Shown here: positions 1 through 64,000 of the stretch, piece after piece
Layout: every line of letters starts with the position of its first letter
Position numbering within the stretch: position 1 is the first letter of the stretch
Source: an uncultured virus (IMG/VR IMGVR_UViG_3300022936_000008)
Taxonomy: Duplodnaviria; Heunggongvirae; Uroviricota; Caudoviricetes
Virus record (IMG/VR): IMGVR_UViG_3300022936_000008
Reading direction: 5' to 3' (one strand)
Length of the DNA stretch: 64,000 bases
Translations under genes and position numbers: made by a program
Notes under the pieces: generated by a model
Databases searched by the model: none
Seen by the model: only the letters and a program-made list of their open reading frames with translations
Told to the model about the DNA's origin: nothing

Positions 1-1
1 C

Positions 2-148
2 TCAACCCCTGCAAAAAAAGTTTTAGACGAGAAAAACTTAGAACCAAAAGAAAGAAACAGACTTCTTAACATCCGCATTCAGGAATTAGAAAAAGAAGTT
101 GAAAAATTAACAATGCAACTTAATGAACTCGAGCAATCAAATCCTTGA
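2..148 (+). CDS. 3' end of a coiled-coil hypothetical protein (truncated by window start)
   Basis: Frame 2 is open from the window start (STPAKKVLDEKNLEPKERNRLLNIRIQELEKEVEKLTMQLNELEQSNP) to TGA at 146-148, overlapping the next ATG. Confidence 0.6.
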   Translation, partial: STPAKKVLDEKNLEPKERNRLLNIRIQELEKEVEKLTMQLNELEQSNP

Positions 149-326
149 TGAGTTTTACCGCTTGTCCGGCGCAGAAAATGACCACCAATTTGCCCAACTC
201 TCTCACCAATCCCCCGCAGCAGTTTGTATGTGGCGCAGAGCTAAAAATCCTGTAGAGCCAACACTCAGAAAGCTGTTTGAAATAGCACAAGAATTAAATC
301 TAAAATTAAATATATCAATACAATGA
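123..326 (+). CDS. Small XRE/Cro-like helix-turn-helix protein
   Basis: 67 aa; FAQLSHQSPAAVCMWRRAKNPVEPTLRKLFEIAQEL fits the XRE HTH pattern. Confidence 0.6.
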   Translation: MNSSNQILDEFYRLSGAENDHQFAQLSHQSPAAVCMWRRAKNPVEPTLRKLFEIAQELNLKLNISIQ

Positions 327-2158
327 AAAAATTATTAAGTTTATTAACCTTACTGTTATTTAGCGGCGGTTTTGCACAAAATATTACAAATCTGAAGGAA
401 TATGACATAGTAATGTCTTCACCAACAGAATTCAGTGCTTATTATGGTAATACAAAACAAAGTGTATTACAGCAATTTGAGAAAATGATTGCGGCAGCAA
501 ATATCGTATTTGAAAGAGATGGTGGTTTCAGATTAAAACTGTCTCCTGAATCTGAAAAATTAATATTTATTGGATCAGACCCTTATTCAAGTTTTGTAAA
601 TTACGCAACAGAATTAAGTAGTGCTGTAAGAAGTAGAGTTAGTAGAGACAAATACCATTTAGCACATTTAGTAAATGTTGGCTCAAATACTGCAAGTGCT
701 TTTTCAATAGGGAATGTGTGTAGTGAAAATAATGATAAAGCTTTTAGTCAAGGCTATCAAAACGAGTGGTTTCTATATAATTATTTCCTCCACGAGATAG
801 GCCACCAATTTGGTACTACACATTCATTTACTAACAAGTTAGAAGCAGGTGGCATTAACACCGAAGCTAATATGGGGTCAACTATTATGGCCAATAATAT
901 CAAAAACCTGCCAATGTTTAGTGCCGGGGCAATTAATCAAATGATTCAATACACTAATAGGCTAACGTGCGGAAGAGATACAGGTATTGCTAAATCTAAC
1001 ATCACTATTAATCCACAACAAAAATCTTACAAGTTTCCTTATGGGACTGCATTTATGTTAACTGTTGATGGAAATGGAGACTATTACAGCATTGAACAAA
1101 ATGATATCGGCATTGTAGCTAATTCAAATCCGCAGTTAAATAATACATCATCGGGGCCAAAATTTACAACATATATGATTACAGACACCCCTAACAGATA
1201 TTTTCCAAGATTGAGTAATATTAAATTAGGAATTAATTGTGACAGAGAAGAATGTTTAGTTACAAGAGCAAGAGATTTAAAATTCTACTACTCAGTTAGG
1301 GGTAAATACGGTTCTAAACTAGCCACTGTCACACATAAAATATCAGGACTAGCGGGAAACTTTAATATATTATCACAAAATAGCAGTGTTGGGTATGCAG
1401 CTAATGATAGAGTGTTGGTTGAATGGAATGTCGGCGGAACAAATGCAAATGATATAAACGAAAAAACAGTTGATATATTTTTAGCGACAGATGGTATTAA
1501 TTTCAATAACACACTGTTGAAAGGTACGCCAAATGATGGATCTGAATACATCACTATTCCTAATTTAGTTGGAAACACTAACAGAATTATGGTTAAAGGT
1601 AGTACTATTCCGTTTTTAGATATTAATAATGCTGATTTTTCAATAACACAATCTAAACCTACAAACTTAGTTGCAACGCAAATTAAGACGACTTCTGCCA
1701 TCCTTAGTTGGGTTGGAAGCGGCAATTTTGAAATTTATAAGGATGGTAGGCTTCTTGTAACTACACCGAATAGTAATTATACAGTTTCAGGACTTACTTT
1801 AAACACAGTTTATAGATTTTATGTAAAAGCTGTTGGGGGCGAATCTACAGAAACTATTTCGATTACAACTCTCAATAGGGCTGTTGGGGATGTTATTCAG
1901 CCAACAATTCCTCAGTCTTTATCTGCGGTTTCTGCTACATCTTCCATCAGGTTATCTTGGCTACCGTCCACTGATAATGTAGGTATTTTGAACTATTCGG
2001 TTTATGTGAATGGAGTTTTTAAAGCTTCTGTTGTGGGTACGAATTACAATATCACCGGGCTTTCAAGAGGTACAACTTATAAATTATCGGTGATGGCAAA
2101 GGACACTTCAGAAAATAGATCAAATGAAAGTGAAATTATTTCAATAAAAACTTTGTAA
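323..2158 (+). CDS. Secreted reprolysin-like (M12B) zinc metalloprotease with two fibronectin type III domains
   Basis: Sec signal peptide MKKLLSLLTLLLFSGGFAQ; metzincin motif HEIGHQFGTTH; Met-turn STIMA; TPNDGSE domain typical of flavobacterial reprolysins; FN3 repeats (LSWLPSTDNVGILNYSVY). Confidence 0.85.
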   Translation: MKKLLSLLTLLLFSGGFAQNITNLKEYDIVMSSPTEFSAYYGNTKQSVLQQFEKMIAAANIVFERDGGFRLKLSPESEKLIFIGSDPYSSFVNYATELSSAVRSRVSRDKYHLAHLVNVGSNTASAFSIGNVCSENNDKAFSQGYQNEWFLYNYFLHEIGHQFGTTHSFTNKLEAGGINTEANMGSTIMANNIKNLPMFSAGAINQMIQYTNRLTCGRDTGIAKSNITINPQQKSYKFPYGTAFMLTVDGNGDYYSIEQNDIGIVANSNPQLNNTSSGPKFTTYMITDTPNRYFPRLSNIKLGINCDREECLVTRARDLKFYYSVRGKYGSKLATVTHKISGLAGNFNILSQNSSVGYAANDRVLVEWNVGGTNANDINEKTVDIFLATDGINFNNTLLKGTPNDGSEYITIPNLVGNTNRIMVKGSTIPFLDINNADFSITQSKPTNLVATQIKTTSAILSWVGSGNFEIYKDGRLLVTTPNSNYTVSGLTLNTVYRFYVKAVGGESTETISITTLNRAVGDVIQPTIPQSLSAVSATSSIRLSWLPSTDNVGILNYSVYVNGVFKASVVGTNYNITGLSRGTTYKLSVMAKDTSENRSNESEIISIKTL

Positions 2159-2181
2159 TTCAAAATAAAGTTGTATATTTG
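2152..2181 (+). promoter_or_regulatory. Bacteroidota primary-sigma promoter (-33 TTTG / -7 TAnnTTTG)
   Basis: TTTG 2152-2155, 18-nt spacer, TATATTTG 2174-2181. Confidence 0.75.
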
Positions 2182-2193
2182 TAGAAGAAATAA

Positions 2194-2402
2194 GGGGGTG
2201 TACATTAAGTCTACATCAGGCATGATGTAAGGAGTGTGAGTCTTCTACCCTCGAAAATATTGTGCGTAGCGAACTGCATCAATAAATACTCTCGCTATTT
2301 TAACTATTGTAATGCTTAGAAATAAGACATAAAGTAAATATGATGGAGTCCAGAACAGTGGTGAGATATTTTATAACACCTGAAACCATATTACAATAGT
2401 TA
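2194..2402 (+). ncRNA. Cluster of candidate structured RNAs (tRNA-like element, H-type pseudoknot, long-stem multiloop)
   Basis: ORF-free region directly after the promoter with several strong complementary segments; see findings. Confidence 0.5.
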
Positions 2403-2428
2403 TTTTTATTAACATTAAATTCAATATT

Positions 2429-2596
2429 ATGAAAACAGTACCATTAACATTATTAATTTGCACTACACTATTTGTAGGCGCAATCATTTTGGACAATAAC
2501 AGAGGTAGATTATTTAGAGTATCTGACAACACAGAATATAAATTTATATCAAGAGAGCTGCCAACAGCTTCTGTTGATTCAACTGAAGTTAGGTAA
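2429..2596 (+). CDS. Small protein with N-terminal hydrophobic segment (55 aa, not in ORF track)
   Basis: MKTVPLTLLICTTLFVGAIILDNNRGRLF... translated by hand. Confidence 0.55.
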   Translation: MKTVPLTLLICTTLFVGAIILDNNRGRLFRVSDNTEYKFISRELPTASVDSTEVR

Positions 2597-2636
2597 TTAT
2601 GAAAGAATTTAACCTTTTTACTAAGCCGCCGAAAAA

Positions 2637-2762
2637 ATGAAAAAACACATAACAGCTAATGGAACTTGCTCTGATTGCGGGAGTCCTGATATTGGGGATG
2701 ATAATTTGAATTGGTGGTGCAACAACTGCGACAAAACCCGGCGGAAAAGACACAATAACTGA
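2637..2762 (+). CDS. Small zinc-ribbon protein (41 aa, not in ORF track)
   Basis: MKKHITANGTCSDCGSPDIGDDNLNWWCNNCDKTRRKRHNN, two CxxC pairs. Confidence 0.55.
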   Translation: MKKHITANGTCSDCGSPDIGDDNLNWWCNNCDKTRRKRHNN

Positions 2763-2798
2763 CATTTCAAAAACATTTAAAGTAATAAGAGAAGCGTT

Positions 2799-3068
2799 AT
2801 GCAACCAAAAAGAAAAATAATAAGAGAAAATGCTATCGACAAAGATTTTGAAACAAATGAAGATATTGCCATTGACGACCTTTTAGATTTACTTGTTAAA
2901 GCGAAGGGATCAGGTTCGAAGTTTATAAGATTTTGGGCTTCTGGTTCTTATGATGGAAATGTTGACGAAATTGAGATAAGTACATTTTTCTACAGAGATG
3001 AGTCCGATGAAGAGTTTTTCAAACGTGTAGAAGAGGAAAAATGGCGGGAAGAAAAAAGACAACAGTAA
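2799..3068 (+). CDS. Hypothetical acidic phage protein
   Basis: 89-aa ORF in operon orientation. Confidence 0.6.
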   Translation: MQPKRKIIRENAIDKDFETNEDIAIDDLLDLLVKAKGSGSKFIRFWASGSYDGNVDEIEISTFFYRDESDEEFFKRVEEEKWREEKRQQ

Positions 3069-3388
3069 AAAGAAGATGAAAAAAACAGCTGTCTGAACAA
3101 TTAAAACGGAAATATGGAAAAACCTAAACCAGAGAATTACAACAGCGACAAACAATATCAAGAAGCATTAAAGAATTGGGAAACTTATAAATCTTGGACA
3201 TGAGGGAAACTTTAACTTTAATATTTGGTGTAGGTCTCATAATAGACTTTATTTTAATGGTGTTTTTAGATGTTTTAAAAGTTTTTACTAAGATACCACA
3301 TCAGAAGTTAAATGATGTTGGAGCATTTTTATCTCTCACTTTTATTTTCTTGATTATATTTTTCACTTTAACTGTTGTTGGTTAACAA

Positions 3389-3931
3389 ATGCAAGCTAAA
3401 AATAAAGAATGTATTATTTGTCACAGAGAGGATCAACCGTGGTTTAGCAAAAAGCGTTGTAAAAGATGTGCGGCTATTGAGGATTTTAAACCGCCGGAGA
3501 AAAAAACAACACTAAAAGCTAAAAAACGTACACCAATAAAAAAGCAAAGCGAGGCTAATAAAAAGAAACGATCATATGAAAGAGCAGGATTTGGAGAGTT
3601 TTTTCAACGAATGATACAAAGAGTCATAGATGAAAAGATATGCTGCGAGAACTGCCAAAAGCCACTCTATAATCCCGACTCAAGTGTTGTAGCTCACATA
3701 TTAAGCAAATCAAAACATCTTGAAGTTGCAATTGAAGATAATAATGTAGTTTTTTTGTGCGGGATATATTCAGACTCGCAGTGCCATTCAAAATTCGACA
3801 GTTCACTCTCTACACGCAAAACTCTTTCGGTATTTAAAATCGCCGCAGAAAGACTGAAAACAATAAAACACTTAATAATTAACCACTCGAAAGAATATCA
3901 ACAATTTTTAGAATATTATGAGCAAAATTAA
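3389..3931 (+). CDS. Zinc-finger HNH-like nuclease
   Basis: CIIC..CKRC N-terminal finger; CENC...AHILSK...NNVVFLC...CHSKFD His-Me pattern. Confidence 0.65.
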   Translation: MQAKNKECIICHREDQPWFSKKRCKRCAAIEDFKPPEKKTTLKAKKRTPIKKQSEANKKKRSYERAGFGEFFQRMIQRVIDEKICCENCQKPLYNPDSSVVAHILSKSKHLEVAIEDNNVVFLCGIYSDSQCHSKFDSSLSTRKTLSVFKIAAERLKTIKHLIINHSKEYQQFLEYYEQN

Positions 3932-4379
3932 ATACACATACACAGGGATATTTGTAGACGATACCTTTCTACTCTTATCAGACATAGTTGATGAGTGTAA
4001 CAAAATTAAACTACAAAAACAGCAGTTGGTTATACTGAAAATAGAATGGAGTGGTCACAGAGGCTGGGATGGTGCAACTGAAAGAAGAGTACTGCCCAGA
4101 AAAGTTGCCCAAAGAGTCAAAGAATTAATGCTAAATAAGCAAGTGTATTTTGGAGAAATTGCCGGAAAACACTCTGAGATTTGGGGAAATATGGATGAAG
4201 AAGATTTTCAAATTTTCGCGGATAAAAAAGACGTACTAAAATTTCTAAAAGATTTTCCAAATGGCGTAGACTATGACCACAGTTTTATTGATACTTTCTT
4301 AAATCAAATGGAAGATGGAGAGTACGAAGATATGACTGAGGAAGAAGAAAAAGAATTTAGTTCATATTGGTTAGAATAA
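3918..4379 (+). CDS. Hypothetical phage protein
   Basis: 153-aa ORF overlapping the upstream gene. Confidence 0.65.
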   Translation: MSKIKYTYTGIFVDDTFLLLSDIVDECNKIKLQKQQLVILKIEWSGHRGWDGATERRVLPRKVAQRVKELMLNKQVYFGEIAGKHSEIWGNMDEEDFQIFADKKDVLKFLKDFPNGVDYDHSFIDTFLNQMEDGEYEDMTEEEEKEFSSYWLE

Positions 4380-4392
4380 ATTTTACCAATTT
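4371..4392 (+). repeat. 22-bp element TTAGAATAAATTTTACCAATTT, copy 1
   Basis: Exact reverse complement at 54615-54636. Confidence 0.8.
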
Positions 4393-4421
4393 GGTAGTGT
4401 GGGAATGAATAGGTAAGTTTG
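4390..4421 (+). promoter_or_regulatory. Bacteroidota-type promoter
   Basis: TTTG 4390-4393, 20-nt spacer, TAAGTTTG 4414-4421. Confidence 0.65.
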
Positions 4422-4605
4422 CGGTAATAATGAAAACCAAAGAGTAGCACAAGGGCTCTCTTCATTCTGGAATAAAATAGATTTTAATAACAGTAAAATC
4501 GACACGATATATCTTTGGATAGACCATTGAATAGACTTGAGTTAGACACTGTTATTGTTTTAGCTCTTTTTTATTTTATGGTCTTTTGTTTTTTCCGCCC
4601 CATTT

Positions 4606-5406
4606 ATGAAACAAACTGTTTTTCTTAATTCTATTCTTTATGCCAACCTTTACAATAATCATTGTGAGGTTAATGGTGATAGATTGATAGCAGTTTATAG
4701 TATTCTAAAAGCAGTTAAACGTGGAAGAGATAAAATTCCGGCAAAGAAAAACAAAAACTACGCTTTACTACATAAGTCAACAAAACTATCTATTAAAACA
4801 CTCAAAAAGTATATTCCTGTATTAATTAAGATGGGGCTGTGCGCGTTTTCAAATAGTGGAGATTTTGTAATGTTAGGGTCAAATAAAATTCACCGAAAAT
4901 ATAAAACAAAAAATAAACAGAAGTTTGTAGGTATTACCATTGATACTTTTACAAAAACAACTTTAAACGCTTTCAAAGTGAGGGTGTATTCAATGGAGCA
5001 AGCTCAGAAAAACAGGATTGATAAATCTTTTTTGCAGAAAAACATCATGTCAAGAGTTGAAAGTAATAAATACCTTACACCACAAGAGAGTAAAATATAT
5101 AAGGCTCTTGCTAAAAAAGGGATTACACTTTCTTCATTTAATAATTATTGCGAAGAAGTAGTTTTATCAGTTTGTGGATTTGGTTTGTTGAAGTCAGGTG
5201 TTAGAGATAGACTGTATTTAGGAGCTTACTGGAAAAATAAACTTATTTCCGCCGGGATAATAAAATCCACAAGAAGAACAGCTAAAATTCGTAAGTGTTC
5301 TAAGGCAGAATTTGAAAAGTTAAAAACCCAAAATTTCTCCATTCATCTATCCTTGTTTAAGGGGTGGTTGTATAGGGAAGAGGTCTCTTCATTCAGCACA
5401 ATCTAA
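4606..5406 (+). CDS. Basic winged-helix DNA-binding protein (replication-initiator-like)
   Basis: YALLHKSTKLSIKTLKKYIPVLIKMGL resembles a wHTH recognition helix; very Lys-rich. Confidence 0.5.
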   Translation: MKQTVFLNSILYANLYNNHCEVNGDRLIAVYSILKAVKRGRDKIPAKKNKNYALLHKSTKLSIKTLKKYIPVLIKMGLCAFSNSGDFVMLGSNKIHRKYKTKNKQKFVGITIDTFTKTTLNAFKVRVYSMEQAQKNRIDKSFLQKNIMSRVESNKYLTPQESKIYKALAKKGITLSSFNNYCEEVVLSVCGFGLLKSGVRDRLYLGAYWKNKLISAGIIKSTRRTAKIRKCSKAEFEKLKTQNFSIHLSLFKGWLYREEVSSFSTI

Positions 5407-5474
5407 AAATACCCTTGCTTGACATAGTTGATTAGAAAAAAGCACATTCTTACACTTAGTGAGGGTGAATAGTT

Positions 5475-5948
5475 ATGAAAAATAATAAGCCATTAAACTT
5501 AAGTACTGTAAGAAGATTTGTAACTCAGGTAGTGTCTTCAAAAGAAGAAGTCCCCAAAGGGAGTACATTGAAGTATTTATGTATGCAATATAAGAAACTG
5601 TTTAAACCTCAGTGGATTAAAATATACCCCACTTTAAACAATAAGCAATTCTGGGACATCTTAAAAAAGATCTATAGGAAACATTCAAAACAGAAAATAA
5701 AAAGCACTTTAGACTATAAGACATATATAAAATCAGAGATTTGGAAATTAGTAGTTGCCAGAATAAAAAAGCAAAGAAACAACAGTTGTGAAATCTGTGG
5801 CAATAAAAAGTATCTTCAGGTTCATCACTTAACTTATAAGAACTTAGGTCAAGAAAAAGATGAAGACTTACAATTACTTTGCGGAGCATGTCACATGAAA
5901 CAGCACGGAATAGAAAAGAAAATTGATTATAATACTTTTAAAGAATAG
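5475..5948 (+). CDS. HNH endonuclease
   Basis: YIKSEIWK...CEICG...LQVHHLTYKNLG...DLQLLCGACHMKQH. Confidence 0.85.
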   Translation: MKNNKPLNLSTVRRFVTQVVSSKEEVPKGSTLKYLCMQYKKLFKPQWIKIYPTLNNKQFWDILKKIYRKHSKQKIKSTLDYKTYIKSEIWKLVVARIKKQRNNSCEICGNKKYLQVHHLTYKNLGQEKDEDLQLLCGACHMKQHGIEKKIDYNTFKE

Positions 5949-6009
5949 GAACTAAAACACACGCATATTGCATATTTCAATCCGCGATATAACCCTAAAA
6001 CCAAAATAA

Positions 6010-6531
6010 ATGGACAATAACTTAATGTTTTCATCAGCTTATGATGCGTGGGCAACCCCACAAGACTTTTTTGATAAGTTACATAAGATACACAATTTTG
6101 AAATAGATGTTTGTGCAGCTAAAGAAACTAGAAAATGTGAAAAATATTTTACTAAAGAAGATAGTTGTTTTGATAAAAATTGGCACGAACCAAGCCTTAT
6201 AAATGGATATACAGTTTGTTTTATGAATCCGCCATATGGCAGAAAGATAGGCAAGTTTATAAAAGAGGCTTATGAGCAGAGTTTAAGAGGGGCTAAAGTA
6301 GTTTGCCTACTACCAGCTAGAACAGATACGAAATGGTTTCACGATTATTGTGTAAAAGGAGAAATTGAGTTTATTAAAGGTAGGCTTACTTTTGGAACAG
6401 ATGAATATTGGGCTTGGGTGTGGGAACAAGAATATCTTCCGGGACAAGAAAAGAAAAACTCTCTCTATAAAAAATACGGAAGAAAAAATCCTGCACCATT
6501 TCCGTCAATGTTAGTAATCTTTGATTTATAA
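6010..6531 (+). CDS. Phage DNA N6-adenine methyltransferase (phage Dam family)
   Basis: WATPQDFFD, DVCA, FMNPPYG catalytic motif, LLPARTDTKWFH, APFPS. Confidence 0.9.
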   Translation: MDNNLMFSSAYDAWATPQDFFDKLHKIHNFEIDVCAAKETRKCEKYFTKEDSCFDKNWHEPSLINGYTVCFMNPPYGRKIGKFIKEAYEQSLRGAKVVCLLPARTDTKWFHDYCVKGEIEFIKGRLTFGTDEYWAWVWEQEYLPGQEKKNSLYKKYGRKNPAPFPSMLVIFDL

Positions 6532-6534
6532 AAT

Positions 6535-6966
6535 ATGGAATTCACATTATTTACACCACAAGAATACATCGAGCAAGAAAGATTCAAAGACCTACCTCAA
6601 GAAGTTAAAGATGAAATAGTGAGGATAAGATCTACTTATGAATACATGAATTGGGAAATTTGGAAAGGACTGCTCGAACAACGCCAGATTTGCAGAACAC
6701 ATAAATTAAAGAAGCCACGAACTTTGTGGGTGGATGAGGATGGAAAGATTTGGTATTTTTCTCATTATAGTCAAAGTTTCGTTTACGCTGGATTTTTCCA
6801 TTCGCCGGAATTTTTACAAGAACGTGCCGAAAAAGAAGAATCTGAAAGACGAGAAATTGAAGAACGCAGAGAGAAGAAAAAACAGCTAAAGGCGGAAGCC
6901 CACGCAGCAAAGAATAAAAAACCAGAAGTTATTGTAAAAAAGAAACGAAAACGCATTGTTAGATAA
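6535..6966 (+). CDS. Hypothetical protein with charged C-terminal tail
   Basis: 143-aa ORF. Confidence 0.6.
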   Translation: MEFTLFTPQEYIEQERFKDLPQEVKDEIVRIRSTYEYMNWEIWKGLLEQRQICRTHKLKKPRTLWVDEDGKIWYFSHYSQSFVYAGFFHSPEFLQERAEKEESERREIEERREKKKQLKAEAHAAKNKKPEVIVKKKRKRIVR

Positions 6967-6970
6967 AAAA

Positions 6971-6987
6971 TTAATCTTATATTTGCA
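6971..6987 (+). promoter_or_regulatory. Bacteroidota -7 promoter element just upstream of an ATG
   Basis: TTAATCTTATATTTGCA, identical to 29719-29735; TATATTTG at 6978-6985; ATG at 6989. Confidence 0.7.
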
Positions 6988-6988
6988 T

Positions 6989-7243
6989 ATGGAAAGTTAT
7001 AAAGCATACAGACACGAGAGTAACCCTAAAGAAAAAGAGTTACACGATAAATTTACAGAAGAGCATCTATTTGCTGATTATATTGATTTACTTATTTTTC
7101 CTCCGGCAAATATGAACCAAACTTACGCAGAAGACACATTATCAGAAAGAGAGAAGAGAATTGTACTTTCAACTATTCAATGGGTGGGAAGTCCTGTCGG
7201 GCAATCATTTTTAAGCAGTTGTGGTTTTGAATTGAAAAAATAA
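6989..7243 (+). CDS. Hypothetical protein (start revised from 6956)
   Basis: MESYKAYRHE...TIQWVGSPVGQSFL; ATG lies just after the promoter. Confidence 0.6.
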   Translation: MESYKAYRHESNPKEKELHDKFTEEHLFADYIDLLIFPPANMNQTYAEDTLSEREKRIVLSTIQWVGSPVGQSFLSSCGFELKK

Positions 7244-7247
7244 AATT

Positions 7248-7400
7248 ATGAAAAAATTTGAATACAAAACATTCAACCACAGATTGTCAGACGAAGTTTT
7301 AAATGAATTAGGTGAGGATGGTTGGGAGTTAGTTTCACATTCTGCGGCGGCAAATGAAAGATCAATGTCACAATATTATATTTTTAAACGAGAATTATGA
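7248..7400 (+). CDS. DUF4177-like small protein (50 aa, not in ORF track)
   Basis: MKKFEYKT...LNELGEDGWELVS...YIFKREL matches the family pattern. Confidence 0.7.
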   Translation: MKKFEYKTFNHRLSDEVLNELGEDGWELVSHSAAANERSMSQYYIFKREL

Positions 7401-8201
7401 AAAGACTAAAAATAAAATACGTTATCGATAATGATAATATGACAGATGATGAGTACGATAGCCAAAAAGAAAGGGAGTTTATTATCTCAGTAAATATGAT
7501 AAGAAATTTAATTCTGCAAAATGATAACCGAATCGGAAATTTTGACAGTATTGAAATAGAAGATATAAGTATGATATGATAACACCCAAACAGGTAGAAG
7601 AAATTGGACTTTATCAAAATTCTAAACAGAAACATTTGTTTTCGGATATGGAGGACATTGTATTCAATTTAAAAACTAGAGAACTTTTTTACCATAGTTG
7701 TGTTGATGGGGAATTAACTTTAGCTATGGATAGAATAAAAACTGTTGATGACTTAAAGCAAGCACTTTATGATTGTTTTCCTCACAATAGAAACGAACTA
7801 AATTTAGACTATTGATGAAAAAATACACAAAAGAAGAATTATACAGCCGCGACAGACTAAGGATGTCAGACCTCAGAAAATTTATAGATAACCACAAAGA
7901 TATTCCAGATAATGTTCCTGTTTTGTTACATCGTGTAGAAGACTATTATTTTGAAAAAGTTAATTGGGCAGTTTGGTTACATAAAGGTTTTCATTGGTTC
8001 TCAACAAAGCGGATGAATGAAAAAATGGAACAGGAAAAAGTTCACAGAGCCGCCGGAAAGAAAACGGACTACCCCAAAATAGAAGATCCAGATGATCACA
8101 TCACTCCTATGACAGATGAGTTAAAAGAACAGTATATGGATGCTCATTGCATTTTCACAAATAAAGAGGAAGATTTAATTTTTATAACACCTCATTACTA
8201 A
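7397..8201 (+). other. Run of three small hypothetical ORFs (7397-7579, 7576-7815, 7812-8201)
   Basis: Translationally coupled overlapping starts and stops. Confidence 0.6.
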
Positions 8202-8356
8202 TGGTAGAGATTTGGAAAGAAGAAGATAAGGATGCAAAAATGTATTTTTATTATGATGTTGTATTAGGACTAATTTATAAATGCTATTGATATGAAACTA
8301 GAATTAGAAAATCATTTAAAAGAAAACTTTCCACAAGTAAATATAGAATATAAATT

Positions 8357-8791
8357 ATGACACTACGAGAACTACAACCGTTGATTATAAATTGGGCGGC
8401 AGAAAAAGATTTATTAAAACCAGAAAACGCATCAAAACAAAGACTTAAACTAATTGAAGAAGTTGGAGAGATAGCCTCTGCGATACTAAGAAATAATGTT
8501 GAAGGAATAAAAGACGGCATAGGGGATGTTTATGTAGTTTTGGTAATTCTATCTGCTCAAGTTGGACAGCCTTTAGATATGGAAAACTATAAAGATGAGT
8601 TTTACAGTAATTTAACTATTGATGAAATTTTATCTGCAATTATTTACTACGAGGTGAATGTCAACTTTGATATCATTTATAAATTATGTGATAAACTAAA
8701 TGTTAACTTTGAAGATTGTGCAAATTTGGCGTGGAATGAAATTAAAAACAGAACAGGAAAAACTGTTGGTGGAACATTTATAAAAAATTGA
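8357..8791 (+). CDS. MazG-like nucleotide pyrophosphohydrolase
   Basis: WAAEKDL...QRLKLIEEVGEIA...IKDGIGDVYVVL...AWNEIKNRTGKTVGGTFIK. Confidence 0.85.
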   Translation: MTLRELQPLIINWAAEKDLLKPENASKQRLKLIEEVGEIASAILRNNVEGIKDGIGDVYVVLVILSAQVGQPLDMENYKDEFYSNLTIDEILSAIIYYEVNVNFDIIYKLCDKLNVNFEDCANLAWNEIKNRTGKTVGGTFIKN

Positions 8792-8794
8792 TTT

Positions 8795-9280
8795 ATGTTT
8801 GAAAAATTTGAATTAAGACAGGATATATTTGTTGGTGACGTTTCATCAGCAGTAGGGTTTGGTCAAAAAGAAGACACAGTTGAAGAAAAAATATTAAAAC
8901 TAATTTATAAAGAGCTTAAAACTTTAGGCTCATCAAGTACTTTAGAATCTTACTTTCACAAAGGTAATGGGTTAAATTTAATTGTATATAAAAGAGAAAT
9001 TGAATATTTTAAGTGGGGAATAAGAAGATTGGTAAATGAACAAGGTATTAATTTTACTTTAGTTTTCCCTGATGGCGAACCAAAAATAACAGTTTCTTCT
9101 TATAAACGCTATAATAAGTTAATTACAACCGTCACTTGTGGAACTGTTTCATTTGAGCTTTCGCCGCAAGAAAAAAGCAAGCTACAGGAAGCTGCCATAA
9201 GCTGGGAAAAATTAGCACAAATAGCTTCAGAAAAACAATTGGAAGAAAAAATTGATTTAAGATTAAAATCAAATGAATAA
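8795..9280 (+). CDS. Hypothetical protein
   Basis: 161-aa ORF. Confidence 0.6.
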   Translation: MFEKFELRQDIFVGDVSSAVGFGQKEDTVEEKILKLIYKELKTLGSSSTLESYFHKGNGLNLIVYKREIEYFKWGIRRLVNEQGINFTLVFPDGEPKITVSSYKRYNKLITTVTCGTVSFELSPQEKSKLQEAAISWEKLAQIASEKQLEEKIDLRLKSNE

Positions 9281-9617
9281 AGGTATAACAAAACGAGGCG
9301 ACAAATGGCTTGCTCAGTATTGGAATAAAGAGTTAAAAACCACCATTCACATTGGACAGTTTGACACTGCTGAAATCGCGGCACAAAAAAGACAGGAATA
9401 CATCAAAAAAGTATCGGATGGAGTCATAGATGACAGCTTACCTAAAACAAAAGGTCTTCCGAAAGGAGTTAAAACAGACGGTAAAAAATTCTACAGCTCA
9501 CTACAGTTTCTACACGGTATCAAAAAAGAAAAACGTGTCAACGCTCACATAGGAACCTTTGATACTGTAGAAGAAGCTGTTGAGGGACGTAGAAAATTTA
9601 TTGAGGGTTTACTGTGA
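9273..9617 (+). CDS. Stand-alone tandem AP2-domain DNA-binding protein
   Basis: Two repeats: KGI..KWLAQ..HIGQFDTAEIAAQKR and KGV..KFYSS..HIGTFDTVEEAVEGR; no nuclease domain. Confidence 0.7.
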   Translation: MNKGITKRGDKWLAQYWNKELKTTIHIGQFDTAEIAAQKRQEYIKKVSDGVIDDSLPKTKGLPKGVKTDGKKFYSSLQFLHGIKKEKRVNAHIGTFDTVEEAVEGRRKFIEGLL

Positions 9618-9705
9618 AAGCAAAAGATGTTATTATAGGACTGATTCCTTACATTTTAATTTGGGGAATTGCTTATGGAATTTTTAAACTTGTAAATTAT
9701 TTATT

Positions 9706-10362
9706 ATGTATGTGAATCTTGAGAGGTTTTTAAAATCGGGCTTAGTACCAGAAGACATTCTCTATCTTACAGCAATCAAACAAAATGCGGCGGGAAAAAA
9801 CGTACAATTCCTATCCACTTATTTATCTGATAGTAAAATTATAGAGTATGAAAACGCGGGGTATATAAAAAGTGTCAACGGTAAAAAAACAGACAGTCTA
9901 TATTTTTTAATCCGCACAACTGATAAAGCAAATAAATTATTGGCTGCCCTTTCTTTTGCGGCAGAGTACAACGAGGACGATGAAAAACTTGTAAATTGGC
10001 TGATTCAAACCTATAAAAACAGAGGTGGTATTTCTAAAAATCGACAAGAAACGCTAAGACGCTTTAGCTGGTTTCGTAAGATTACAGGACTTGAGGGCAA
10101 CGAACTTGCAAATTTGGTTCTATGTTTCATAAATGATACGTTTGTGTCTGAGAATGGTCAAAACTTCGCTCAAGAGTTTGGAGAGTTTAAATCACAAAAC
10201 CCAAGAGCACAACTAAGTCAAATGGCTGACAATTTAGCATGGAAACCAGAGTCGCACCAAGATAAACATTACACGTTAGAGAAATCTCCGCTGTGGAATT
10301 ACTATCAGGAGCATCAAGTTTTTGTTGATGGGCAATATAACAAATATTTAGAGAAACTATGA
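9706..10362 (+). CDS. Hypothetical protein, possibly replication-associated
   Basis: 218-aa ORF upstream of the helicase region; no diagnostic motif. Confidence 0.5.
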   Translation: MYVNLERFLKSGLVPEDILYLTAIKQNAAGKNVQFLSTYLSDSKIIEYENAGYIKSVNGKKTDSLYFLIRTTDKANKLLAALSFAAEYNEDDEKLVNWLIQTYKNRGGISKNRQETLRRFSWFRKITGLEGNELANLVLCFINDTFVSENGQNFAQEFGEFKSQNPRAQLSQMADNLAWKPESHQDKHYTLEKSPLWNYYQEHQVFVDGQYNKYLEKL

Positions 10363-10577
10363 GTGTAGAAAAAGTAGATATGTTTACAATTGTTTGTGAT
10401 AATTGTAAAACAGACATAGGTTCAATTCAGGAATATTCTTGTTGGGCAGATGAGTATGCAGCTAAAGATAATGCTATGGAGTCAGAGTGGATAAATGTTG
10501 GTTCAAAACATTATTGCCCTGATTGCGTTTGGTATGACGACGATGTTATGAACTTAAAAATAATCTTAAATGAGTGA
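10359..10577 (+). CDS. Small zinc-finger protein
   Basis: CDNC...HYCPDC. Confidence 0.6.
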   Translation: MSVEKVDMFTIVCDNCKTDIGSIQEYSCWADEYAAKDNAMESEWINVGSKHYCPDCVWYDDDVMNLKIILNE

Positions 10578-10923
10578 TGCAGAAAAATGGGCTTTAGCTC
10601 AACTCAGAGAAAAGAATTTCTTTAATGACCCTGAATGGTCAACTAAACAAGTTTTAGGTATTGGAGATAATTATAGGGTAACAAAAGATGGTTTAGAACC
10701 TATGACAATTCAAGAGAGCCTGATGATTAGGGATTCTGACTACGAAACAATAACAGAGCATTTATCGCCGGAAGAAATAATTGAACGATTTAAAAAGAAA
10801 CTATGAAAAAATTATTAAACGAATTTGCAGAGTATTTAAGAGATTGCGGAGAAGACGCTTTCTTTTTATTTGATGATACTGAGGCGGCAATAGAAAGTTT
10901 TCTAAAACACAGAGAAGAACAAA

Positions 10924-11373
10924 ATGGTTGAAGGAGATGACGGCGTAACACACATTAACATATATTCAAAAGCTAAAACCGAATTGGGTAAATGGCTATC
11001 TAACTTTGCAGATTGTGGAAGTTTATCTTTACCAGAGGGTAATTTCAGAACAGTGGAGGGTTATTGGATGTTTTTAAAAACTAGGGACGAAAGATTTAAA
11101 ACTTTAAACGGTTTTGAATGTAAGAAGTTGGGGCAATCATTAAAATCAGATGTAGAGGTTGATGAGATTTTCCGGGAAAAAATAAAAAATGCAATAGACG
11201 TTAAACTAAGAAATAACAGTTCAATGTCAAAAGCACTAGCAGACAGTGATTTACCTCTAACACACTATTATCAATATGGGAGTAAACGCGTTGATGCTGG
11301 ATATACTTGGATTTTATGGCATGTTGAAGACAGAAGAAAACTTTTAAAACAGTATTATAAAATAAATGAGTGA
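10924..11373 (+). CDS. NADAR (YbiA-like) superfamily protein
   Basis: HINIYSKAKTELGKWLSNF...EGNFRTVEGYW...KKLG, the LSNF and F.TVE.Y motifs of NADAR. Confidence 0.6.
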   Translation: MVEGDDGVTHINIYSKAKTELGKWLSNFADCGSLSLPEGNFRTVEGYWMFLKTRDERFKTLNGFECKKLGQSLKSDVEVDEIFREKIKNAIDVKLRNNSSMSKALADSDLPLTHYYQYGSKRVDAGYTWILWHVEDRRKLLKQYYKINE

Positions 11374-12142
11374 TTCTTTATTAGACCCAAGAATAAAACT
11401 ACACAAGAGCCTAAAAATTGGTGAGTACCATATTAATAATCAAGGGTGTAGATTTAAAATAATTGATTATTTATCCTATGATAAATGTACTATACAATTT
11501 GAAGATGACACTATGCCTATATATGAAAATATCAACTACCACAATATATTGACAGGGGCAGTTAAAAATGACTATCTTCCAATAAGGTACAAAACAGGAT
11601 TTATAGGAAAAGGAATTTATAACACACTTAAAGATAAAAAGGCAGCTCAAACATGGTCAGGAATGTTAGAAAGATGTTATGATCAAAAAAGACAATTAAG
11701 TCAACCCACATACAAAGATTGTTCAGTAACCAAAGAATGGCATAATTTTCAGAATTTTGCAGCTTGGTACGAAAAAAATTACATAGATGGATATGTTTTA
11801 GACAAAGACATCCTCAAAAAAGGCAACAAAATTTACTCCCCGGAAACCTGTTGTTTTGTTCCGCAGGAAATAAATAATTTATTTACGAACAGATCTAATT
11901 ATAGAAATAATCTTCCTATAGGTGTTACCACAGAGAATAACAACAGAACTTTTAGAACAACCTTTACAAAAAATAAAAAACAAATTTATCTTGGCTCTTT
12001 CAAAACCCCTGAAGAAGCATTTCAAGCCTATAAAATTGCGAAAGAGGTTTATATTAAAGAGGTTGCAGAACTTTGGAAAAGCAGAATAGCTAATAATGTT
12101 TACGAAGCTTTGATTAATTATAACGTTGAAATCACAGATTAA
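11366..12142 (+). CDS. Homing endonuclease-like protein (HNH-type with C-terminal AP2 domain)
   Basis: WSGMLERCY...EWHNFQNFAAW...LDKDIL..GNKIYSPETCCFVPQEIN; YLGSFKTPEEAFQAY. Confidence 0.85.
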   Translation: MSDSLLDPRIKLHKSLKIGEYHINNQGCRFKIIDYLSYDKCTIQFEDDTMPIYENINYHNILTGAVKNDYLPIRYKTGFIGKGIYNTLKDKKAAQTWSGMLERCYDQKRQLSQPTYKDCSVTKEWHNFQNFAAWYEKNYIDGYVLDKDILKKGNKIYSPETCCFVPQEINNLFTNRSNYRNNLPIGVTTENNNRTFRTTFTKNKKQIYLGSFKTPEEAFQAYKIAKEVYIKEVAELWKSRIANNVYEALINYNVEITD

Positions 12143-13254
12143 TGGCTCTATACAAAAGCACCGACCTTACAAACACAACTGTCAGTTTAATTAGTCAATT
12201 TCAATCCGGCGAAATAAGACCAATACCAACAGGTATTCCTCATTTGGATAAAGTTTTAATGGGTGGATTATTACCGGGAACTATACTTGGTATTGTAGCT
12301 CGCTCGCAAGGAGGTAAAAGCTTTGATTTAGAGCGTATCCAAAGACATTTAGCTAACACAGAAAAGGATATTATAACTGTAAATTGTAATTGGGAACTTA
12401 CTTTCTTCAAAATCTTAGTCCGGGATATTTGCCAAAGGACTGGTAAAACAATGGATGAAGTTTTATTTAATTCTCCTACAGTTGAGGAATTAAATCAGTT
12501 ATCCGAAATATGTACTTCCCACCGCAATGAAAACACTTTCTATCAAAACGAACCTGTTAGCCCTAAAGAATTTTCAAAAGATATAGAAAGTATTATCACA
12601 CAATTCCCGGATAGAAAAATAGTGGTATCTATTGACAACCTTGAAAATATACTAGATGAAAAGAGCAGTCAGAAAGCTTCGATGGATGCCTTATTGTATG
12701 AAATAAACCGACTAAAAGGACTGCACCCCTATATCTGTTTTATCATTCTTAATCAGATGAATGATGATGTAATTAAAAGGCTCGATAACATCAAAGGACA
12801 TAGACCAATAGAGTCAGACGTGTACGGCTCTGGACAGCTTTTAAAATTATGCGATGTACTTTACATAAAGATGTTGCCTTGGAAATTAGGAATCAAGGAC
12901 AAGTTTATGGTATTTGGAAAGGAGTCATACGAATGGCTAGAGGATTTTAAAGTTTATGGAGATACAGGAAACACTGCTAGTTTTGAGCCTTTGGGGAATG
13001 CCTACTACATCTATTTGAAGCGGAGGAATGCTGACATTAAAGATATTCAAGATATTTTTGCGGAAAAAATATTTAATAAAAACGAATTGAAAAATAATTA
13101 TCCTACGGATGGCAAAGCCAAATCTATTCTATCAATCCCCGTATTCGGTGAGAAAGTAATGGCAGTGGAAAAACAAATAGCGCCTCCTTTAAACTTCAAC
13201 CTTTCAGAAGCCTTCGAAAAAAATCCGCCAAAAGATAGCGATGTTCCATTTTAA
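12142..13254 (+). CDS. DnaB/RecA-fold replicative helicase
   Basis: PTGIPHLDKVLMGGL, Walker A ARSQGGKS, Walker B SIDNL, ILNQMN, DVYGSGQL; acidic DSDVPF tail. Confidence 0.8.
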   Translation: MALYKSTDLTNTTVSLISQFQSGEIRPIPTGIPHLDKVLMGGLLPGTILGIVARSQGGKSFDLERIQRHLANTEKDIITVNCNWELTFFKILVRDICQRTGKTMDEVLFNSPTVEELNQLSEICTSHRNENTFYQNEPVSPKEFSKDIESIITQFPDRKIVVSIDNLENILDEKSSQKASMDALLYEINRLKGLHPYICFIILNQMNDDVIKRLDNIKGHRPIESDVYGSGQLLKLCDVLYIKMLPWKLGIKDKFMVFGKESYEWLEDFKVYGDTGNTASFEPLGNAYYIYLKRRNADIKDIQDIFAEKIFNKNELKNNYPTDGKAKSILSIPVFGEKVMAVEKQIAPPLNFNLSEAFEKNPPKDSDVPF

Positions 13255-13259
13255 TTTAT

Positions 13260-13267
13260 TATCTTTG
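13260..13267 (+). promoter_or_regulatory. -7 promoter element
   Basis: TATCTTTG in the intergenic gap before 13289. Confidence 0.55.
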
Positions 13268-13288
13268 TAGAAATAAAAACAAATAATT

Positions 13289-16200
13289 ATGAGTTTTCAA
13301 ATAGGAGATAGAGTAGTTTGTGTTGACGCATCCAAGCAAGCACACACAGTAGAAGAGTTGAATCAAGATGTGCCAAATTGGATTCAAAAAGGACAAAAAT
13401 ACGTAATTCGTGGTTTTTCTGATTATGATTTCGTTGTAGCTGTCTATTTAGAGGAAATTAGAAATCCTTTAAAATACTTTAAAGTTATTAATAGAATGGC
13501 AGAACCGGGATTCCGCACAGATAGATTTCGTAAATTAGAGCCAGCAGAAGTTGCCCAAGAAGTTGAAGAGCTTCAAGAAGCTGCATAGATATGAACGGAC
13601 GTAGACTTTACAGAGAATATGCACAGTCTTTAGGTAAACAAGCTAAAGAGTTTGTGAGGATTGAACCGGAAATGTACCAATATGATACATTAATTACGAA
13701 AGATAATTCCGGTAAAGAAGAAAGAACAAGTCTAAACTATAAAGACGTAGTTAATTTTATAATCAGAAAATATTAATATGAAAACAACTTTTTACATTTT
13801 ATTCTTTTTGGGAGTTCTAATCTACTCGTCAAAACCAACAGTTAGCTTTAAGCCGTTCTCGTTGAGTTTTGAATCACCTTTAATTCCTTTTGCTATTCTT
13901 TTTCTTGCCGCCGGATTTCTACTTTTTGGTTACGAATTTCACAACAGAGGCTATAAATTGGGAGTAGAAAATATTAACAAACATTACACATTAACAAAGA
14001 AATAAAGATGACACACTACGAAATTGTAAAGAAACTAATAGGAAACATCCGTCCACTTGGAGATGCAAGTCAAGACGAAAAAAGATTTGAAAACTTAAAA
14101 GCTATGTGCACCTTAGCTAATTTAATTATTGCAGGCATTGATGCTGTAGGTTACGACTTTAGGAATAGTTACGAGGGGAGTGTTAGAAAAGCCGCTGATT
14201 ATGCAAAGAAATTTTTAACGGAAGAAATTGGGATAACACAATGAGTACAATAAAATTACACAAGGATTTCTTAATGAATGAACTAGGACTTCCTTATTCA
14301 AACACAATAAAAAATATAATCACTGATACAAGTAGGTGGAGTGAACATCATGAAATTATTTTCGCCTATAGCGGTAAATTTTATCAAGCCTATTATTCTG
14401 AAGGTCTTACAGAATATCAAGATGAATCTCCTTGGGAATATGATGAAGAAATAGAGTGTATAGAAGTTGAATTAATAGAAAAATTAGTAAAAGTATGGCA
14501 GCCGAAAAAATAAATTTTATAACAATAAAAACTAAAAATCAAGGGATGTTTATCTCTGATAACGTAAAAACTGAGAATTATTTCAACAGTAAGATGCCCT
14601 CATTATTTTTTGATGATAAAAAGTTGATTGCCACGTTTAAAAAAGATTGGTATAAAATAGAAGATACACCTAAGAAATTACAAATAAGAGGTGCAGACAC
14701 TTATATAAATAATCGCTATGAATTAAAAGCTGGCTTCCCTGTAAGTGAATTAACACCTCAAGTTATTCAAGCAGAAGACTTTGACAGTGCCGACGATATT
14801 GCAGGACTTTATGAGAGAAAGTCAGATAAAGTTGAAGGGCAGTTAGAAGATGTAGAATTTGAAATTGAGTTATTATCAGAAGAAGATGAATTTTTTGTAG
14901 AAAAACCTAAATATACAGGCACTCCTAATATCCTAACTCAACTCAATGTAAATCCTGCACTGCATTCTGAAAGACCGTTAACAATGTCAGGAAAACAATT
15001 CTACCCTATTGTTAGAAATTATATCAAATCTAATATTGATGGTAGGTATGCAAAAATTACCTCAGATTATAATTTTTGCCTAAGTGTGGAAAAAGTAATT
15101 GGTTTAGCTGTACCTCATAAATATATAGTCGATGTGGGGACTAAAAGAAAATCCCGACTTGAAACAAGGTACACTCAAGATAAAAAAGTTAAAGTGTTTG
15201 AAACTTCACCCGAAGGATACGGTAGTTATCCAATTCAAGAAGGTATTTCTGGCAAAAATCAAAAAGAACTGGAAGAAAATATAGACAGTTACTTAAAGAA
15301 TTTAATTGAAGTTATTAATAAACCTTTAAAAGAATGCCCCAACTGTAATGGAACGGGCTGCGTAAGCATATGAAAATAGAACTCACAAGATCACACAGAT
15401 TTAACACTATTGTAGTGGAGAATACAAATGTCAAGATAGAGTATTCCGCAACGGACTCAATTAAAAAAGACAATAACTTAGGACAGCCTTATTTTGAACA
15501 GGATATATCAGATGAGAGTTTGAATCTTTTCTCCGGCGTTTTAGAAGATTTAATTTTTTATAGAGAGAGGGAGTTTGACAGCAGCACATTAATTACAAAC
15601 TTATTTTCAAAATTGCCGCAAGAAAAAACCCAATCACTATTAAAAGAATTAAATGATGACTACTTGGAAGAAGTGGAATAAAACATTACCTACAGCAGAA
15701 AAGATTTATCAAGAATTATTCGGCGAACCAGAAACGCATGTTGAGTGGGCAAATAAATTCAATAAAGTGGGAGTGATTAATAAGATACTGTATGACAGGG
15801 ACAATTAAACAAACAGAATACGGCTGGAGAATCTATCACACTTCTTATAGGTATTTTGAAGAGGAATATGAGCCTAGCATTTACCCAATAGATAAAGACA
15901 GCTTAGAATATTTCAACACAATTGAAAATCCGGCAGGAAAAGAAGTGGAATTTAAAGTGGTTCACAAAGATAAAGATACGGGAGAATTAATTACAGATTA
16001 TCATTCAATTCCTATTGAGAATTGGACTTGGGAGGCTAAATTAATTCCGCCACAGAAAAAACCACTGACAATTACAGAATTCATTCATAAAATAGATTTT
16101 CAAAAATTAAGATCAACCTTATCAGATGCAGAAGCGCGGAGATATTTAAAAGAGTTATATGAAGAATAGAGACATAATGTACGTTTATCACGACATATAC

Positions 16201-19200
16201 TTTGAAAGTGATGTTTACGAAGTTATTGAAGCATTATTCAATGATGATTTAAGAAAAGAAGAAATTGTAGGGTATAAGTTAGATGTGGCGGAAAAAGAAC
16301 CAATAATCTATAAAGAAGTAACTGCTGATTTTCTAATGGAACTTATCGATAGTGCTTATGGTGATGATAGATATGATGAAGAGGGGGAATATGCGCCGAA
16401 GAAAATAAAAGCCGTCTTAGAAAAAGAAATTGATTTTACCAAGTTAAACGCCGCATTGAAACAAGAATGTATGTATTATCCTAAAGGAGAAACGTATGTA
16501 ATTACAGAAGAAGATTTTAACTGTTGGTATGACCAGAATAAAGAGTGTTATGACGAAAACTAAATATTACATAGCAACAGACACACTTGATTCATCATCT
16601 TTATGTTTTGCTGTTTCTGACGGCGAGATTTTAGCTATGATGGAAACCCACAGGGATGAAAAAGAATTTTTTGCGCGCGTGGAAGAAATGACTAAATATT
16701 ATAACTGTGAAATATTTGAAGAAAGATTAATCACTCCAAAAGCGTATAAATATGGAACTGGTAAAAATTACAAACCTTGGAAAAATATAGACTTCAGCGA
16801 TTTGAAAATCCCTAGTGAATATTTTGATTGGAAGTTATTTGAGGAAATGTTGAATTTTAAATCCCCGGTGAAAAATGAATCTATTAAGTAAAGAAACAAT
16901 TGACAAGTGTAATAGTATAGATGATGTGTTAGATCTTGCAACACAAGGAAAAGACGGTAAATTGCTACATTTTTCTGATATTGGCTACAGAGAAAATGGG
17001 TATAAAGACTTTAAAGGTAGGCTAGGGATTTTCAAAGAAGTTATTGAAAGAGAATTGCCAGAGTTTACAATCGAGGAAATTTTGAAATACAATCAATATT
17101 ATCATAAGTTAAGAGCTTTGTATGAGTGGAATGGTTATTACTATCTCTTTTGTGCTTTGGAATTTGAACTTAAAAAATCGCGGAAATGAAAGACTTTAAC
17201 TTAGAAGATTTAGAATTTTATCTACCTGACAGTTTTAAAGGCTTATTAAAATCTTACATTCTTCAAAAAATATTTGATGAGGAAATACAGAAAAATTGGA
17301 AACCAAAAGAGGGTGATTTAATTGTAGGCTGTACAGGAAACATATTTGCAATTTCAGGGCATCATACCTTAGTTAAAGAATTAGGTGGAGATTTGTTTTT
17401 CTTTGGCGGCGGATTATGTACAAGAGATGGTGGATGTATACTTAATGATACTTATTCTTACACAATGAATGAAGATGGTCTTTGGTATTCTTATGGAGTT
17501 TCCGGCGTAGAAAAAACAGCTAACAACTGTTATCATTCAAGTTTTAAAGATTTTAGATATTTACCTTACCCACATGAATTATGAAAGACAATACATATAT
17601 TATTAAACACGACCAATCAGGTTTCAGTATAAGATTTTCGTGGGAGTTATCAGAATCTATTTATTGGGTAAATTTTAAAGCTGTTGAATCATTTTTTGAC
17701 GACAAAGAATTTATGAGTTATAATGATAGCCTTAATTTACCCGGCACAGAAGACTTTGATAAAGCATATGAAGAAAATAAGTTTTTTGACGGTTTTATAA
17801 AATGGGACGGTTGTATGGAAATACATGGTTTGAATTATCATTTTTGTGGATATGGTGATATTCTACAAAGAGCTGTAAAACTTATTTATCATACAGCGGC
17901 AGAGATAATGCAAGATAATTTTGATCAGAGTCTAGCCAATTGGTCACCAAAAAACAAATAGATATGAAAGTTGACAATTATAAAGACAAAACACTCATCA
18001 GATTTGATGAAAGTGGAGATGTTCACAAAGCGATAACAAATCTGCCGCACTATAAAACGTGGGCAAAACTGTTAAAACATCTTAAAAACAGAGGTTTTAA
18101 AATAGAAACTCCAATCTACTGTATTGAGCAAAATTATGGTAAACATACACACAAAACAGCTTATAGAGAGAATGTAGTGATAACTTTAGAATTGATGAGT
18201 TCTCAAATTAAAGTTGAATATGGTGATATTAAAAATCTGTGGAAAGATTGGGGATTTCATTTTTGGTCTTTAACTGACAGTAGAAGTGTTGCTTTGACAT
18301 ATTTAGAATCCAAAAAAATTCAGTTAGAAGTTAATAAACTGTTGAGTCTTTTCCCGGCAGAAAAAACTGTAAATCACGATGTTAAATTAACAGATGTTGA
18401 AAGAATAATCAAAAACAAAAAAGAATCTGGTCACACAATAGATATAAGTAAACTTGATGAATTAGGACTCGATGGTATTGTATATCAAATGTCAGAATAT
18501 GATTTTAGCCAAAACTCAAAAGACCGTGATAAAAAACAAATCAATTGTGGCGAATTAAAATACTTCTACGGATATGACAAAATACTTAGATGTGGAAAAG
18601 TCTATCACAACCTTAATAATATGTGGTGGGTTTTAACTTCTGATGGATACTCGTGTAAAGCGTCTCATGAGTTATTTGATTTAAATGGTGAATCGCGGCG
18701 GAAAAAACTAACAACTGAACAAAAAATAAACAGGCTGGAATCAGAACTTAAAAAATATGAATCCAAGAAAAACTACATCCGTTGCATCTCTGTAAACAAA
18801 CAAATAGAAAAACTTAAAAACAGTGAAAAAGTTTATAATGTGTGGAGTTTAAAACACAACTCTTGGTGGGGAGCAAATAACAACGGCTATGTTTCTGATA
18901 AAAGAGATGCCGGAGTTTATTTGGAAAGTAATATTTTAGAAAATCAGAGTTATTATAATAATGGTGTGAGTACAAAAGCGATAATGATATGAAAATACAA
19001 ATAAATTTAATGGAGAATTCTATTCCGATAGAACAACAATTAGACGCAGTTAAAAAGTACATTAATATTTCAGATGGTACAAATGTTCTTGATGGAAAAA
19101 TTCGTAAAGCTATTGCAAACGATTTTATAGAGGAGACTAATAAGGATTGGGGGCAAAAAATAATTACGGAACATAGAAATTTTCACGTATCTTGTAAGAA

Positions 19201-20211
19201 AACTGCTGGAGGTACTCTTAAATTTCAAGTTTGGCAAGCAGTATGAGCAAACTAAAAAACAAACTCCTTAAAGAAACACCAAAAGTAAAATTCTGGAATG
19301 GGTATAGTATAAAAAGAGTTACAATCGGTGGTTGGGATTTTAAGTTTCAAGCGGGTGGAATTAAATACAATTTAGAACTCGAAGTAGAAAGTAAATGCGA
19401 CCGCCAAACTAATTTTACACCTGCGTTAGGAGATATTATACTGATGAACTGTAAAGAGGGACGGCGTTATACAGGAGCTGAACAGATAGCTGAAATACTC
19501 AACCTTTCTACGTTTGACATTATGGATATTTTTATGCCTATGGTAAAATTGGCAAGATATACAGAAGAAGAAATAGAAGAGTGTAAAAAAGAATATGATG
19601 ACTTCTTGGTTAGTTTTAGGGAGAATTTTTATCCTAATTATAATGATTAAAGACTATTTCTCTCTATGTTGTGCAAGAGAAGTTTACATAAAAGGGACAG
19701 GTGAGGGCTTATTCTGTTCAAATTGCAATAAGGAGGTATATTCTACAACTTCTAAACCGCCGGAGAAAAACAACAGCTAAACTAATTAATAATGTGGAAC
19801 CCAGAGAGTAAAGAATATTGGAATCAATTTTACGTACGACCACTATTTGACAAGTGGAAAGAAATACCAAGTAAATTAAAATATAAATTTATATTAAAAG
19901 ACTACACACGAATGTTCGGCTCAAAAAGAGAAGCAGAGTTAAGAATGAAATATATGTACGACGATACAGAAACTTTTATTTTTGCTTTTGACAATGCAGT
20001 AGCTGAGTTTTCGAAAGTTGTAAAAAATAATATTTTGAAAGCATATTTTCAGGAAATAGCATTAGATGAACATTATCAATTAATAAAATCAGGAATGTTT
20101 TATGAATTTTTCCCTACTCTTTCGGGTAATTGGCTACAAGATAAGGACGAAGTCATTAAGTTTATCACAATAAGGGAGAATAATAAGGAGTATATTAAAT
20201 TAATATTTTAG
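13289..20211 (+). other. Dense array of about 20 small-to-medium hypothetical phage ORFs
   Basis: Contiguous coupled ORFs on +; includes 14495-15373 (C-terminal CPNCNGTG zinc finger) and 17940-18992; no recognisable catalytic motifs. Confidence 0.65.
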
Positions 20212-20212
20212 G

Positions 20213-22609
20213 ATGGAAGATAAACCGTTAGTAATAGATATTGAAACTTCAGGCTTATTAGCGGACATGTTGGATTACAGCTCTTTTCCATACAAATTAA
20301 AATCAGACGCGAAGCTGTGGTGTGTTGTAGTAAGGAATATTAGAACAGGTGAAGTATTTACTGCTGTAAAGGAAGAAGTTACCGCAGAATGGTTAAAAAC
20401 AGTTACTGTGGGATGCACTCACCTAATTGGACACAACGCAATAAAATTTGATTTTATCACACTTAAACTATTTGGTGTTTTAGATTACAAAGTTGGGTAT
20501 CTTGGTGAAGACGATTTACTATTTGGAAATCCCGTGAAAATAGTGGACACTTTGATACTATCACGTTTATTTAATCCAGACAGACATCTGGGACATAGTT
20601 TGTACAGTTGGGGTGTCCGGGTAAATAATTTTAAAATCGGTTTCAGGGAACAATGCATTGAATTGGGTATCATAGAAAAAAATTCTCCGAAAGGCTCAGA
20701 GTTTCTTCAATGGTCAGATATAATGTTAGACTATTGTATTGGAGATACAAGTACAAATGCTGACACTTTTTTTGCGCTAGTGGCTGAGATGATGGAGTAC
20801 AACAAATGGGGGCAGGCTATTAAGATGGAAAACAAGCTTGCTGATTTAGCCATTCGCAGAGAATCTTTAGGTTTTTGGTTTGATAAAGACTTAGCTTTGA
20901 AATGCATTGATGACCTTACACAGAAAATGGAAGAGTTGCAAAACAAAGTTAATCCGATTCTTCCTAAAAAACCGATGACAAAAAGTGAGTTAGGGGAATT
21001 TACGCCGCCAAAAACACAAGTGACAAAAGACGGTAATCCGTCAAGTTACTTATTAAGATTTGCTGAGAGAGTTGGCGGTGAAATTGTGACGTTTGATAAA
21101 AAACTAATGTTTAGGTATAAAGAAGAAATCATACCAATTCCATTTGAAGAGCCATTAGAGACCCATAAGGAAGCTGATATTAGTAATTTGGATCATGTAA
21201 AAAGCACTTTGATTGATGATTACGGTTGGATACCTGTTGAGTGGGCTGAAAGAGATTTAACTAAAGACAGTAAGAAGCAAAATATCTCTCTCGAAAAACA
21301 AACAAAAGCTTTAGAACGTTGGTATGAAGAAACAATAGCCGGAAAATATAAAAAACTTAGATTAGAAATAGCTTGCGAAAAATACAAAGCAAATGAAGAA
21401 AATCTTTTAGAGGTTATAAAAAGTAAACTTGGAAGTAAATTCCCTGTTAAGGTGTCTACATCCCCTAAAGTGAGAGTGGGTGTTGAAAAAGAACTGTGCC
21501 CTAATTTAATTAAACTCGGTGAAAGAGTGTCATTTGCAAATGACTTTGCTTTATTTTTAACTTATAAGCACAGGAAATCATCTATTGCAGGGGGAGATCT
21601 TGAAGATGTTGATTATGACAACGAGTATCCAAACACTGGTTTTTTATCTATGTATAGAGAATCAGATGGACGAGTAAGTACACCATCAATTGAAATTGGG
21701 GCGAACACAAATAGGTACAGACACATTGGCATTTGCAATATTTCTCGGCCGACATCTATTTATGGGAAAGAGATGAGGAGTTTATTTGGTTGTGGAAAAG
21801 ATGCCGTTTTTTTCGGTTTCGATTATAGTAGTATTGAAGCCCGTATCATGGCGCATTATGTTTACAAATATAAGGATGGTATTGAGCTGGGTAAAACTTT
21901 TGTAGCTGAAAAGCCAAATGACTTACACACAAAAATGGGGCTGATCATGGACTTACCAAGAAGTGAAGCGAAATCTATTAACTTCGGAATTATTTATGGG
22001 GCGAGTTGGCCTAAAATTAAAAAAATGACGGGGAAGACAGAGCAGCAATCTAAAGATATTGTAGACGGCTTTTGGACAGGAGCTCCAGCATTAAGAGAAT
22101 TTAAGGACAAGGCTGTTGAATACTGGAAAAGCACAGGTAGCAGTTATGTGCCTGCAATAGACGGTAGAAAGATATACATACGAAGTGAGCATAGTATCTG
22201 TAATGCTTTATTTCAGAGTGGCGCAGTTATTTACGCAAAATACATAGCAACAATGTTTATGGAAAAACTTGAAAAAGAGTACGATTTGTGTATAGATCCT
22301 TTCGTAGCGAAGCCAGACGTATGTTGTATGATAGAATATCACGATGAGCAAGACTTGTTTGCCAACCCTAATTTATTTAAATTTAAAGTCTTTGATACTA
22401 AAGAATTTGCCGAAGAGTTTATTAAAAATTGGCAAGGAGAACAATTAAGTGCAATAGGAGAAGCTAAAGGTAAATTTTACGTTGCTTTACCAAATCCGAT
22501 ATCTAAGGCAGTTGCACAATCCATGAGAGAGGCAGAGGAGTTTTTAAAAATAAATGTTACTATGGGGTTTGAGTACATGCTAGGTAGAACTTGGTACGAT
22601 TGTCACTGA
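20213..22609 (+). CDS. polA: DNA polymerase family A (T7-like) with 3'-5' exonuclease domain
   Basis: Exo motifs DIETSG, GHNAIKFD, YCIGD; polymerase motif A FDYSSIEARIMAHY, motif B RSEAKSINFGIIYG, motif C EYHDE. Confidence 0.93.
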   Translation: MEDKPLVIDIETSGLLADMLDYSSFPYKLKSDAKLWCVVVRNIRTGEVFTAVKEEVTAEWLKTVTVGCTHLIGHNAIKFDFITLKLFGVLDYKVGYLGEDDLLFGNPVKIVDTLILSRLFNPDRHLGHSLYSWGVRVNNFKIGFREQCIELGIIEKNSPKGSEFLQWSDIMLDYCIGDTSTNADTFFALVAEMMEYNKWGQAIKMENKLADLAIRRESLGFWFDKDLALKCIDDLTQKMEELQNKVNPILPKKPMTKSELGEFTPPKTQVTKDGNPSSYLLRFAERVGGEIVTFDKKLMFRYKEEIIPIPFEEPLETHKEADISNLDHVKSTLIDDYGWIPVEWAERDLTKDSKKQNISLEKQTKALERWYEETIAGKYKKLRLEIACEKYKANEENLLEVIKSKLGSKFPVKVSTSPKVRVGVEKELCPNLIKLGERVSFANDFALFLTYKHRKSSIAGGDLEDVDYDNEYPNTGFLSMYRESDGRVSTPSIEIGANTNRYRHIGICNISRPTSIYGKEMRSLFGCGKDAVFFGFDYSSIEARIMAHYVYKYKDGIELGKTFVAEKPNDLHTKMGLIMDLPRSEAKSINFGIIYGASWPKIKKMTGKTEQQSKDIVDGFWTGAPALREFKDKAVEYWKSTGSSYVPAIDGRKIYIRSEHSICNALFQSGAVIYAKYIATMFMEKLEKEYDLCIDPFVAKPDVCCMIEYHDEQDLFANPNLFKFKVFDTKEFAEEFIKNWQGEQLSAIGEAKGKFYVALPNPISKAVAQSMREAEEFLKINVTMGFEYMLGRTWYDCH

Positions 22610-22657
22610 TATATTAAAATAATCCACAAAACATAGCTGACATTCAAAATTAATTAT

Positions 22658-22665
22658 TATATTTG
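22658..22665 (+). promoter_or_regulatory. -7 promoter element
   Basis: TATATTTG(CA) in the intergenic region after polA. Confidence 0.65.
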
Positions 22666-22951
22666 CAATAGAAAATAGCTGTTTGCTTTTGCACTTGTGC
22701 TTTTCATCCGGCGGAATTAAAAATTTAAAAATATGAACGACTATTTATTTTATGGGCTTGTTATTTTTTACCTTATAGGTTACCTTATACATTTTAGTTA
22801 GACTATTCATCAAAGGTGATGACCACCTAGTGGACGGGTGGGCTAAAGTTTTTGTAGCGGCCTATTTTTCACTCTTATCTTGGATTGCTATAATTTTGCA
22901 TTTTACTTTCACTACTAAATCTAAACCGCCTAAATGGCTAACTGGTAAATA

Positions 22952-25521
22952 ATGAGAAAATTCACTTTAGAACAGTACAAGCAAATGTCTGCCTCTTTTA
23001 ATAAGAAGCCTTTTTCTTTAAAAATTAAACTGCTTCAAGAGAATTCAGATATTTTAGTTTTAGCCTGCGATTATAATTGGTGGGGAGTTAAGGTGCGGGA
23101 CAAAGAAATACAAGAACAGCTTTATGAGTTGGATGAACAGTTTACAATTACAAGTGAGTGGGGATATAACGAGATGAGCGATTTAATTGGATTATTGGGA
23201 TTAGAAATGACTGATATATGAAATACTTAGCACTTATTATCTGGATGTTTTTTACTGTTGTTTTAGCTTGTAGTGTTGTTGGTTTGTTTCTTCTTATGCC
23301 GCAACAAAATTACACAAGTTATCATAAGTCTCATTTAAGTGAAGCTGACTATTTTTCTGCCGCGAAAAAATGGAAAAAGATACTATCAAATGATACCATT
23401 GAGGTTTTTATCCGCGACATTTTAAAAGGTAAACAATTAGAATTTAAAGAGCTTTATTAATTATGTGGACAACAGCAATTATTTTAGCAATTATTCTTTG
23501 GGCTTTGATTAGTTCGGATGATGACGGTAACTTAAGTTTATGACAGTTTTGTTTATTTTAGCTGTTCTTATATTTATTGCCGGAATTATTTGGGCAGTTA
23601 AAGAATATTACGTACCTTTGTGGCTGACATATTCGTTTTTAGCCGTTTGTTTTTTATTTGCGGCGGTTTATTTAATTAATTTATTTTTATGAAACATCCT
23701 ATTATATATGTAAATCCTGATAATGAAGAGTATGGAGATTTTGACCAAATAAAAAACGGTTTGACTTCTTGGTCAGATAACAGAGAAAACAGTTCAGATA
23801 TTCTGTATATGGCGACAAGTTATTTAGTAACTAATTTATCTCGTCGTATAGAGAATTTAAATAAAGAAATATCTAACACAACATCCACAACGATGTCTGG
23901 CGGTAAAAAACTCAATAGGCTTCGCGGAATTAAAAAAGAATTATCAGAATGGATACTATCAATACAATCACTATGACACACGACTATTACTTAATAGCCT
24001 ACCGCCAAATAGAAAAAGAGGCAAATGATAAAAAATTTGAACTCAAAAAAGAATTTGTAAGAATAAACAATCTACAAAAAAGGCGATGTTATCTCAGATC
24101 ATTATAAAACAATAGAAATTACAGGTGTTAATTCAATAGCAACTGACTTCGATTCTGTTCTCCCATACGCTGTTTATCAGGGAATTGTTCTTAAAAAAGA
24201 TGGTACTCCTGCTAAAAATCAAAGTGATAATGTTGTTCACCAAATAAATATTAAGAAAGATGAAAATAAATCCGATTAAAATTCCACTCGATTGGGATGT
24301 AGATTCTGGTAGTTTCCAAGGTGACTTGGATATATCTGTAGATAATTATCTTATTTCATTCTTCGTTTCAATAACTGTTGAATGTATCCGTCAAACACCT
24401 TTGGATTACGATTCGCCGCCGGAAGAAAAATGCACAGAAGAAATATATGTAGATAATATTCGCATATGGAATGAAGATGGAGAAACAATTGAATTACCTA
24501 CAGAAGATTTAGAACAAGACTTAACAGAAGCTATTATATGGGAATGACAAATAAGCAGAAGATTTATGCAGGAATTTATTTAACAGTTGTTTGTTTTGTA
24601 GCTTTATGCTTTTCTTTGTGGCTTGTGTTTTCTTTCCCGCCGAAATAAATAAATAAATTATGAAAAATATGGAAACGGCTTACCGTGCAATTCAAAATCC
24701 AGAGGGAACAATTGAACTTCACGATTTATACAAAGATGATGGTAGTTTTAGCTATGAGCCTTGTTTGGAATTTAAAAATGTTGAATTTGATAATTATTGG
24801 GATAATTCTAAATATTTATTAGATTTATTTAAACAACTAAAATCAGGCAAAACTAAAGAATTTAAACATTTTTGTATAGAGAATAATCTTGACTATAAAA
24901 GCACTAAAAAACAATTGCTTTCAATCTATAAAACTTCTAAACACTTAAATTTCTGGAATGGCAAAAATAGAACTGAATAACCAACAATTACAACTTATCC
25001 AAAAAGCTTTAGATTTTTACATCCGTGTGGGTATAGGTCAATTCACAGTGATAAAAGACCACCCAACATTTGAAAGATATTTAGATAACTTTTGCCGCCC
25101 ACAAAAAACACCAGAGGCCGGAGATAGAACACCACAAGGAGAAATCTTAGAAATTAAAAACGGCAAAGCTCTAATTAACGGCTCTGTTAAAGATGGAATG
25201 TGGTGTAAAGATAAAAAATGGATTAAATTGAAAGATGTAGTTTTGTCTACGGATTATTCACTTTATCACGCAATAAGAGAAGAAGCTGACAACATATTAA
25301 CTGATGGAAGAAATGAACTTATTAAAGACTTCTCGGTAGGTAAAAATGGAAGTTGGGGCATCTATAATCCAAATGTAGATAAAAGCTGTGTAGAAGCCTT
25401 TGATTTGATTCAGATTATACGTCACGAATTCTGGAAAAAACGTGGAAAAAATGATTACGGAGTTGATGCTTATTTGTATTTAAAAGGTTGTGGTAATGTA
25501 AAAGTGGAAGTGGATGATTGA
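22952..25521 (+). other. Array of small hypothetical ORFs, several hydrophobic
   Basis: ORFs 22952, 23218, 23689, 24260, 24660, 24958 plus sub-60-aa membrane peptides. Confidence 0.55.
23973..24279 (+). pseudogene. Frameshifted small phage gene
   Basis: MTHDYY...VRINN in frame 0 continues as YKKGDVISDHYKTIE...YQGIVLKKDGTPAK in the +1 frame from 24073. Confidence 0.6.
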
Positions 25522-26431
25522 TTATAACAAAATTCGTTTTCAGTATTTCCCTGCAAAAGTTTATGACACAACTGTTTTAGGTACTGTTTCTTTAGCGGAT
25601 TTTATAGAAGCCCATAGAAATCCCAAACCTGAAATTCTTGAAGTTTTTAAACAAATAGAAATCGCCGCGCAAAAAAATGACCTCAAACTAAAAGATAGCC
25701 TAAAGGCAAATAATCTATACTACTTCACTGTATCGGTTTTATTAAATGGCGGGCGTACCTATCAACATATCGAAGAATTTCTTCCGCTTATGATGTTTGA
25801 ATTTGACAAGATAGATCACGCAGAAGAATTAAAACAGTTTTTATTTGAAAGAATGGATTGCTGTATTGCTGCATATCTAAGTCCGTCTAAACGAGGATTA
25901 AAACTTCTAATTCACACTGATACACCTACATCAATTGACGATTATAAACTTTTGTATTGTGGAATGGCTTATCATCTAAGTAAATATGAAGGCTTTGATG
26001 GAGTGAATTTTAATGCCGTAATCCCAACTTTTCTCAGCTACGATAAAAATATTTTAGTAAGACCCGCAGAAGATGTAAAAGCTTGGACTATTCGCGGCGG
26101 AAAAATAAATGCTTTTAAGCCTTTTGTGGGAGAATTTGAGGCAATTGAAAATATTTCTCCTGAAGATAGAGAAGCTGTTGAATCGATGGTTACTTATTGT
26201 ATTAATAGGATTACTTCGGACGGTCATAATTCAGTCGTTTCGACGGCAGCGGCGTTAGGTGGGTATATTGCCTCGTCTTATATAGATTTTGAAGATGCTC
26301 AGGCTTTAATTTATGACTTAATTGCCAATAATGATTATCTATCCAAAGGAATAAAAGGTTATCAAAAAACAGCGACAACAATGATGTTAAGAGGAATGTC
26401 CTCTCCGTTAAAATTAAAGCACCATGAATAA
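25514..26431 (+). CDS. BT4734/VirE N-terminal-like (primase-polymerase-type) protein
   Basis: LKANNLYYFTVS, MMFEFDKID, YLSPSKRGLKLLI, FLSYDKNI. Confidence 0.65.
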   Translation: MIDYNKIRFQYFPAKVYDTTVLGTVSLADFIEAHRNPKPEILEVFKQIEIAAQKNDLKLKDSLKANNLYYFTVSVLLNGGRTYQHIEEFLPLMMFEFDKIDHAEELKQFLFERMDCCIAAYLSPSKRGLKLLIHTDTPTSIDDYKLLYCGMAYHLSKYEGFDGVNFNAVIPTFLSYDKNILVRPAEDVKAWTIRGGKINAFKPFVGEFEAIENISPEDREAVESMVTYCINRITSDGHNSVVSTAAALGGYIASSYIDFEDAQALIYDLIANNDYLSKGIKGYQKTATTMMLRGMSSPLKLKHHE

Positions 26432-26561
26432 GTTTTTAAAACAAGATTTTATACAGAAATATTTTCTATGTTGCCGAAAATGTGTATTTGAAATTCGCCG
26501 GGCAAAAACCCAAACACCGCATCAAAAAAGAATAAATATTATAGCAATTAAAGCGTAGCGT

Positions 26562-27719
26562 ATGAAAAAATTTAAAATAACAACAATAGACGGTCAAGAA
26601 CAAGATATAAGAACACTTTTAAAACAACAGCTAAAACTTAATATTGTAGATGCTGCTTTATTTGACACTCTTGTAAATGAATCTAAAGAAGATAAAATTG
26701 CTGCAATGCTTGAATGGATTCCTGATGATGATATTGCTTATTATGCCTCAAAAAATTTAGGATTAATTGAAGAGGACGAGGCTATTGAAAATGCAAGTAA
26801 AAGTGAGTTAAAAGATGCTCTACGTAATAGGGGTTTCGTTTTTTATCCGGCTATTGAAGACATTGATGATGAAGAAATTAGTGAAGAATTTTACGCACGA
26901 GGATTAGATAGATTTGAAGATAATGTATCTATAGATTTAGTAGACCAAAACATGCTTGAAGATATTAAAAATAAATTTAATAATGCCAATTGGCAAGAAC
27001 GTAAAGAATTATGGGAGAAAGTGAAATAGTTAAAGGTTCTAAAATATTAGCCACTTATTTAGGTTGGCATTATGTCCCATCAAATAATTTAGGGGAGTAT
27101 AAAAAGGCAGGTTGGTACAGTAGGCACTCTCCTGTTTATAATTTAAAAGTACAAGGGAATTATATAGGCAGGCATCACACAAACTTGACATTTTATAATT
27201 CTTTTGACAGCTTATTTAAAGTTATAGACAAGCTTGAAAAAGAGGATTTGAAAGATTATTTATATATCTGGACAAATTCCGAAGGAGATATAGGATACAA
27301 TTTTCAAGGAGTTAGAGTGGATAGGTTCAATGGAGTGTGGGATGTAAGTGTTGAATTACAACTTGACCCAGATATTGACATATCAAATCACGAAAAGTAT
27401 AAAGATTTGCCAGAGAAAGAACAGTTGTTTTGGAACTTGGTAGATGCTGTAAAATGGGTTAATAATTTAAAATTAAACTCTAATGGCAAAAATAATTCCA
27501 ACTAAACTAGAACTGTTTGTTATCCATTTTAACAATCGACCACTCCACATGGCAACAAATCGTTATGGGCAGTGGAAACCTACTAAGAAAATATATTTCA
27601 CTCAAAGTGCCGCAAAATCTGGACTAAGATTTATTCCTGAAGTTATTAGAGACAGTTGTGAAATTGTAAAATATGTGCCGGATAACTTCATTAATTCAGA
27701 GTCTTATGGGTATGAGTAA
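26562..27719 (+). other. Three hypothetical ORFs (26562-27029, 27011-27505, 27483-27719)
   Basis: Coupled ORFs. Confidence 0.6.
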
Positions 27720-27741
27720 TATAAAAACAAATAAACATTAA

Positions 27742-28095
27742 ATGAAAAATAAAATAAAAGAAGCGTTAACTGCTTCTGGTTTAAAACACATACTACTCTT
27801 ATCAGAAGGATGGTTAGTAGGAAATGCTATAAATTCAATTGAACAGGGTGATGATGTAAAAGATTATGATGTTATTGTACCATCAAGAGAACTTTTTCAA
27901 AAAACAGTAGCTGTTCTTTCTTACACCTATGCTATGAGTACTTCTTCTTATGGTGGACTACGCTTTAAAGTAGGGGATGTTTACTTAGACATTTGGTGTG
28001 AGGAATTATCTCATTTTTTATTGTCGGCGAATAGAATAACATACGTTTATAATTTAACTAAAAATATTTTACTGAAGAATGGCTACAACCTATAA
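27742..28095 (+). CDS. Minimal Pol-beta nucleotidyltransferase (poly(A) polymerase / CCA-head-like)
   Basis: WLVGNAI...VKDYDVIV...SSYGGL...LDIW. Confidence 0.55.
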   Translation: MKNKIKEALTASGLKHILLLSEGWLVGNAINSIEQGDDVKDYDVIVPSRELFQKTVAVLSYTYAMSTSSYGGLRFKVGDVYLDIWCEELSHFLLSANRITYVYNLTKNILLKNGYNL

Positions 28096-29662
28096 AGAGT
28101 TAACTCCCGAAGAAATAGAGTATTTAAAACACGTTTACTACTTAGATGTTTCCCATAAAGAAAAAATGGAAATTCTTTGTAAAAAATTTGAAATAGGTGA
28201 AAGAACAGTTCGTAAGTGGTTTTTGAAGTTCGGGCTTACAAAGTCTGTTTCTAATTTACCACCACAATTAAAAAAGGCACAGGACAGGGCTTTAGAAAAA
28301 GACACTAAAATATTACTTGTAACTGCCGCGCAAAATAAAACAGCTATAAATCAAGATTTCTTTGCAAATTTAAAAACTTACCAAGACTATATACAAACGG
28401 TTTTAGGTAAAAAAACAGAAATTGTAATTATTCCATCCAAGTATCGTAATCCTACCTCAAATGTAGAAGATAAGAAAACTAAAGCTAATGATTGGTGGGC
28501 AGATGAAATTGAAAATTATCTTTTTTATGGAAAACTTGATTTTAAAGGTACGTTGGTTAGCTGCGACTCCCGAATATCTCCAACAGCGAAAGAGCCTACA
28601 ATGGGTTATGAGATTTTAGCAAGTAATAATCACCTTGTTTTAGCACATTCAAAAATACACTTTAAAACACTACCTCGTTTTAGAAAAGAGCCTTTAAGAT
28701 GTATTACTACAACAGGTTATATGACTTCTAAAAACTATTCTTTATCTAAAGCAGGTGAAGTTGCCTTTGAGAATCACGCCTATGGGTTTGTAGTTGTTGA
28801 GGAGGGCGTTTGTCCTCGCAATGTAAAAGTTAAATCAGACGGAAGTTTTACAGATATTATTTATTCAACAAAAGATGGGCAAACGTCTAAAATTGAAAAC
28901 TCTTTAGGTTTTGTCTGGGGAGACATCCACGCCCGGGTTATAAACAGAGATTTCCTGAATGAAACTAAAAAATTAGTGGCACTATTAAATCCAGAAAAGA
29001 GTGTTTTACATGACGTTTTCGACGGATCTTCCATAAATCCCCACGAGAGTAAAGATATGTTTATACAACGTCTAAAAATAACTCAAAACAAGCATTTGCT
29101 GGAAGATGAAGTTACAGAATGTTTAGACTTAATTGAAGAGATAAAAGGTTGCTGTGGAGAAGTTTGGATTTCAGAGGCTAACCACGATAATTTTCTTTCT
29201 CGTCACATTGATGATGTCAATTGGAAAAAAGATTTACACAATAGTCCTGCGTATTTAAAATATGCTTACATACAACAAACAGTTGATTTGCGTGAGTATG
29301 GTAATATTTTAGGATATTTGATTAATCAGAGATTTGGAGATTCTGTTAAATATATGAAAATGGGTGATTCTATGTATATAGCTGACTACCAATGTGCTTT
29401 ACATAATGATTTTGGGGCAAATGGCAGTAAAGGATCGACTAAAGGTTTTGGAAGAATGAATTTAAAGTTAATCGGCGGTCACTCGCACAGCCCTATGTTA
29501 TATAATAATGTCACGACAGTTGGAGTTTCGTGTGATTTGGAACAGTGGTATAACCGAAAAGGTCTTAGTAGTTGGGCGTATGCTCACTCTGTAATTCACG
29601 ATAATGGTAAAAATCAATTACTAGTTTTTACAGATGATTATAAGTTATCTAATTTAATTTAA
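28079..29662 (+). CDS. Calcineurin-like metallophosphoesterase with N-terminal HTH (T5 A1-like)
   Basis: HTH (KFEIGERTVRKW); VTAAQN; WGDIH, HDVFDG, ANHD, GGHSHSP metallophosphoesterase motifs. Confidence 0.7.
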   Translation: MATTYKELTPEEIEYLKHVYYLDVSHKEKMEILCKKFEIGERTVRKWFLKFGLTKSVSNLPPQLKKAQDRALEKDTKILLVTAAQNKTAINQDFFANLKTYQDYIQTVLGKKTEIVIIPSKYRNPTSNVEDKKTKANDWWADEIENYLFYGKLDFKGTLVSCDSRISPTAKEPTMGYEILASNNHLVLAHSKIHFKTLPRFRKEPLRCITTTGYMTSKNYSLSKAGEVAFENHAYGFVVVEEGVCPRNVKVKSDGSFTDIIYSTKDGQTSKIENSLGFVWGDIHARVINRDFLNETKKLVALLNPEKSVLHDVFDGSSINPHESKDMFIQRLKITQNKHLLEDEVTECLDLIEEIKGCCGEVWISEANHDNFLSRHIDDVNWKKDLHNSPAYLKYAYIQQTVDLREYGNILGYLINQRFGDSVKYMKMGDSMYIADYQCALHNDFGANGSKGSTKGFGRMNLKLIGGHSHSPMLYNNVTTVGVSCDLEQWYNRKGLSSWAYAHSVIHDNGKNQLLVFTDDYKLSNLI

Positions 29663-29668
29663 ATACCT

Positions 29669-29708
29669 AATCCTCATCATCAAAAGATTTTGGGGATTTT
29701 TCTTTTTT
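29669..29708 (+). terminator. Probable intrinsic terminator
   Basis: AATCCTCA...TGGGGATT stem followed by a T-rich tract. Confidence 0.55.
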
Positions 29709-29718
29709 ATGCCGAATT

Positions 29719-29735
29719 TTAATCTTATATTTGCA
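29719..29735 (+). promoter_or_regulatory. -7 promoter element just upstream of an ATG
   Basis: TTAATCTTATATTTGCA; ATG at 29738. Confidence 0.7.
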
Positions 29736-29880
29736 ATATGAAAACAGATTTCCTTTTTACAATCACAGCTCTCTGCATTTTTATAGTGTGTGGGCACATC
29801 GGCTTTTATGCTACTATGACTATTAGTTTTTATTTAGCTGTTAAACATACTGAACTTATTATTAACAAATTAATGAAATT

Positions 29881-30081
29881 ATGAAAAAATTATTTTTAGC
29901 TGTTCTTGTTTCTTTTGCGGCAATTTCGTGTCACAATGTAAAAAATGAGCCTATTACTGTAAACTCCATAGAAGCGTCTGACAATGAAAATTTTATCTAC
30001 AGAGTAGAGTTGGACTTTTACCCGGCGGATCAAATACTATACACTAACACTCCCTATAAAGTTGGAGATACTTTAAAATAA
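29881..30081 (+). CDS. Small putative lipoprotein
   Basis: MKKLFLAVLVSFAAISC lipobox-type signal. Confidence 0.6.
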   Translation: MKKLFLAVLVSFAAISCHNVKNEPITVNSIEASDNENFIYRVELDFYPADQILYTNTPYKVGDTLK

Positions 30082-30084
30082 GAA

Positions 30085-30962
30085 ATGGACATACTAAATA
30101 ATTACGAAGCTGCTGTAAAGGCTATTGCAAATCATGTTGGATATGAGGCTGATTTTGAAGCTTTTGGAGCGAATGGAGTAGAAATAGATCGTGTTTCTCT
30201 TTTCACTGTTGCTGATGATTCAGTTGGGTGGGCTGAAACTATTGAGGATTTAACTGAGCAAGATGGAGACTACTATGAAGAAGAAATCAGAGGTTTTTAT
30301 AGAGGTGAGGTTTTTTCTGCGGCGTTAATTGACTTCCAAAGAGAGAAGTATTGGAGAATATTTATGACTAAAAACGAAATCAAATAAAGCCAATTTATCA
30401 AAAATGGCGCAAATAAACCAACTATGAAAACAGTAGAAGAATTTTTTAAAGGTGTCAATAAGCATAAAGACTATTTAAACGTAGCTTGCGCTTTTGCCAA
30501 AATGCATGTTTTTGAAGCTTTAAAATCGGCGGTGGAAAAAGCTGAGATTAACCAAGATAATTGTTATTTTGAAGCAGGTTATTGTCATAAAACACACATT
30601 ATCGAAGAATCAATCCTAAACAGTTATAACTTAGAAGATATAAAATGATAAAAGAGGGAAAAATAATTACAGATTTTAAAACACTAGCTGTTTCTAAAGA
30701 CATATTTTGTGACGGAGAACTCCTATATCAATATGTAGAAGATAATGGCTTACACAGCTTGTATTACTTCGAGGGAGCACCTTGGAACTTATCTTGTCAG
30801 GGTAAATTAGCTGTTTCTTTGAGAGATACAGGTGATGATTTGGTTTTTTCTGCCCGGCCACCCAAGAAAATGAACTACTCTTACGCTTCTCAATTGAATA
30901 TTTTATTGAAGCTGTTACATTTAGACAGGAAATTGGAAGTTGGAGAAAGGAAAGAGCTTTAA
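30085..30962 (+). other. Three hypothetical ORFs ending the + arm
   Basis: 30085-30387, 30424-30648, 30645-30962. Confidence 0.6.
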
Positions 30963-30968
30963 ATAACG

Positions 30969-30999
30969 AAGCCCCGGCAATTACGCTAGGGCTTTTTTT
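30969..30999 (+). terminator. Intrinsic terminator where the two transcription arms converge
   Basis: AGCCCCGGC-AATTAC-GCTAGGGCT hairpin followed by a T-run. Confidence 0.75.
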
Positions 31000-31539
31000 G
31001 TATATAGTTTAACACTCTTTCATACTCCCCATACAACCTGAACATATTTTTACCTGTAGGTTTACTTAATCTACTCATTGGATTACCAAGCATTGTTTTA
31101 TATCGTTTAAACTTATCTAAACTACTTACAATCATTGTCCCTCTACATCCTGTATCATGGGAATACAATTTAAAAAACAATTCTTTATCCTTTTTTACGC
31201 CCACCATCAATAAGTCAATAGGTATGTTCAAACCTAAGTAACCTTTTTCTAAGTTTGCATAGTTATTTTCAAAAATTATTTTATAACGGTTGTATCTTTC
31301 CTGTTTCATTTCTCCGGCCATTCTATGTAGCTCCATTGTTCTATTAATATTGCTTCCTCAGGATATACATTTTCCCAACCCTCATCGAAAATTTCTGAAT
31401 GGTCGTCTGTATATCTTTTAAAATACCTGCTCACCTTTGTATAATCCCCACAAAATAAAAGCACTTCGGGTGATTCGTAATATGTCCTGTGTTGTTGGTT
31501 GCATTCGGGTAAGCTGTCTTCTATTTTAGTCCAAATCAT
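30986..31539 (-). other. Two hypothetical ORFs (30986-31336; 31306-31539, DUF551-like WxxxxDxLP start)
   Basis: MIWTKIEDSLPE...WSYIEWPE pattern. Confidence 0.55.
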
Positions 31540-31575
31540 TTCTTTGCTTTATATTGATATTTATTATCTTCCATA

Positions 31576-32022
31576 TTAAAATTTTATTTGTATATCTTCT
31601 CCTTTTTCTTTTTCCGCCATTCTTAAGTATAAGAGTATTGGTGTTAGGTTTGGTAAAATGTTTGGATATTTTTCTATTAATTGTTTGTATGCGCCGCCTT
31701 GCATCTCGAAATAAAATTCAGCTACAGCAGGTGATCTGCTTACACCTATTGCACAGTGCACAACCAATTTCTTACCATAATTTGACATAATGTATTTGTA
31801 CATCTTTTGAGCATCTTCATAGTTGAATGCTTTGTAGCTTCCTATTGATTCAGGAATATCATAAATCCAGAAAGTTTTATAGTTTTCACTATCTTCCCTT
31901 AACGGTTCTTTTTCATCCGGCTGCAATATCGAAATAAAAAATGTATCTTCATATTCGTCTATATTTGGCAGCACTTGGCCTTCAAACTCTTTTTGACTTA
32001 AGATTGTGGGGATTTGAATCAT
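31576..32022 (-). CDS. Cys-based (PTP/dual-specificity) phosphatase
   Basis: VVHCAIGVSRSPAVA, the CX5R motif. Confidence 0.85.
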   Translation of the reverse strand: MIQIPTILSQKEFEGQVLPNIDEYEDTFFISILQPDEKEPLREDSENYKTFWIYDIPESIGSYKAFNYEDAQKMYKYIMSNYGKKLVVHCAIGVSRSPAVAEFYFEMQGGAYKQLIEKYPNILPNLTPILLYLRMAEKEKGEDIQIKF

Positions 32023-32444
32023 ACAGCAATTAATTTAGCGAACTCTTCTTCAAAAATAATATTTTCTGGAATATTCCAAGAGTCCCAAATTATAGTGAAC
32101 ATATTTGCCATTTCTTGGGAGCTATACCCGTTTAAGTTTTTTCCTCCAGCGGAATAAGCAATATAAAAATCTAAATCTGGGGTATCTTCGGCATATTTGT
32201 ATAGATGAGTGATTTGCAATTCAATATCTCTGCGGTCTACACTTGGATGAATTTTCTTTGTTAAATCTTTCGTAATAATTGCATAGCTTTGCCCTTGTCT
32301 GCCTGAAGCCTGCCCATACTTAGCTCCAAACTTCTCTCTAGCTACTTTAGCAGCTCCAAGTCCATGTCTTCCCTGTGTATTAGAGCCAAATACAAAAATC
32401 CCGTTTGGTGGTAACTCTGTTATAATTCCTTTATATGTTTTCAT
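32019..32444 (-). CDS. A1S_2505-like phage protein (macrodomain-like fold suspected)
   Basis: IFVFGSNTQGRHGLGAAKVA..KFGAKYGQASG.QGQSYAIIT. Confidence 0.65.
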   Translation of the reverse strand: MKTYKGIITELPPNGIFVFGSNTQGRHGLGAAKVAREKFGAKYGQASGRQGQSYAIITKDLTKKIHPSVDRRDIELQITHLYKYAEDTPDLDFYIAYSAGGKNLNGYSSQEMANMFTIIWDSWNIPENIIFEEEFAKLIAV

Positions 32445-32447
32445 TTA

Positions 32448-32816
32448 TCAAACTTTAATTATTTTTATTGGTATTTGTTTTTTCTCCGCCATTTTTAAAC
32501 TGCTTAGAGTCCCCTTACTTTGCCCATCCCAATACGCTATGAGATGAGTTGCATCGTCAACAATTAATTGATTTCTAAGAAAACCAGCCTTCTTTCCGTA
32601 AGTTTCCCAATCAGGTAAATGCTCTGTGAGAGTATATTGATTTTCTATGCAATATCTTCTTATAAGAGCGTCACCTCCTGTTGGGCATCCACCGGAAATA
32701 AAGTGTAAATCTTTTCCTAAGTCTTTAATTAGATATTCTAATTTTTCTTTGAAAAAGAGGTAGTCTGAAAATCCTCTCGAACCGATAACAGCTATTTTAT
32801 TTACGTCTTGCTTCAC
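32448..32816 (-). CDS. SLOG-superfamily protein (DUF2493/YspA-like)
   Basis: IAVIGSRGF...ISGGCPTGGDAL...DW.TYGKKAGFLRNQLIV...AYWDGQSKGT. Confidence 0.85.
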   Translation of the reverse strand: MKQDVNKIAVIGSRGFSDYLFFKEKLEYLIKDLGKDLHFISGGCPTGGDALIRRYCIENQYTLTEHLPDWETYGKKAGFLRNQLIVDDATHLIAYWDGQSKGTLSSLKMAEKKQIPIKIIKV

Positions 32817-33396
32817 TTATTAAATCTCTTATTGTTAAATTTAAGTTCCATATCTGTTTATCTTTTTCTTCAATTCGTTTTTCTTTTGCCGCGTTTTCTC
32901 TCTTTAAAAACTGAACTCCATTATTTTCCTTAAATGTATTTAGCTCTAAATAACTACCGTAAAATTTAGTACACAATATAGGCTTTAAATCGATTATTGA
33001 TTTATGAAGAAATTTTGCCTCTTTAATCTTTTTTAACCTGCCGTTTTTTGTTACATATATCAATCCGGCATAATTTGGAACCTCTTCTATCTTAATTAAA
33101 TCTTCTGGTACAACATAGAAGAACTTATTGGGAATATGTGTGTGAGATAATTCACCATATATTTTATGGCGTTTCTTTTTAAAATCGGCGAAAAAATCAG
33201 AACGGCTAACTTTAATCTCCATCTCAACAGCGTAACCATTACGGTTAATGACTAATGTATCTGATTCATTTGGAGAACATCTAAAACAGTAAATATTGTG
33301 AACTACGAAATCTGATAATTTTATGTAATACTTATCAAGAGCTTTTTGGATGTCTTTTTCTGTCATGCTATAATCTCCATTCGTTTCTGATAACAC
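32797..33396 (-). CDS. PD-(D/E)XK nuclease, MmcB-like
   Basis: ESDTL...EMEIKVSRSDFFADFKK...PNKFFYVVP...AGLI. Confidence 0.7.
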   Translation of the reverse strand: MLSETNGDYSMTEKDIQKALDKYYIKLSDFVVHNIYCFRCSPNESDTLVINRNGYAVEMEIKVSRSDFFADFKKKRHKIYGELSHTHIPNKFFYVVPEDLIKIEEVPNYAGLIYVTKNGRLKKIKEAKFLHKSIIDLKPILCTKFYGSYLELNTFKENNGVQFLKRENAAKEKRIEEKDKQIWNLNLTIRDLISEARRK

Positions 33397-33722
33397 TCTC
33401 CTAAGATATAAGGTTCATATTTAGTTGAAGACCCTCTTCTACCTACAGGTTTTTCTCCGCCGTCTGAAAGTCCAAACATTCCATAATTTTCAAAGTATTT
33501 TATGGTGTATTCTTTTCCCTCAAATAAAACTTTATTGTCTTCGTAGATGTATTTTTTGTTTTTGTCTTGTAATCCTGCAAATTGCCGGGCGAAAACCAAC
33601 TCCCAATTCTTATCAATTTCAAAAAAAGCCACACCGTTTCTAGGATCAAATATGTTATTGTACATTTCTAATTCTTCTCCTGTGTTTTTATTGCGGAGTT
33701 TTATGTGATATTTTGCTGTCAT
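33363..33722 (-). CDS. YopX-family protein
   Basis: RQFAGLQDKNKKYIYEDNKV, the QxTGLxDKNGxxIYEGD pattern. Confidence 0.7.
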   Translation of the reverse strand: MTAKYHIKLRNKNTGEELEMYNNIFDPRNGVAFFEIDKNWELVFARQFAGLQDKNKKYIYEDNKVLFEGKEYTIKYFENYGMFGLSDGGEKPVGRRGSSTKYEPYILGECYQKRMEIIA

Positions 33723-35144
33723 TTTGCGTCGGTGTTATAAATAGTTGTTATTTTAAATAGCCCAATATTATTAGTATTAGCAAAATTTAATAGCTGTTGA
33801 ATACTTTGAAATTTTTCAGCGTAGTTTATACCTCTGAACTTTTTATCAAGCTTGCTCCAAAAATCTCTACTGTCTATATCTTCTATTACGTAATATAACT
33901 TCATAATTAAAATGGCATTTCCGCGTTTTCTAAATACTTTTCCATATTATCCCAATCGTTGGCTCTGAACATATCTCCAAACTCTTTTTTAAGCCAATCT
34001 GTATTGTACTTGTCCATTCCTTTATTATCCGCCGCAAAAGAAACAAAATAACTCCAAGCGAAAGAATATGCACACATTACATCGTCCCAAACTGCGTCAA
34101 ATGATTCTGAAGAACTATAGCCTAAATCTCTTTTTCTTTTATCTCTGGCTTCGTTGTTTCTCTGAAGTGTGTCTTTTAGACTTTCCACCTCTCTGGTTAA
34201 TTTTCCAATAATTGCGTCTTGTTGCTGTTCTGTTGTCATATTGATTCTCTTTCTCTGGTGAAGAAGTTAATTAAATTATCTAAATCTACTACATTATGTA
34301 AATAAGTGTGAATGTGTCCTTTAAAATGATTTTCGCTGATAAAAATGTAAGTGTGTTTATTAGTATTAATATTACTTACCCAAAATTGGAGTTTCGGATA
34401 AGACCCTCCATACTTCATAAAGCCTGAAAAGTAATTTCCATAAGGTTTATTTTCTTCTGTAAGTATTGTAAAGCCTCGTTTGATGAAATCTTCTTTTGTT
34501 AATTTTTCTGACATAGTTATTTTTTAAATGTTTCCCAAGCTTCTTTTTCAGTTTCAAAATACTTACCTAAATAAAAAGTGCTGTTATCTTTAGGGTTATA
34601 GCCCCAATGTCCGAACCAAGCATCTTCTATATAGGTGTCACCTCTTTCCATTCTTTCTTTTAAAGAATCTATGGCAGACTGATGCTCATAAAGACAGCAA
34701 GCTATTTTAAAAGATGTAGCTTCTACTTCTGCAAGTTTTTGAGGGGCTGTGGAATCGTGGTCTCCTTGTCCCCAAGCTCCGACAAACCCAATCCAAATTT
34801 CGTATTTCTTCATTGCTTGTTTTTGATTATTAAAACCCTCGGTGTTCCAAATTTTAAAACTATAACTTTCTGCTTTCAATTCTCCTGATTTTTCTGTCAT
34901 ATTATTTAAATAAATTATCTAAGTCTTTATAATAATTCTCTGTTTCTTGAAATGTGCATTCATCTATTTGAATGTAATCACAATCTTGAAAAGTCTCTTT
35001 TTTGATATATGACCCTACTCCATGTATAAATCCATAATTTCCTATTGCCCAAACTCTATAATGAATTTCTTTTTCTGTTAGTGGTCGGGGGAAATAAAAA
35101 ATTTCTCCGTTTTCTTTTACAATGTAGTCGGACAGGTCTGTCAT
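33719..35144 (-). other. Five small hypothetical ORFs
   Basis: 33719-33904, 33907-34239, 34236-34514, 34517-34900, 34902-35144. Confidence 0.6.
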
Positions 35145-35190
35145 ATTATAATGTGTTAATCGGAAATATTCCGTTTATGTGTTTAAAATT

Positions 35191-35907
35191 TTACATTAAT
35201 CTTGGAACAAAGTCTGATTGCGTACATCCCGGCACAGGAATTAATCCCCCATCATTATTCTTAGAATTATTTGTTAACTCAAAATATTCAGACTCGGCTT
35301 GCATAAAGTTGTTATACCAAGATTTTTTAAATTCTTCTGAAATTTTATCTAATTCTACTAAAATGTGGAATCCACCGCGTGTCTGAACAATATTTCCTAC
35401 CACTGCTTCAGGGTTTATTTTGCCTGAAATCCAATTTAATAAGGTTTCATAAGAGCATCCTTTTCCTTCTTTAAAATCTACGTCAAAATCAAAATATTTC
35501 TTTACTCCCGTAACCTGAATCATATTCATAGTCACAGCTTCTGGGTTATAAATTGTACGCCCCTCAATTAAGAATCTTGTTAATTCTGCAATAGTTTTAA
35601 GTCCCGATTTGTGCATATCGCGTGGATTGGGTGTAATGTACATAACCAAACTCTCTTGGTTTATTTCTATACCATCAGTATCATACAAACCAATGGCAAT
35701 TTCTAATTTACGAAACTTACTAATTAAATCCTTCTTGTTACAAACTCCTCGTTTAAGTTGTGCTCTGTCTGCTTTTAACCCCTCTGTCTTTTTAAATTTA
35801 TTTCGCGCGAATAAAGACCAATAATATTTCTGCCCTTCTTCTAACTCAGGAAGCCAGTCAATGAATTTTTGTAATTCTTCTTGGTCTTGGATAATTTTAT
35901 AGTTCAT
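35191..35907 (-). CDS. Archaeo-eukaryotic primase (AEP) superfamily-like protein
   Basis: YITPNPR, YFDFDVD (motif I DxD), QTRGGFHILV (motif II). Confidence 0.55.
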   Translation of the reverse strand: MNYKIIQDQEELQKFIDWLPELEEGQKYYWSLFARNKFKKTEGLKADRAQLKRGVCNKKDLISKFRKLEIAIGLYDTDGIEINQESLVMYITPNPRDMHKSGLKTIAELTRFLIEGRTIYNPEAVTMNMIQVTGVKKYFDFDVDFKEGKGCSYETLLNWISGKINPEAVVGNIVQTRGGFHILVELDKISEEFKKSWYNNFMQAESEYFELTNNSKNNDGGLIPVPGCTQSDFVPRLM

Positions 35908-37000
35908 GTTTTCTTATTTTAAGTTCCAAATCTTTTATAAACTCAATATCAACTGTTTCTTTTAAATCTGATTGATCATATAAATTTTTCAACTCGTCTG
36001 CTTTTATTGTCCAATCTTCAATAACTTGTTTCAGGTCAATTTTTCCCTGTTTTATTGAGAGTAAGAAATCTCTTTCCTTTTCTCTATTTACATTTATGCG
36101 TCCTTGCGTTGCTATTTCTTCTCCTGTTAATATTAACCTGACTGTATGCATGATATTTTTACCATCGTACATTTGCCCGTGTGTTTTATTAGTGATAACT
36201 CTATTTTCATTCCTATTAAGAAGCCATTTTTGATACTCTAAATAATCAGAACAATGCGTACTATAAAATTCTCTATTCCAATATAGTACACCTTCCCAAG
36301 AATCCATCATATATAAAGCGATCTCAGATAAACAAGGTTCATTTGAATTTTCTCCCTGAACACCTTTGTATTTTCTAGTTTTGACTGTTTCAAATCTTTG
36401 ATTATCAGTGTCTTTTAAATACTGTAGAGCATCGTGATAAACTTTATAAGTGTCTCTGAAACCATCTAATTTTACTAGTCCTAGTTGACTTTGATCCCAC
36501 TCTTTGTATTTGAGCCACTCTGTTAAAGGGTAAGATTTTCCATCTTTTCTGTCAACTATTTTGCAGAAGTCCGCGATAGTTTTTCTTTCTATTCGGTTAT
36601 CTTCCCAATTGAACTTCTTGTTAAGACCTTGTGCTTTTCTTAATTGTGTTCGTGCGTACCCTGAAAAGGTGTTGTAACAATCTTTAGATAGAAATTCTTG
36701 TCTTAAACTTTTGATGTATTCAAATTCTGGTGAAGAAAAAAGTACGCACTCTTCGGGTAGGTATAACAGCTCTAAGACATTAGGATTACCAACAGATACT
36801 AACTCTAAAAATCTTCTAAGTTCGTAGCAAACATCATCCTTATTAATCTCAATTTGAGGTGTATATCGATTAGATAACAAATCCTCATCTGATTGCATAT
36901 ATATGGACTTATAATCTGTGTCTGAGGTTTCAGTAGCCAACCCATAAGATTGAGAGCCTACAATACCTTTGAATATCAATCTTGAATTTTCTGGAAGCAT
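35897..37000 (-). CDS. RlaP/YcgL-like Pol-beta nucleotidyltransferase
   Basis: GIVGSQSYGLATETSDTDYKSIY, YELRRFLEL...GNPNVLELL, YDGKNIMHTVRL. Confidence 0.85.
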   Translation of the reverse strand: MLPENSRLIFKGIVGSQSYGLATETSDTDYKSIYMQSDEDLLSNRYTPQIEINKDDVCYELRRFLELVSVGNPNVLELLYLPEECVLFSSPEFEYIKSLRQEFLSKDCYNTFSGYARTQLRKAQGLNKKFNWEDNRIERKTIADFCKIVDRKDGKSYPLTEWLKYKEWDQSQLGLVKLDGFRDTYKVYHDALQYLKDTDNQRFETVKTRKYKGVQGENSNEPCLSEIALYMMDSWEGVLYWNREFYSTHCSDYLEYQKWLLNRNENRVITNKTHGQMYDGKNIMHTVRLILTGEEIATQGRINVNREKERDFLLSIKQGKIDLKQVIEDWTIKADELKNLYDQSDLKETVDIEFIKDLELKIRKHEL

Positions 37001-37018
37001 TCTTTACTATTTATTCCA

Positions 37019-37026
37019 CAAATATA
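37019..37026 (-). promoter_or_regulatory. -7 promoter element for the 37.0-to-31.0 kb operon
   Basis: Minus strand reads TTAATTCGTTATATTTG, ending 18 nt before the ATG at 37000. Confidence 0.7.
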
Positions 37027-37036
37027 ACGAATTAAA

Positions 37037-37070
37037 ATGAAAAAACTCTCCTGTTTCCAAGAAAGTTTTA
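37037..37070 (-). terminator. Intrinsic terminator after the cargo gene block
   Basis: Minus strand AAAACTTTCTTG-GAAA-CAGGAGAGTTTT followed by TTCATTTT. Confidence 0.7.
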
Positions 37071-37091
37071 AAAAATTTTAGATTGTTAATT

Positions 37092-40000
37092 TTATTCCTC
37101 TTCGCTGTCACTCCAGATGAAGGATGTCCCAACAGTAAAATCGAAATTACCCTCATTAAAATTACCATAAGTTTTGCGGGTATTTTGGATATCATATAAG
37201 TCATAAACACCTTTGAAACCGGGAACAGTGGTTATGAAATATTTACTTCTCTCTGAAAACCCTTTATATTTACCACGAGTTACTTCATCTCCGTCAAACA
37301 CATCCATAACATTTGTCAGATTAGCAACACTCTGAAATCCTACAATTGGCGATTTAATTATCTCAGTTATGTTTGAACCAATTGCTAAAGAACTACTTGC
37401 TGTTTCACTTGCCACTCTATATGTCAAATAAGATGCCAGTTGTAGCGGATAGAGGTCAGCGTTGTCCTCATCGTCAGCAAATCCTTTTAAAACGACAGCT
37501 AATAAGATAACGGAGTTCAAAACTGCCATTTCTTTTGAAACTCTCATGATATTAGCCCTCTGAACGTCATCTGCTTTATTCCAAGCTGTTTTGAAGTTGT
37601 TTATCACTCCTTTTGCGCCAGAGTCTTTATACTCTCTAATGTAACTCCCCATGAAGTTAGCGAACGACAGGTAACTGCCCTCTTCTTCTATTCCTGTTTC
37701 TAAGTTTATCCCTCTGTTTTTTAAGCGGCGGCTTAAAGCAATAGACAACCAACCTCTGTGTGTGAAAAAATAAGAGAGGTAACTATCTCTTTGGGCATAT
37801 GTTCTATCCTCATTAGAAATAGAACCGTCCACATATTCATTTAAAACCCTAACTTGATTTGTGATTGTATTGTTTATGCTGTTTATTTCCGCCGATAATT
37901 CTTCTCCTGATTTTCCTAAATAATCCGCTAAAGATTTACCATCTACAACCCCTGAATAATCTAACGCTCCATCATTAGGTTTTAAAAACTTATAAATCAC
38001 TTGGTTTTCCAAAGCGTCCCAATTAACTTCAATGTCTTTTTTGGAAACCCCCTGCAATAATTGTTCTCGGTTAAATTGGTTGAAATTTATAACCCTATTA
38101 CCGACGACTCGGTAGTCATGCAAAATACTTAATAGGTTTTGTCCGTAAATTGGGTAGTTAGCCATTGAGTGTAAAGCGTACCCTGTTCTATTCATACCTC
38201 TAAATAAGGCACTGTAATTGGATGATTTATAAGATTCCTCCAAAGAAAAACTTTTAAAATGCTGGCCTAAAACATTTATCCAAGCCTTTGTGTTTATTTT
38301 GCCGAATTCTCGCATACCATCTTTCCATATACGTCCATATTCAGCAGTTCCTAATTTGTGTGATCTTTTGTGAAAATACTGTCCAATGAGCGTTTCAGTC
38401 CACACATTTAATTTAGCTGTAGCCCAAGATGTAAAAGGTATTACAACATTTAACCCTAAGTTTCTAAGCTTTACGTAAGATAGAAGCACTCTCGCTACTT
38501 TACTTATGTCAACATTTCCAAACGGTGTTTTTATAGGTAATGAAGATATTTCTTTTATGCCGAACATTGTATAATCCACAGAGCTTTTAAGCATCTTATA
38601 TGTCTGTGTTGCTACTGCGGCTTTTCCTGTTCCCTCGTATGAACGTGTCAATACGGTATCCATAATAGACATTACATCGCCATAATGTTTTATTTTAGAC
38701 TTTCTTGCATAGCTCTCTTTTGCAGCTAAAGTTAAAGAATAGAATAATTCATTACTCACATCTGACGGTTCAATTTCTGAAAGGTACATTTTAGGAATCA
38801 CTTTTACACTGTCCCCGAATTGAGTTCCTTTAACCATTTCATCATCGGTGAAACTGAATGTATCTTCAAAAACATTTCTAAGGTTTTGCGTTGTCTTTCC
38901 TTTAAATAGTTTTGAGGCTTTTTCTACCCGGCCTTTTCTAACTTGTGGCAACAAATAAGCGTTATACCCTTTTCCGGCATCATTAGCTTCTAAAGAGTTG
39001 AGCCTGTATTCCATCATCGCATTATAAACTTCAAAAAGTCTTGGATTTTTACTGCCTTTATCATCCCCGAATAAATCATAGAAACGTTCATTTTTGAATT
39101 GCTGTTTATTTGGTTGAATATACCCGCCATTAAAATTCGGATTGTAGTCCTTATTTAAATTATCAACATTCTCGGCTTCAAAAAATGAAATGTTAGGAGT
39201 GACCTCTAAAGATGGGTATTCACTTAAATCTGAAAGAAGCCCTGCTAAATCATCACTTGTTTGTAACTGTTCTTTAAAACTGTTATAGCTCAGTGGGGAG
39301 AATCTTTTGTAATAAGGTAAAAGCCTATCTTCAGAATACTGTTTCATAAAACGGCCATACTCTACAACATTCAGTAAATCATCCGCAACTTGTCCTCTTT
39401 TTTCAAGTAAGTTTTCAACAGATTTTGGAAGATTTTTTCTTTTCCCGGCTCTATAATCATCAATAGCCAATTGTGCTTTTGTTACAGACTTCTTATTCTC
39501 ATCAGTCATATGCTCTTTTGCATAGGAAAGCTGTTCTGTAATATTTCCAATGTTCTCTAAAAAAGCCTCTGTTTCATTAATGCCGAAATCTGAAAGCATT
39601 TTTACGTAGGAATCATTAACAGAAGAAACACCGTCTTCTAAAGTTTCAACATCTTCCTGTTCTTCTAAAGTGATGTTTTTTGTATATTTTTTAGCTCTCT
39701 CGATTAGTGCGGAAATATCTTGTTGTAAAGTCTTGATTTTATCTTTAGACTCTTGTGGCATTCTGTCAGCGTCAATCTCAACTGGAGAGTTCTTATTTAC
39801 AAACAGCCTTAATATGTTAGTTTTTTGCAGATTTTTTTCTTCTAACTCGGCAATTATTTCTCTAACCTCTTCGTTTTCTCCGGCAACTTGTCTTAGTTTT
39901 TGTGTAACTGTAAGCCCCGAAGAAAGCCCTTTCCAGAATTCTTCTTTAAAAGATATAAAAGCGTTCATTTGTAGGAAGTCTAAAGCCTCTTCTCGTCCGT

Positions 40001-42761
40001 GAGTTTGTTGAATTTTACGCAGTTCATTCAAAAATCTTTCCGAAGTTCCCTTAGTTGTGGAGAAAGTATTTTGGCTGTCTAAATTATTTAAGTCAAAAGC
40101 TATTCTAGCCTCAACACTTGCATTTTCACTTATCTCAAATATTGGTTTTCCGTTCTCATCAAGGAGGTTCACCCCATTTTCTTTTTTCTGAGAAAGCCCT
40201 ACTTTTAAATTTCCACTTGCATCATAATAGGCTTTTGCCATTCTACGACTTTCCTGCACTTCTTTTAACCGTTCTCTGTCAGCAGAGCTTAATAAACTTT
40301 GGTCTGTAACTTGCTTACCGTCAACCACTCTAATTGTTTTTAGCCTGATGTCAGCTAAGTCTGAGGAATAACCAGATAAAAATTCTTTTGTCTGCGGGGA
40401 AAGATTGGCTTTTTCGATTTTGTCTTCATATTCCTTATAGTAAGCATCATTATAAACTCTTTCACGAAGTTTATTCTGCTCTTTTCTTAATTCCTGCTCA
40501 TATTCAGATTGATTGTCTAAAGGTGATAGTTCTCTTTTTCTTTTTGATTCTAAAAGTTCTGCGTCTGTTAATTCCCCTTTATAATACTTTCTGTAAACAT
40601 CTAAAAACACTTTGTCTGACGCTTCTTTGAAAGCGGTGAAATCTGTAGAAGATATAATATAGCCACCATCCACAAGTTTCGCAAAATCTGCTTCTGTTAC
40701 GCCATTCTTTTCCATAAGGGTTTGTAGAGATTTAGTTTTGTTAAACCACTCTAAATCCCCCTCATTTGTCATATTTTTCATTACATATGCTGCCAAGTTA
40801 AGCATACCGTCACGGGCGTGAACCATTTGACCAAATGTGGCAATAAATGCAGAACTGTCTTTGTCTGCCCTTATTATCCATTTCCTTACGCTATCTGCCT
40901 GCGCATCTGACAAGCTGTGTTTTTGCTGTACTTCCTGTACAAGTCTTTCTACATTTTGACTATCAACTGTGTTAAATTCAGCCTGAGTTTCCCGAATAGC
41001 TTTAATGATTTCATTTATTGAAGTTTGTTGGGTTTTCCAATTTTTTAGTTCTGTATACCCGTTCTCAGTTATTAAAATGTTCACTTGGTTTAATAGAGGC
41101 TCAATTTCATTTGTCAAACTCTTAAAAATAATCATTTCTTCACTGCTAAGATAGCCACCTTTGGATTTTGCGTCTTTTAGGGCGGCTCTCACTTGGGAGA
41201 TTCTTGCCTTAGCCACCGCTGTAAGTCCTGCTACAGAATTTGACTTAATCACATCTTCCATCTGGTCTTGCACAGCTTTTAATTTAGAGAGGTTTGAAGA
41301 GCTTCCTAAATTGTTTTTTCTAAGGATTTTTTCCTGTTGTTGTAATTGATCTAAGAGCAGGTTTGTCACTCTATAAAGTTTACTTTCCGGCGATACATTG
41401 TAAAGCCTTAACGCACTTCTGTCAAGATTTGATAGATTAACCATCTCTGACAACTCCCCTGTTTGAACAATGTTATCTATGTCTTGTAAATAGCTGTCTA
41501 ATTCTGTTCTGTAGGACTTTTTAAAATAATTAGCGATATTTGTGAAAAATTCTCTTATTAATTCTAACGCATTTTCTATGAAGTTTCTTTGGGTTTCTGT
41601 TTTTTGTTCCGCCGAAAAGTTGCTAGCAATCGAATTGGCCACAATTTTACCCAACACTTCTTTTCTAACAGCATTTTCTAAATCAGCTTCACTCACTTCA
41701 TCACGATAAATTTCTCTGTAAGCTTGAGCAAATTCTTTATACTCCTCTGATTTATCAATGTTTCTTAAAATGTTTTCTGTTCTTTCCTGCGGAAAACTTT
41801 CCACTATAAAATGAGATACTTCTTCTGTTAAATCTTGCAGACTTATTTCATTTCCTGCATATGCCACCACTCTATTGGCTAAATCTGCTAAAGCACTTGC
41901 CGCCGGGTTTACGCCGTTTTTAATTTTGTAGTTTTTTATGTACTCGGAAATTGACACTACAGACACTCCCATTTTATTTAGGAGATTTAAAAGCCTCATT
42001 TGTAGGTCTTCCTCCGTTCTGAGTTGTAAGGGGGCTTCTAATTGCTCGATGTTGTTATATGCAGGTCTGTTAGCTGTCCACTCTCTTTGGGCTATTAATT
42101 CCTCTGCATTGTCAAATCTTTCTTTTAATTCTGGAAAACTTAAACTATCAATTTCTGTTTGTGTTTCTGTTTTTTGTTCGCCGGATTTATTGTAAACAAC
42201 TGTCTTATCTAAAGTTTTGTTTAATGTGAATGTATTTGCAGATCTTACAAGTGATTGCGAGCCTAAAGATGCTTTAGCCATATCCCACAACACTTCCATT
42301 GTAACGGCTTTCTTTTCTATTGATTCTCCTGCACTTTGTAAATAGTAGTCATCGCCAACTCTTTTTTTATTTTCGGAGATTAAATCGTTTACAATACCAT
42401 TCTGTACAAACCCTAATTCATTGGAAATGTTTGTATCTTTAGCTACGATGATTATTGAATGGAAACTCTCAGGTGTTGAAAAGCCTATTTCTATTTTTTG
42501 TCCCTCTTGCGCAGCTTTTAAAGCTTGTCCGTAACTTGCAAACTGTTCTCCATTTACAAGATGTCTCAGCCTTACATTTTCTTCCGGCGTTTCTTGGAGC
42601 TCTTTAGAAAAAATGTTTTGATAAATATTGAAAGCATCTTCAGTTGAATTCACTAAAGGGTGTTTGGCTATATTTATAAACAATTGAGATTCCTGCCCTG
42701 TTTGGGACACTACTTTTGTTATTCTATTTTCGGAATTTCTTGTTACGGAACAATTTAGCAT
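37092..42761 (-). CDS. Large virion cargo/ejection protein (1889 aa)
   Basis: Size, position and helical composition as in crAss-like cargo blocks; degenerate zincin-like LTEEVSH; hydrophobic C-terminal helices; single Cys at residue 4. Confidence 0.7.
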   Translation of the reverse strand: MLNCSVTRNSENRITKVVSQTGQESQLFINIAKHPLVNSTEDAFNIYQNIFSKELQETPEENVRLRHLVNGEQFASYGQALKAAQEGQKIEIGFSTPESFHSIIIVAKDTNISNELGFVQNGIVNDLISENKKRVGDDYYLQSAGESIEKKAVTMEVLWDMAKASLGSQSLVRSANTFTLNKTLDKTVVYNKSGEQKTETQTEIDSLSFPELKERFDNAEELIAQREWTANRPAYNNIEQLEAPLQLRTEEDLQMRLLNLLNKMGVSVVSISEYIKNYKIKNGVNPAASALADLANRVVAYAGNEISLQDLTEEVSHFIVESFPQERTENILRNIDKSEEYKEFAQAYREIYRDEVSEADLENAVRKEVLGKIVANSIASNFSAEQKTETQRNFIENALELIREFFTNIANYFKKSYRTELDSYLQDIDNIVQTGELSEMVNLSNLDRSALRLYNVSPESKLYRVTNLLLDQLQQQEKILRKNNLGSSSNLSKLKAVQDQMEDVIKSNSVAGLTAVAKARISQVRAALKDAKSKGGYLSSEEMIIFKSLTNEIEPLLNQVNILITENGYTELKNWKTQQTSINEIIKAIRETQAEFNTVDSQNVERLVQEVQQKHSLSDAQADSVRKWIIRADKDSSAFIATFGQMVHARDGMLNLAAYVMKNMTNEGDLEWFNKTKSLQTLMEKNGVTEADFAKLVDGGYIISSTDFTAFKEASDKVFLDVYRKYYKGELTDAELLESKRKRELSPLDNQSEYEQELRKEQNKLRERVYNDAYYKEYEDKIEKANLSPQTKEFLSGYSSDLADIRLKTIRVVDGKQVTDQSLLSSADRERLKEVQESRRMAKAYYDASGNLKVGLSQKKENGVNLLDENGKPIFEISENASVEARIAFDLNNLDSQNTFSTTKGTSERFLNELRKIQQTHGREEALDFLQMNAFISFKEEFWKGLSSGLTVTQKLRQVAGENEEVREIIAELEEKNLQKTNILRLFVNKNSPVEIDADRMPQESKDKIKTLQQDISALIERAKKYTKNITLEEQEDVETLEDGVSSVNDSYVKMLSDFGINETEAFLENIGNITEQLSYAKEHMTDENKKSVTKAQLAIDDYRAGKRKNLPKSVENLLEKRGQVADDLLNVVEYGRFMKQYSEDRLLPYYKRFSPLSYNSFKEQLQTSDDLAGLLSDLSEYPSLEVTPNISFFEAENVDNLNKDYNPNFNGGYIQPNKQQFKNERFYDLFGDDKGSKNPRLFEVYNAMMEYRLNSLEANDAGKGYNAYLLPQVRKGRVEKASKLFKGKTTQNLRNVFEDTFSFTDDEMVKGTQFGDSVKVIPKMYLSEIEPSDVSNELFYSLTLAAKESYARKSKIKHYGDVMSIMDTVLTRSYEGTGKAAVATQTYKMLKSSVDYTMFGIKEISSLPIKTPFGNVDISKVARVLLSYVKLRNLGLNVVIPFTSWATAKLNVWTETLIGQYFHKRSHKLGTAEYGRIWKDGMREFGKINTKAWINVLGQHFKSFSLEESYKSSNYSALFRGMNRTGYALHSMANYPIYGQNLLSILHDYRVVGNRVINFNQFNREQLLQGVSKKDIEVNWDALENQVIYKFLKPNDGALDYSGVVDGKSLADYLGKSGEELSAEINSINNTITNQVRVLNEYVDGSISNEDRTYAQRDSYLSYFFTHRGWLSIALSRRLKNRGINLETGIEEEGSYLSFANFMGSYIREYKDSGAKGVINNFKTAWNKADDVQRANIMRVSKEMAVLNSVILLAVVLKGFADDEDNADLYPLQLASYLTYRVASETASSSLAIGSNITEIIKSPIVGFQSVANLTNVMDVFDGDEVTRGKYKGFSERSKYFITTVPGFKGVYDLYDIQNTRKTYGNFNEGNFDFTVGTSFIWSDSEEE

Positions 42762-42937
42762 TAGTTTACTTGTAGTTTTTGTTGATTTTTTATATACTCT
42801 GAAAGGTGATTATCATTCCGGCGGCGGATTATATCGTTTAGTGTGCGCATTGCACTTTCCTGATCAATTTCATCTTGTTTGAATTTATTGAGGGTGTCAA
42901 TTGTTATCTGCAAAAGTCGATCTCTAATTTTATCCAT
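42761..42937 (-). CDS. Small helical protein (58 aa, not in ORF track)
   Basis: MDKIRDRLLQITIDTLNKFKQDEIDQESAMRTLNDIIRRRND...; overlaps both neighbours. Confidence 0.6.
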   Translation of the reverse strand: MDKIRDRLLQITIDTLNKFKQDEIDQESAMRTLNDIIRRRNDNHLSEYIKNQQKLQVN

Positions 42938-43412
42938 TTAATATTCTTATTGCTTTTTCTGAACATATTTCTGTAAGTCCATAACCTATATCAATGCAAT
43001 CAGGATGATTTATATTACCAGAGGTTTGTACAAAATTTCTCATTTGATCTGGAAGCATATCTGTGTCATCATCAATAATAACGTAACTATTCGGTTTATT
43101 TTTATCAACCCAAATTTTTATTTCATCACCTCTTTTTTCAGACTGCCAAAATCCGTCATCATCTTGATGCATCCCTAGATCAATAGTTACATCTATAACT
43201 TCACCGGGCAAATTTCTTTCTTGCCACATTTCTTGCATTATTTTTAATCCTGAATGTCTACGTGTGCTTGAAATTACAATTTTTGCTTCTGTTTTATCAA
43301 CTATTGTTTTAAGGTTTTTAACTAAATGTTCATGAAATGTCCCCCCAAATCTGTCATGGGTTTTGGGTATTATATTCAGCACACCATCAATATCTAAAAA
43401 TATTACTTTCAT
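42930..43412 (-). CDS. HAD phosphatase of the Swiss-army-knife RNA-repair type (HAD_SAK_2-like)
   Basis: VIFLDIDGVLN, IVISSTRR, RGDEIKIW, YVIIDDD. Confidence 0.85.
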   Translation of the reverse strand: MKVIFLDIDGVLNIIPKTHDRFGGTFHEHLVKNLKTIVDKTEAKIVISSTRRHSGLKIMQEMWQERNLPGEVIDVTIDLGMHQDDDGFWQSEKRGDEIKIWVDKNKPNSYVIIDDDTDMLPDQMRNFVQTSGNINHPDCIDIGYGLTEICSEKAIRILNG

Positions 43413-43416
43413 TTTG

Positions 43417-43424
43417 CAATATTA
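43417..43424 (-). promoter_or_regulatory. Near-consensus -7 promoter element before the HAD gene
   Basis: Minus strand TTAATTCGTAATATTGCAAAATG, similar to the element at 37019. Confidence 0.5.
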
Positions 43425-43436
43425 CGAATTAATTTT

Positions 43437-45530
43437 TTAACATCTATCAATTTCTGAAAGAATTTCGCTTTTTTCTGCGGCGGACAGTAAAGATCTTGTT
43501 TCAACAGCTTGATTTTCACTGCTCTTTACAAAAGCTAAAGGATTTATTTGCGATGATGGTTTCTCAAACCCGTATTCTTTAAAACCACTGTTGTTGGGTA
43601 AAAGTCTTGTATAAACTTCTCCATCTGTTTTCTCGTAAACATCTTTGCCAACTTTCAAAAAGTTTCCTTGTCTTTTAACAGTTATTGTTTCTGAATCAAT
43701 TCTTTGATAGTCGTTGGTGTATTTATTAAGTGTGTTTGGATAGTTTCTGTAATAATCTCTGTAATCTTGTATAGACGGTGGTTGTGGTAAAACTATTTCT
43801 ATTTCCGGTGAGAAATTACTGTCTTTTGCTAACATAAAATAATCCCTGAGTTGCTGCCCATCTTCTGTTTGCAAATAATTATTCATTTGTTCTATAGAAA
43901 TTGGATCTGTGCTGATTAAATTAATACCGTCTTGTGTGAATTGAAGATTTTGCAAGGCTGGATTTTCAGACTGTTTTATTTGTTTTTCCCGGATTTCTGA
44001 AACTACATCTTCATTTAAAGAAATTCCCATTTGCCCTATTACAGTTTCACTCTCTACACTTATTCTAGGAAGCTCACTCACAGGATTTAATTCTGTACCC
44101 ATAAACTCACTATATAAAACCATTTTAGCGGCTACATCTGCATCATATTCTGCTTCGGTGGTGTCAATTTCTACCAAACGGCTTGAGACGTATTCTGCAA
44201 TGTCTTCAGTGATTAATTCCTGATTGGAAAGTGCCGAATTATATTCTATTGGTAATGAAAAATTTCCTGATAGAATATTTTGATAAATACTGTTGTAAAC
44301 TTGTTCTAAACTTTGGCTTTGAGAATTTGTTTTTATCCATACTGAGTCTTTAATTTTTAATAATCCTTGCTCTTGAAAGAGTTTATAATTACTGTCTTTT
44401 GTATTTAATTGTATCAGGTTTTTATTGCGGAATTTTTCTTCAACTAAAACTACTTGTCTTTGTGGGAAAGTTTCATTTCCTACAAACTCATCATAAATAG
44501 GGGTAAACTCTTCAACATTGCCCTCTTGAATTAAAGATTCTAATTCGACTATGAAATTCTCTATTTCTATTTGAGAGTGGGTTTCTAATCCCGGCAAATC
44601 TAAACTAATGTCGGCAGCTTTTGATTGTAAGTCTTTTAAGAGTGTTTTTATGGATTTTGAGCTAGTTTCCCACACATTTGGGCTAATGCCTTTCAGATTA
44701 TTAATGGCTGTCTGTAAACCATTATTTTCAGGTGTTCTCAGAGTTGTTTCAAGAAGCTCTTGTGTATCGCTTAGCTTATCCAGTAGTTGTCCACGTACAA
44801 GTTGTTTTACAGGAATGTTAGAGAATGTTGAGAAAAATGGAAATAAATCTTTCTTGGTTTGTTTTAAATATTCTAATTCTGAGTTAAATAAAGCTGTTTC
44901 GTATTCTTCCCTGTTTTTTATCCCGCCCAAAATTTGAATGGCTTCCTGTTCATTTAGATAAGGATTTTCCATTTGACTTCTGCCTATCAGATTTGTCTCG
45001 GAATTTGTGCTTCTAAAGTCTTCATTAAAATAAAGCTCGTTGTCAACTGTTGGTGAATTTTGTATTTTATAAATTAACTGTTGAACGTCTTGGACTGTTT
45101 GGGGAGAGTTTAAGATGTTTTTTATTTCCGCCGCAGAATATAGACCTGTCTGTTGTAAAGATTGCTGTGTTGGGAATGGGATGAACGTTTGTTTTAAAAT
45201 CTGCCCTAATTCATCGGAGTTATTTAATTGTGTTGCTGATAGAGACAGTTTTAAATCTAGGTTTTCTTGCGGCGATAATTGCTCTTCATTTTTAGCTAAA
45301 ATGTAATTTACAACCGTTTCAAGGTTTGGCTCTTGGTTGTCATCTAATTGTGGATTTACCACTTCGCTCTGGAATAGTGGCGTGTAAGCTGTTAGCCAAA
45401 CATTCTCAGCGTCTGGTGCAAGCATTACTTTCTTGGCAGCATCAAATAGCTTTGACCTCTCTTGTGTTGCAACAGCTAAAGCATACTGCGTTTCACCATC
45501 TTCTTTTATAAAATTACAAGCTATTCCCAT
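43437..45530 (-). CDS. Virion cargo/ejection protein (697 aa)
   Basis: Acidic, Gln/Asn-rich; Cys only at residues 5 and 697; N-terminus resembles that of the 1889-aa protein. Confidence 0.65.
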   Translation of the reverse strand: MGIACNFIKEDGETQYALAVATQERSKLFDAAKKVMLAPDAENVWLTAYTPLFQSEVVNPQLDDNQEPNLETVVNYILAKNEEQLSPQENLDLKLSLSATQLNNSDELGQILKQTFIPFPTQQSLQQTGLYSAAEIKNILNSPQTVQDVQQLIYKIQNSPTVDNELYFNEDFRSTNSETNLIGRSQMENPYLNEQEAIQILGGIKNREEYETALFNSELEYLKQTKKDLFPFFSTFSNIPVKQLVRGQLLDKLSDTQELLETTLRTPENNGLQTAINNLKGISPNVWETSSKSIKTLLKDLQSKAADISLDLPGLETHSQIEIENFIVELESLIQEGNVEEFTPIYDEFVGNETFPQRQVVLVEEKFRNKNLIQLNTKDSNYKLFQEQGLLKIKDSVWIKTNSQSQSLEQVYNSIYQNILSGNFSLPIEYNSALSNQELITEDIAEYVSSRLVEIDTTEAEYDADVAAKMVLYSEFMGTELNPVSELPRISVESETVIGQMGISLNEDVVSEIREKQIKQSENPALQNLQFTQDGINLISTDPISIEQMNNYLQTEDGQQLRDYFMLAKDSNFSPEIEIVLPQPPSIQDYRDYYRNYPNTLNKYTNDYQRIDSETITVKRQGNFLKVGKDVYEKTDGEVYTRLLPNNSGFKEYGFEKPSSQINPLAFVKSSENQAVETRSLLSAAEKSEILSEIDRC

Positions 45531-45531
45531 T

Positions 45532-48500
45532 TTAACAAGGTTTGTTTAATTCGTTAATTTCTTTTTGAAGATCAATTACCTCTCCTAAAACTAAAATATT
45601 CTCCATTGCACTGCTTCTACCTTGTTTTGCAATATCTCTAGCTTTGTTGTATGCCTCTAATGCACCCATTCCTAGTTCTTTTTCAAGCTGTATTCTTAAT
45701 TCGTAGTTTATATTCTGTGGTTTTCCACCATATTGTTTATTAACTTTACTCCCAAGGGTTATCAAACTTATAAGTTTTTCACTCGCCACTATTCTGACAG
45801 GTTCAAAATTATTTCCCTGATTGAACTTCAATTGTTGATTAGGTTTGTATTTATTTTTGTCTACATTATCATATGGTATTGACTCAATTAACCGAAAGTT
45901 TCCATATATAGGTGTTGTTAAATTAGGTTTTTTAATCTCCACTTTAACTAACTGTTCTTTTTTATTCAAATCGTCATAAACCTTTAACATTTGTCTTAAT
46001 TCTTTGATATTTTGTTCTCCTATGGCTGTTTTTGTTTTCCCGGAAATTGTACCACTCAATGCTTTTCTGAGTGTGTTTATATTTCTGATTTTTTCAACAT
46101 AACTTTCGGCGATTTCTATTGGTGTGTCATCTAACGTCTCAATGAAGTTACCTGTCAATATGTTTTGATATGCCGGGTTTCTTAGGTAGTCAGCGTACAA
46201 GTTTTCTGCTTCTGTGTTTAATTCATCCACCATTTTAAGTTTCTGCTCTTCTAAGGACTCTGCTTGTTCTCCAAATGAAATTGGATCATTGCTTAATTTA
46301 TCCGAAACTTTAAATAGGATTTTGTTAGTTTGAAATGGTTTGTTGTCAAGTTGAATAGGAATTTGCGCGTCAAGTTTTAAATTTTGCTTATTATACCCTT
46401 TTTGTGCGAATTCTTCAACATCGACAAATGAAACCACTTGTGATAAATCTGTCAAAGCTCTTTCAACTTCCGGCGAATAAATCCAATCCTCGTTAGAATA
46501 ATCTATTTTATAATTTGATGGAGTAAGCCCACTATCAATCAAAGTATCGATTAAAGTATTTGCCTTATCATTACTTGGAATTTGTGAATTTAAAATGTTT
46601 GAAACATCTACACTTTTGTCGATTGTGGTTTGTGTTAGGGTGACAGGAAATGCGATAGTACGTCCATTATTTTCAAATACTACGAATGGCACTTTACTGT
46701 TTGGATTTAATTTCCCAAGACGGTCAACAAACTGCTTATCGTCAATTTGAGTGTTAGTTGTTATTTCAGTACCTTGTATGAATCCTGTACCTCTAACTGT
46801 TGTCAAAGCTTCGTCAGTGAATGGTAGATTTTTTACTTGAACAGTGCTGCCTATTAGTTCCATTTCTAAGTTAGGTGAACCTAAAAATGCAATTGTAGCT
46901 TCAACTTTTTCATTCAGTTTTATTTCTTTCTGTCCTTTTTTCTTTGCCGCCAATGCTTGTTTATAGGCATTTTTACGTAATTGCTGTAACTCTTTACCGA
47001 CTTCTGCTTCAATTTCCTTTTGTTGTGTGGCTGGAAGAGAGCCTAATAGTTCACGTGTGCCTCCTTTTAAAGTGTAAATATGCAATGAATTTATTTGACG
47101 TTGTTTTTCTTCTTTTGATAGATTTTCTGTGTTTTTCAAAAGTTCTGCATTATAAACATCATCCAAAGAAATAAGCAAATCTAAAGTGTCTCCTGCCTTT
47201 ACCTCATTTACAGCAGTCTCGTTTATTGTCCAGTTATCTGCTGGATTTATGCTTTGATAGTCGAAATCGCTTTTCACAGGGACATAGGTGTCTCCCACAA
47301 GTTGATGAATTGCTGTTGAAACTGACTTACTTCCCCATTGCTTAATAATTACATTTGATTGTGATTGCAATTCTTCAAACTTTTTACGGTTAACTTCAAG
47401 TCCGGCTCTGTTATTCACTCTCACCGATAAAGTTTCTTCACCTACTTGTAAAGAAAATTCTGTACCTTCTTTTTTGGAAAGTTTTGCCAAGTCCGCGTCT
47501 GTTAGAACATTATTTTGGTTTGCTATTGACAATACTGCGCCGGGAAAAAACTGAGCTAATGTGTTTATTGAAATGTGGTTGAAAGTAACTACGTCTTTAC
47601 CAAAAGTAGCTAGACCGTTGCTTTGCGTTTGTACACCTCTATTTGTACTTTCTTCTTGCTTGGCTAAAATATCATTGGTCTCTAAAACTGTCTTTAAGTC
47701 TTTATCTTCGAGAGTTAATTTAGTTTCTGATTTAGCGGCTTGTGTTTTAAGTTTTTCAATCATCTCTAATAAACTTGCAACAGAGTTATCTCCATCCACT
47801 GAGCCATTAAGAGTTTTCCAATCGTTAAGAACTTGATTCAACTGTTTAAATTCGTTGATTTCTTCAATTGTCAAACCTGTGTCAACTTTTCTTTTTTGAA
47901 AATAATCTGAAGGTCTGTTAATTAAATTTTGTAAAACAGGAATATTCGTGGAATTTACCTTTGAAAGTAATTCTTGGTATTTTTCTATTTCCTGCGCTGA
48001 TGGATTTCTTTTTGAAAGTTCTTCTACGTCTTCTCCAAAATAAGATGTCAAGTACTCATTTCCGGCAATTATTGCTTTTACTTTGTCTTGAAGTGCTGTT
48101 ATAGGGTCAGACGTTTCTCCCCTACTTAACGTTTCTATCTCCTTATTTAAATTTTGAATTTTAAGATTTATTTGTTCTTTATCCGAGTAATTAATATTGG
48201 TATCTAAGTTAGTAGAAATGTAGTTCAAAAGATTATTAAAAACAGAGTTGTCTAAACCAATTAGTTTTGATACTATTTGAGTTAACTTACTCCATAGTGT
48301 TTCCTTTGTCACCTGTACATCTTCTGCTTCGATGTTTTTTAGAAGTTTTATAAATGCAGGATCTGTTAAACCTAATGTTGCAAATTCTTCAATGTCTGAC
48401 TCTATGTACCTAATTTTTCCTTGTATATCATCAGTACCACTAAAATTATTTTTAATGTAGGCCTTACCCTGCTCTGTTTTTGTAAAATCGGTTACCTTTT

Positions 48501-51500
48501 TAAATATTTTACTCAGTCCGTTGTGAAAAGATTTATCTCCAGTCTTACCTTGCTCATTTAGTTTTAAATTTATAAGCCCATGTACAAATTCGTGCGATAA
48601 CACTTCAATTTTTTCCGATTTTGACATTTTATCAAAAGCAGCTTTATTGATAGTTAAGATGTTGCTTAATTTACCATCTAAAACGGCAGTATCCATAGAA
48701 GCTATTGTGGGTAATCCACCAATATGTGCTCCGTCAAATGATACTCCTATTTCACTATCTATCAAATATTGTTTTATAAATTCAAAATCTTCTTGTAAGT
48801 TATAACTTTCTAAAGTCTTTTCAATTTTTTCTAAATTTGTATTTTTTAATAGGGGATAGACTTTATTTTTTAATTGCTTTAAAGCCTCAATTTGTTTTCT
48901 TTTTTCTTGAATAGAATTCTCTGGTGTGGTGATGGCTGATAGAGTTTCTTCTTCAACTCTTTCTTTTAGAGAATCTAAAATTTCCTGATCTATTTGGTTT
49001 AATGTAAATCCTTTTTCCAATTGGTCTTTCAGGCTTTGTAAGTACTCTGGGGTCACTTCCTTACCTTGTCTGAAATTATTTCTTTCTGTAACCTCTGTTA
49101 TTTCCTGAAAAGTTTCAGTGGTGTTTTGTTTGTAATTTTGCGCCACTCTTCTGAAAAACTCTGCTGTACCTGCTTCCAACTCTGTATTTCGATTTAACAG
49201 GCTTGTAACCCATCCATTCAAAAGTTTAACCCTCAGTTTTGGATCAAATATTTGTCGGGAAACATTATCATATTCTTTAACGTGGCTAACAGCTTTTGAT
49301 TGTTGTTTTAAGAGTTCTGTAATTGTAGAATGTCTTTGTGGATCAATGCTTTTGATGTTTTGAAGTGCGGCCTGAAATTTCTCTAAATTTTGCTGTTGGT
49401 TATCAACCATTTCCTGAGAAATAAAAGTTCCATTTGAAACTGTTTCTATTCCCAAAGCTGCAAATGCAAGATTCTTTTGAGCCTCTAAAGTTTGAAGTTC
49501 ATTCGTTGCATCAAGTAGTTCCTGATTTATGGCTGTAAGTTTTTGAACCCTCTGCTCTGAAGTGTCTGATTGTGCTGCTAAAACTCTTCTCTCTAAAGAT
49601 GTAAGTCTTCTTTGAGCCGACCCCACTTGTTTTTGTTTTAATTCGTATTCTCTTCTTTTCGTTTGGTCAATTTGTTCCAGAGCATCTTCCGTGTCTAAAG
49701 CATATGTAGATTCTGTTGTTGTAAGTCCTTGAGCAACTAACGATTTAATATTGGCGAGTAAGTTTTGATTAATTTCCAAAGCCTGTTTACCCATTGTAAT
49801 GTTAAATGCTATTCCTTGCTCAATTTGAGATTTTGTTAATTGGTCTTTATTTAATCCGGCAATATCTGATGTTCCAAGTAAAGCCTGAGCAAACTGTAGA
49901 TTTTTACTGTGTTCTTTTGCAACAGTTGTATATTCATTTATTTTTTCTGCTTTCCAATCTTCTACTTCTTCTACGGAGATTCCTAAATCCTCTTGTAATT
50001 GTTCTGTTGGATAACTTTTAATGGCCGTTGTAAAATCTTTAATCCCTTCTTCCACACCTTGGAAAACATAATCTCTCTCCACTGCCGCTACAATGGCTGA
50101 TCTGTTAGCCAAGACTTCTCCGGGTAAATCATTTTGTTGCTGAGCTACTTCTGCATTTTCCTGCGCATTTTGAATTTTATTTCCAGAGATTAGCTTTTGC
50201 ACAATCATTGGTTTTGTTAATCCATTTTGATAAGTGAGTGCATCATCTATTGCTTGGCGTTCACTTGACAATTCATTAAATCTTCCTCGGGTAGAAACAG
50301 CTCCACCTAAAATACCTATTATCATTCCTATCCCAACTTCTTTAAAACCCTCTTTAGTTCCAAATGTGTGTGATAAAGCGTCATAAAAAGCATCAGTTAT
50401 ACCTAAGGAATTTTTTGTCTTATCCTTAGAATAGCCATTTAAAACATAGTTTTCAGCGGTTGATGATATAACAGATTGTCCTCCCTCTTCATAAGCTCCT
50501 TCAAGCACTCCGTATTTTGCCACTCCCCAAACTTTACCTGCTATTTTTTGAGCACGGGTTGCCTGAACAGCTTTAAATGTTCCTGCGGCTGTTTTATCAA
50601 ACCCCACTCCAAATAGAGTCCTTTGTAATACATTATTTGATACTTGTGGTGTAATTGTTTTGCCAAGAGCTAAATTTCCAAATGCAGCTAAGTTTGAAGA
50701 GCCTACAACTGCTAAATTTAATGCAAAAACAGCGTTAGCTGCGTTGGCATTTGTGTTTCTAAAATCTGCTATCTCTTCTGGTGTTGCATTTGGGTTTTGC
50801 TGTTTCCAAGCCTCCTCTGCTTGTTTTGTATAGAAACGTGCTTCCATTCCAGATTCATATCCAGCCGAAGTGAGTAAAAATCTTCCTTGTTCTAAGGCTT
50901 TTGTTGCTCTGTATCCTGAAATTGCTGCGTTTTTTGTTGCGTCTTCTACAATTCCAAAACCTGTTTTTGGTATACCCCCCTCTACCGCTGCTTCTGTCGC
51001 TTCTGCTGCTGCTCTGATTGGTTGTTTAGCCCAAGACTTCATTTTAGAAAGTGAGGACAAAGTTTTTACTTCTCCCAATGCCTCTGTCCCCCATCTTGCG
51101 GCTGATCCTAATGCACCTTTTGCCAATAGTGAAGTCCCACCTGTAGCTGCTGCCCAAAGCCCTTCTGAAATAATTGCACCTGTTGTAAAAGATAACCCAC
51201 TAAGAACATCATTCGCCCAGAAATTAGCTGAAGTTGTGGAGTCTAAAAATCCTGCATTTTTTTCCTGCTCTGAATAATAGTTTGGAAGTTTGTAATCCAT
51301 CTTAGTGTTCAAGTCATCAAGCCAAGTGTTCAAATCAGAATTGTATGCTGCCGATAAAGAACCCTGAGTCACTCCTGATATAAGAGAATCTACAACCCCA
51401 ACTGTTCCGCCTAGAACGGCTGTTCCTGTTTTACCTAAAAATTTTGTAAAACCGTTTGTCCATTTCTCGCCTGATGTTTGACCTTGTGCAAGTCTTTCTT

Positions 51501-51789
51501 CGTTATTTGTATTAGGTAGGAAATTTTCATATCTTGCAATGTATTCTCCACTATTTAGAGGTGCATATAAGTCGGTGAACGGTGTTGTGTAGTCAACAGT
51601 TTGTATTCTGTTATCTTGATTTAGATTGTTAACATTTGAGAATGAATAGAGATTAGACAGGTCACTATTACCTAAAGACTGAAATTCAACTTTCTGTTTT
51701 ATAGTGTCGGCCAAACCTTGTATTGGCGTCTGTTCTTTTAACTCCGCCGGGGCTAAATAACTAAAGTCAGGAGTATTATTACTGGCCAT
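45532..51789 (-). CDS. Large virion cargo/ejection protein (2085 aa) with N-terminal Gly/Ala-rich membrane-type helices and an internal zincin domain
   Basis: G/A-rich hydrophobic helices in aa ~110-500; EVLSHEFVHGL and IEEFAT zincin motifs; only Cys is the last residue. Confidence 0.75.
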   Translation of the reverse strand: MASNNTPDFSYLAPAELKEQTPIQGLADTIKQKVEFQSLGNSDLSNLYSFSNVNNLNQDNRIQTVDYTTPFTDLYAPLNSGEYIARYENFLPNTNNEERLAQGQTSGEKWTNGFTKFLGKTGTAVLGGTVGVVDSLISGVTQGSLSAAYNSDLNTWLDDLNTKMDYKLPNYYSEQEKNAGFLDSTTSANFWANDVLSGLSFTTGAIISEGLWAAATGGTSLLAKGALGSAARWGTEALGEVKTLSSLSKMKSWAKQPIRAAAEATEAAVEGGIPKTGFGIVEDATKNAAISGYRATKALEQGRFLLTSAGYESGMEARFYTKQAEEAWKQQNPNATPEEIADFRNTNANAANAVFALNLAVVGSSNLAAFGNLALGKTITPQVSNNVLQRTLFGVGFDKTAAGTFKAVQATRAQKIAGKVWGVAKYGVLEGAYEEGGQSVISSTAENYVLNGYSKDKTKNSLGITDAFYDALSHTFGTKEGFKEVGIGMIIGILGGAVSTRGRFNELSSERQAIDDALTYQNGLTKPMIVQKLISGNKIQNAQENAEVAQQQNDLPGEVLANRSAIVAAVERDYVFQGVEEGIKDFTTAIKSYPTEQLQEDLGISVEEVEDWKAEKINEYTTVAKEHSKNLQFAQALLGTSDIAGLNKDQLTKSQIEQGIAFNITMGKQALEINQNLLANIKSLVAQGLTTTESTYALDTEDALEQIDQTKRREYELKQKQVGSAQRRLTSLERRVLAAQSDTSEQRVQKLTAINQELLDATNELQTLEAQKNLAFAALGIETVSNGTFISQEMVDNQQQNLEKFQAALQNIKSIDPQRHSTITELLKQQSKAVSHVKEYDNVSRQIFDPKLRVKLLNGWVTSLLNRNTELEAGTAEFFRRVAQNYKQNTTETFQEITEVTERNNFRQGKEVTPEYLQSLKDQLEKGFTLNQIDQEILDSLKERVEEETLSAITTPENSIQEKRKQIEALKQLKNKVYPLLKNTNLEKIEKTLESYNLQEDFEFIKQYLIDSEIGVSFDGAHIGGLPTIASMDTAVLDGKLSNILTINKAAFDKMSKSEKIEVLSHEFVHGLINLKLNEQGKTGDKSFHNGLSKIFKKVTDFTKTEQGKAYIKNNFSGTDDIQGKIRYIESDIEEFATLGLTDPAFIKLLKNIEAEDVQVTKETLWSKLTQIVSKLIGLDNSVFNNLLNYISTNLDTNINYSDKEQINLKIQNLNKEIETLSRGETSDPITALQDKVKAIIAGNEYLTSYFGEDVEELSKRNPSAQEIEKYQELLSKVNSTNIPVLQNLINRPSDYFQKRKVDTGLTIEEINEFKQLNQVLNDWKTLNGSVDGDNSVASLLEMIEKLKTQAAKSETKLTLEDKDLKTVLETNDILAKQEESTNRGVQTQSNGLATFGKDVVTFNHISINTLAQFFPGAVLSIANQNNVLTDADLAKLSKKEGTEFSLQVGEETLSVRVNNRAGLEVNRKKFEELQSQSNVIIKQWGSKSVSTAIHQLVGDTYVPVKSDFDYQSINPADNWTINETAVNEVKAGDTLDLLISLDDVYNAELLKNTENLSKEEKQRQINSLHIYTLKGGTRELLGSLPATQQKEIEAEVGKELQQLRKNAYKQALAAKKKGQKEIKLNEKVEATIAFLGSPNLEMELIGSTVQVKNLPFTDEALTTVRGTGFIQGTEITTNTQIDDKQFVDRLGKLNPNSKVPFVVFENNGRTIAFPVTLTQTTIDKSVDVSNILNSQIPSNDKANTLIDTLIDSGLTPSNYKIDYSNEDWIYSPEVERALTDLSQVVSFVDVEEFAQKGYNKQNLKLDAQIPIQLDNKPFQTNKILFKVSDKLSNDPISFGEQAESLEEQKLKMVDELNTEAENLYADYLRNPAYQNILTGNFIETLDDTPIEIAESYVEKIRNINTLRKALSGTISGKTKTAIGEQNIKELRQMLKVYDDLNKKEQLVKVEIKKPNLTTPIYGNFRLIESIPYDNVDKNKYKPNQQLKFNQGNNFEPVRIVASEKLISLITLGSKVNKQYGGKPQNINYELRIQLEKELGMGALEAYNKARDIAKQGRSSAMENILVLGEVIDLQKEINELNKPC

Positions 51790-54538
51790 AAATTTGTGTC
51801 AATTTATTAAGTACAAAATTTGTTGAGTTTGGTGTGGATTTTTCTGCCAAAACAGATTGTAAAAGCGAATTTACATATAACTGAGGAGTAAACCTAATCT
51901 TATCGTAAACAGATTGAATATTTGTGTCGTTTATTGGTGTCCTGTCTTCATATATCAACGTTTCATCATCACCTATTTTTCTTATGATTTGAGGAAATAC
52001 TCCATAAGGTGTTTTATTTAATTTTACTACGATGTTTGGGTCTTCTATTACACTTCTTATAATTATTCCTGTTTGTGTTGGTGCATCCAAGCTTCCTGTC
52101 ACTTTAGAAAACTGAGGGTTTTTAAACATTAAATCTAAAGCCCCCTCTTTGGTTGTTGATTCTGCTGCTCTAATATCCCCGGCTAAAACATTGTTAGCTA
52201 AATCAAGTATTCTACGATTATCATTAAAACTGCCATATTTAACGTTGCTTTCAATGTTTGGAATATTTTTGGTGTTTAAAGTGGCTTTTTTATTTTGCAA
52301 ATCTATTTGATTTCTAAGACTTTGAGGTAAATCTTCAATACGTTCATCCGCTATTCTTGTATTATCAATAATCTGGCCTTTACTAGTAGATTCTTTAAGC
52401 TGAGAGATTCTAACCATATTTGGTTGGTTGGGTATCATATTTATAACCAAACTGTTACTATCAGCTACATCAAATTTATCTCCCACAAATGTTGACAAAT
52501 CTGTAAAAGCTTTTGTTTTTGGCGGGATTAAAACTGTTTTGTTAATTGCTAGTGTTTCGTCTTGAGCAAGTTTCTCACCGACATCTTTTCTTATTTGTGC
52601 GGAAGAATTTATAAAGCTGTCAACTTCGGGAATATCGTCAAATGAATCGTCCGCTGATAATATTCCAGCCCTGTTAAACCCCCCTTGCTTTCTGTGAAGC
52701 TCTAAATATTTAGCTGTCTTTGAGTTTGGATTTAAGGTATTAGTTGTGAAATTTGAGACTCCTGCGTATCCTCCATAATTTCTTGATGGTACTTGTTGTA
52801 TTGCTATTTCTGCATAATTTTCACCAAGTGATTGGGCTAAATTTCTAATATATTCTGTATTTCCGGGGTTGGATACTGCTTTATCAGCATAAATTGAATT
52901 CTGTAAAGCTGTCATTAACTTTGGTGTTTCTTTTAGACTTCTAACCTTTTTTCCATTAGTATCCACTATACCATTTACTTTCAGTACCTCAGATGCCGGA
53001 AATAATCTCTCTCTGCCATCAGAACCCGTCCATGCTATTTTAATGTTTGGGTTTGAATAAAGTCTTTGTACTAGTGCATCGGAATCTAGCACTTGTTTTG
53101 TAGCATCTGTAGCTTCTTTAACCAAGGTATTAAATTTGTCTTTTTCGGTGGTTTGTAGAAGCCTTAAATCATCAAGTCTTTTTGCCTGTTCTACGCTAAC
53201 GATGTTACTTGAATTTTTACCTAGTGTAATTAAAGCATCTGCTCTTGTTCCGCCATTTTTTTGAACTTCATCATCAATAACTTTGCGAGTCGTTGGGTCT
53301 AAAGTATCATAAATATTTTGTGTTTCTGACTCTAATTTTTGGTCAAGGCCTGCTACATATTGTTGCTGTTTGTCATATAAATCAGCCTGTCCTTGTGGGA
53401 ATTCTTGCGGTGTTATTTTAGTTTGTATCCCTGCACTATCTGTTTGTTTTTTATCCGCCCGGTCTAAAGCATCTTTATTTACTTTATACTCATAATTAAC
53501 CCTATTCCAATAATTAGAATTTACAGATTGGCTTTCAAACACGTTATCGAATGCAAAAATCTTTGAGAAATTCCCAATTGTTCTATTGGTGTACATTGTT
53601 GTGTACATTGCTGATTTATTACCTGATGCAATTACATCATCAAACTGTTTTGATTGAGTGCTTTTTTGATTTTTAAATGCTTCGAGACTTTGTTTATATT
53701 CGGTGTTTTCAGGCTCATTCTTAAGCAGTGTTGTGTACTTGTCTATGTTGTCATTAACTGTTTTTAATGCTTCGTCTCTGTAGTTTGTAAATGCTGTTGT
53801 TACCCTGTTTAATTTTTCTTCCGGTGTATTTCCTTGGTCGTAGGTTGCCCACCCATCAATTTGAAGTTGCTTTTTTGCACCGTCTGTTAGTAAACTACTA
53901 GTTATGTTATACAGCTTATCTTCGGATAATGATTTGCCCTCTCTGGTAATAAAATATTCAGAACCATCTGGTCTTGTTTGTTTTATTACATCTGCATATT
54001 TGTCAAGGTTTTCAGAGATATCCTTTAATTCTTTTTGAGCATCCGTGAAATTTGTATAAGAGAGGTTTTGAAGTTTATTGGTGTTTCCTTTCATATACTC
54101 AGAAAATCCTGCTTGATCTAAGGCATATCCATAATTGGTTTCCGAATATAGTTCTGGTTTTTTCTCTTTTAGTTTTTCAACGCTGGAATTAAAGTTTTGA
54201 AACTTTTGTGTGTTTTCTATGGCATTTAATACAATTGGATCGGCTGCTATTGTTTTAAGTTTGCTTGTGAAGTCTGTGGCAACACTATTTTTAGACAAAT
54301 CTCTATTACCTGAGCTGTTGATTTGATTTGTAACTTCTGTGAGTTTATTTGATAAATACTCTTTATCTTGATCTCGTAAAAGATTAGTAGCCCCAAATTG
54401 GTCTAACGTAGATTGTATTTGTGCGTAGTTTTTATTGTAAGCCCCTTGTTTAACTTCTAGCACTTTCGCTACAAGAGGTAAGTTTACATTGCTTACTATT
54501 GGACTATAATTTACGGGTTGACTGAGATAACTGCTCAT
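51779..54538 (-). CDS. Virion cargo protein (919 aa)
   Basis: Position in the structural block; no Cys seen; helical. Confidence 0.65.
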   Translation of the reverse strand: MSSYLSQPVNYSPIVSNVNLPLVAKVLEVKQGAYNKNYAQIQSTLDQFGATNLLRDQDKEYLSNKLTEVTNQINSSGNRDLSKNSVATDFTSKLKTIAADPIVLNAIENTQKFQNFNSSVEKLKEKKPELYSETNYGYALDQAGFSEYMKGNTNKLQNLSYTNFTDAQKELKDISENLDKYADVIKQTRPDGSEYFITREGKSLSEDKLYNITSSLLTDGAKKQLQIDGWATYDQGNTPEEKLNRVTTAFTNYRDEALKTVNDNIDKYTTLLKNEPENTEYKQSLEAFKNQKSTQSKQFDDVIASGNKSAMYTTMYTNRTIGNFSKIFAFDNVFESQSVNSNYWNRVNYEYKVNKDALDRADKKQTDSAGIQTKITPQEFPQGQADLYDKQQQYVAGLDQKLESETQNIYDTLDPTTRKVIDDEVQKNGGTRADALITLGKNSSNIVSVEQAKRLDDLRLLQTTEKDKFNTLVKEATDATKQVLDSDALVQRLYSNPNIKIAWTGSDGRERLFPASEVLKVNGIVDTNGKKVRSLKETPKLMTALQNSIYADKAVSNPGNTEYIRNLAQSLGENYAEIAIQQVPSRNYGGYAGVSNFTTNTLNPNSKTAKYLELHRKQGGFNRAGILSADDSFDDIPEVDSFINSSAQIRKDVGEKLAQDETLAINKTVLIPPKTKAFTDLSTFVGDKFDVADSNSLVINMIPNQPNMVRISQLKESTSKGQIIDNTRIADERIEDLPQSLRNQIDLQNKKATLNTKNIPNIESNVKYGSFNDNRRILDLANNVLAGDIRAAESTTKEGALDLMFKNPQFSKVTGSLDAPTQTGIIIRSVIEDPNIVVKLNKTPYGVFPQIIRKIGDDETLIYEDRTPINDTNIQSVYDKIRFTPQLYVNSLLQSVLAEKSTPNSTNFVLNKLTQIYGQ

Positions 54539-54551
54539 ATATGTATTTTAA

Positions 54552-54584
54552 ATAAAAAAGCCCCAATTTACTTATATTGAGGCT
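54552..54584 (-). terminator. Intrinsic terminator/attenuator between cargo genes
   Basis: Minus strand AGCCTCAAT...ATTGGGGCT followed by a T-run. Confidence 0.7.
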
Positions 54585-54614
54585 GTAAAAATAGTTGTTT
54601 ATTGCTTATTAAAA

Positions 54615-54636
54615 AAATTGGTAAAATTTATTCTAA
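54615..54636 (-). repeat. 22-bp element, copy 2 (inverted)
   Basis: Reverse complement of 4371-4392. Confidence 0.8.
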
Positions 54637-54642
54637 TCTATA

Positions 54643-57504
54643 CTATCCCTCAATTCCATTTTTCTTTAAATATGCTTTCTTCCCTGCTGCATTTAAACTG
54701 TTATACGTTTTCCAAAAATCAGAGGGTAACGCTTGTCTATTGGTTTGAAAGTTTAGTGGTTGGTTGTTAAACCTTACATTACTTCCATCTGTTTGATAGT
54801 TTGGATAGACTTGGTTCAAAAGGTTTAAGTTATTAACGTCTTGCCAATTTTGCCTGTTCTGCATTGAATTTTGCATAAAATAGTTATTCACATCTCTTTC
54901 TGTATTAGCCTTGCCTTGTAAAATCCTTTGCTCGTAATTAAGTGCTTGACCTAAATTAAAGATTTCTTCTTTGGCCGCTGTATTTAAATTCGCCTCTTGA
55001 ACTTTCTGAGCATTGGTTGCATTTGCCGCTTCCACTGCTGAAATAGCCTGATTTGCCCCTTGTTGAGATGCAAGTAATGTTCCAAAATTATTCGCCACTG
55101 CTTCACTACCTGTAAGTGTGTTATTCATTTGTGTTGCAGCCTGACGCTGTGCTTCCAAAGCTACTAAGTTTGGCTCTGCTGAAATTTTCACAGGGTCTAA
55201 TTGTCCAAGGTCTATTGAGCCTTTATAGACAGGTTGTTCGGGAGTTGGTAGTGGAATATAGTTTTCAGGAAATAGTGGCAATACAGTTCTATTTCTATCC
55301 ACATTGACAGTTTGGTTTGTCTGTTGTGTCGGATTTGTTGTTTCTGTTGCGGATATATCTGAAATTCCAATATCAAGTGCGTTTTTACCTTGTTTTTTAT
55401 AAACTTCTTGTATTGCTGTTTTTGTTGCGGGATTTAGGTCGGAATAGTCCGCTTTAATATTTCCTTTTTCATCTACAACATCGCCAATCCTTTTTATCTG
55501 TGAATATTTTACACGGTCTTCTGGAGTTAAATAGGGAAGTGTGAATGCTGAACGACTTGAAGTTTCTTCTCCATAGACAGCATCATAATTTCCTTTTTTC
55601 TTACTTAAAGCTAATGATTGTGCTTTTGCTATTTTTTTATACTCTGTTTTTTGCTCTGGCGATAAGTTTGGATTTAAGTCTATTGCGTCTAAAGTTGCTC
55701 CAACATATTGGTCATACCCTTGTTGAAAATTACTCACATTATTAAGAGCAATGTTTCCCGAAGCATCTAACAAACCTGACTGTCTTACCAAAAAAGGTAG
55801 GTTTTGATTTTGTGCATTTGCACGAGTCATAATTCCTTGGTAATCTCCTATGTTTCCTGACGCAGAGGTAAGTCCTTCAATAAAAGGCTGGTCTGTATAG
55901 TTTGCTTGAGCATATTGACTAGGTGTGAAAAATTGTCCGCCTTGCTGCGCCATTTGAGGTTGTCCTTGCTCTAAAGCTGTCATCATTTGTGATATAGCTG
56001 CTTGTTGTTGCTCAGGTACTAATTTTTGCAACTCCTGAATCAACACTTGTGGGTCTTGTTGTACTAATTGAGCGTAGGCTTGAATGATTTGGTCTGCTGT
56101 TGGTTGTGCTATACTCCCACCTTCTTGGAGAATTTCTCCGGGTGCTGTTTCTTTTTTGGGAATTTTTTCTTGCTCTGTAAAAATTTGTTCAAATATTGCT
56201 GATTGTGCTTCTTCTAGTGGCTGTTTTTTAGCTTGTAACTCCTCTAATTTGCCCGACAAAAATTGCATGTTCAAATCTTGCGTAGTTTCATCTGAACCTG
56301 ATTTAACTTGCTTTTCAACTTGTAGAATTAATTCTTTTTCTTGTTCTATGAGTTTTTTTAGTCCAATTTTACTGTTAACTTTGTCTAGTACATCTGCAAA
56401 TGTGTGTGTGGCTTTAATTTCAATGTCAAAATCTTTTCTGAATTGTTTTGCATTTTCTGCTCCGATTTTTGTGTAATCAGAAAGTACCTTTGAACCATCT
56501 GCTAAATCTACATCAATTCCACCTTGTTTGTGCGTGTTACCAACAGCTTTTTGAACTGCTCCTGTATCTCCGTGCTTAACCGCTTCATTTTTTTCAATGT
56601 TTACGTTTCCTTGTCCCTCATCTGCAATGAAGTTTCCTGTTAACATATCCGCATTTGTGACTTGTCCTCCTTGTTGTAAGAAAGCTTTTAAGTCACCTCC
56701 TTGTTGAAAGTACTGAGGTCTGTCATTAGCTTCTCTCATTTTTCGTTTATATTCTTCCTCTACATAGTTATTAACTTTTTCATTTCCCACACCCGATAAA
56801 ATATTACGTCCAAGTCCTAAAGTTAGTTTAACTGCTGCACCTGCTGTTTGTAGTGGGTTTTTGTTTTGAATGCCCGCCCCTAATGAGTATGCTGCCGATG
56901 GTATATCCATTCCACCATAGGGGTTGAACAAATTAAAATTGTCATTGTAATTAACTTGTGTATTATCTGTTGGGGTGTTTTGCTGTTCTTCTAATTGATT
57001 AATGCCATATTGTGCTGATTGGTTTAAATCAGGTAAGAGTTGCGTTGCGCCTTGTGGCTGTAGATTACTAACAGGTATTAGTTGAGGGCGTTGCTGATTT
57101 GAGTTCATATAAGTATTTTCCATCCCTTGTGTTTCTTCCGGCGTTAACGTACCATTCAATGGGTTTCCATAAAGAGGATTTTGTACCCCCGGATTTTGCA
57201 TAAAAAATGGATTTACATTGTCATAGTAATTTCCACCCTGTTGCATGGAAGCCTGCGCATTTTCATTGTAAATACGAAAATTATTCATACGCTGCAAATC
57301 CTTATAACCATCTGGTGTCACATATTCGTAATCTTGATTTTCTATCTTGGCCTGATTCGGGTCAACATAGAAAACTTTAAAATAGTCGCCCGGTGGTAAT
57401 TGATTATTATCCTTATATTCAGAAGTTGCAACTTTTTGAATATGTTTAATAGGTTTTTGCGGTGCAGTTCCTCCTTGTTGTAAGAATTTTTTTAGTGGGT
57501 GCAT
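54643..57504 (-). CDS. Gln-rich virion cargo protein (953 aa) with repeated xQ[QE]GG motifs
   Basis: NVNIEKNE...GNTHKQGGIDV...KVLSD resembles a crAss-like cargo domain; six xQ[QE]GG motifs. Confidence 0.65.
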   Translation of the reverse strand: MHPLKKFLQQGGTAPQKPIKHIQKVATSEYKDNNQLPPGDYFKVFYVDPNQAKIENQDYEYVTPDGYKDLQRMNNFRIYNENAQASMQQGGNYYDNVNPFFMQNPGVQNPLYGNPLNGTLTPEETQGMENTYMNSNQQRPQLIPVSNLQPQGATQLLPDLNQSAQYGINQLEEQQNTPTDNTQVNYNDNFNLFNPYGGMDIPSAAYSLGAGIQNKNPLQTAGAAVKLTLGLGRNILSGVGNEKVNNYVEEEYKRKMREANDRPQYFQQGGDLKAFLQQGGQVTNADMLTGNFIADEGQGNVNIEKNEAVKHGDTGAVQKAVGNTHKQGGIDVDLADGSKVLSDYTKIGAENAKQFRKDFDIEIKATHTFADVLDKVNSKIGLKKLIEQEKELILQVEKQVKSGSDETTQDLNMQFLSGKLEELQAKKQPLEEAQSAIFEQIFTEQEKIPKKETAPGEILQEGGSIAQPTADQIIQAYAQLVQQDPQVLIQELQKLVPEQQQAAISQMMTALEQGQPQMAQQGGQFFTPSQYAQANYTDQPFIEGLTSASGNIGDYQGIMTRANAQNQNLPFLVRQSGLLDASGNIALNNVSNFQQGYDQYVGATLDAIDLNPNLSPEQKTEYKKIAKAQSLALSKKKGNYDAVYGEETSSRSAFTLPYLTPEDRVKYSQIKRIGDVVDEKGNIKADYSDLNPATKTAIQEVYKKQGKNALDIGISDISATETTNPTQQTNQTVNVDRNRTVLPLFPENYIPLPTPEQPVYKGSIDLGQLDPVKISAEPNLVALEAQRQAATQMNNTLTGSEAVANNFGTLLASQQGANQAISAVEAANATNAQKVQEANLNTAAKEEIFNLGQALNYEQRILQGKANTERDVNNYFMQNSMQNRQNWQDVNNLNLLNQVYPNYQTDGSNVRFNNQPLNFQTNRQALPSDFWKTYNSLNAAGKKAYLKKNGIEG

Positions 57505-57506
57505 AT

Positions 57507-58973
57507 TTATTGGTTTAGTGGAATTTCATAAACTGATTCTCCCTTGAAATTATAATTTTTATTTGGTTTCATTATTTGAACGTGACCTGTATTTGAAATT
57601 CCTAAAATATTCATATTTAAAGGTTTTCCTGTTATTGGGTCAGGGAATGTTGTGATTTGTGTTGATGGTATGATTACAGGAGCATTTGGATTGTCCCATA
57701 ACCCTCTTGGATTTATTTCTCCGCCTTTTTGGTATCTCGGAGTGATTGTTTGCTGGCGATTTTGATCTGTATTTATGTTACTTGTATTTTGAACTTGGTA
57801 ATCTGTTGTACTGTTTCCATGAGCCTCGTGTACATCGTAATATTTTGGGGCAATGTAATTTGGAATAAATTCATTAATTATTTCCGGTGATAATTCTGTT
57901 GAAGTGGTGTTTATTCCTTGTGGTGTTAGGAAATTTTGAAGGGGTGTTTGATTTACCCTTGTTGTACCATTTGGTTTCTTATAAACTGGATTAAAAGTGT
58001 CTGAATTAGTGTGACCGATGGGCATTATGTTTCCGCTATTGCCAAAATTGACAGCTATTTCTTTTTGTTCTTGTTTGTTTTTAAATGGTATAATTTTGTT
58101 ATTAAGGATACCTCTTGAATTATAATCTTTCGGAGAGATATAAAATTTATTGTATAATCTTAAACTGTCTTGATATGTACCTCCTTGCTGTAAAACTGAT
58201 GGGCTGTCGACAAACTGCGAAATTTGTGCAAACTCTCCAATTAAATCCTGCTGTGGTAGTTGCTCTTCGGTTATTTGTTGGGGTTGCTGAACAGATTGTT
58301 GTAAGTTATATTTTCCTGCCTGATAATCTACTAAAAAACTCTGTTCAACTTCTTTTTGTGAAATCTCTTGTTTTGCTTGCTCTACTTCTTTAGGCTCTTC
58401 AACTGTTTCTTCTTCGGCTAAATTACTACTTTCTTGAGGTGTTTGCAAATTGGTTAAAGTGTTTCTAACCATATTGCCTGTTTGGGCTATCTCCTGTTGT
58501 GTGTCTTTTATTTCATAATTATAATTCGGATCAATGTTGTTTTTATAGACATTTATTGCGGCTTGTTGTCTATTTACATCCTCGTAGAATTTTTTCTTCG
58601 GTCTTTCATATAAATCAGAAATAACTTGGGAGGCTGCTATAGGATGACTCACTTTTCTTAGCGCATCTCCAGCTTTTCTTTCTGTGTTATTTAATTCCCA
58701 ATTTACAAAAGCCAATTGGTTTTCATAATTTTTCCAAGTTTCTCCCGGATATTGTTTCTTCAAATTTTCAAATCTACTTCCTCTAAACTGCCCAATACCG
58801 TATGCTTTATCTTTAAGATTTTTATCCCCTACTGCCTCTGTATTAAGATTAGACTCGTGTACAAGATTACTAACTATACCGCTAGATTGTTCAGGTGTCC
58901 ACCCTTGAGAAACAAAATAATTAATACCTTGTCTTTCTTTATCTCGTTGGTCTTTTTTATCTTTTAGAAGCAT
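57507..58973 (-). CDS. Virion protein with N-terminal phage tail lysozyme (Phage_lysozyme2-like) domain
   Basis: GWTPEQSSGIVSNLVHESNLN...AYGIGQFRGSR...QLAFVNWEL...YERP. Confidence 0.8.
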   Translation of the reverse strand: MLLKDKKDQRDKERQGINYFVSQGWTPEQSSGIVSNLVHESNLNTEAVGDKNLKDKAYGIGQFRGSRFENLKKQYPGETWKNYENQLAFVNWELNNTERKAGDALRKVSHPIAASQVISDLYERPKKKFYEDVNRQQAAINVYKNNIDPNYNYEIKDTQQEIAQTGNMVRNTLTNLQTPQESSNLAEEETVEEPKEVEQAKQEISQKEVEQSFLVDYQAGKYNLQQSVQQPQQITEEQLPQQDLIGEFAQISQFVDSPSVLQQGGTYQDSLRLYNKFYISPKDYNSRGILNNKIIPFKNKQEQKEIAVNFGNSGNIMPIGHTNSDTFNPVYKKPNGTTRVNQTPLQNFLTPQGINTTSTELSPEIINEFIPNYIAPKYYDVHEAHGNSTTDYQVQNTSNINTDQNRQQTITPRYQKGGEINPRGLWDNPNAPVIIPSTQITTFPDPITGKPLNMNILGISNTGHVQIMKPNKNYNFKGESVYEIPLNQ

Positions 58974-58975
58974 TT

Positions 58976-61900
58976 TTAATAAATATCTGTTGTGGTTATT
59001 GCGTTTTTCAACGTGAATTGAAATTGAGAGGAATTGTCTTGTGTAAGTCTTATGGCAAAATAATTACCTCTTAATCTTTCCAAAACAGTTTTTGTATGTT
59101 TGAAATTTACAGCTATTGGGTTTATATTGCGGTTTATTCTATTTGTATCCCAAATATGTAAAGGCACTCTATTATTCTGATTTTGTGTACGATTATATAG
59201 ATAATTGAAATTATGCTTGTCATCCAAAGCTGTAAACAAAATTGTTTGTTCAGTTTTAGCTGTGTTTGTTTGCGGATAATTTGCTAACTCTGTAAGTGAT
59301 TTTTGTAACTTTAAGTTTACAAGACCTGAACTATTTGTTGCGTTGTGTACCTCCACCCTGTTAAATCCTAATCTAATATCGTTAGAGTAGTCCCAATCAG
59401 AGGTATATCTTCTTGCTTCTACTTCTAGTGAAATATTTGAAAGCATTTTATTCACTCCCTCATTCTTAACAGGTATTTCGACCGTAAATGGGAACTTCTC
59501 GCCGTAAAAAACTTGATATGAATTTCTTCTTAATAAGTGATTCCACAAGCTTTCTTTTTCTGTGCCGAAATTTTTACCTGTCTGGTAATATTCATTTTGA
59601 CCTATGTAATACTCTGGCTTAAATGAGTAATATGACAACCAAGAGGCATCTGTTACTTTGTAGGCAATTGTCCAACTTACATCTTCAAAGTACTCTGCAT
59701 CATCAAAATAAATCGCTACAGGTTCTTCTGCACAACTATCATAAAATCCAATTTCTTCATTATAGTCAAGACATTCTAAATTTTTAGCGATATAGTCTTT
59801 TTTTGTTATGAAAACCCTGTCAAAACGAGCATCCCACCCCATAGATATTCCAATTCCTTTGTACTTATTATCAATATCTACATTTGGAAACTGTTTTAGT
59901 AGTTTAAACGGTAAATGCTCTTTAAACCAATTTTTCATACCCGAGCTATCTTTTCCTATGAAATCTGAAATTGGTTGTAAATCTCTGCCTGTTTGGTCTA
60001 ATTGGAAAATTTTACCTCTTTGTGCATCCACTGTATAATGCCCATATGGTGTGCTAACCATATCGGTGTTTTGTGTACCCGCAAATCCTAAGTCAGTTGA
60101 TTTAAACTCTAAAGGTCTTTTTTGGAATATCCCTGCATTTCCAGTTTCAATGGTTATTTGGTTTTGCTGGTTTGACAAGGTGTCTATTGCATTAAATAAG
60201 ACCTGTTGATTTTCAAATCTTCCTAATATTGTAGCAGATTCTAAATCTTTTAAATGGATTAAATTACCATATTTTTTAGGAAATTCATATTTATCCAAGG
60301 CTCTGTATATTAACCAAGGATCAAAACTATCATTTTCTGAATTGTCTTGCAGTGAATATATTACATTGTTATTAGCTATTCTTTTTTTCTCCTCTATTTC
60401 AGAACTATAATTGTCCGGCCACAATCTTGTATCAAAAGTGGTTCGTGTTACAGGTCGAGAATATACATTATTATATTGAAATTTTTCAACTTCTGTTATA
60501 GATACGTTTTTTTCTTGAGTCCATTCGATAATATCTCCCACATTTGATGCGAAACTATCTTTTGGTTCTAAGCCTCCATATCTAAAATTAGTGTTTATTT
60601 CAGTTTCACACAAAATGTTAGGTATGCCGTAATAATAAAGATAGAATTTACTTGGGCTTCTAACATACATATCTCGCGTGCCTGCCTGACAATCAAAATT
60701 ATAGTCACTGTTAATATCAGGAAATACTAAACTTTCTACGCTAGACTCGCCACCTACTTCATAATCACACCAAAACAAAGGTGCTCCTATGTTAATATAT
60801 TGTCTATAATTAAACGGAGTCAAAGATGCTACTTGCATTGCGTCTTCTGAAAAAATAGGCATCTTTCTTTTTAATTCATAACGGGAAATAAAAATATCCC
60901 CGCCAAAAATGGAATTACAGGAAGTTTGAGGCTCTAATAGATTTCCTTTGTATCCTGTGAACAGCCAATTGATACTTCCTATTGTACCGTATTGTCCTGA
61001 AGTATAGTTTTTTAATTTTACATATGGAGAGGCGATGTTTTTCATTAATTCCTCCCCTTGTCCATCTGCACAGTTGCCTAGCTCACCTGCAAAAGACATA
61101 CTTGAAACAGAGGTGTCAATTTTATTATTATCGTAGTTTGCGTATTCATCTTCCCAAGTTAGTGGAAACTCTCTACCTAAAGATAGAAATACACTCCTCT
61201 CTCTTTTTTTATTGTTAATTGAAATTTTTTCTCCGTTAACTTCGTTTATTGTTTTGAAAGTACCTTCCCTTAAATTTTTACCTACATTAATACCTCTAAC
61301 TAGATTGTTTTCCTCTTGGATTGGTCTTAAGTAATTGTAAAATCCCTCAGATGTGTAATAGTATGCAAAATTTCTTGGACTTCCTAAGTTTCTGAATGTT
61401 TGTAGCCATTCATACCTATATCTGCCTATCCTAACAACTGTTGATAATGCTCCTGTAACTGCTGATATAATACCAAGAACAATACCTGCAACGTTAAAAA
61501 TAGCAGTTAGTCCAAATCCTAATTGAAAAGTTTCTGCTGAATTTGCTGTTTCTGCTGCTAATTCTGATGCGGCTTCTAATCCTGCAAGTCTTAATGCTAA
61601 ATCTTTTGATTTTGCACCTAGAATAACCCATCTCGGATGGTCTTTGACTTCTGCAAAATTACCTTTAGATCTGCCGAAAACATACCCTTCTACTTTTAAT
61701 TCAGATGGGATTACTATTTTTTCAAAGTCTGTCTCAGGCGAGTGAAAAGTAAAATTATGGTTGGATTCTCCATTGAAATCCAATTGGTTTAATTTATCAA
61801 CTCCTAAATCATTATAAGGGTAATTTGCATATAAAGTTTGTCCTGCTAACCTCATATCATAAAGATATCCACTTGCAATTACACTTTTATTGCCTATTCT

Positions 61901-64000
61901 ATCACTCCTTACCACTTCATAGCTTACTAACTCATCTCTTTCTTTTTGAGTTAATAAATCATTTTCAACAGCTATGTCTAAGAAAACATTTATAATATTC
62001 TCATCTATAGATACACCTAGTGGGAAAATTATCGAGGAAGCAAATGGTGCTAAAGATGTGCTCCACATAAAAGGTGCTACTTTATTATCCGGCATTTTAA
62101 AATGTCTAATGGGTTTGCACCTGAAGTCAATTAAAGAGCTACCGTTGCCATCCTCTGCCCAAATGTAATTTCCATCTACATCAACACCTGTTGTGAATTC
62201 ATCTTCAAATCTTGCTAATTGACTGTCTGATAAAGCCTCTAATGAGGTCGGTTTTATTTTTAATCTCGCCGAATTATAAAGTTCTGCATTATCTGGGTAC
62301 ACTTCTTCACTTTCCCAATATGCAAACTCACCTTGTCTGTAAGGTAACGCTTTGCAACTTTGAACAATAGGGACTTCATATTGACAAGTTGAAGTGTAAG
62401 TTTCTTTTTTATCTAAGGTTATTGATGTATATTCAATATCTATCCTAGAATATTCTATATTTCTTGTTACAATAGAAAAACAGCCATCTGTAGGTGCTGT
62501 TCTATACTTAAGTACAACTCCGCCAACCTCGCCGCAATCTGGTTTCCAAAATTCTGTAACTATTTTATTGTCGATTGCAATATAAAAATCTGCACCTGTG
62601 AATACTCCTAAATTTTCCACAGTCACTACATCGCTGTCATTTGTATAAGTGATGATTAGTTCACCAGCCACTGTCTCAAACTTGTATAAATCTCCTTTTG
62701 TCAAATCTACGAGTTTTGCAAATAATGGCACTGTAGAATTACACTTATTGTACAAACTCATTCTGACTATTTGTCCATCAGCATTGCTATCATCAGGTGC
62801 GGGGTCTAATTGTTTTGAAATTTCCACTATCAGTGATGGCCTTTCGTTCATACTCCCTTTAAACCATAAAGCTCCTTTATGAAGTTTGTTTGACCAACCC
62901 GTACCTAAATCTACGGTTTCTTTTGTCAGTTCTAGGTCAATCTCTGCATCAGCTCCGTAATAATAGTGGGAGTAGGACAGCGATGGGTTGTTTACACTTG
63001 TTAAATTTTGTATTTCTTCGGCGGAAGCGCAAGATATGTTAGAGCTGTTTTCATTTCTTTTAAATATGCCTCTTCTGTCGGTTGTATTGGCACATCCCAT
63101 ATAATCATTCTCGAATTCTACATCGCTTGGAGTGCTACCATCTGTGTTTATCAAATAAAGATTACAGCTTACAGGGGCTTTCATTCTGCCATAATCCGTC
63201 GGAAATTCTTTCTCTATTTTTGTTACTTTTTCTTTTCCATCGGGGCCATCTCCTGTAACGCTGCCTCTTCTGACTAATAATTCTTCTTTTGTAAGCGTTG
63301 GTTCACTACATCCCTCAAAAATCGGTTCACAATGTTCATCATTATAACAATTTTTGTCTATGTAGGCGCAAAATGGGTATGGGTTTCCAACAGGTGTTTC
63401 ACAATCTACGCTTGCGCAATTTCCTGCAATAATTGTGTCAGCAATAAAATTTTCAAGAGTGTCGAATGTCTCGCCTGTTTCAATTGAAAATTGGGCGGGA
63501 GGTAAAACTGCAATTGAATCAATCAAACAGACTTTAGTTACTTCTTCTTCAACCGTATTGGTTGGTATATCGTCATTGGAGCAAAATTCGTCACTAAGTG
63601 CTGCATCATTATAATACTGCCAACGCTTAGTTCTTTCTGTTGTAATACAAGTGTTAAGGTTTGCCTCGATTGACATTCTATCGAGGGACTCTTCGTCTAC
63701 CTCGGTTAAATCTATTTCGTTAGCCTGTCTACCTATAAATGGAAAAATCCTTGATACACTTCCGTCTTTTGATAAGAACCTTGCCCCAAAAGCATACACT
63801 TCATCTCTGTTGTAGCCTTTGTAAATTGAAGTTGCAACCCCGTCTTTATAAAGATCCTCTTTTGCTATGGCTGTTTGCCATTTTAAATATTGAGAAAAGA
63901 GATTAACTACGGGCTGTAAATTGATTTCTCTTTTGGCTGTTGTTCCATACTGAAAAAGGTATCCATTGGACGCTACAAGACCTTTAACTTTATCATATCT
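58976..64000 (-). CDS. Tail stabilisation/muzzle protein, crAss-like (5'-truncated; frame open to window end)
   Basis: Frame continues 67 codons upstream of the called GTG and reads KGYNRDEVYAFG; also GEFAYWES, PIRHFKMPD, FGGDIFISRY, WTIAY motifs and a Cys-rich insert. Confidence 0.75.
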   Translation of the reverse strand, partial: RYDKVKGLVASNGYLFQYGTTAKREINLQPVVNLFSQYLKWQTAIAKEDLYKDGVATSIYKGYNRDEVYAFGARFLSKDGSVSRIFPFIGRQANEIDLTEVDEESLDRMSIEANLNTCITTERTKRWQYYNDAALSDEFCSNDDIPTNTVEEEVTKVCLIDSIAVLPPAQFSIETGETFDTLENFIADTIIAGNCASVDCETPVGNPYPFCAYIDKNCYNDEHCEPIFEGCSEPTLTKEELLVRRGSVTGDGPDGKEKVTKIEKEFPTDYGRMKAPVSCNLYLINTDGSTPSDVEFENDYMGCANTTDRRGIFKRNENSSNISCASAEEIQNLTSVNNPSLSYSHYYYGADAEIDLELTKETVDLGTGWSNKLHKGALWFKGSMNERPSLIVEISKQLDPAPDDSNADGQIVRMSLYNKCNSTVPLFAKLVDLTKGDLYKFETVAGELIITYTNDSDVVTVENLGVFTGADFYIAIDNKIVTEFWKPDCGEVGGVVLKYRTAPTDGCFSIVTRNIEYSRIDIEYTSITLDKKETYTSTCQYEVPIVQSCKALPYRQGEFAYWESEEVYPDNAELYNSARLKIKPTSLEALSDSQLARFEDEFTTGVDVDGNYIWAEDGNGSSLIDFRCKPIRHFKMPDNKVAPFMWSTSLAPFASSIIFPLGVSIDENIINVFLDIAVENDLLTQKERDELVSYEVVRSDRIGNKSVIASGYLYDMRLAGQTLYANYPYNDLGVDKLNQLDFNGESNHNFTFHSPETDFEKIVIPSELKVEGYVFGRSKGNFAEVKDHPRWVILGAKSKDLALRLAGLEAASELAAETANSAETFQLGFGLTAIFNVAGIVLGIISAVTGALSTVVRIGRYRYEWLQTFRNLGSPRNFAYYYTSEGFYNYLRPIQEENNLVRGINVGKNLREGTFKTINEVNGEKISINNKKRERSVFLSLGREFPLTWEDEYANYDNNKIDTSVSSMSFAGELGNCADGQGEELMKNIASPYVKLKNYTSGQYGTIGSINWLFTGYKGNLLEPQTSCNSIFGGDIFISRYELKRKMPIFSEDAMQVASLTPFNYRQYINIGAPLFWCDYEVGGESSVESLVFPDINSDYNFDCQAGTRDMYVRSPSKFYLYYYGIPNILCETEINTNFRYGGLEPKDSFASNVGDIIEWTQEKNVSITEVEKFQYNNVYSRPVTRTTFDTRLWPDNYSSEIEEKKRIANNNVIYSLQDNSENDSFDPWLIYRALDKYEFPKKYGNLIHLKDLESATILGRFENQQVLFNAIDTLSNQQNQITIETGNAGIFQKRPLEFKSTDLGFAGTQNTDMVSTPYGHYTVDAQRGKIFQLDQTGRDLQPISDFIGKDSSGMKNWFKEHLPFKLLKQFPNVDIDNKYKGIGISMGWDARFDRVFITKKDYIAKNLECLDYNEEIGFYDSCAEEPVAIYFDDAEYFEDVSWTIAYKVTDASWLSYYSFKPEYYIGQNEYYQTGKNFGTEKESLWNHLLRRNSYQVFYGEKFPFTVEIPVKNEGVNKMLSNISLEVEARRYTSDWDYSNDIRLGFNRVEVHNATNSSGLVNLKLQKSLTELANYPQTNTAKTEQTILFTALDDKHNFNYLYNRTQNQNNRVPLHIWDTNRINRNINPIAVNFKHTKTVLERLRGNYFAIRLTQDNSSQFQFTLKNAITTTDIY

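Follow-up and report, generated by a model that had tools for sequence, protein, structure and literature searches.

A disulfide between neighbouring ejection proteins has been solved in the virion pre-ejectosome of the cyanopodophage A4 (Anabaena phage A-4L), in which gp27 Cys1715 is bonded to gp26 Cys5 and the gp27 C-terminal helix docks on gp26, where the disulfide fixes it (PMC12002296). Nothing beyond stabilisation of the packed pre-ejectosome is ascribed to the bond in the available text of that paper, where the authors make no remark on the sole-cysteine status of the two residues and do not generalise from it (PMC12002296). Cys1715 is the sole cysteine in the 1717 residues of gp27, and Cys5 the sole cysteine in the 1114 residues of gp26. 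The ejection proteins of the Schitoviridae (N4, DEV), in turn, are free of cysteine (PMC11445570).

In crAss phages, the virion cargo module consists of gp67-gp66-gp65 in phi14:2 and of gp47-gp50-gp49 in crAss001. In crAss001 there is space to hold every cargo protein in several copies (PMC10172136); as far as the available text goes, the cargo itself is unresolved in the crAss001 structure, and neither the gp66 preprint nor the crAss001 paper mentions cargo cysteines. Bayfield et al. analysed crAss001 virions by LC-MS/MS with one reduced and one non-reduced sample, and the search that they describe covers linear peptides alone. Yutin et al. place phi17:2 in the epsilon group, which they describe as being without the transcription block, and gp35, gp37 and gp38 of Cellulophaga phage phi4:1 are virion proteins by MS/MS annotation. 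We found no published description of a terminal-cysteine pattern in crAss phages and, in the available literature, no report of a disulfide in a crAss-related virion.

A cargo trio with cysteines at its facing ends

The window, a 64,000-nucleotide stretch of DNA from an uncultured virus (IMG/VR record IMGVR_UViG_3300022936_000008), has its closest annotated matches in phi4:1/phi17:2, then in csAssE-Sib, with the same gene order of the structural and cargo block; sequence comparison places the phage in the epsilon crAss group, as a relative of Cellulophaga phi4:1/phi17:2. No terminase was identified among the window genes scanned; a PolA-like protein is encoded in the window.

Three large proteins, A, B and C (Table 1), match no family above the cut-off in Pfam or NCBIfam, and sequence searches of the PDB with A, a B profile and a C-head profile returned nothing credible; B alone, as the query in a viral-contig scan, detected no relative. 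Within a 27-sequence set, A matched Kehishuvirus gp47 (E 5e-12), and C matched gp49 (E 7.5e-15) and phi14:2 gp65 (E 8e-4); A had no direct match to phi14:2 gp67. A, B and C are best explained as the form that the crAss virion cargo module takes in the epsilon group, and, by analogy with their relatives, they are probably packaged and injected. The Pfam domains LPD23, ART-PolyVal and Kinase-PolyVal occur inside the chain in long relatives of all three proteins, which in this resemble polyvalent proteins, whereas the trio in the window has no Pfam match above the cut-off.

The first-pass annotation had claimed that three consecutive ejection proteins hold only four cysteines, all at junction termini. 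We confirmed that A, B and C contain 4 cysteines in 4,671 residues, each at a terminus facing a chain neighbour, with all four codons at the coordinates in Table 1, and that the 919-, 953- and 488-aa candidate cargo proteins have none. The three genes are not consecutive, however, since a 160-aa HAD_SAK_2 gene, which has two ordinary cysteines, sits between the 697-aa and 1889-aa genes. Based on the 46 other genes of the window (130 cysteines in 9,256 residues; 1.40%), ~66 cysteines are expected in 4,671 residues. Given that there are four cysteines, the chance of their landing one in each of the four 6-residue junction windows is ~7e-11; among the same 46 genes, none has a cysteine in the first 6 residues and one has a cysteine in the last 3.

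Table 1. Coordinates in the window of the cargo genes, their cysteines and associated features
Feature	Position	Strand	Basis or remark
Protein A, 2085 aa, first chain member	45532..51789	-	Orthologue of phi4:1 gp38; distantly homologous to crAss gp47
Protein B, 697 aa, middle chain member	43437..45530	-	Occupies the virion-RNAP slot
Protein C, 1889 aa, last chain member	37092..42761	-	Orthologue of phi4:1 gp35; homologue of crAss gp49 and phi14:2 gp65
HAD_SAK_2 gene, 160 aa, inserted between B and C, outside the chain	42930..43412	-	Domain match
Three Cys-free candidate cargo proteins (919/953/488 aa), upstream, outside the chain	51779..58973	-	Phage tail lysozyme domain in the 488-aa protein
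Putative zincin-type motif HEFVH in A, residues 1066-1070	48580..48594	-	Pfam PhageMetallopep matches weakly (E 0.05) and does not pass the cut-off
Cys2085, sole Cys and final residue of A	45535..45537	-	Translation, codon position
Cys5 of B	45516..45518	-	Translation, codon position
Cys697, final residue of B	43440..43442	-	Codon; Cys5 and Cys697 are the only Cys of B
Cys4, sole Cys of C	42750..42752	-	Translation, codon position
Head module of B, ~60 aa: Cys, beta-hairpin, S-x-L, two helices	45351..45530	-	Paralogous to head of C
Head module of C, ~60 aa	42579..42761	-	Alignment; paralogous to head of B
Tail helix of B, residues 684-696, preceded by a flexible linker and ending in Cys697	43440..43481	-	Predicted

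As in phage A4, neighbouring ejection proteins here have their sole cysteines near the upstream C-terminus (two residues off it in gp27) and the downstream N-terminus, and the disulfide from one C-terminus to the next N-terminus that had been proposed for the trio thus has a solved precedent (PMC12002296, in the text available). Unlike A4, there are two junctions rather than one, and the bond solved in A4 is one that we infer here; phmmer comparison of A, B and C with A4 gp26 and gp27 yielded no match at the sequence level. The trio is also like the ejected proteins of the Schitoviridae in that cysteine has been purged, but those have one giant Cys-free chain, with no terminal pairs reported. 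The sequences point to terminal-cysteine pairs at two junctions of crAss-related cargo as candidate end-to-end disulfide links.

Terminal cysteines in homologues, fusions and splits

The cysteine pattern is conserved, is lost on fusion, is gained on splitting and is independent of gene adjacency. When we tabulated cysteines in orthologous trios, a check that the first-pass annotation had put forward, we found the terminal cysteines kept in homologues. The head cysteine is present in 59 of 60 C homologues and a tail cysteine in 0 of 60, with 4 interior cysteines in the 126,722 residues of these sequences; among the 132 B homologues counted (Met start, at least 500 aa), the head cysteine is present in 119 and the tail cysteine in 130. 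Scored by terminus over distinct loci (41/46), cysteine is found at the A tail in 25/25, the B or A+B tail in 37/37, the C head in 41/41 and the B head in 25/26, and the outer end of A is without it in 16/16 complete genes. The phi4:1 trio has the terminal pattern; so do phi14:2 gp67, gp66 and gp65, with exactly four cysteines, and crAss001 gp47-gp50-gp49, the genes of which lie on opposite strands. The terminal cysteines of crAss001 are Cys2339 of gp47, Cys5 and Cys2404 of gp50, and Cys5 of gp49. Interior cysteines are tolerated in some lineages: B and C of gut epsilon phages have 2-3, B of locus L024 has 7, the Suoliviridae fusions have 4 each, and crAss001 gp50 has a single one. We considered those of the Suoliviridae fusions as vestiges of a junction, and rejected this because they lie inside the gp66-like part.

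Chain genes overlap by 17 bases at one extreme and lie ~8 kb apart at the other, so the link is not translational; this spread, and the opposite strands of the crAss001 genes, led us to reject joining by read-through or frameshifting.

The pairing of the ends was examined in loci with altered gene boundaries. In six distinct loci, A or a piece of A is fused to B, and both the B head module and the junction cysteines are missing. Loss of cysteines on fusion is by itself weak evidence, because the termini vanish; these fusions keep only the B-tail and C-head cysteines, so that the pairing of B tail with C head is fixed by elimination. Moreover, in locus L025, in which A is split into two pieces, a new cysteine pair is found at the split. 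Similarly, in phi4:1 and locus L100 the end of A matches positions 88-171 of the B profile (E 6e-16 and 1.6e-16, respectively) and B starts at 186, with a cysteine pair at the relocated A/B ends, while in their fused sister, L107, the sequence continues across the same spot without cysteine. Unlike phi4:1, with its A/B boundary ~170 residues into B, the window retains the ancestral boundary. The fusion and split loci support the claim that the proteins pair in gene order. Since the phi4:1-type junction functions without the head module, docking is either not always required or achieved otherwise. We found no B+C fusion among 61 C homologues, and thus the B-C junction is without a fusion test.

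Predicted docking modules and the nature of the proposed joint

The first-pass annotation had noticed a pattern common to the N-termini of B and C, and this likeness is real: a 61-column alignment of their family profiles has a probability of 98.2% (E 3.4e-14). Cys4 of C does not vary across the 34 rows of alignment A1 or the 37 rows of alignment A3, and Cys5 of B is invariant in 69/69 rows of alignment A4 of the B homologues, the rows of which were picked from homologues carrying both terminal cysteines. The tail profiles of the two junctions (A tail and B tail) differ. Co-folding, done for the B-C junction, gave a score of 0.60 for the B tail with C residues 1-170, compared to 0.02 for the best control, with contact agreement between runs of at least 71% and partner pLDDT of at least 62. 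The mark for such scores is reached by 116/157 solved complexes and 2/215 mismatches, but scores that reach it without exceeding 0.60 come from just 18/157 solved complexes and from both mismatches. The co-fold that had been suggested as a check thus lends weak support to docking, and it returned no interface or S-S distance.

The reading that we favor, with a probability of about 0.6, is that the proteins first dock non-covalently and are then joined in gene order by tail-to-head disulfides, which keep the unfolded cargo in sequence during ejection. Phage assembly is cytoplasmic and so takes place under reducing conditions; packaging of the trio as a covalent thread, as the first-pass annotation had it, is therefore doubtful, and it is likelier that non-covalent docking comes first and oxidation follows. 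Specifically, in the cytoplasm each tail helix would dock on the head module of the next protein and the proteins would be packed jointly; after lysis, with phage A4 as the precedent, oxidation of the virion would yield the disulfides A2085-B5 and B697-C4, making the trio a polyprotein joined post-translationally. Unfolding in the tail would undo the docking, while the bond would hold the backbone continuous for ordered passage, and reductants of the host cytoplasm would finally free the proteins. Interior cysteines may have been purged to prevent mispairing. The room for several cargo copies in crAss001 argues for several chains rather than one. The original interpretation is thus partly supported, by the conservation of the terminal cysteines, by pairing in gene order and by the A4 precedent, and calls for amendment on gene adjacency, covalent linkage at packaging and a single chain.

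The same disulfides might merely staple the packed cargo core, or a complex refolded after ejection, with no tow-line that sets an order. A staple matches the description of the A4 bond in the available text (PMC12002296) and fits all of the comparative pairing evidence equally well, and the docking module accompanies the cysteine in most members. A staple could sit anywhere on the interface, however, whereas the cysteines never lie more than a few residues from a chain end; the cysteine joint is interchangeable with a peptide bond in the fusions, and a pair arises again at a new split that has no docking module. End position, exchange on fusion and the new split pair are what backbone continuity would require, and for this reason we consider a mere staple rather unlikely.

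We regard binding of a metal by the terminal cysteines, for example in a zinc clasp of two or four cysteines from different chains, as improbable. Such a clasp would function in the reducing cytoplasm during assembly, and the co-fold yields no geometry, both of which would suit it. Against it, neither the tail nor the head alignments have a His at 50% or more or an invariant acidic column, invariance in the head is confined to Cys, Val and Ser, the new phi4:1 pair is entirely without the module, and the solved analogue, in phage A4, is a disulfide.

More improbable still is a role of the cysteines in other chemistry (lipidation, thioester formation or ligation, protease recognition) or in like-with-like pairing between copies, although A has the zincin motif and Drobysheva et al., in the text available, propose proteolytic processing of the module. 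Across distinct loci, head cysteines occupy positions 3-5 and 0-10 residues follow the tail cysteine, a spread wider than a ligase or lipid signal would allow, and there is no signal-type hydrophobic stretch near the N-termini; like-with-like pairing is at odds with the equal numbers of head and tail cysteines gained and lost and with the Cys-free outer ends. Finally, chance or a general depletion of cysteine from ejected proteins has a negligible probability, since depletion, seen in the Cys-free N4-like proteins (PMC11445570), accounts for the empty interiors but leaves unexplained both the new pairs at new splits and the invariant cysteines at facing ends only, in families with 20-36% mean column identity, and is contradicted by the cysteine counts in the window, homologues and loci.

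Protein B and the delivery of crAss cargo

Unlike the middle protein of the Crassvirales virion RNAP module, which has 2180-2412 aa, B has 697 aa and is without DxDxD. This motif is absent from A, B and C, and thus none of them has the catalytic DFDxD of the crAss middle protein; it is likewise absent from the labelled B homologues in loci L008-L047. The B profile gave no match to Kehishuvirus gp50 (E 0.38), and comparison of the B and gp66 head profiles gave a weak match (E 7.5e-4). In fold searches with whole B, gp66 was the top match by Foldseek, but at E 0.047, and ranked only fifth by VIA-align (Z 6.4), behind common helical bundles. Because this ranking was weak, we refolded the C-terminal half of B separately, and found that the predicted fold of residues 489-672 (43515..44066, minus strand) matches phi14:2 gp66 residues 1854-2134 (Z 6.6, rmsd 5.2, 181 aligned), compared to Z 3.6 for the runner-up. 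Judging from these models, B is probably the virion-RNAP scaffold minus its catalytic core, probably retained as a link, with its slot used in relatives for effector domains.

Megadaltons of crAss protein, including a 250-kDa RNA polymerase, have to pass in order through a narrow tail, and in the available text the crAss001 structure paper goes no further than naming packing and interactions as what probably determines the order of ejection. A disulfide chain would be a specific mechanism for this, one whose residues can be named in three cultured phages. Since the chain persists where the polymerase core has probably been lost, it would serve delivery rather than transcription, and the phi4:1 junction illustrates a pair arising afresh at a relocated gene boundary. 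The evidence is evenly poised on whether crAss-related phages in general use a redox-jointed polyprotein, in which any number of cargo proteins would be disulfide-joined tail to head, pulled through the tail in order as a single thread and released inside the host, in its cytoplasm, with a joint that swaps with a peptide bond, re-forms at gene splits, outlasts loss of the RNAP core and acts as a conveyor for effector domains. That the slot takes up foreign domains suggests a rule by which phages extend their injected cargo.

Terminal cysteines in the window and among homologues

The restriction of cysteine to the termini of the candidate cargo proteins A (2085 aa), B (697 aa) and C (1889 aa) is real, far beyond chance and conserved across the order. 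The first-pass annotation had read four cysteines in these proteins, and we confirmed each codon: A carries only Cys2085, B only Cys5 and Cys697, and C only Cys4. The 919-, 953- and 488-aa proteins, also described as Cys-free, each contain none, and the common pattern noted at the N-termini of B and C proved to reflect paralogous heads (98.2%, E 3.4e-14, 61 columns). The three genes had been called consecutive, which was wrong, as a gene for a 160-aa HAD_SAK_2 protein separates B from C. At the Cys background of the 46 other window genes (1.40%), about 66 cysteines are expected in A, B and C together; the chance of four falling one per junction window is near 7e-11.

We found a head Cys, within the first 8 residues, in 59/60 C homologues (the window's C counted), the single exception having its start further in, and a tail Cys, within the last 11 residues, in 0/60. 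Interior cysteines were absent from 58/60 (total 4 in 126,722 residues). Among the B homologues (150 listed of 197 found), 124 had a head Cys and 137 a tail Cys; when 18 shorter than 500 aa or without a Met start were dropped, these values became 119/132 and 130/132, with 5 interior Cys in 145,616 residues. The 13 remaining B homologues without a head Cys comprise 7 A+B fusions and 6 that are apparently truncated or mis-started.

We also sampled 160 loci (80 of 282 viral and 80 of 141 metagenomic), which reduced to 46 distinct loci, of which 41 were used in the terminal-Cys count. Of the five set aside, four came from the gut and had either a wrongly called start or a disrupted C frame, yet the Cys-bearing head is present in each; the fifth encodes a 4974-aa C, with Cys3. 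In the 41 loci, the tail Cys was present in A (25/25) and at B or A+B ends (37/37), and the head Cys in C (41/41) and B (25/26); in the lone exception, a head with its Cys is encoded in frame 5' of the first ATG. Each of the 16 complete A or A+B genes encodes a single Cys, at the tail. The terminal-Cys rule extends across the order. In phi14:2, the counterparts of A, B and C have Cys1797 (gp67), Cys3 and Cys2179 (gp66, the virion RNAP) and Cys3 (gp65), and nothing else; those of crAss001 have Cys2339 (gp47), Cys5, Cys1334 and Cys2404 (gp50) and Cys5 (gp49). In two Suoliviridae fusions, a terminal Cys faces a head Cys and four interior Cys are present in each. Exceptions to the empty interior are gut epsilon B and C proteins with 2-3 Cys, one B with 7 Cys, and the 4974-aa C, which has a radical-SAM triad. 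The C-gene frameshifts in csAssE-Sib and three other loci are possibly assembly errors.

Features of the window and of homologous loci fetched for comparison (L handles)
Sequence	Coordinates	Feature
Window	20213-22609	PolA-like DNA polymerase; NCBIfam matches below cut-off
Window	35897-37000	RlaP-type nucleotidyltransferase gene, RNA-repair family, directly after cargo block
Window	42930-43412	HAD_SAK_2 phosphatase gene, RNA-repair family, within cargo block
Window	43437-45530	B, apparently the crAss virion RNAP minus its catalytic core
Window	58976-64000	Large muzzle-like protein, open at window end, at least 25 Cys, versus Cys scarcity in six cargo proteins
L002 (csAssE-Sib)	33086-39488	C gene frameshifted, annotation hides Cys-bearing head; likewise in L137, L143, L157
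L015 (phi4:1)	8098-8114	gp38/gp37, 17-base gene overlap; boundary inside what elsewhere is B
L040	629-15550	4974-aa C homologue with ADP-ribosyltransferase, LPD23 and radical-SAM domain; three iron-sulfur Cys are its sole interior Cys
L044, L074, L135 (gut epsilon)		B and C 7-9 kb apart, many unrelated genes between; facing Cys kept
L168 (crAss001)	5988-8516	gp45, cargo protein 1, interior Cys390 and Cys398
phi14:2		gp69, interior Cys369 and Cys378

Split, fused and separated genes of A, B and C

The cysteines follow the gene boundaries. At one locus, L025, A is in two pieces with an extra Cys pair, which would give a chain of four members. The clearest example is phi4:1 together with the locus L100, where the final 85 residues of A align to positions 88-171 of the B profile and B begins at position 186; these are the only 2 of 26 A tails that reach into the B profile. 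In L107, their sister (support 1.0), the fusion begins at that same position, 91, and the sequence continues past the phi4:1 boundary without Cys. The genes therefore fused first and were later split elsewhere, with a Cys pair at the resulting ends but no head module, the ~60-aa Cys-bearing N-terminal part of B and C. In the phi4:1 overlap, the two junction Cys codons use some of the same bases, read in different frames.

Six distinct loci have all or part of A joined to B, and in each of them the B head (the B profile begins at 91-161) and the junction Cys are absent. Since the B tail and C head are the sole Cys ends left in the five full fusions, the B tail has to pair with the C head, if pairing is heterotypic. 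Fused forms occupy three separate places, one of them sister to the window, on a midpoint-rooted tree of 41 C sequences from which four of the set-aside loci and two short C were omitted. No B+C fusion was found among 61 C homologues. Because spacing between chain genes ranges from a 17-base overlap up to about 8 kb, and crAss001 gp47 is encoded on the opposite strand, the link would be made between finished proteins.

Protein B and the virion RNA polymerase

The top annotated matches of this phage are Cellulophaga phi4:1/phi17:2, then csAssE-Sib, and its cargo block is syntenic with phi4:1 gp35-gp42, where A, B and C have orthologues annotated as virion proteins by MS/MS. Yutin et al. (PMC7886860) place phi17:2 in the epsilon crAss group, which they state to be without the transcription block and describe as lacking a DNA polymerase, although the window has a PolA-like gene (20213-22609). 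The transcription block is in fact recognisable here: in a 27-sequence comparison, A matched Kehishuvirus gp47 (E 5e-12) and C matched gp49 (E 7.5e-15) and phi14:2 gp65 (E 8e-4).

The B family profile matched the N-terminus of gp66 (E 7.5e-4, probability 25%). With the confidently predicted B model (pLDDT 91), Foldseek ranked gp66 first, weakly (E 0.047); with its C-terminal half, gp66 ranked first in both programs (E 0.014 in one), and alignment to gp66 1854-2134 gave Z 6.6 (rmsd 5.2, 181 residues; runner-up fold Z 3.6), where Z below 8 falls short of proof. The DxDxD motif is absent from B. B is probably the RNAP scaffold minus its catalytic core, and epsilon phages appear to keep the RNAP module they are said to lack. 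The link may be partly published, as the crAssE-Sib paper (PMC11054128) mentions an epsilon protein with HHpred similarity to gp66, which it calls the RNA polymerase. B ranges from 517 to 2584 aa among relatives, and in the long ones LPD23, ADP-ribosyltransferase, kinase or RadC domains lie in the stretch bounded by the terminal Cys.

A probable tail-to-head disulfide chain

From sequence and analogy, a tail-to-head disulfide chain is the most likely reading. A disulfide fits best because the Cys positions are not tightly fixed (head Cys at 3-5; 0-10 residues beyond the tail Cys), no second conserved metal ligand was found in the head and tail alignments, and a comparable bond has been solved. 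In cyanopodophage A4 (PMC12002296), gp27 inserts its C-terminal helix into gp26, with Cys1715 bonded to Cys5; gp27 (1717 residues) and gp26 (1114 residues) likewise have only these cysteines, but show no sequence match to A, B or C. The chemistry itself has a solved precedent. Co-folding of the last 38 B residues with C 1-170 scored 0.60 (best control 0.02; contact agreement between runs at least 71%, partner pLDDT at least 62). The calibration mark was reached by 116/157 solved complexes and 2/215 mismatches, with only 18/157 solved complexes and both mismatches at 0.60 or under, and we take the result, which came with no interface, as weak support.

The cytoplasm is reducing, so docking would come first, there, and oxidation after lysis. 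Virions of crAss001 do contain tail disulfides, which are listed for the tail assembly in PMC10172136. The main rival, less likely but plausible, is that the disulfide would do no more than hold the packed core together. Since the proposed bond lies at the very ends and is interchangeable with a peptide bond, we favor a role in which the disulfide chain would serve ordered ejection of the cargo.

Ejection proteins of the N4 type are known to be depleted of Cys (PMC11445570), and we found no report of terminal cysteines in crAss cargo in the mostly open-access literature searched. What is new is the probable chain of multiple members, here apparently without the polymerase core, and a Cys pair re-created at a moved gene boundary in a cultured phage.
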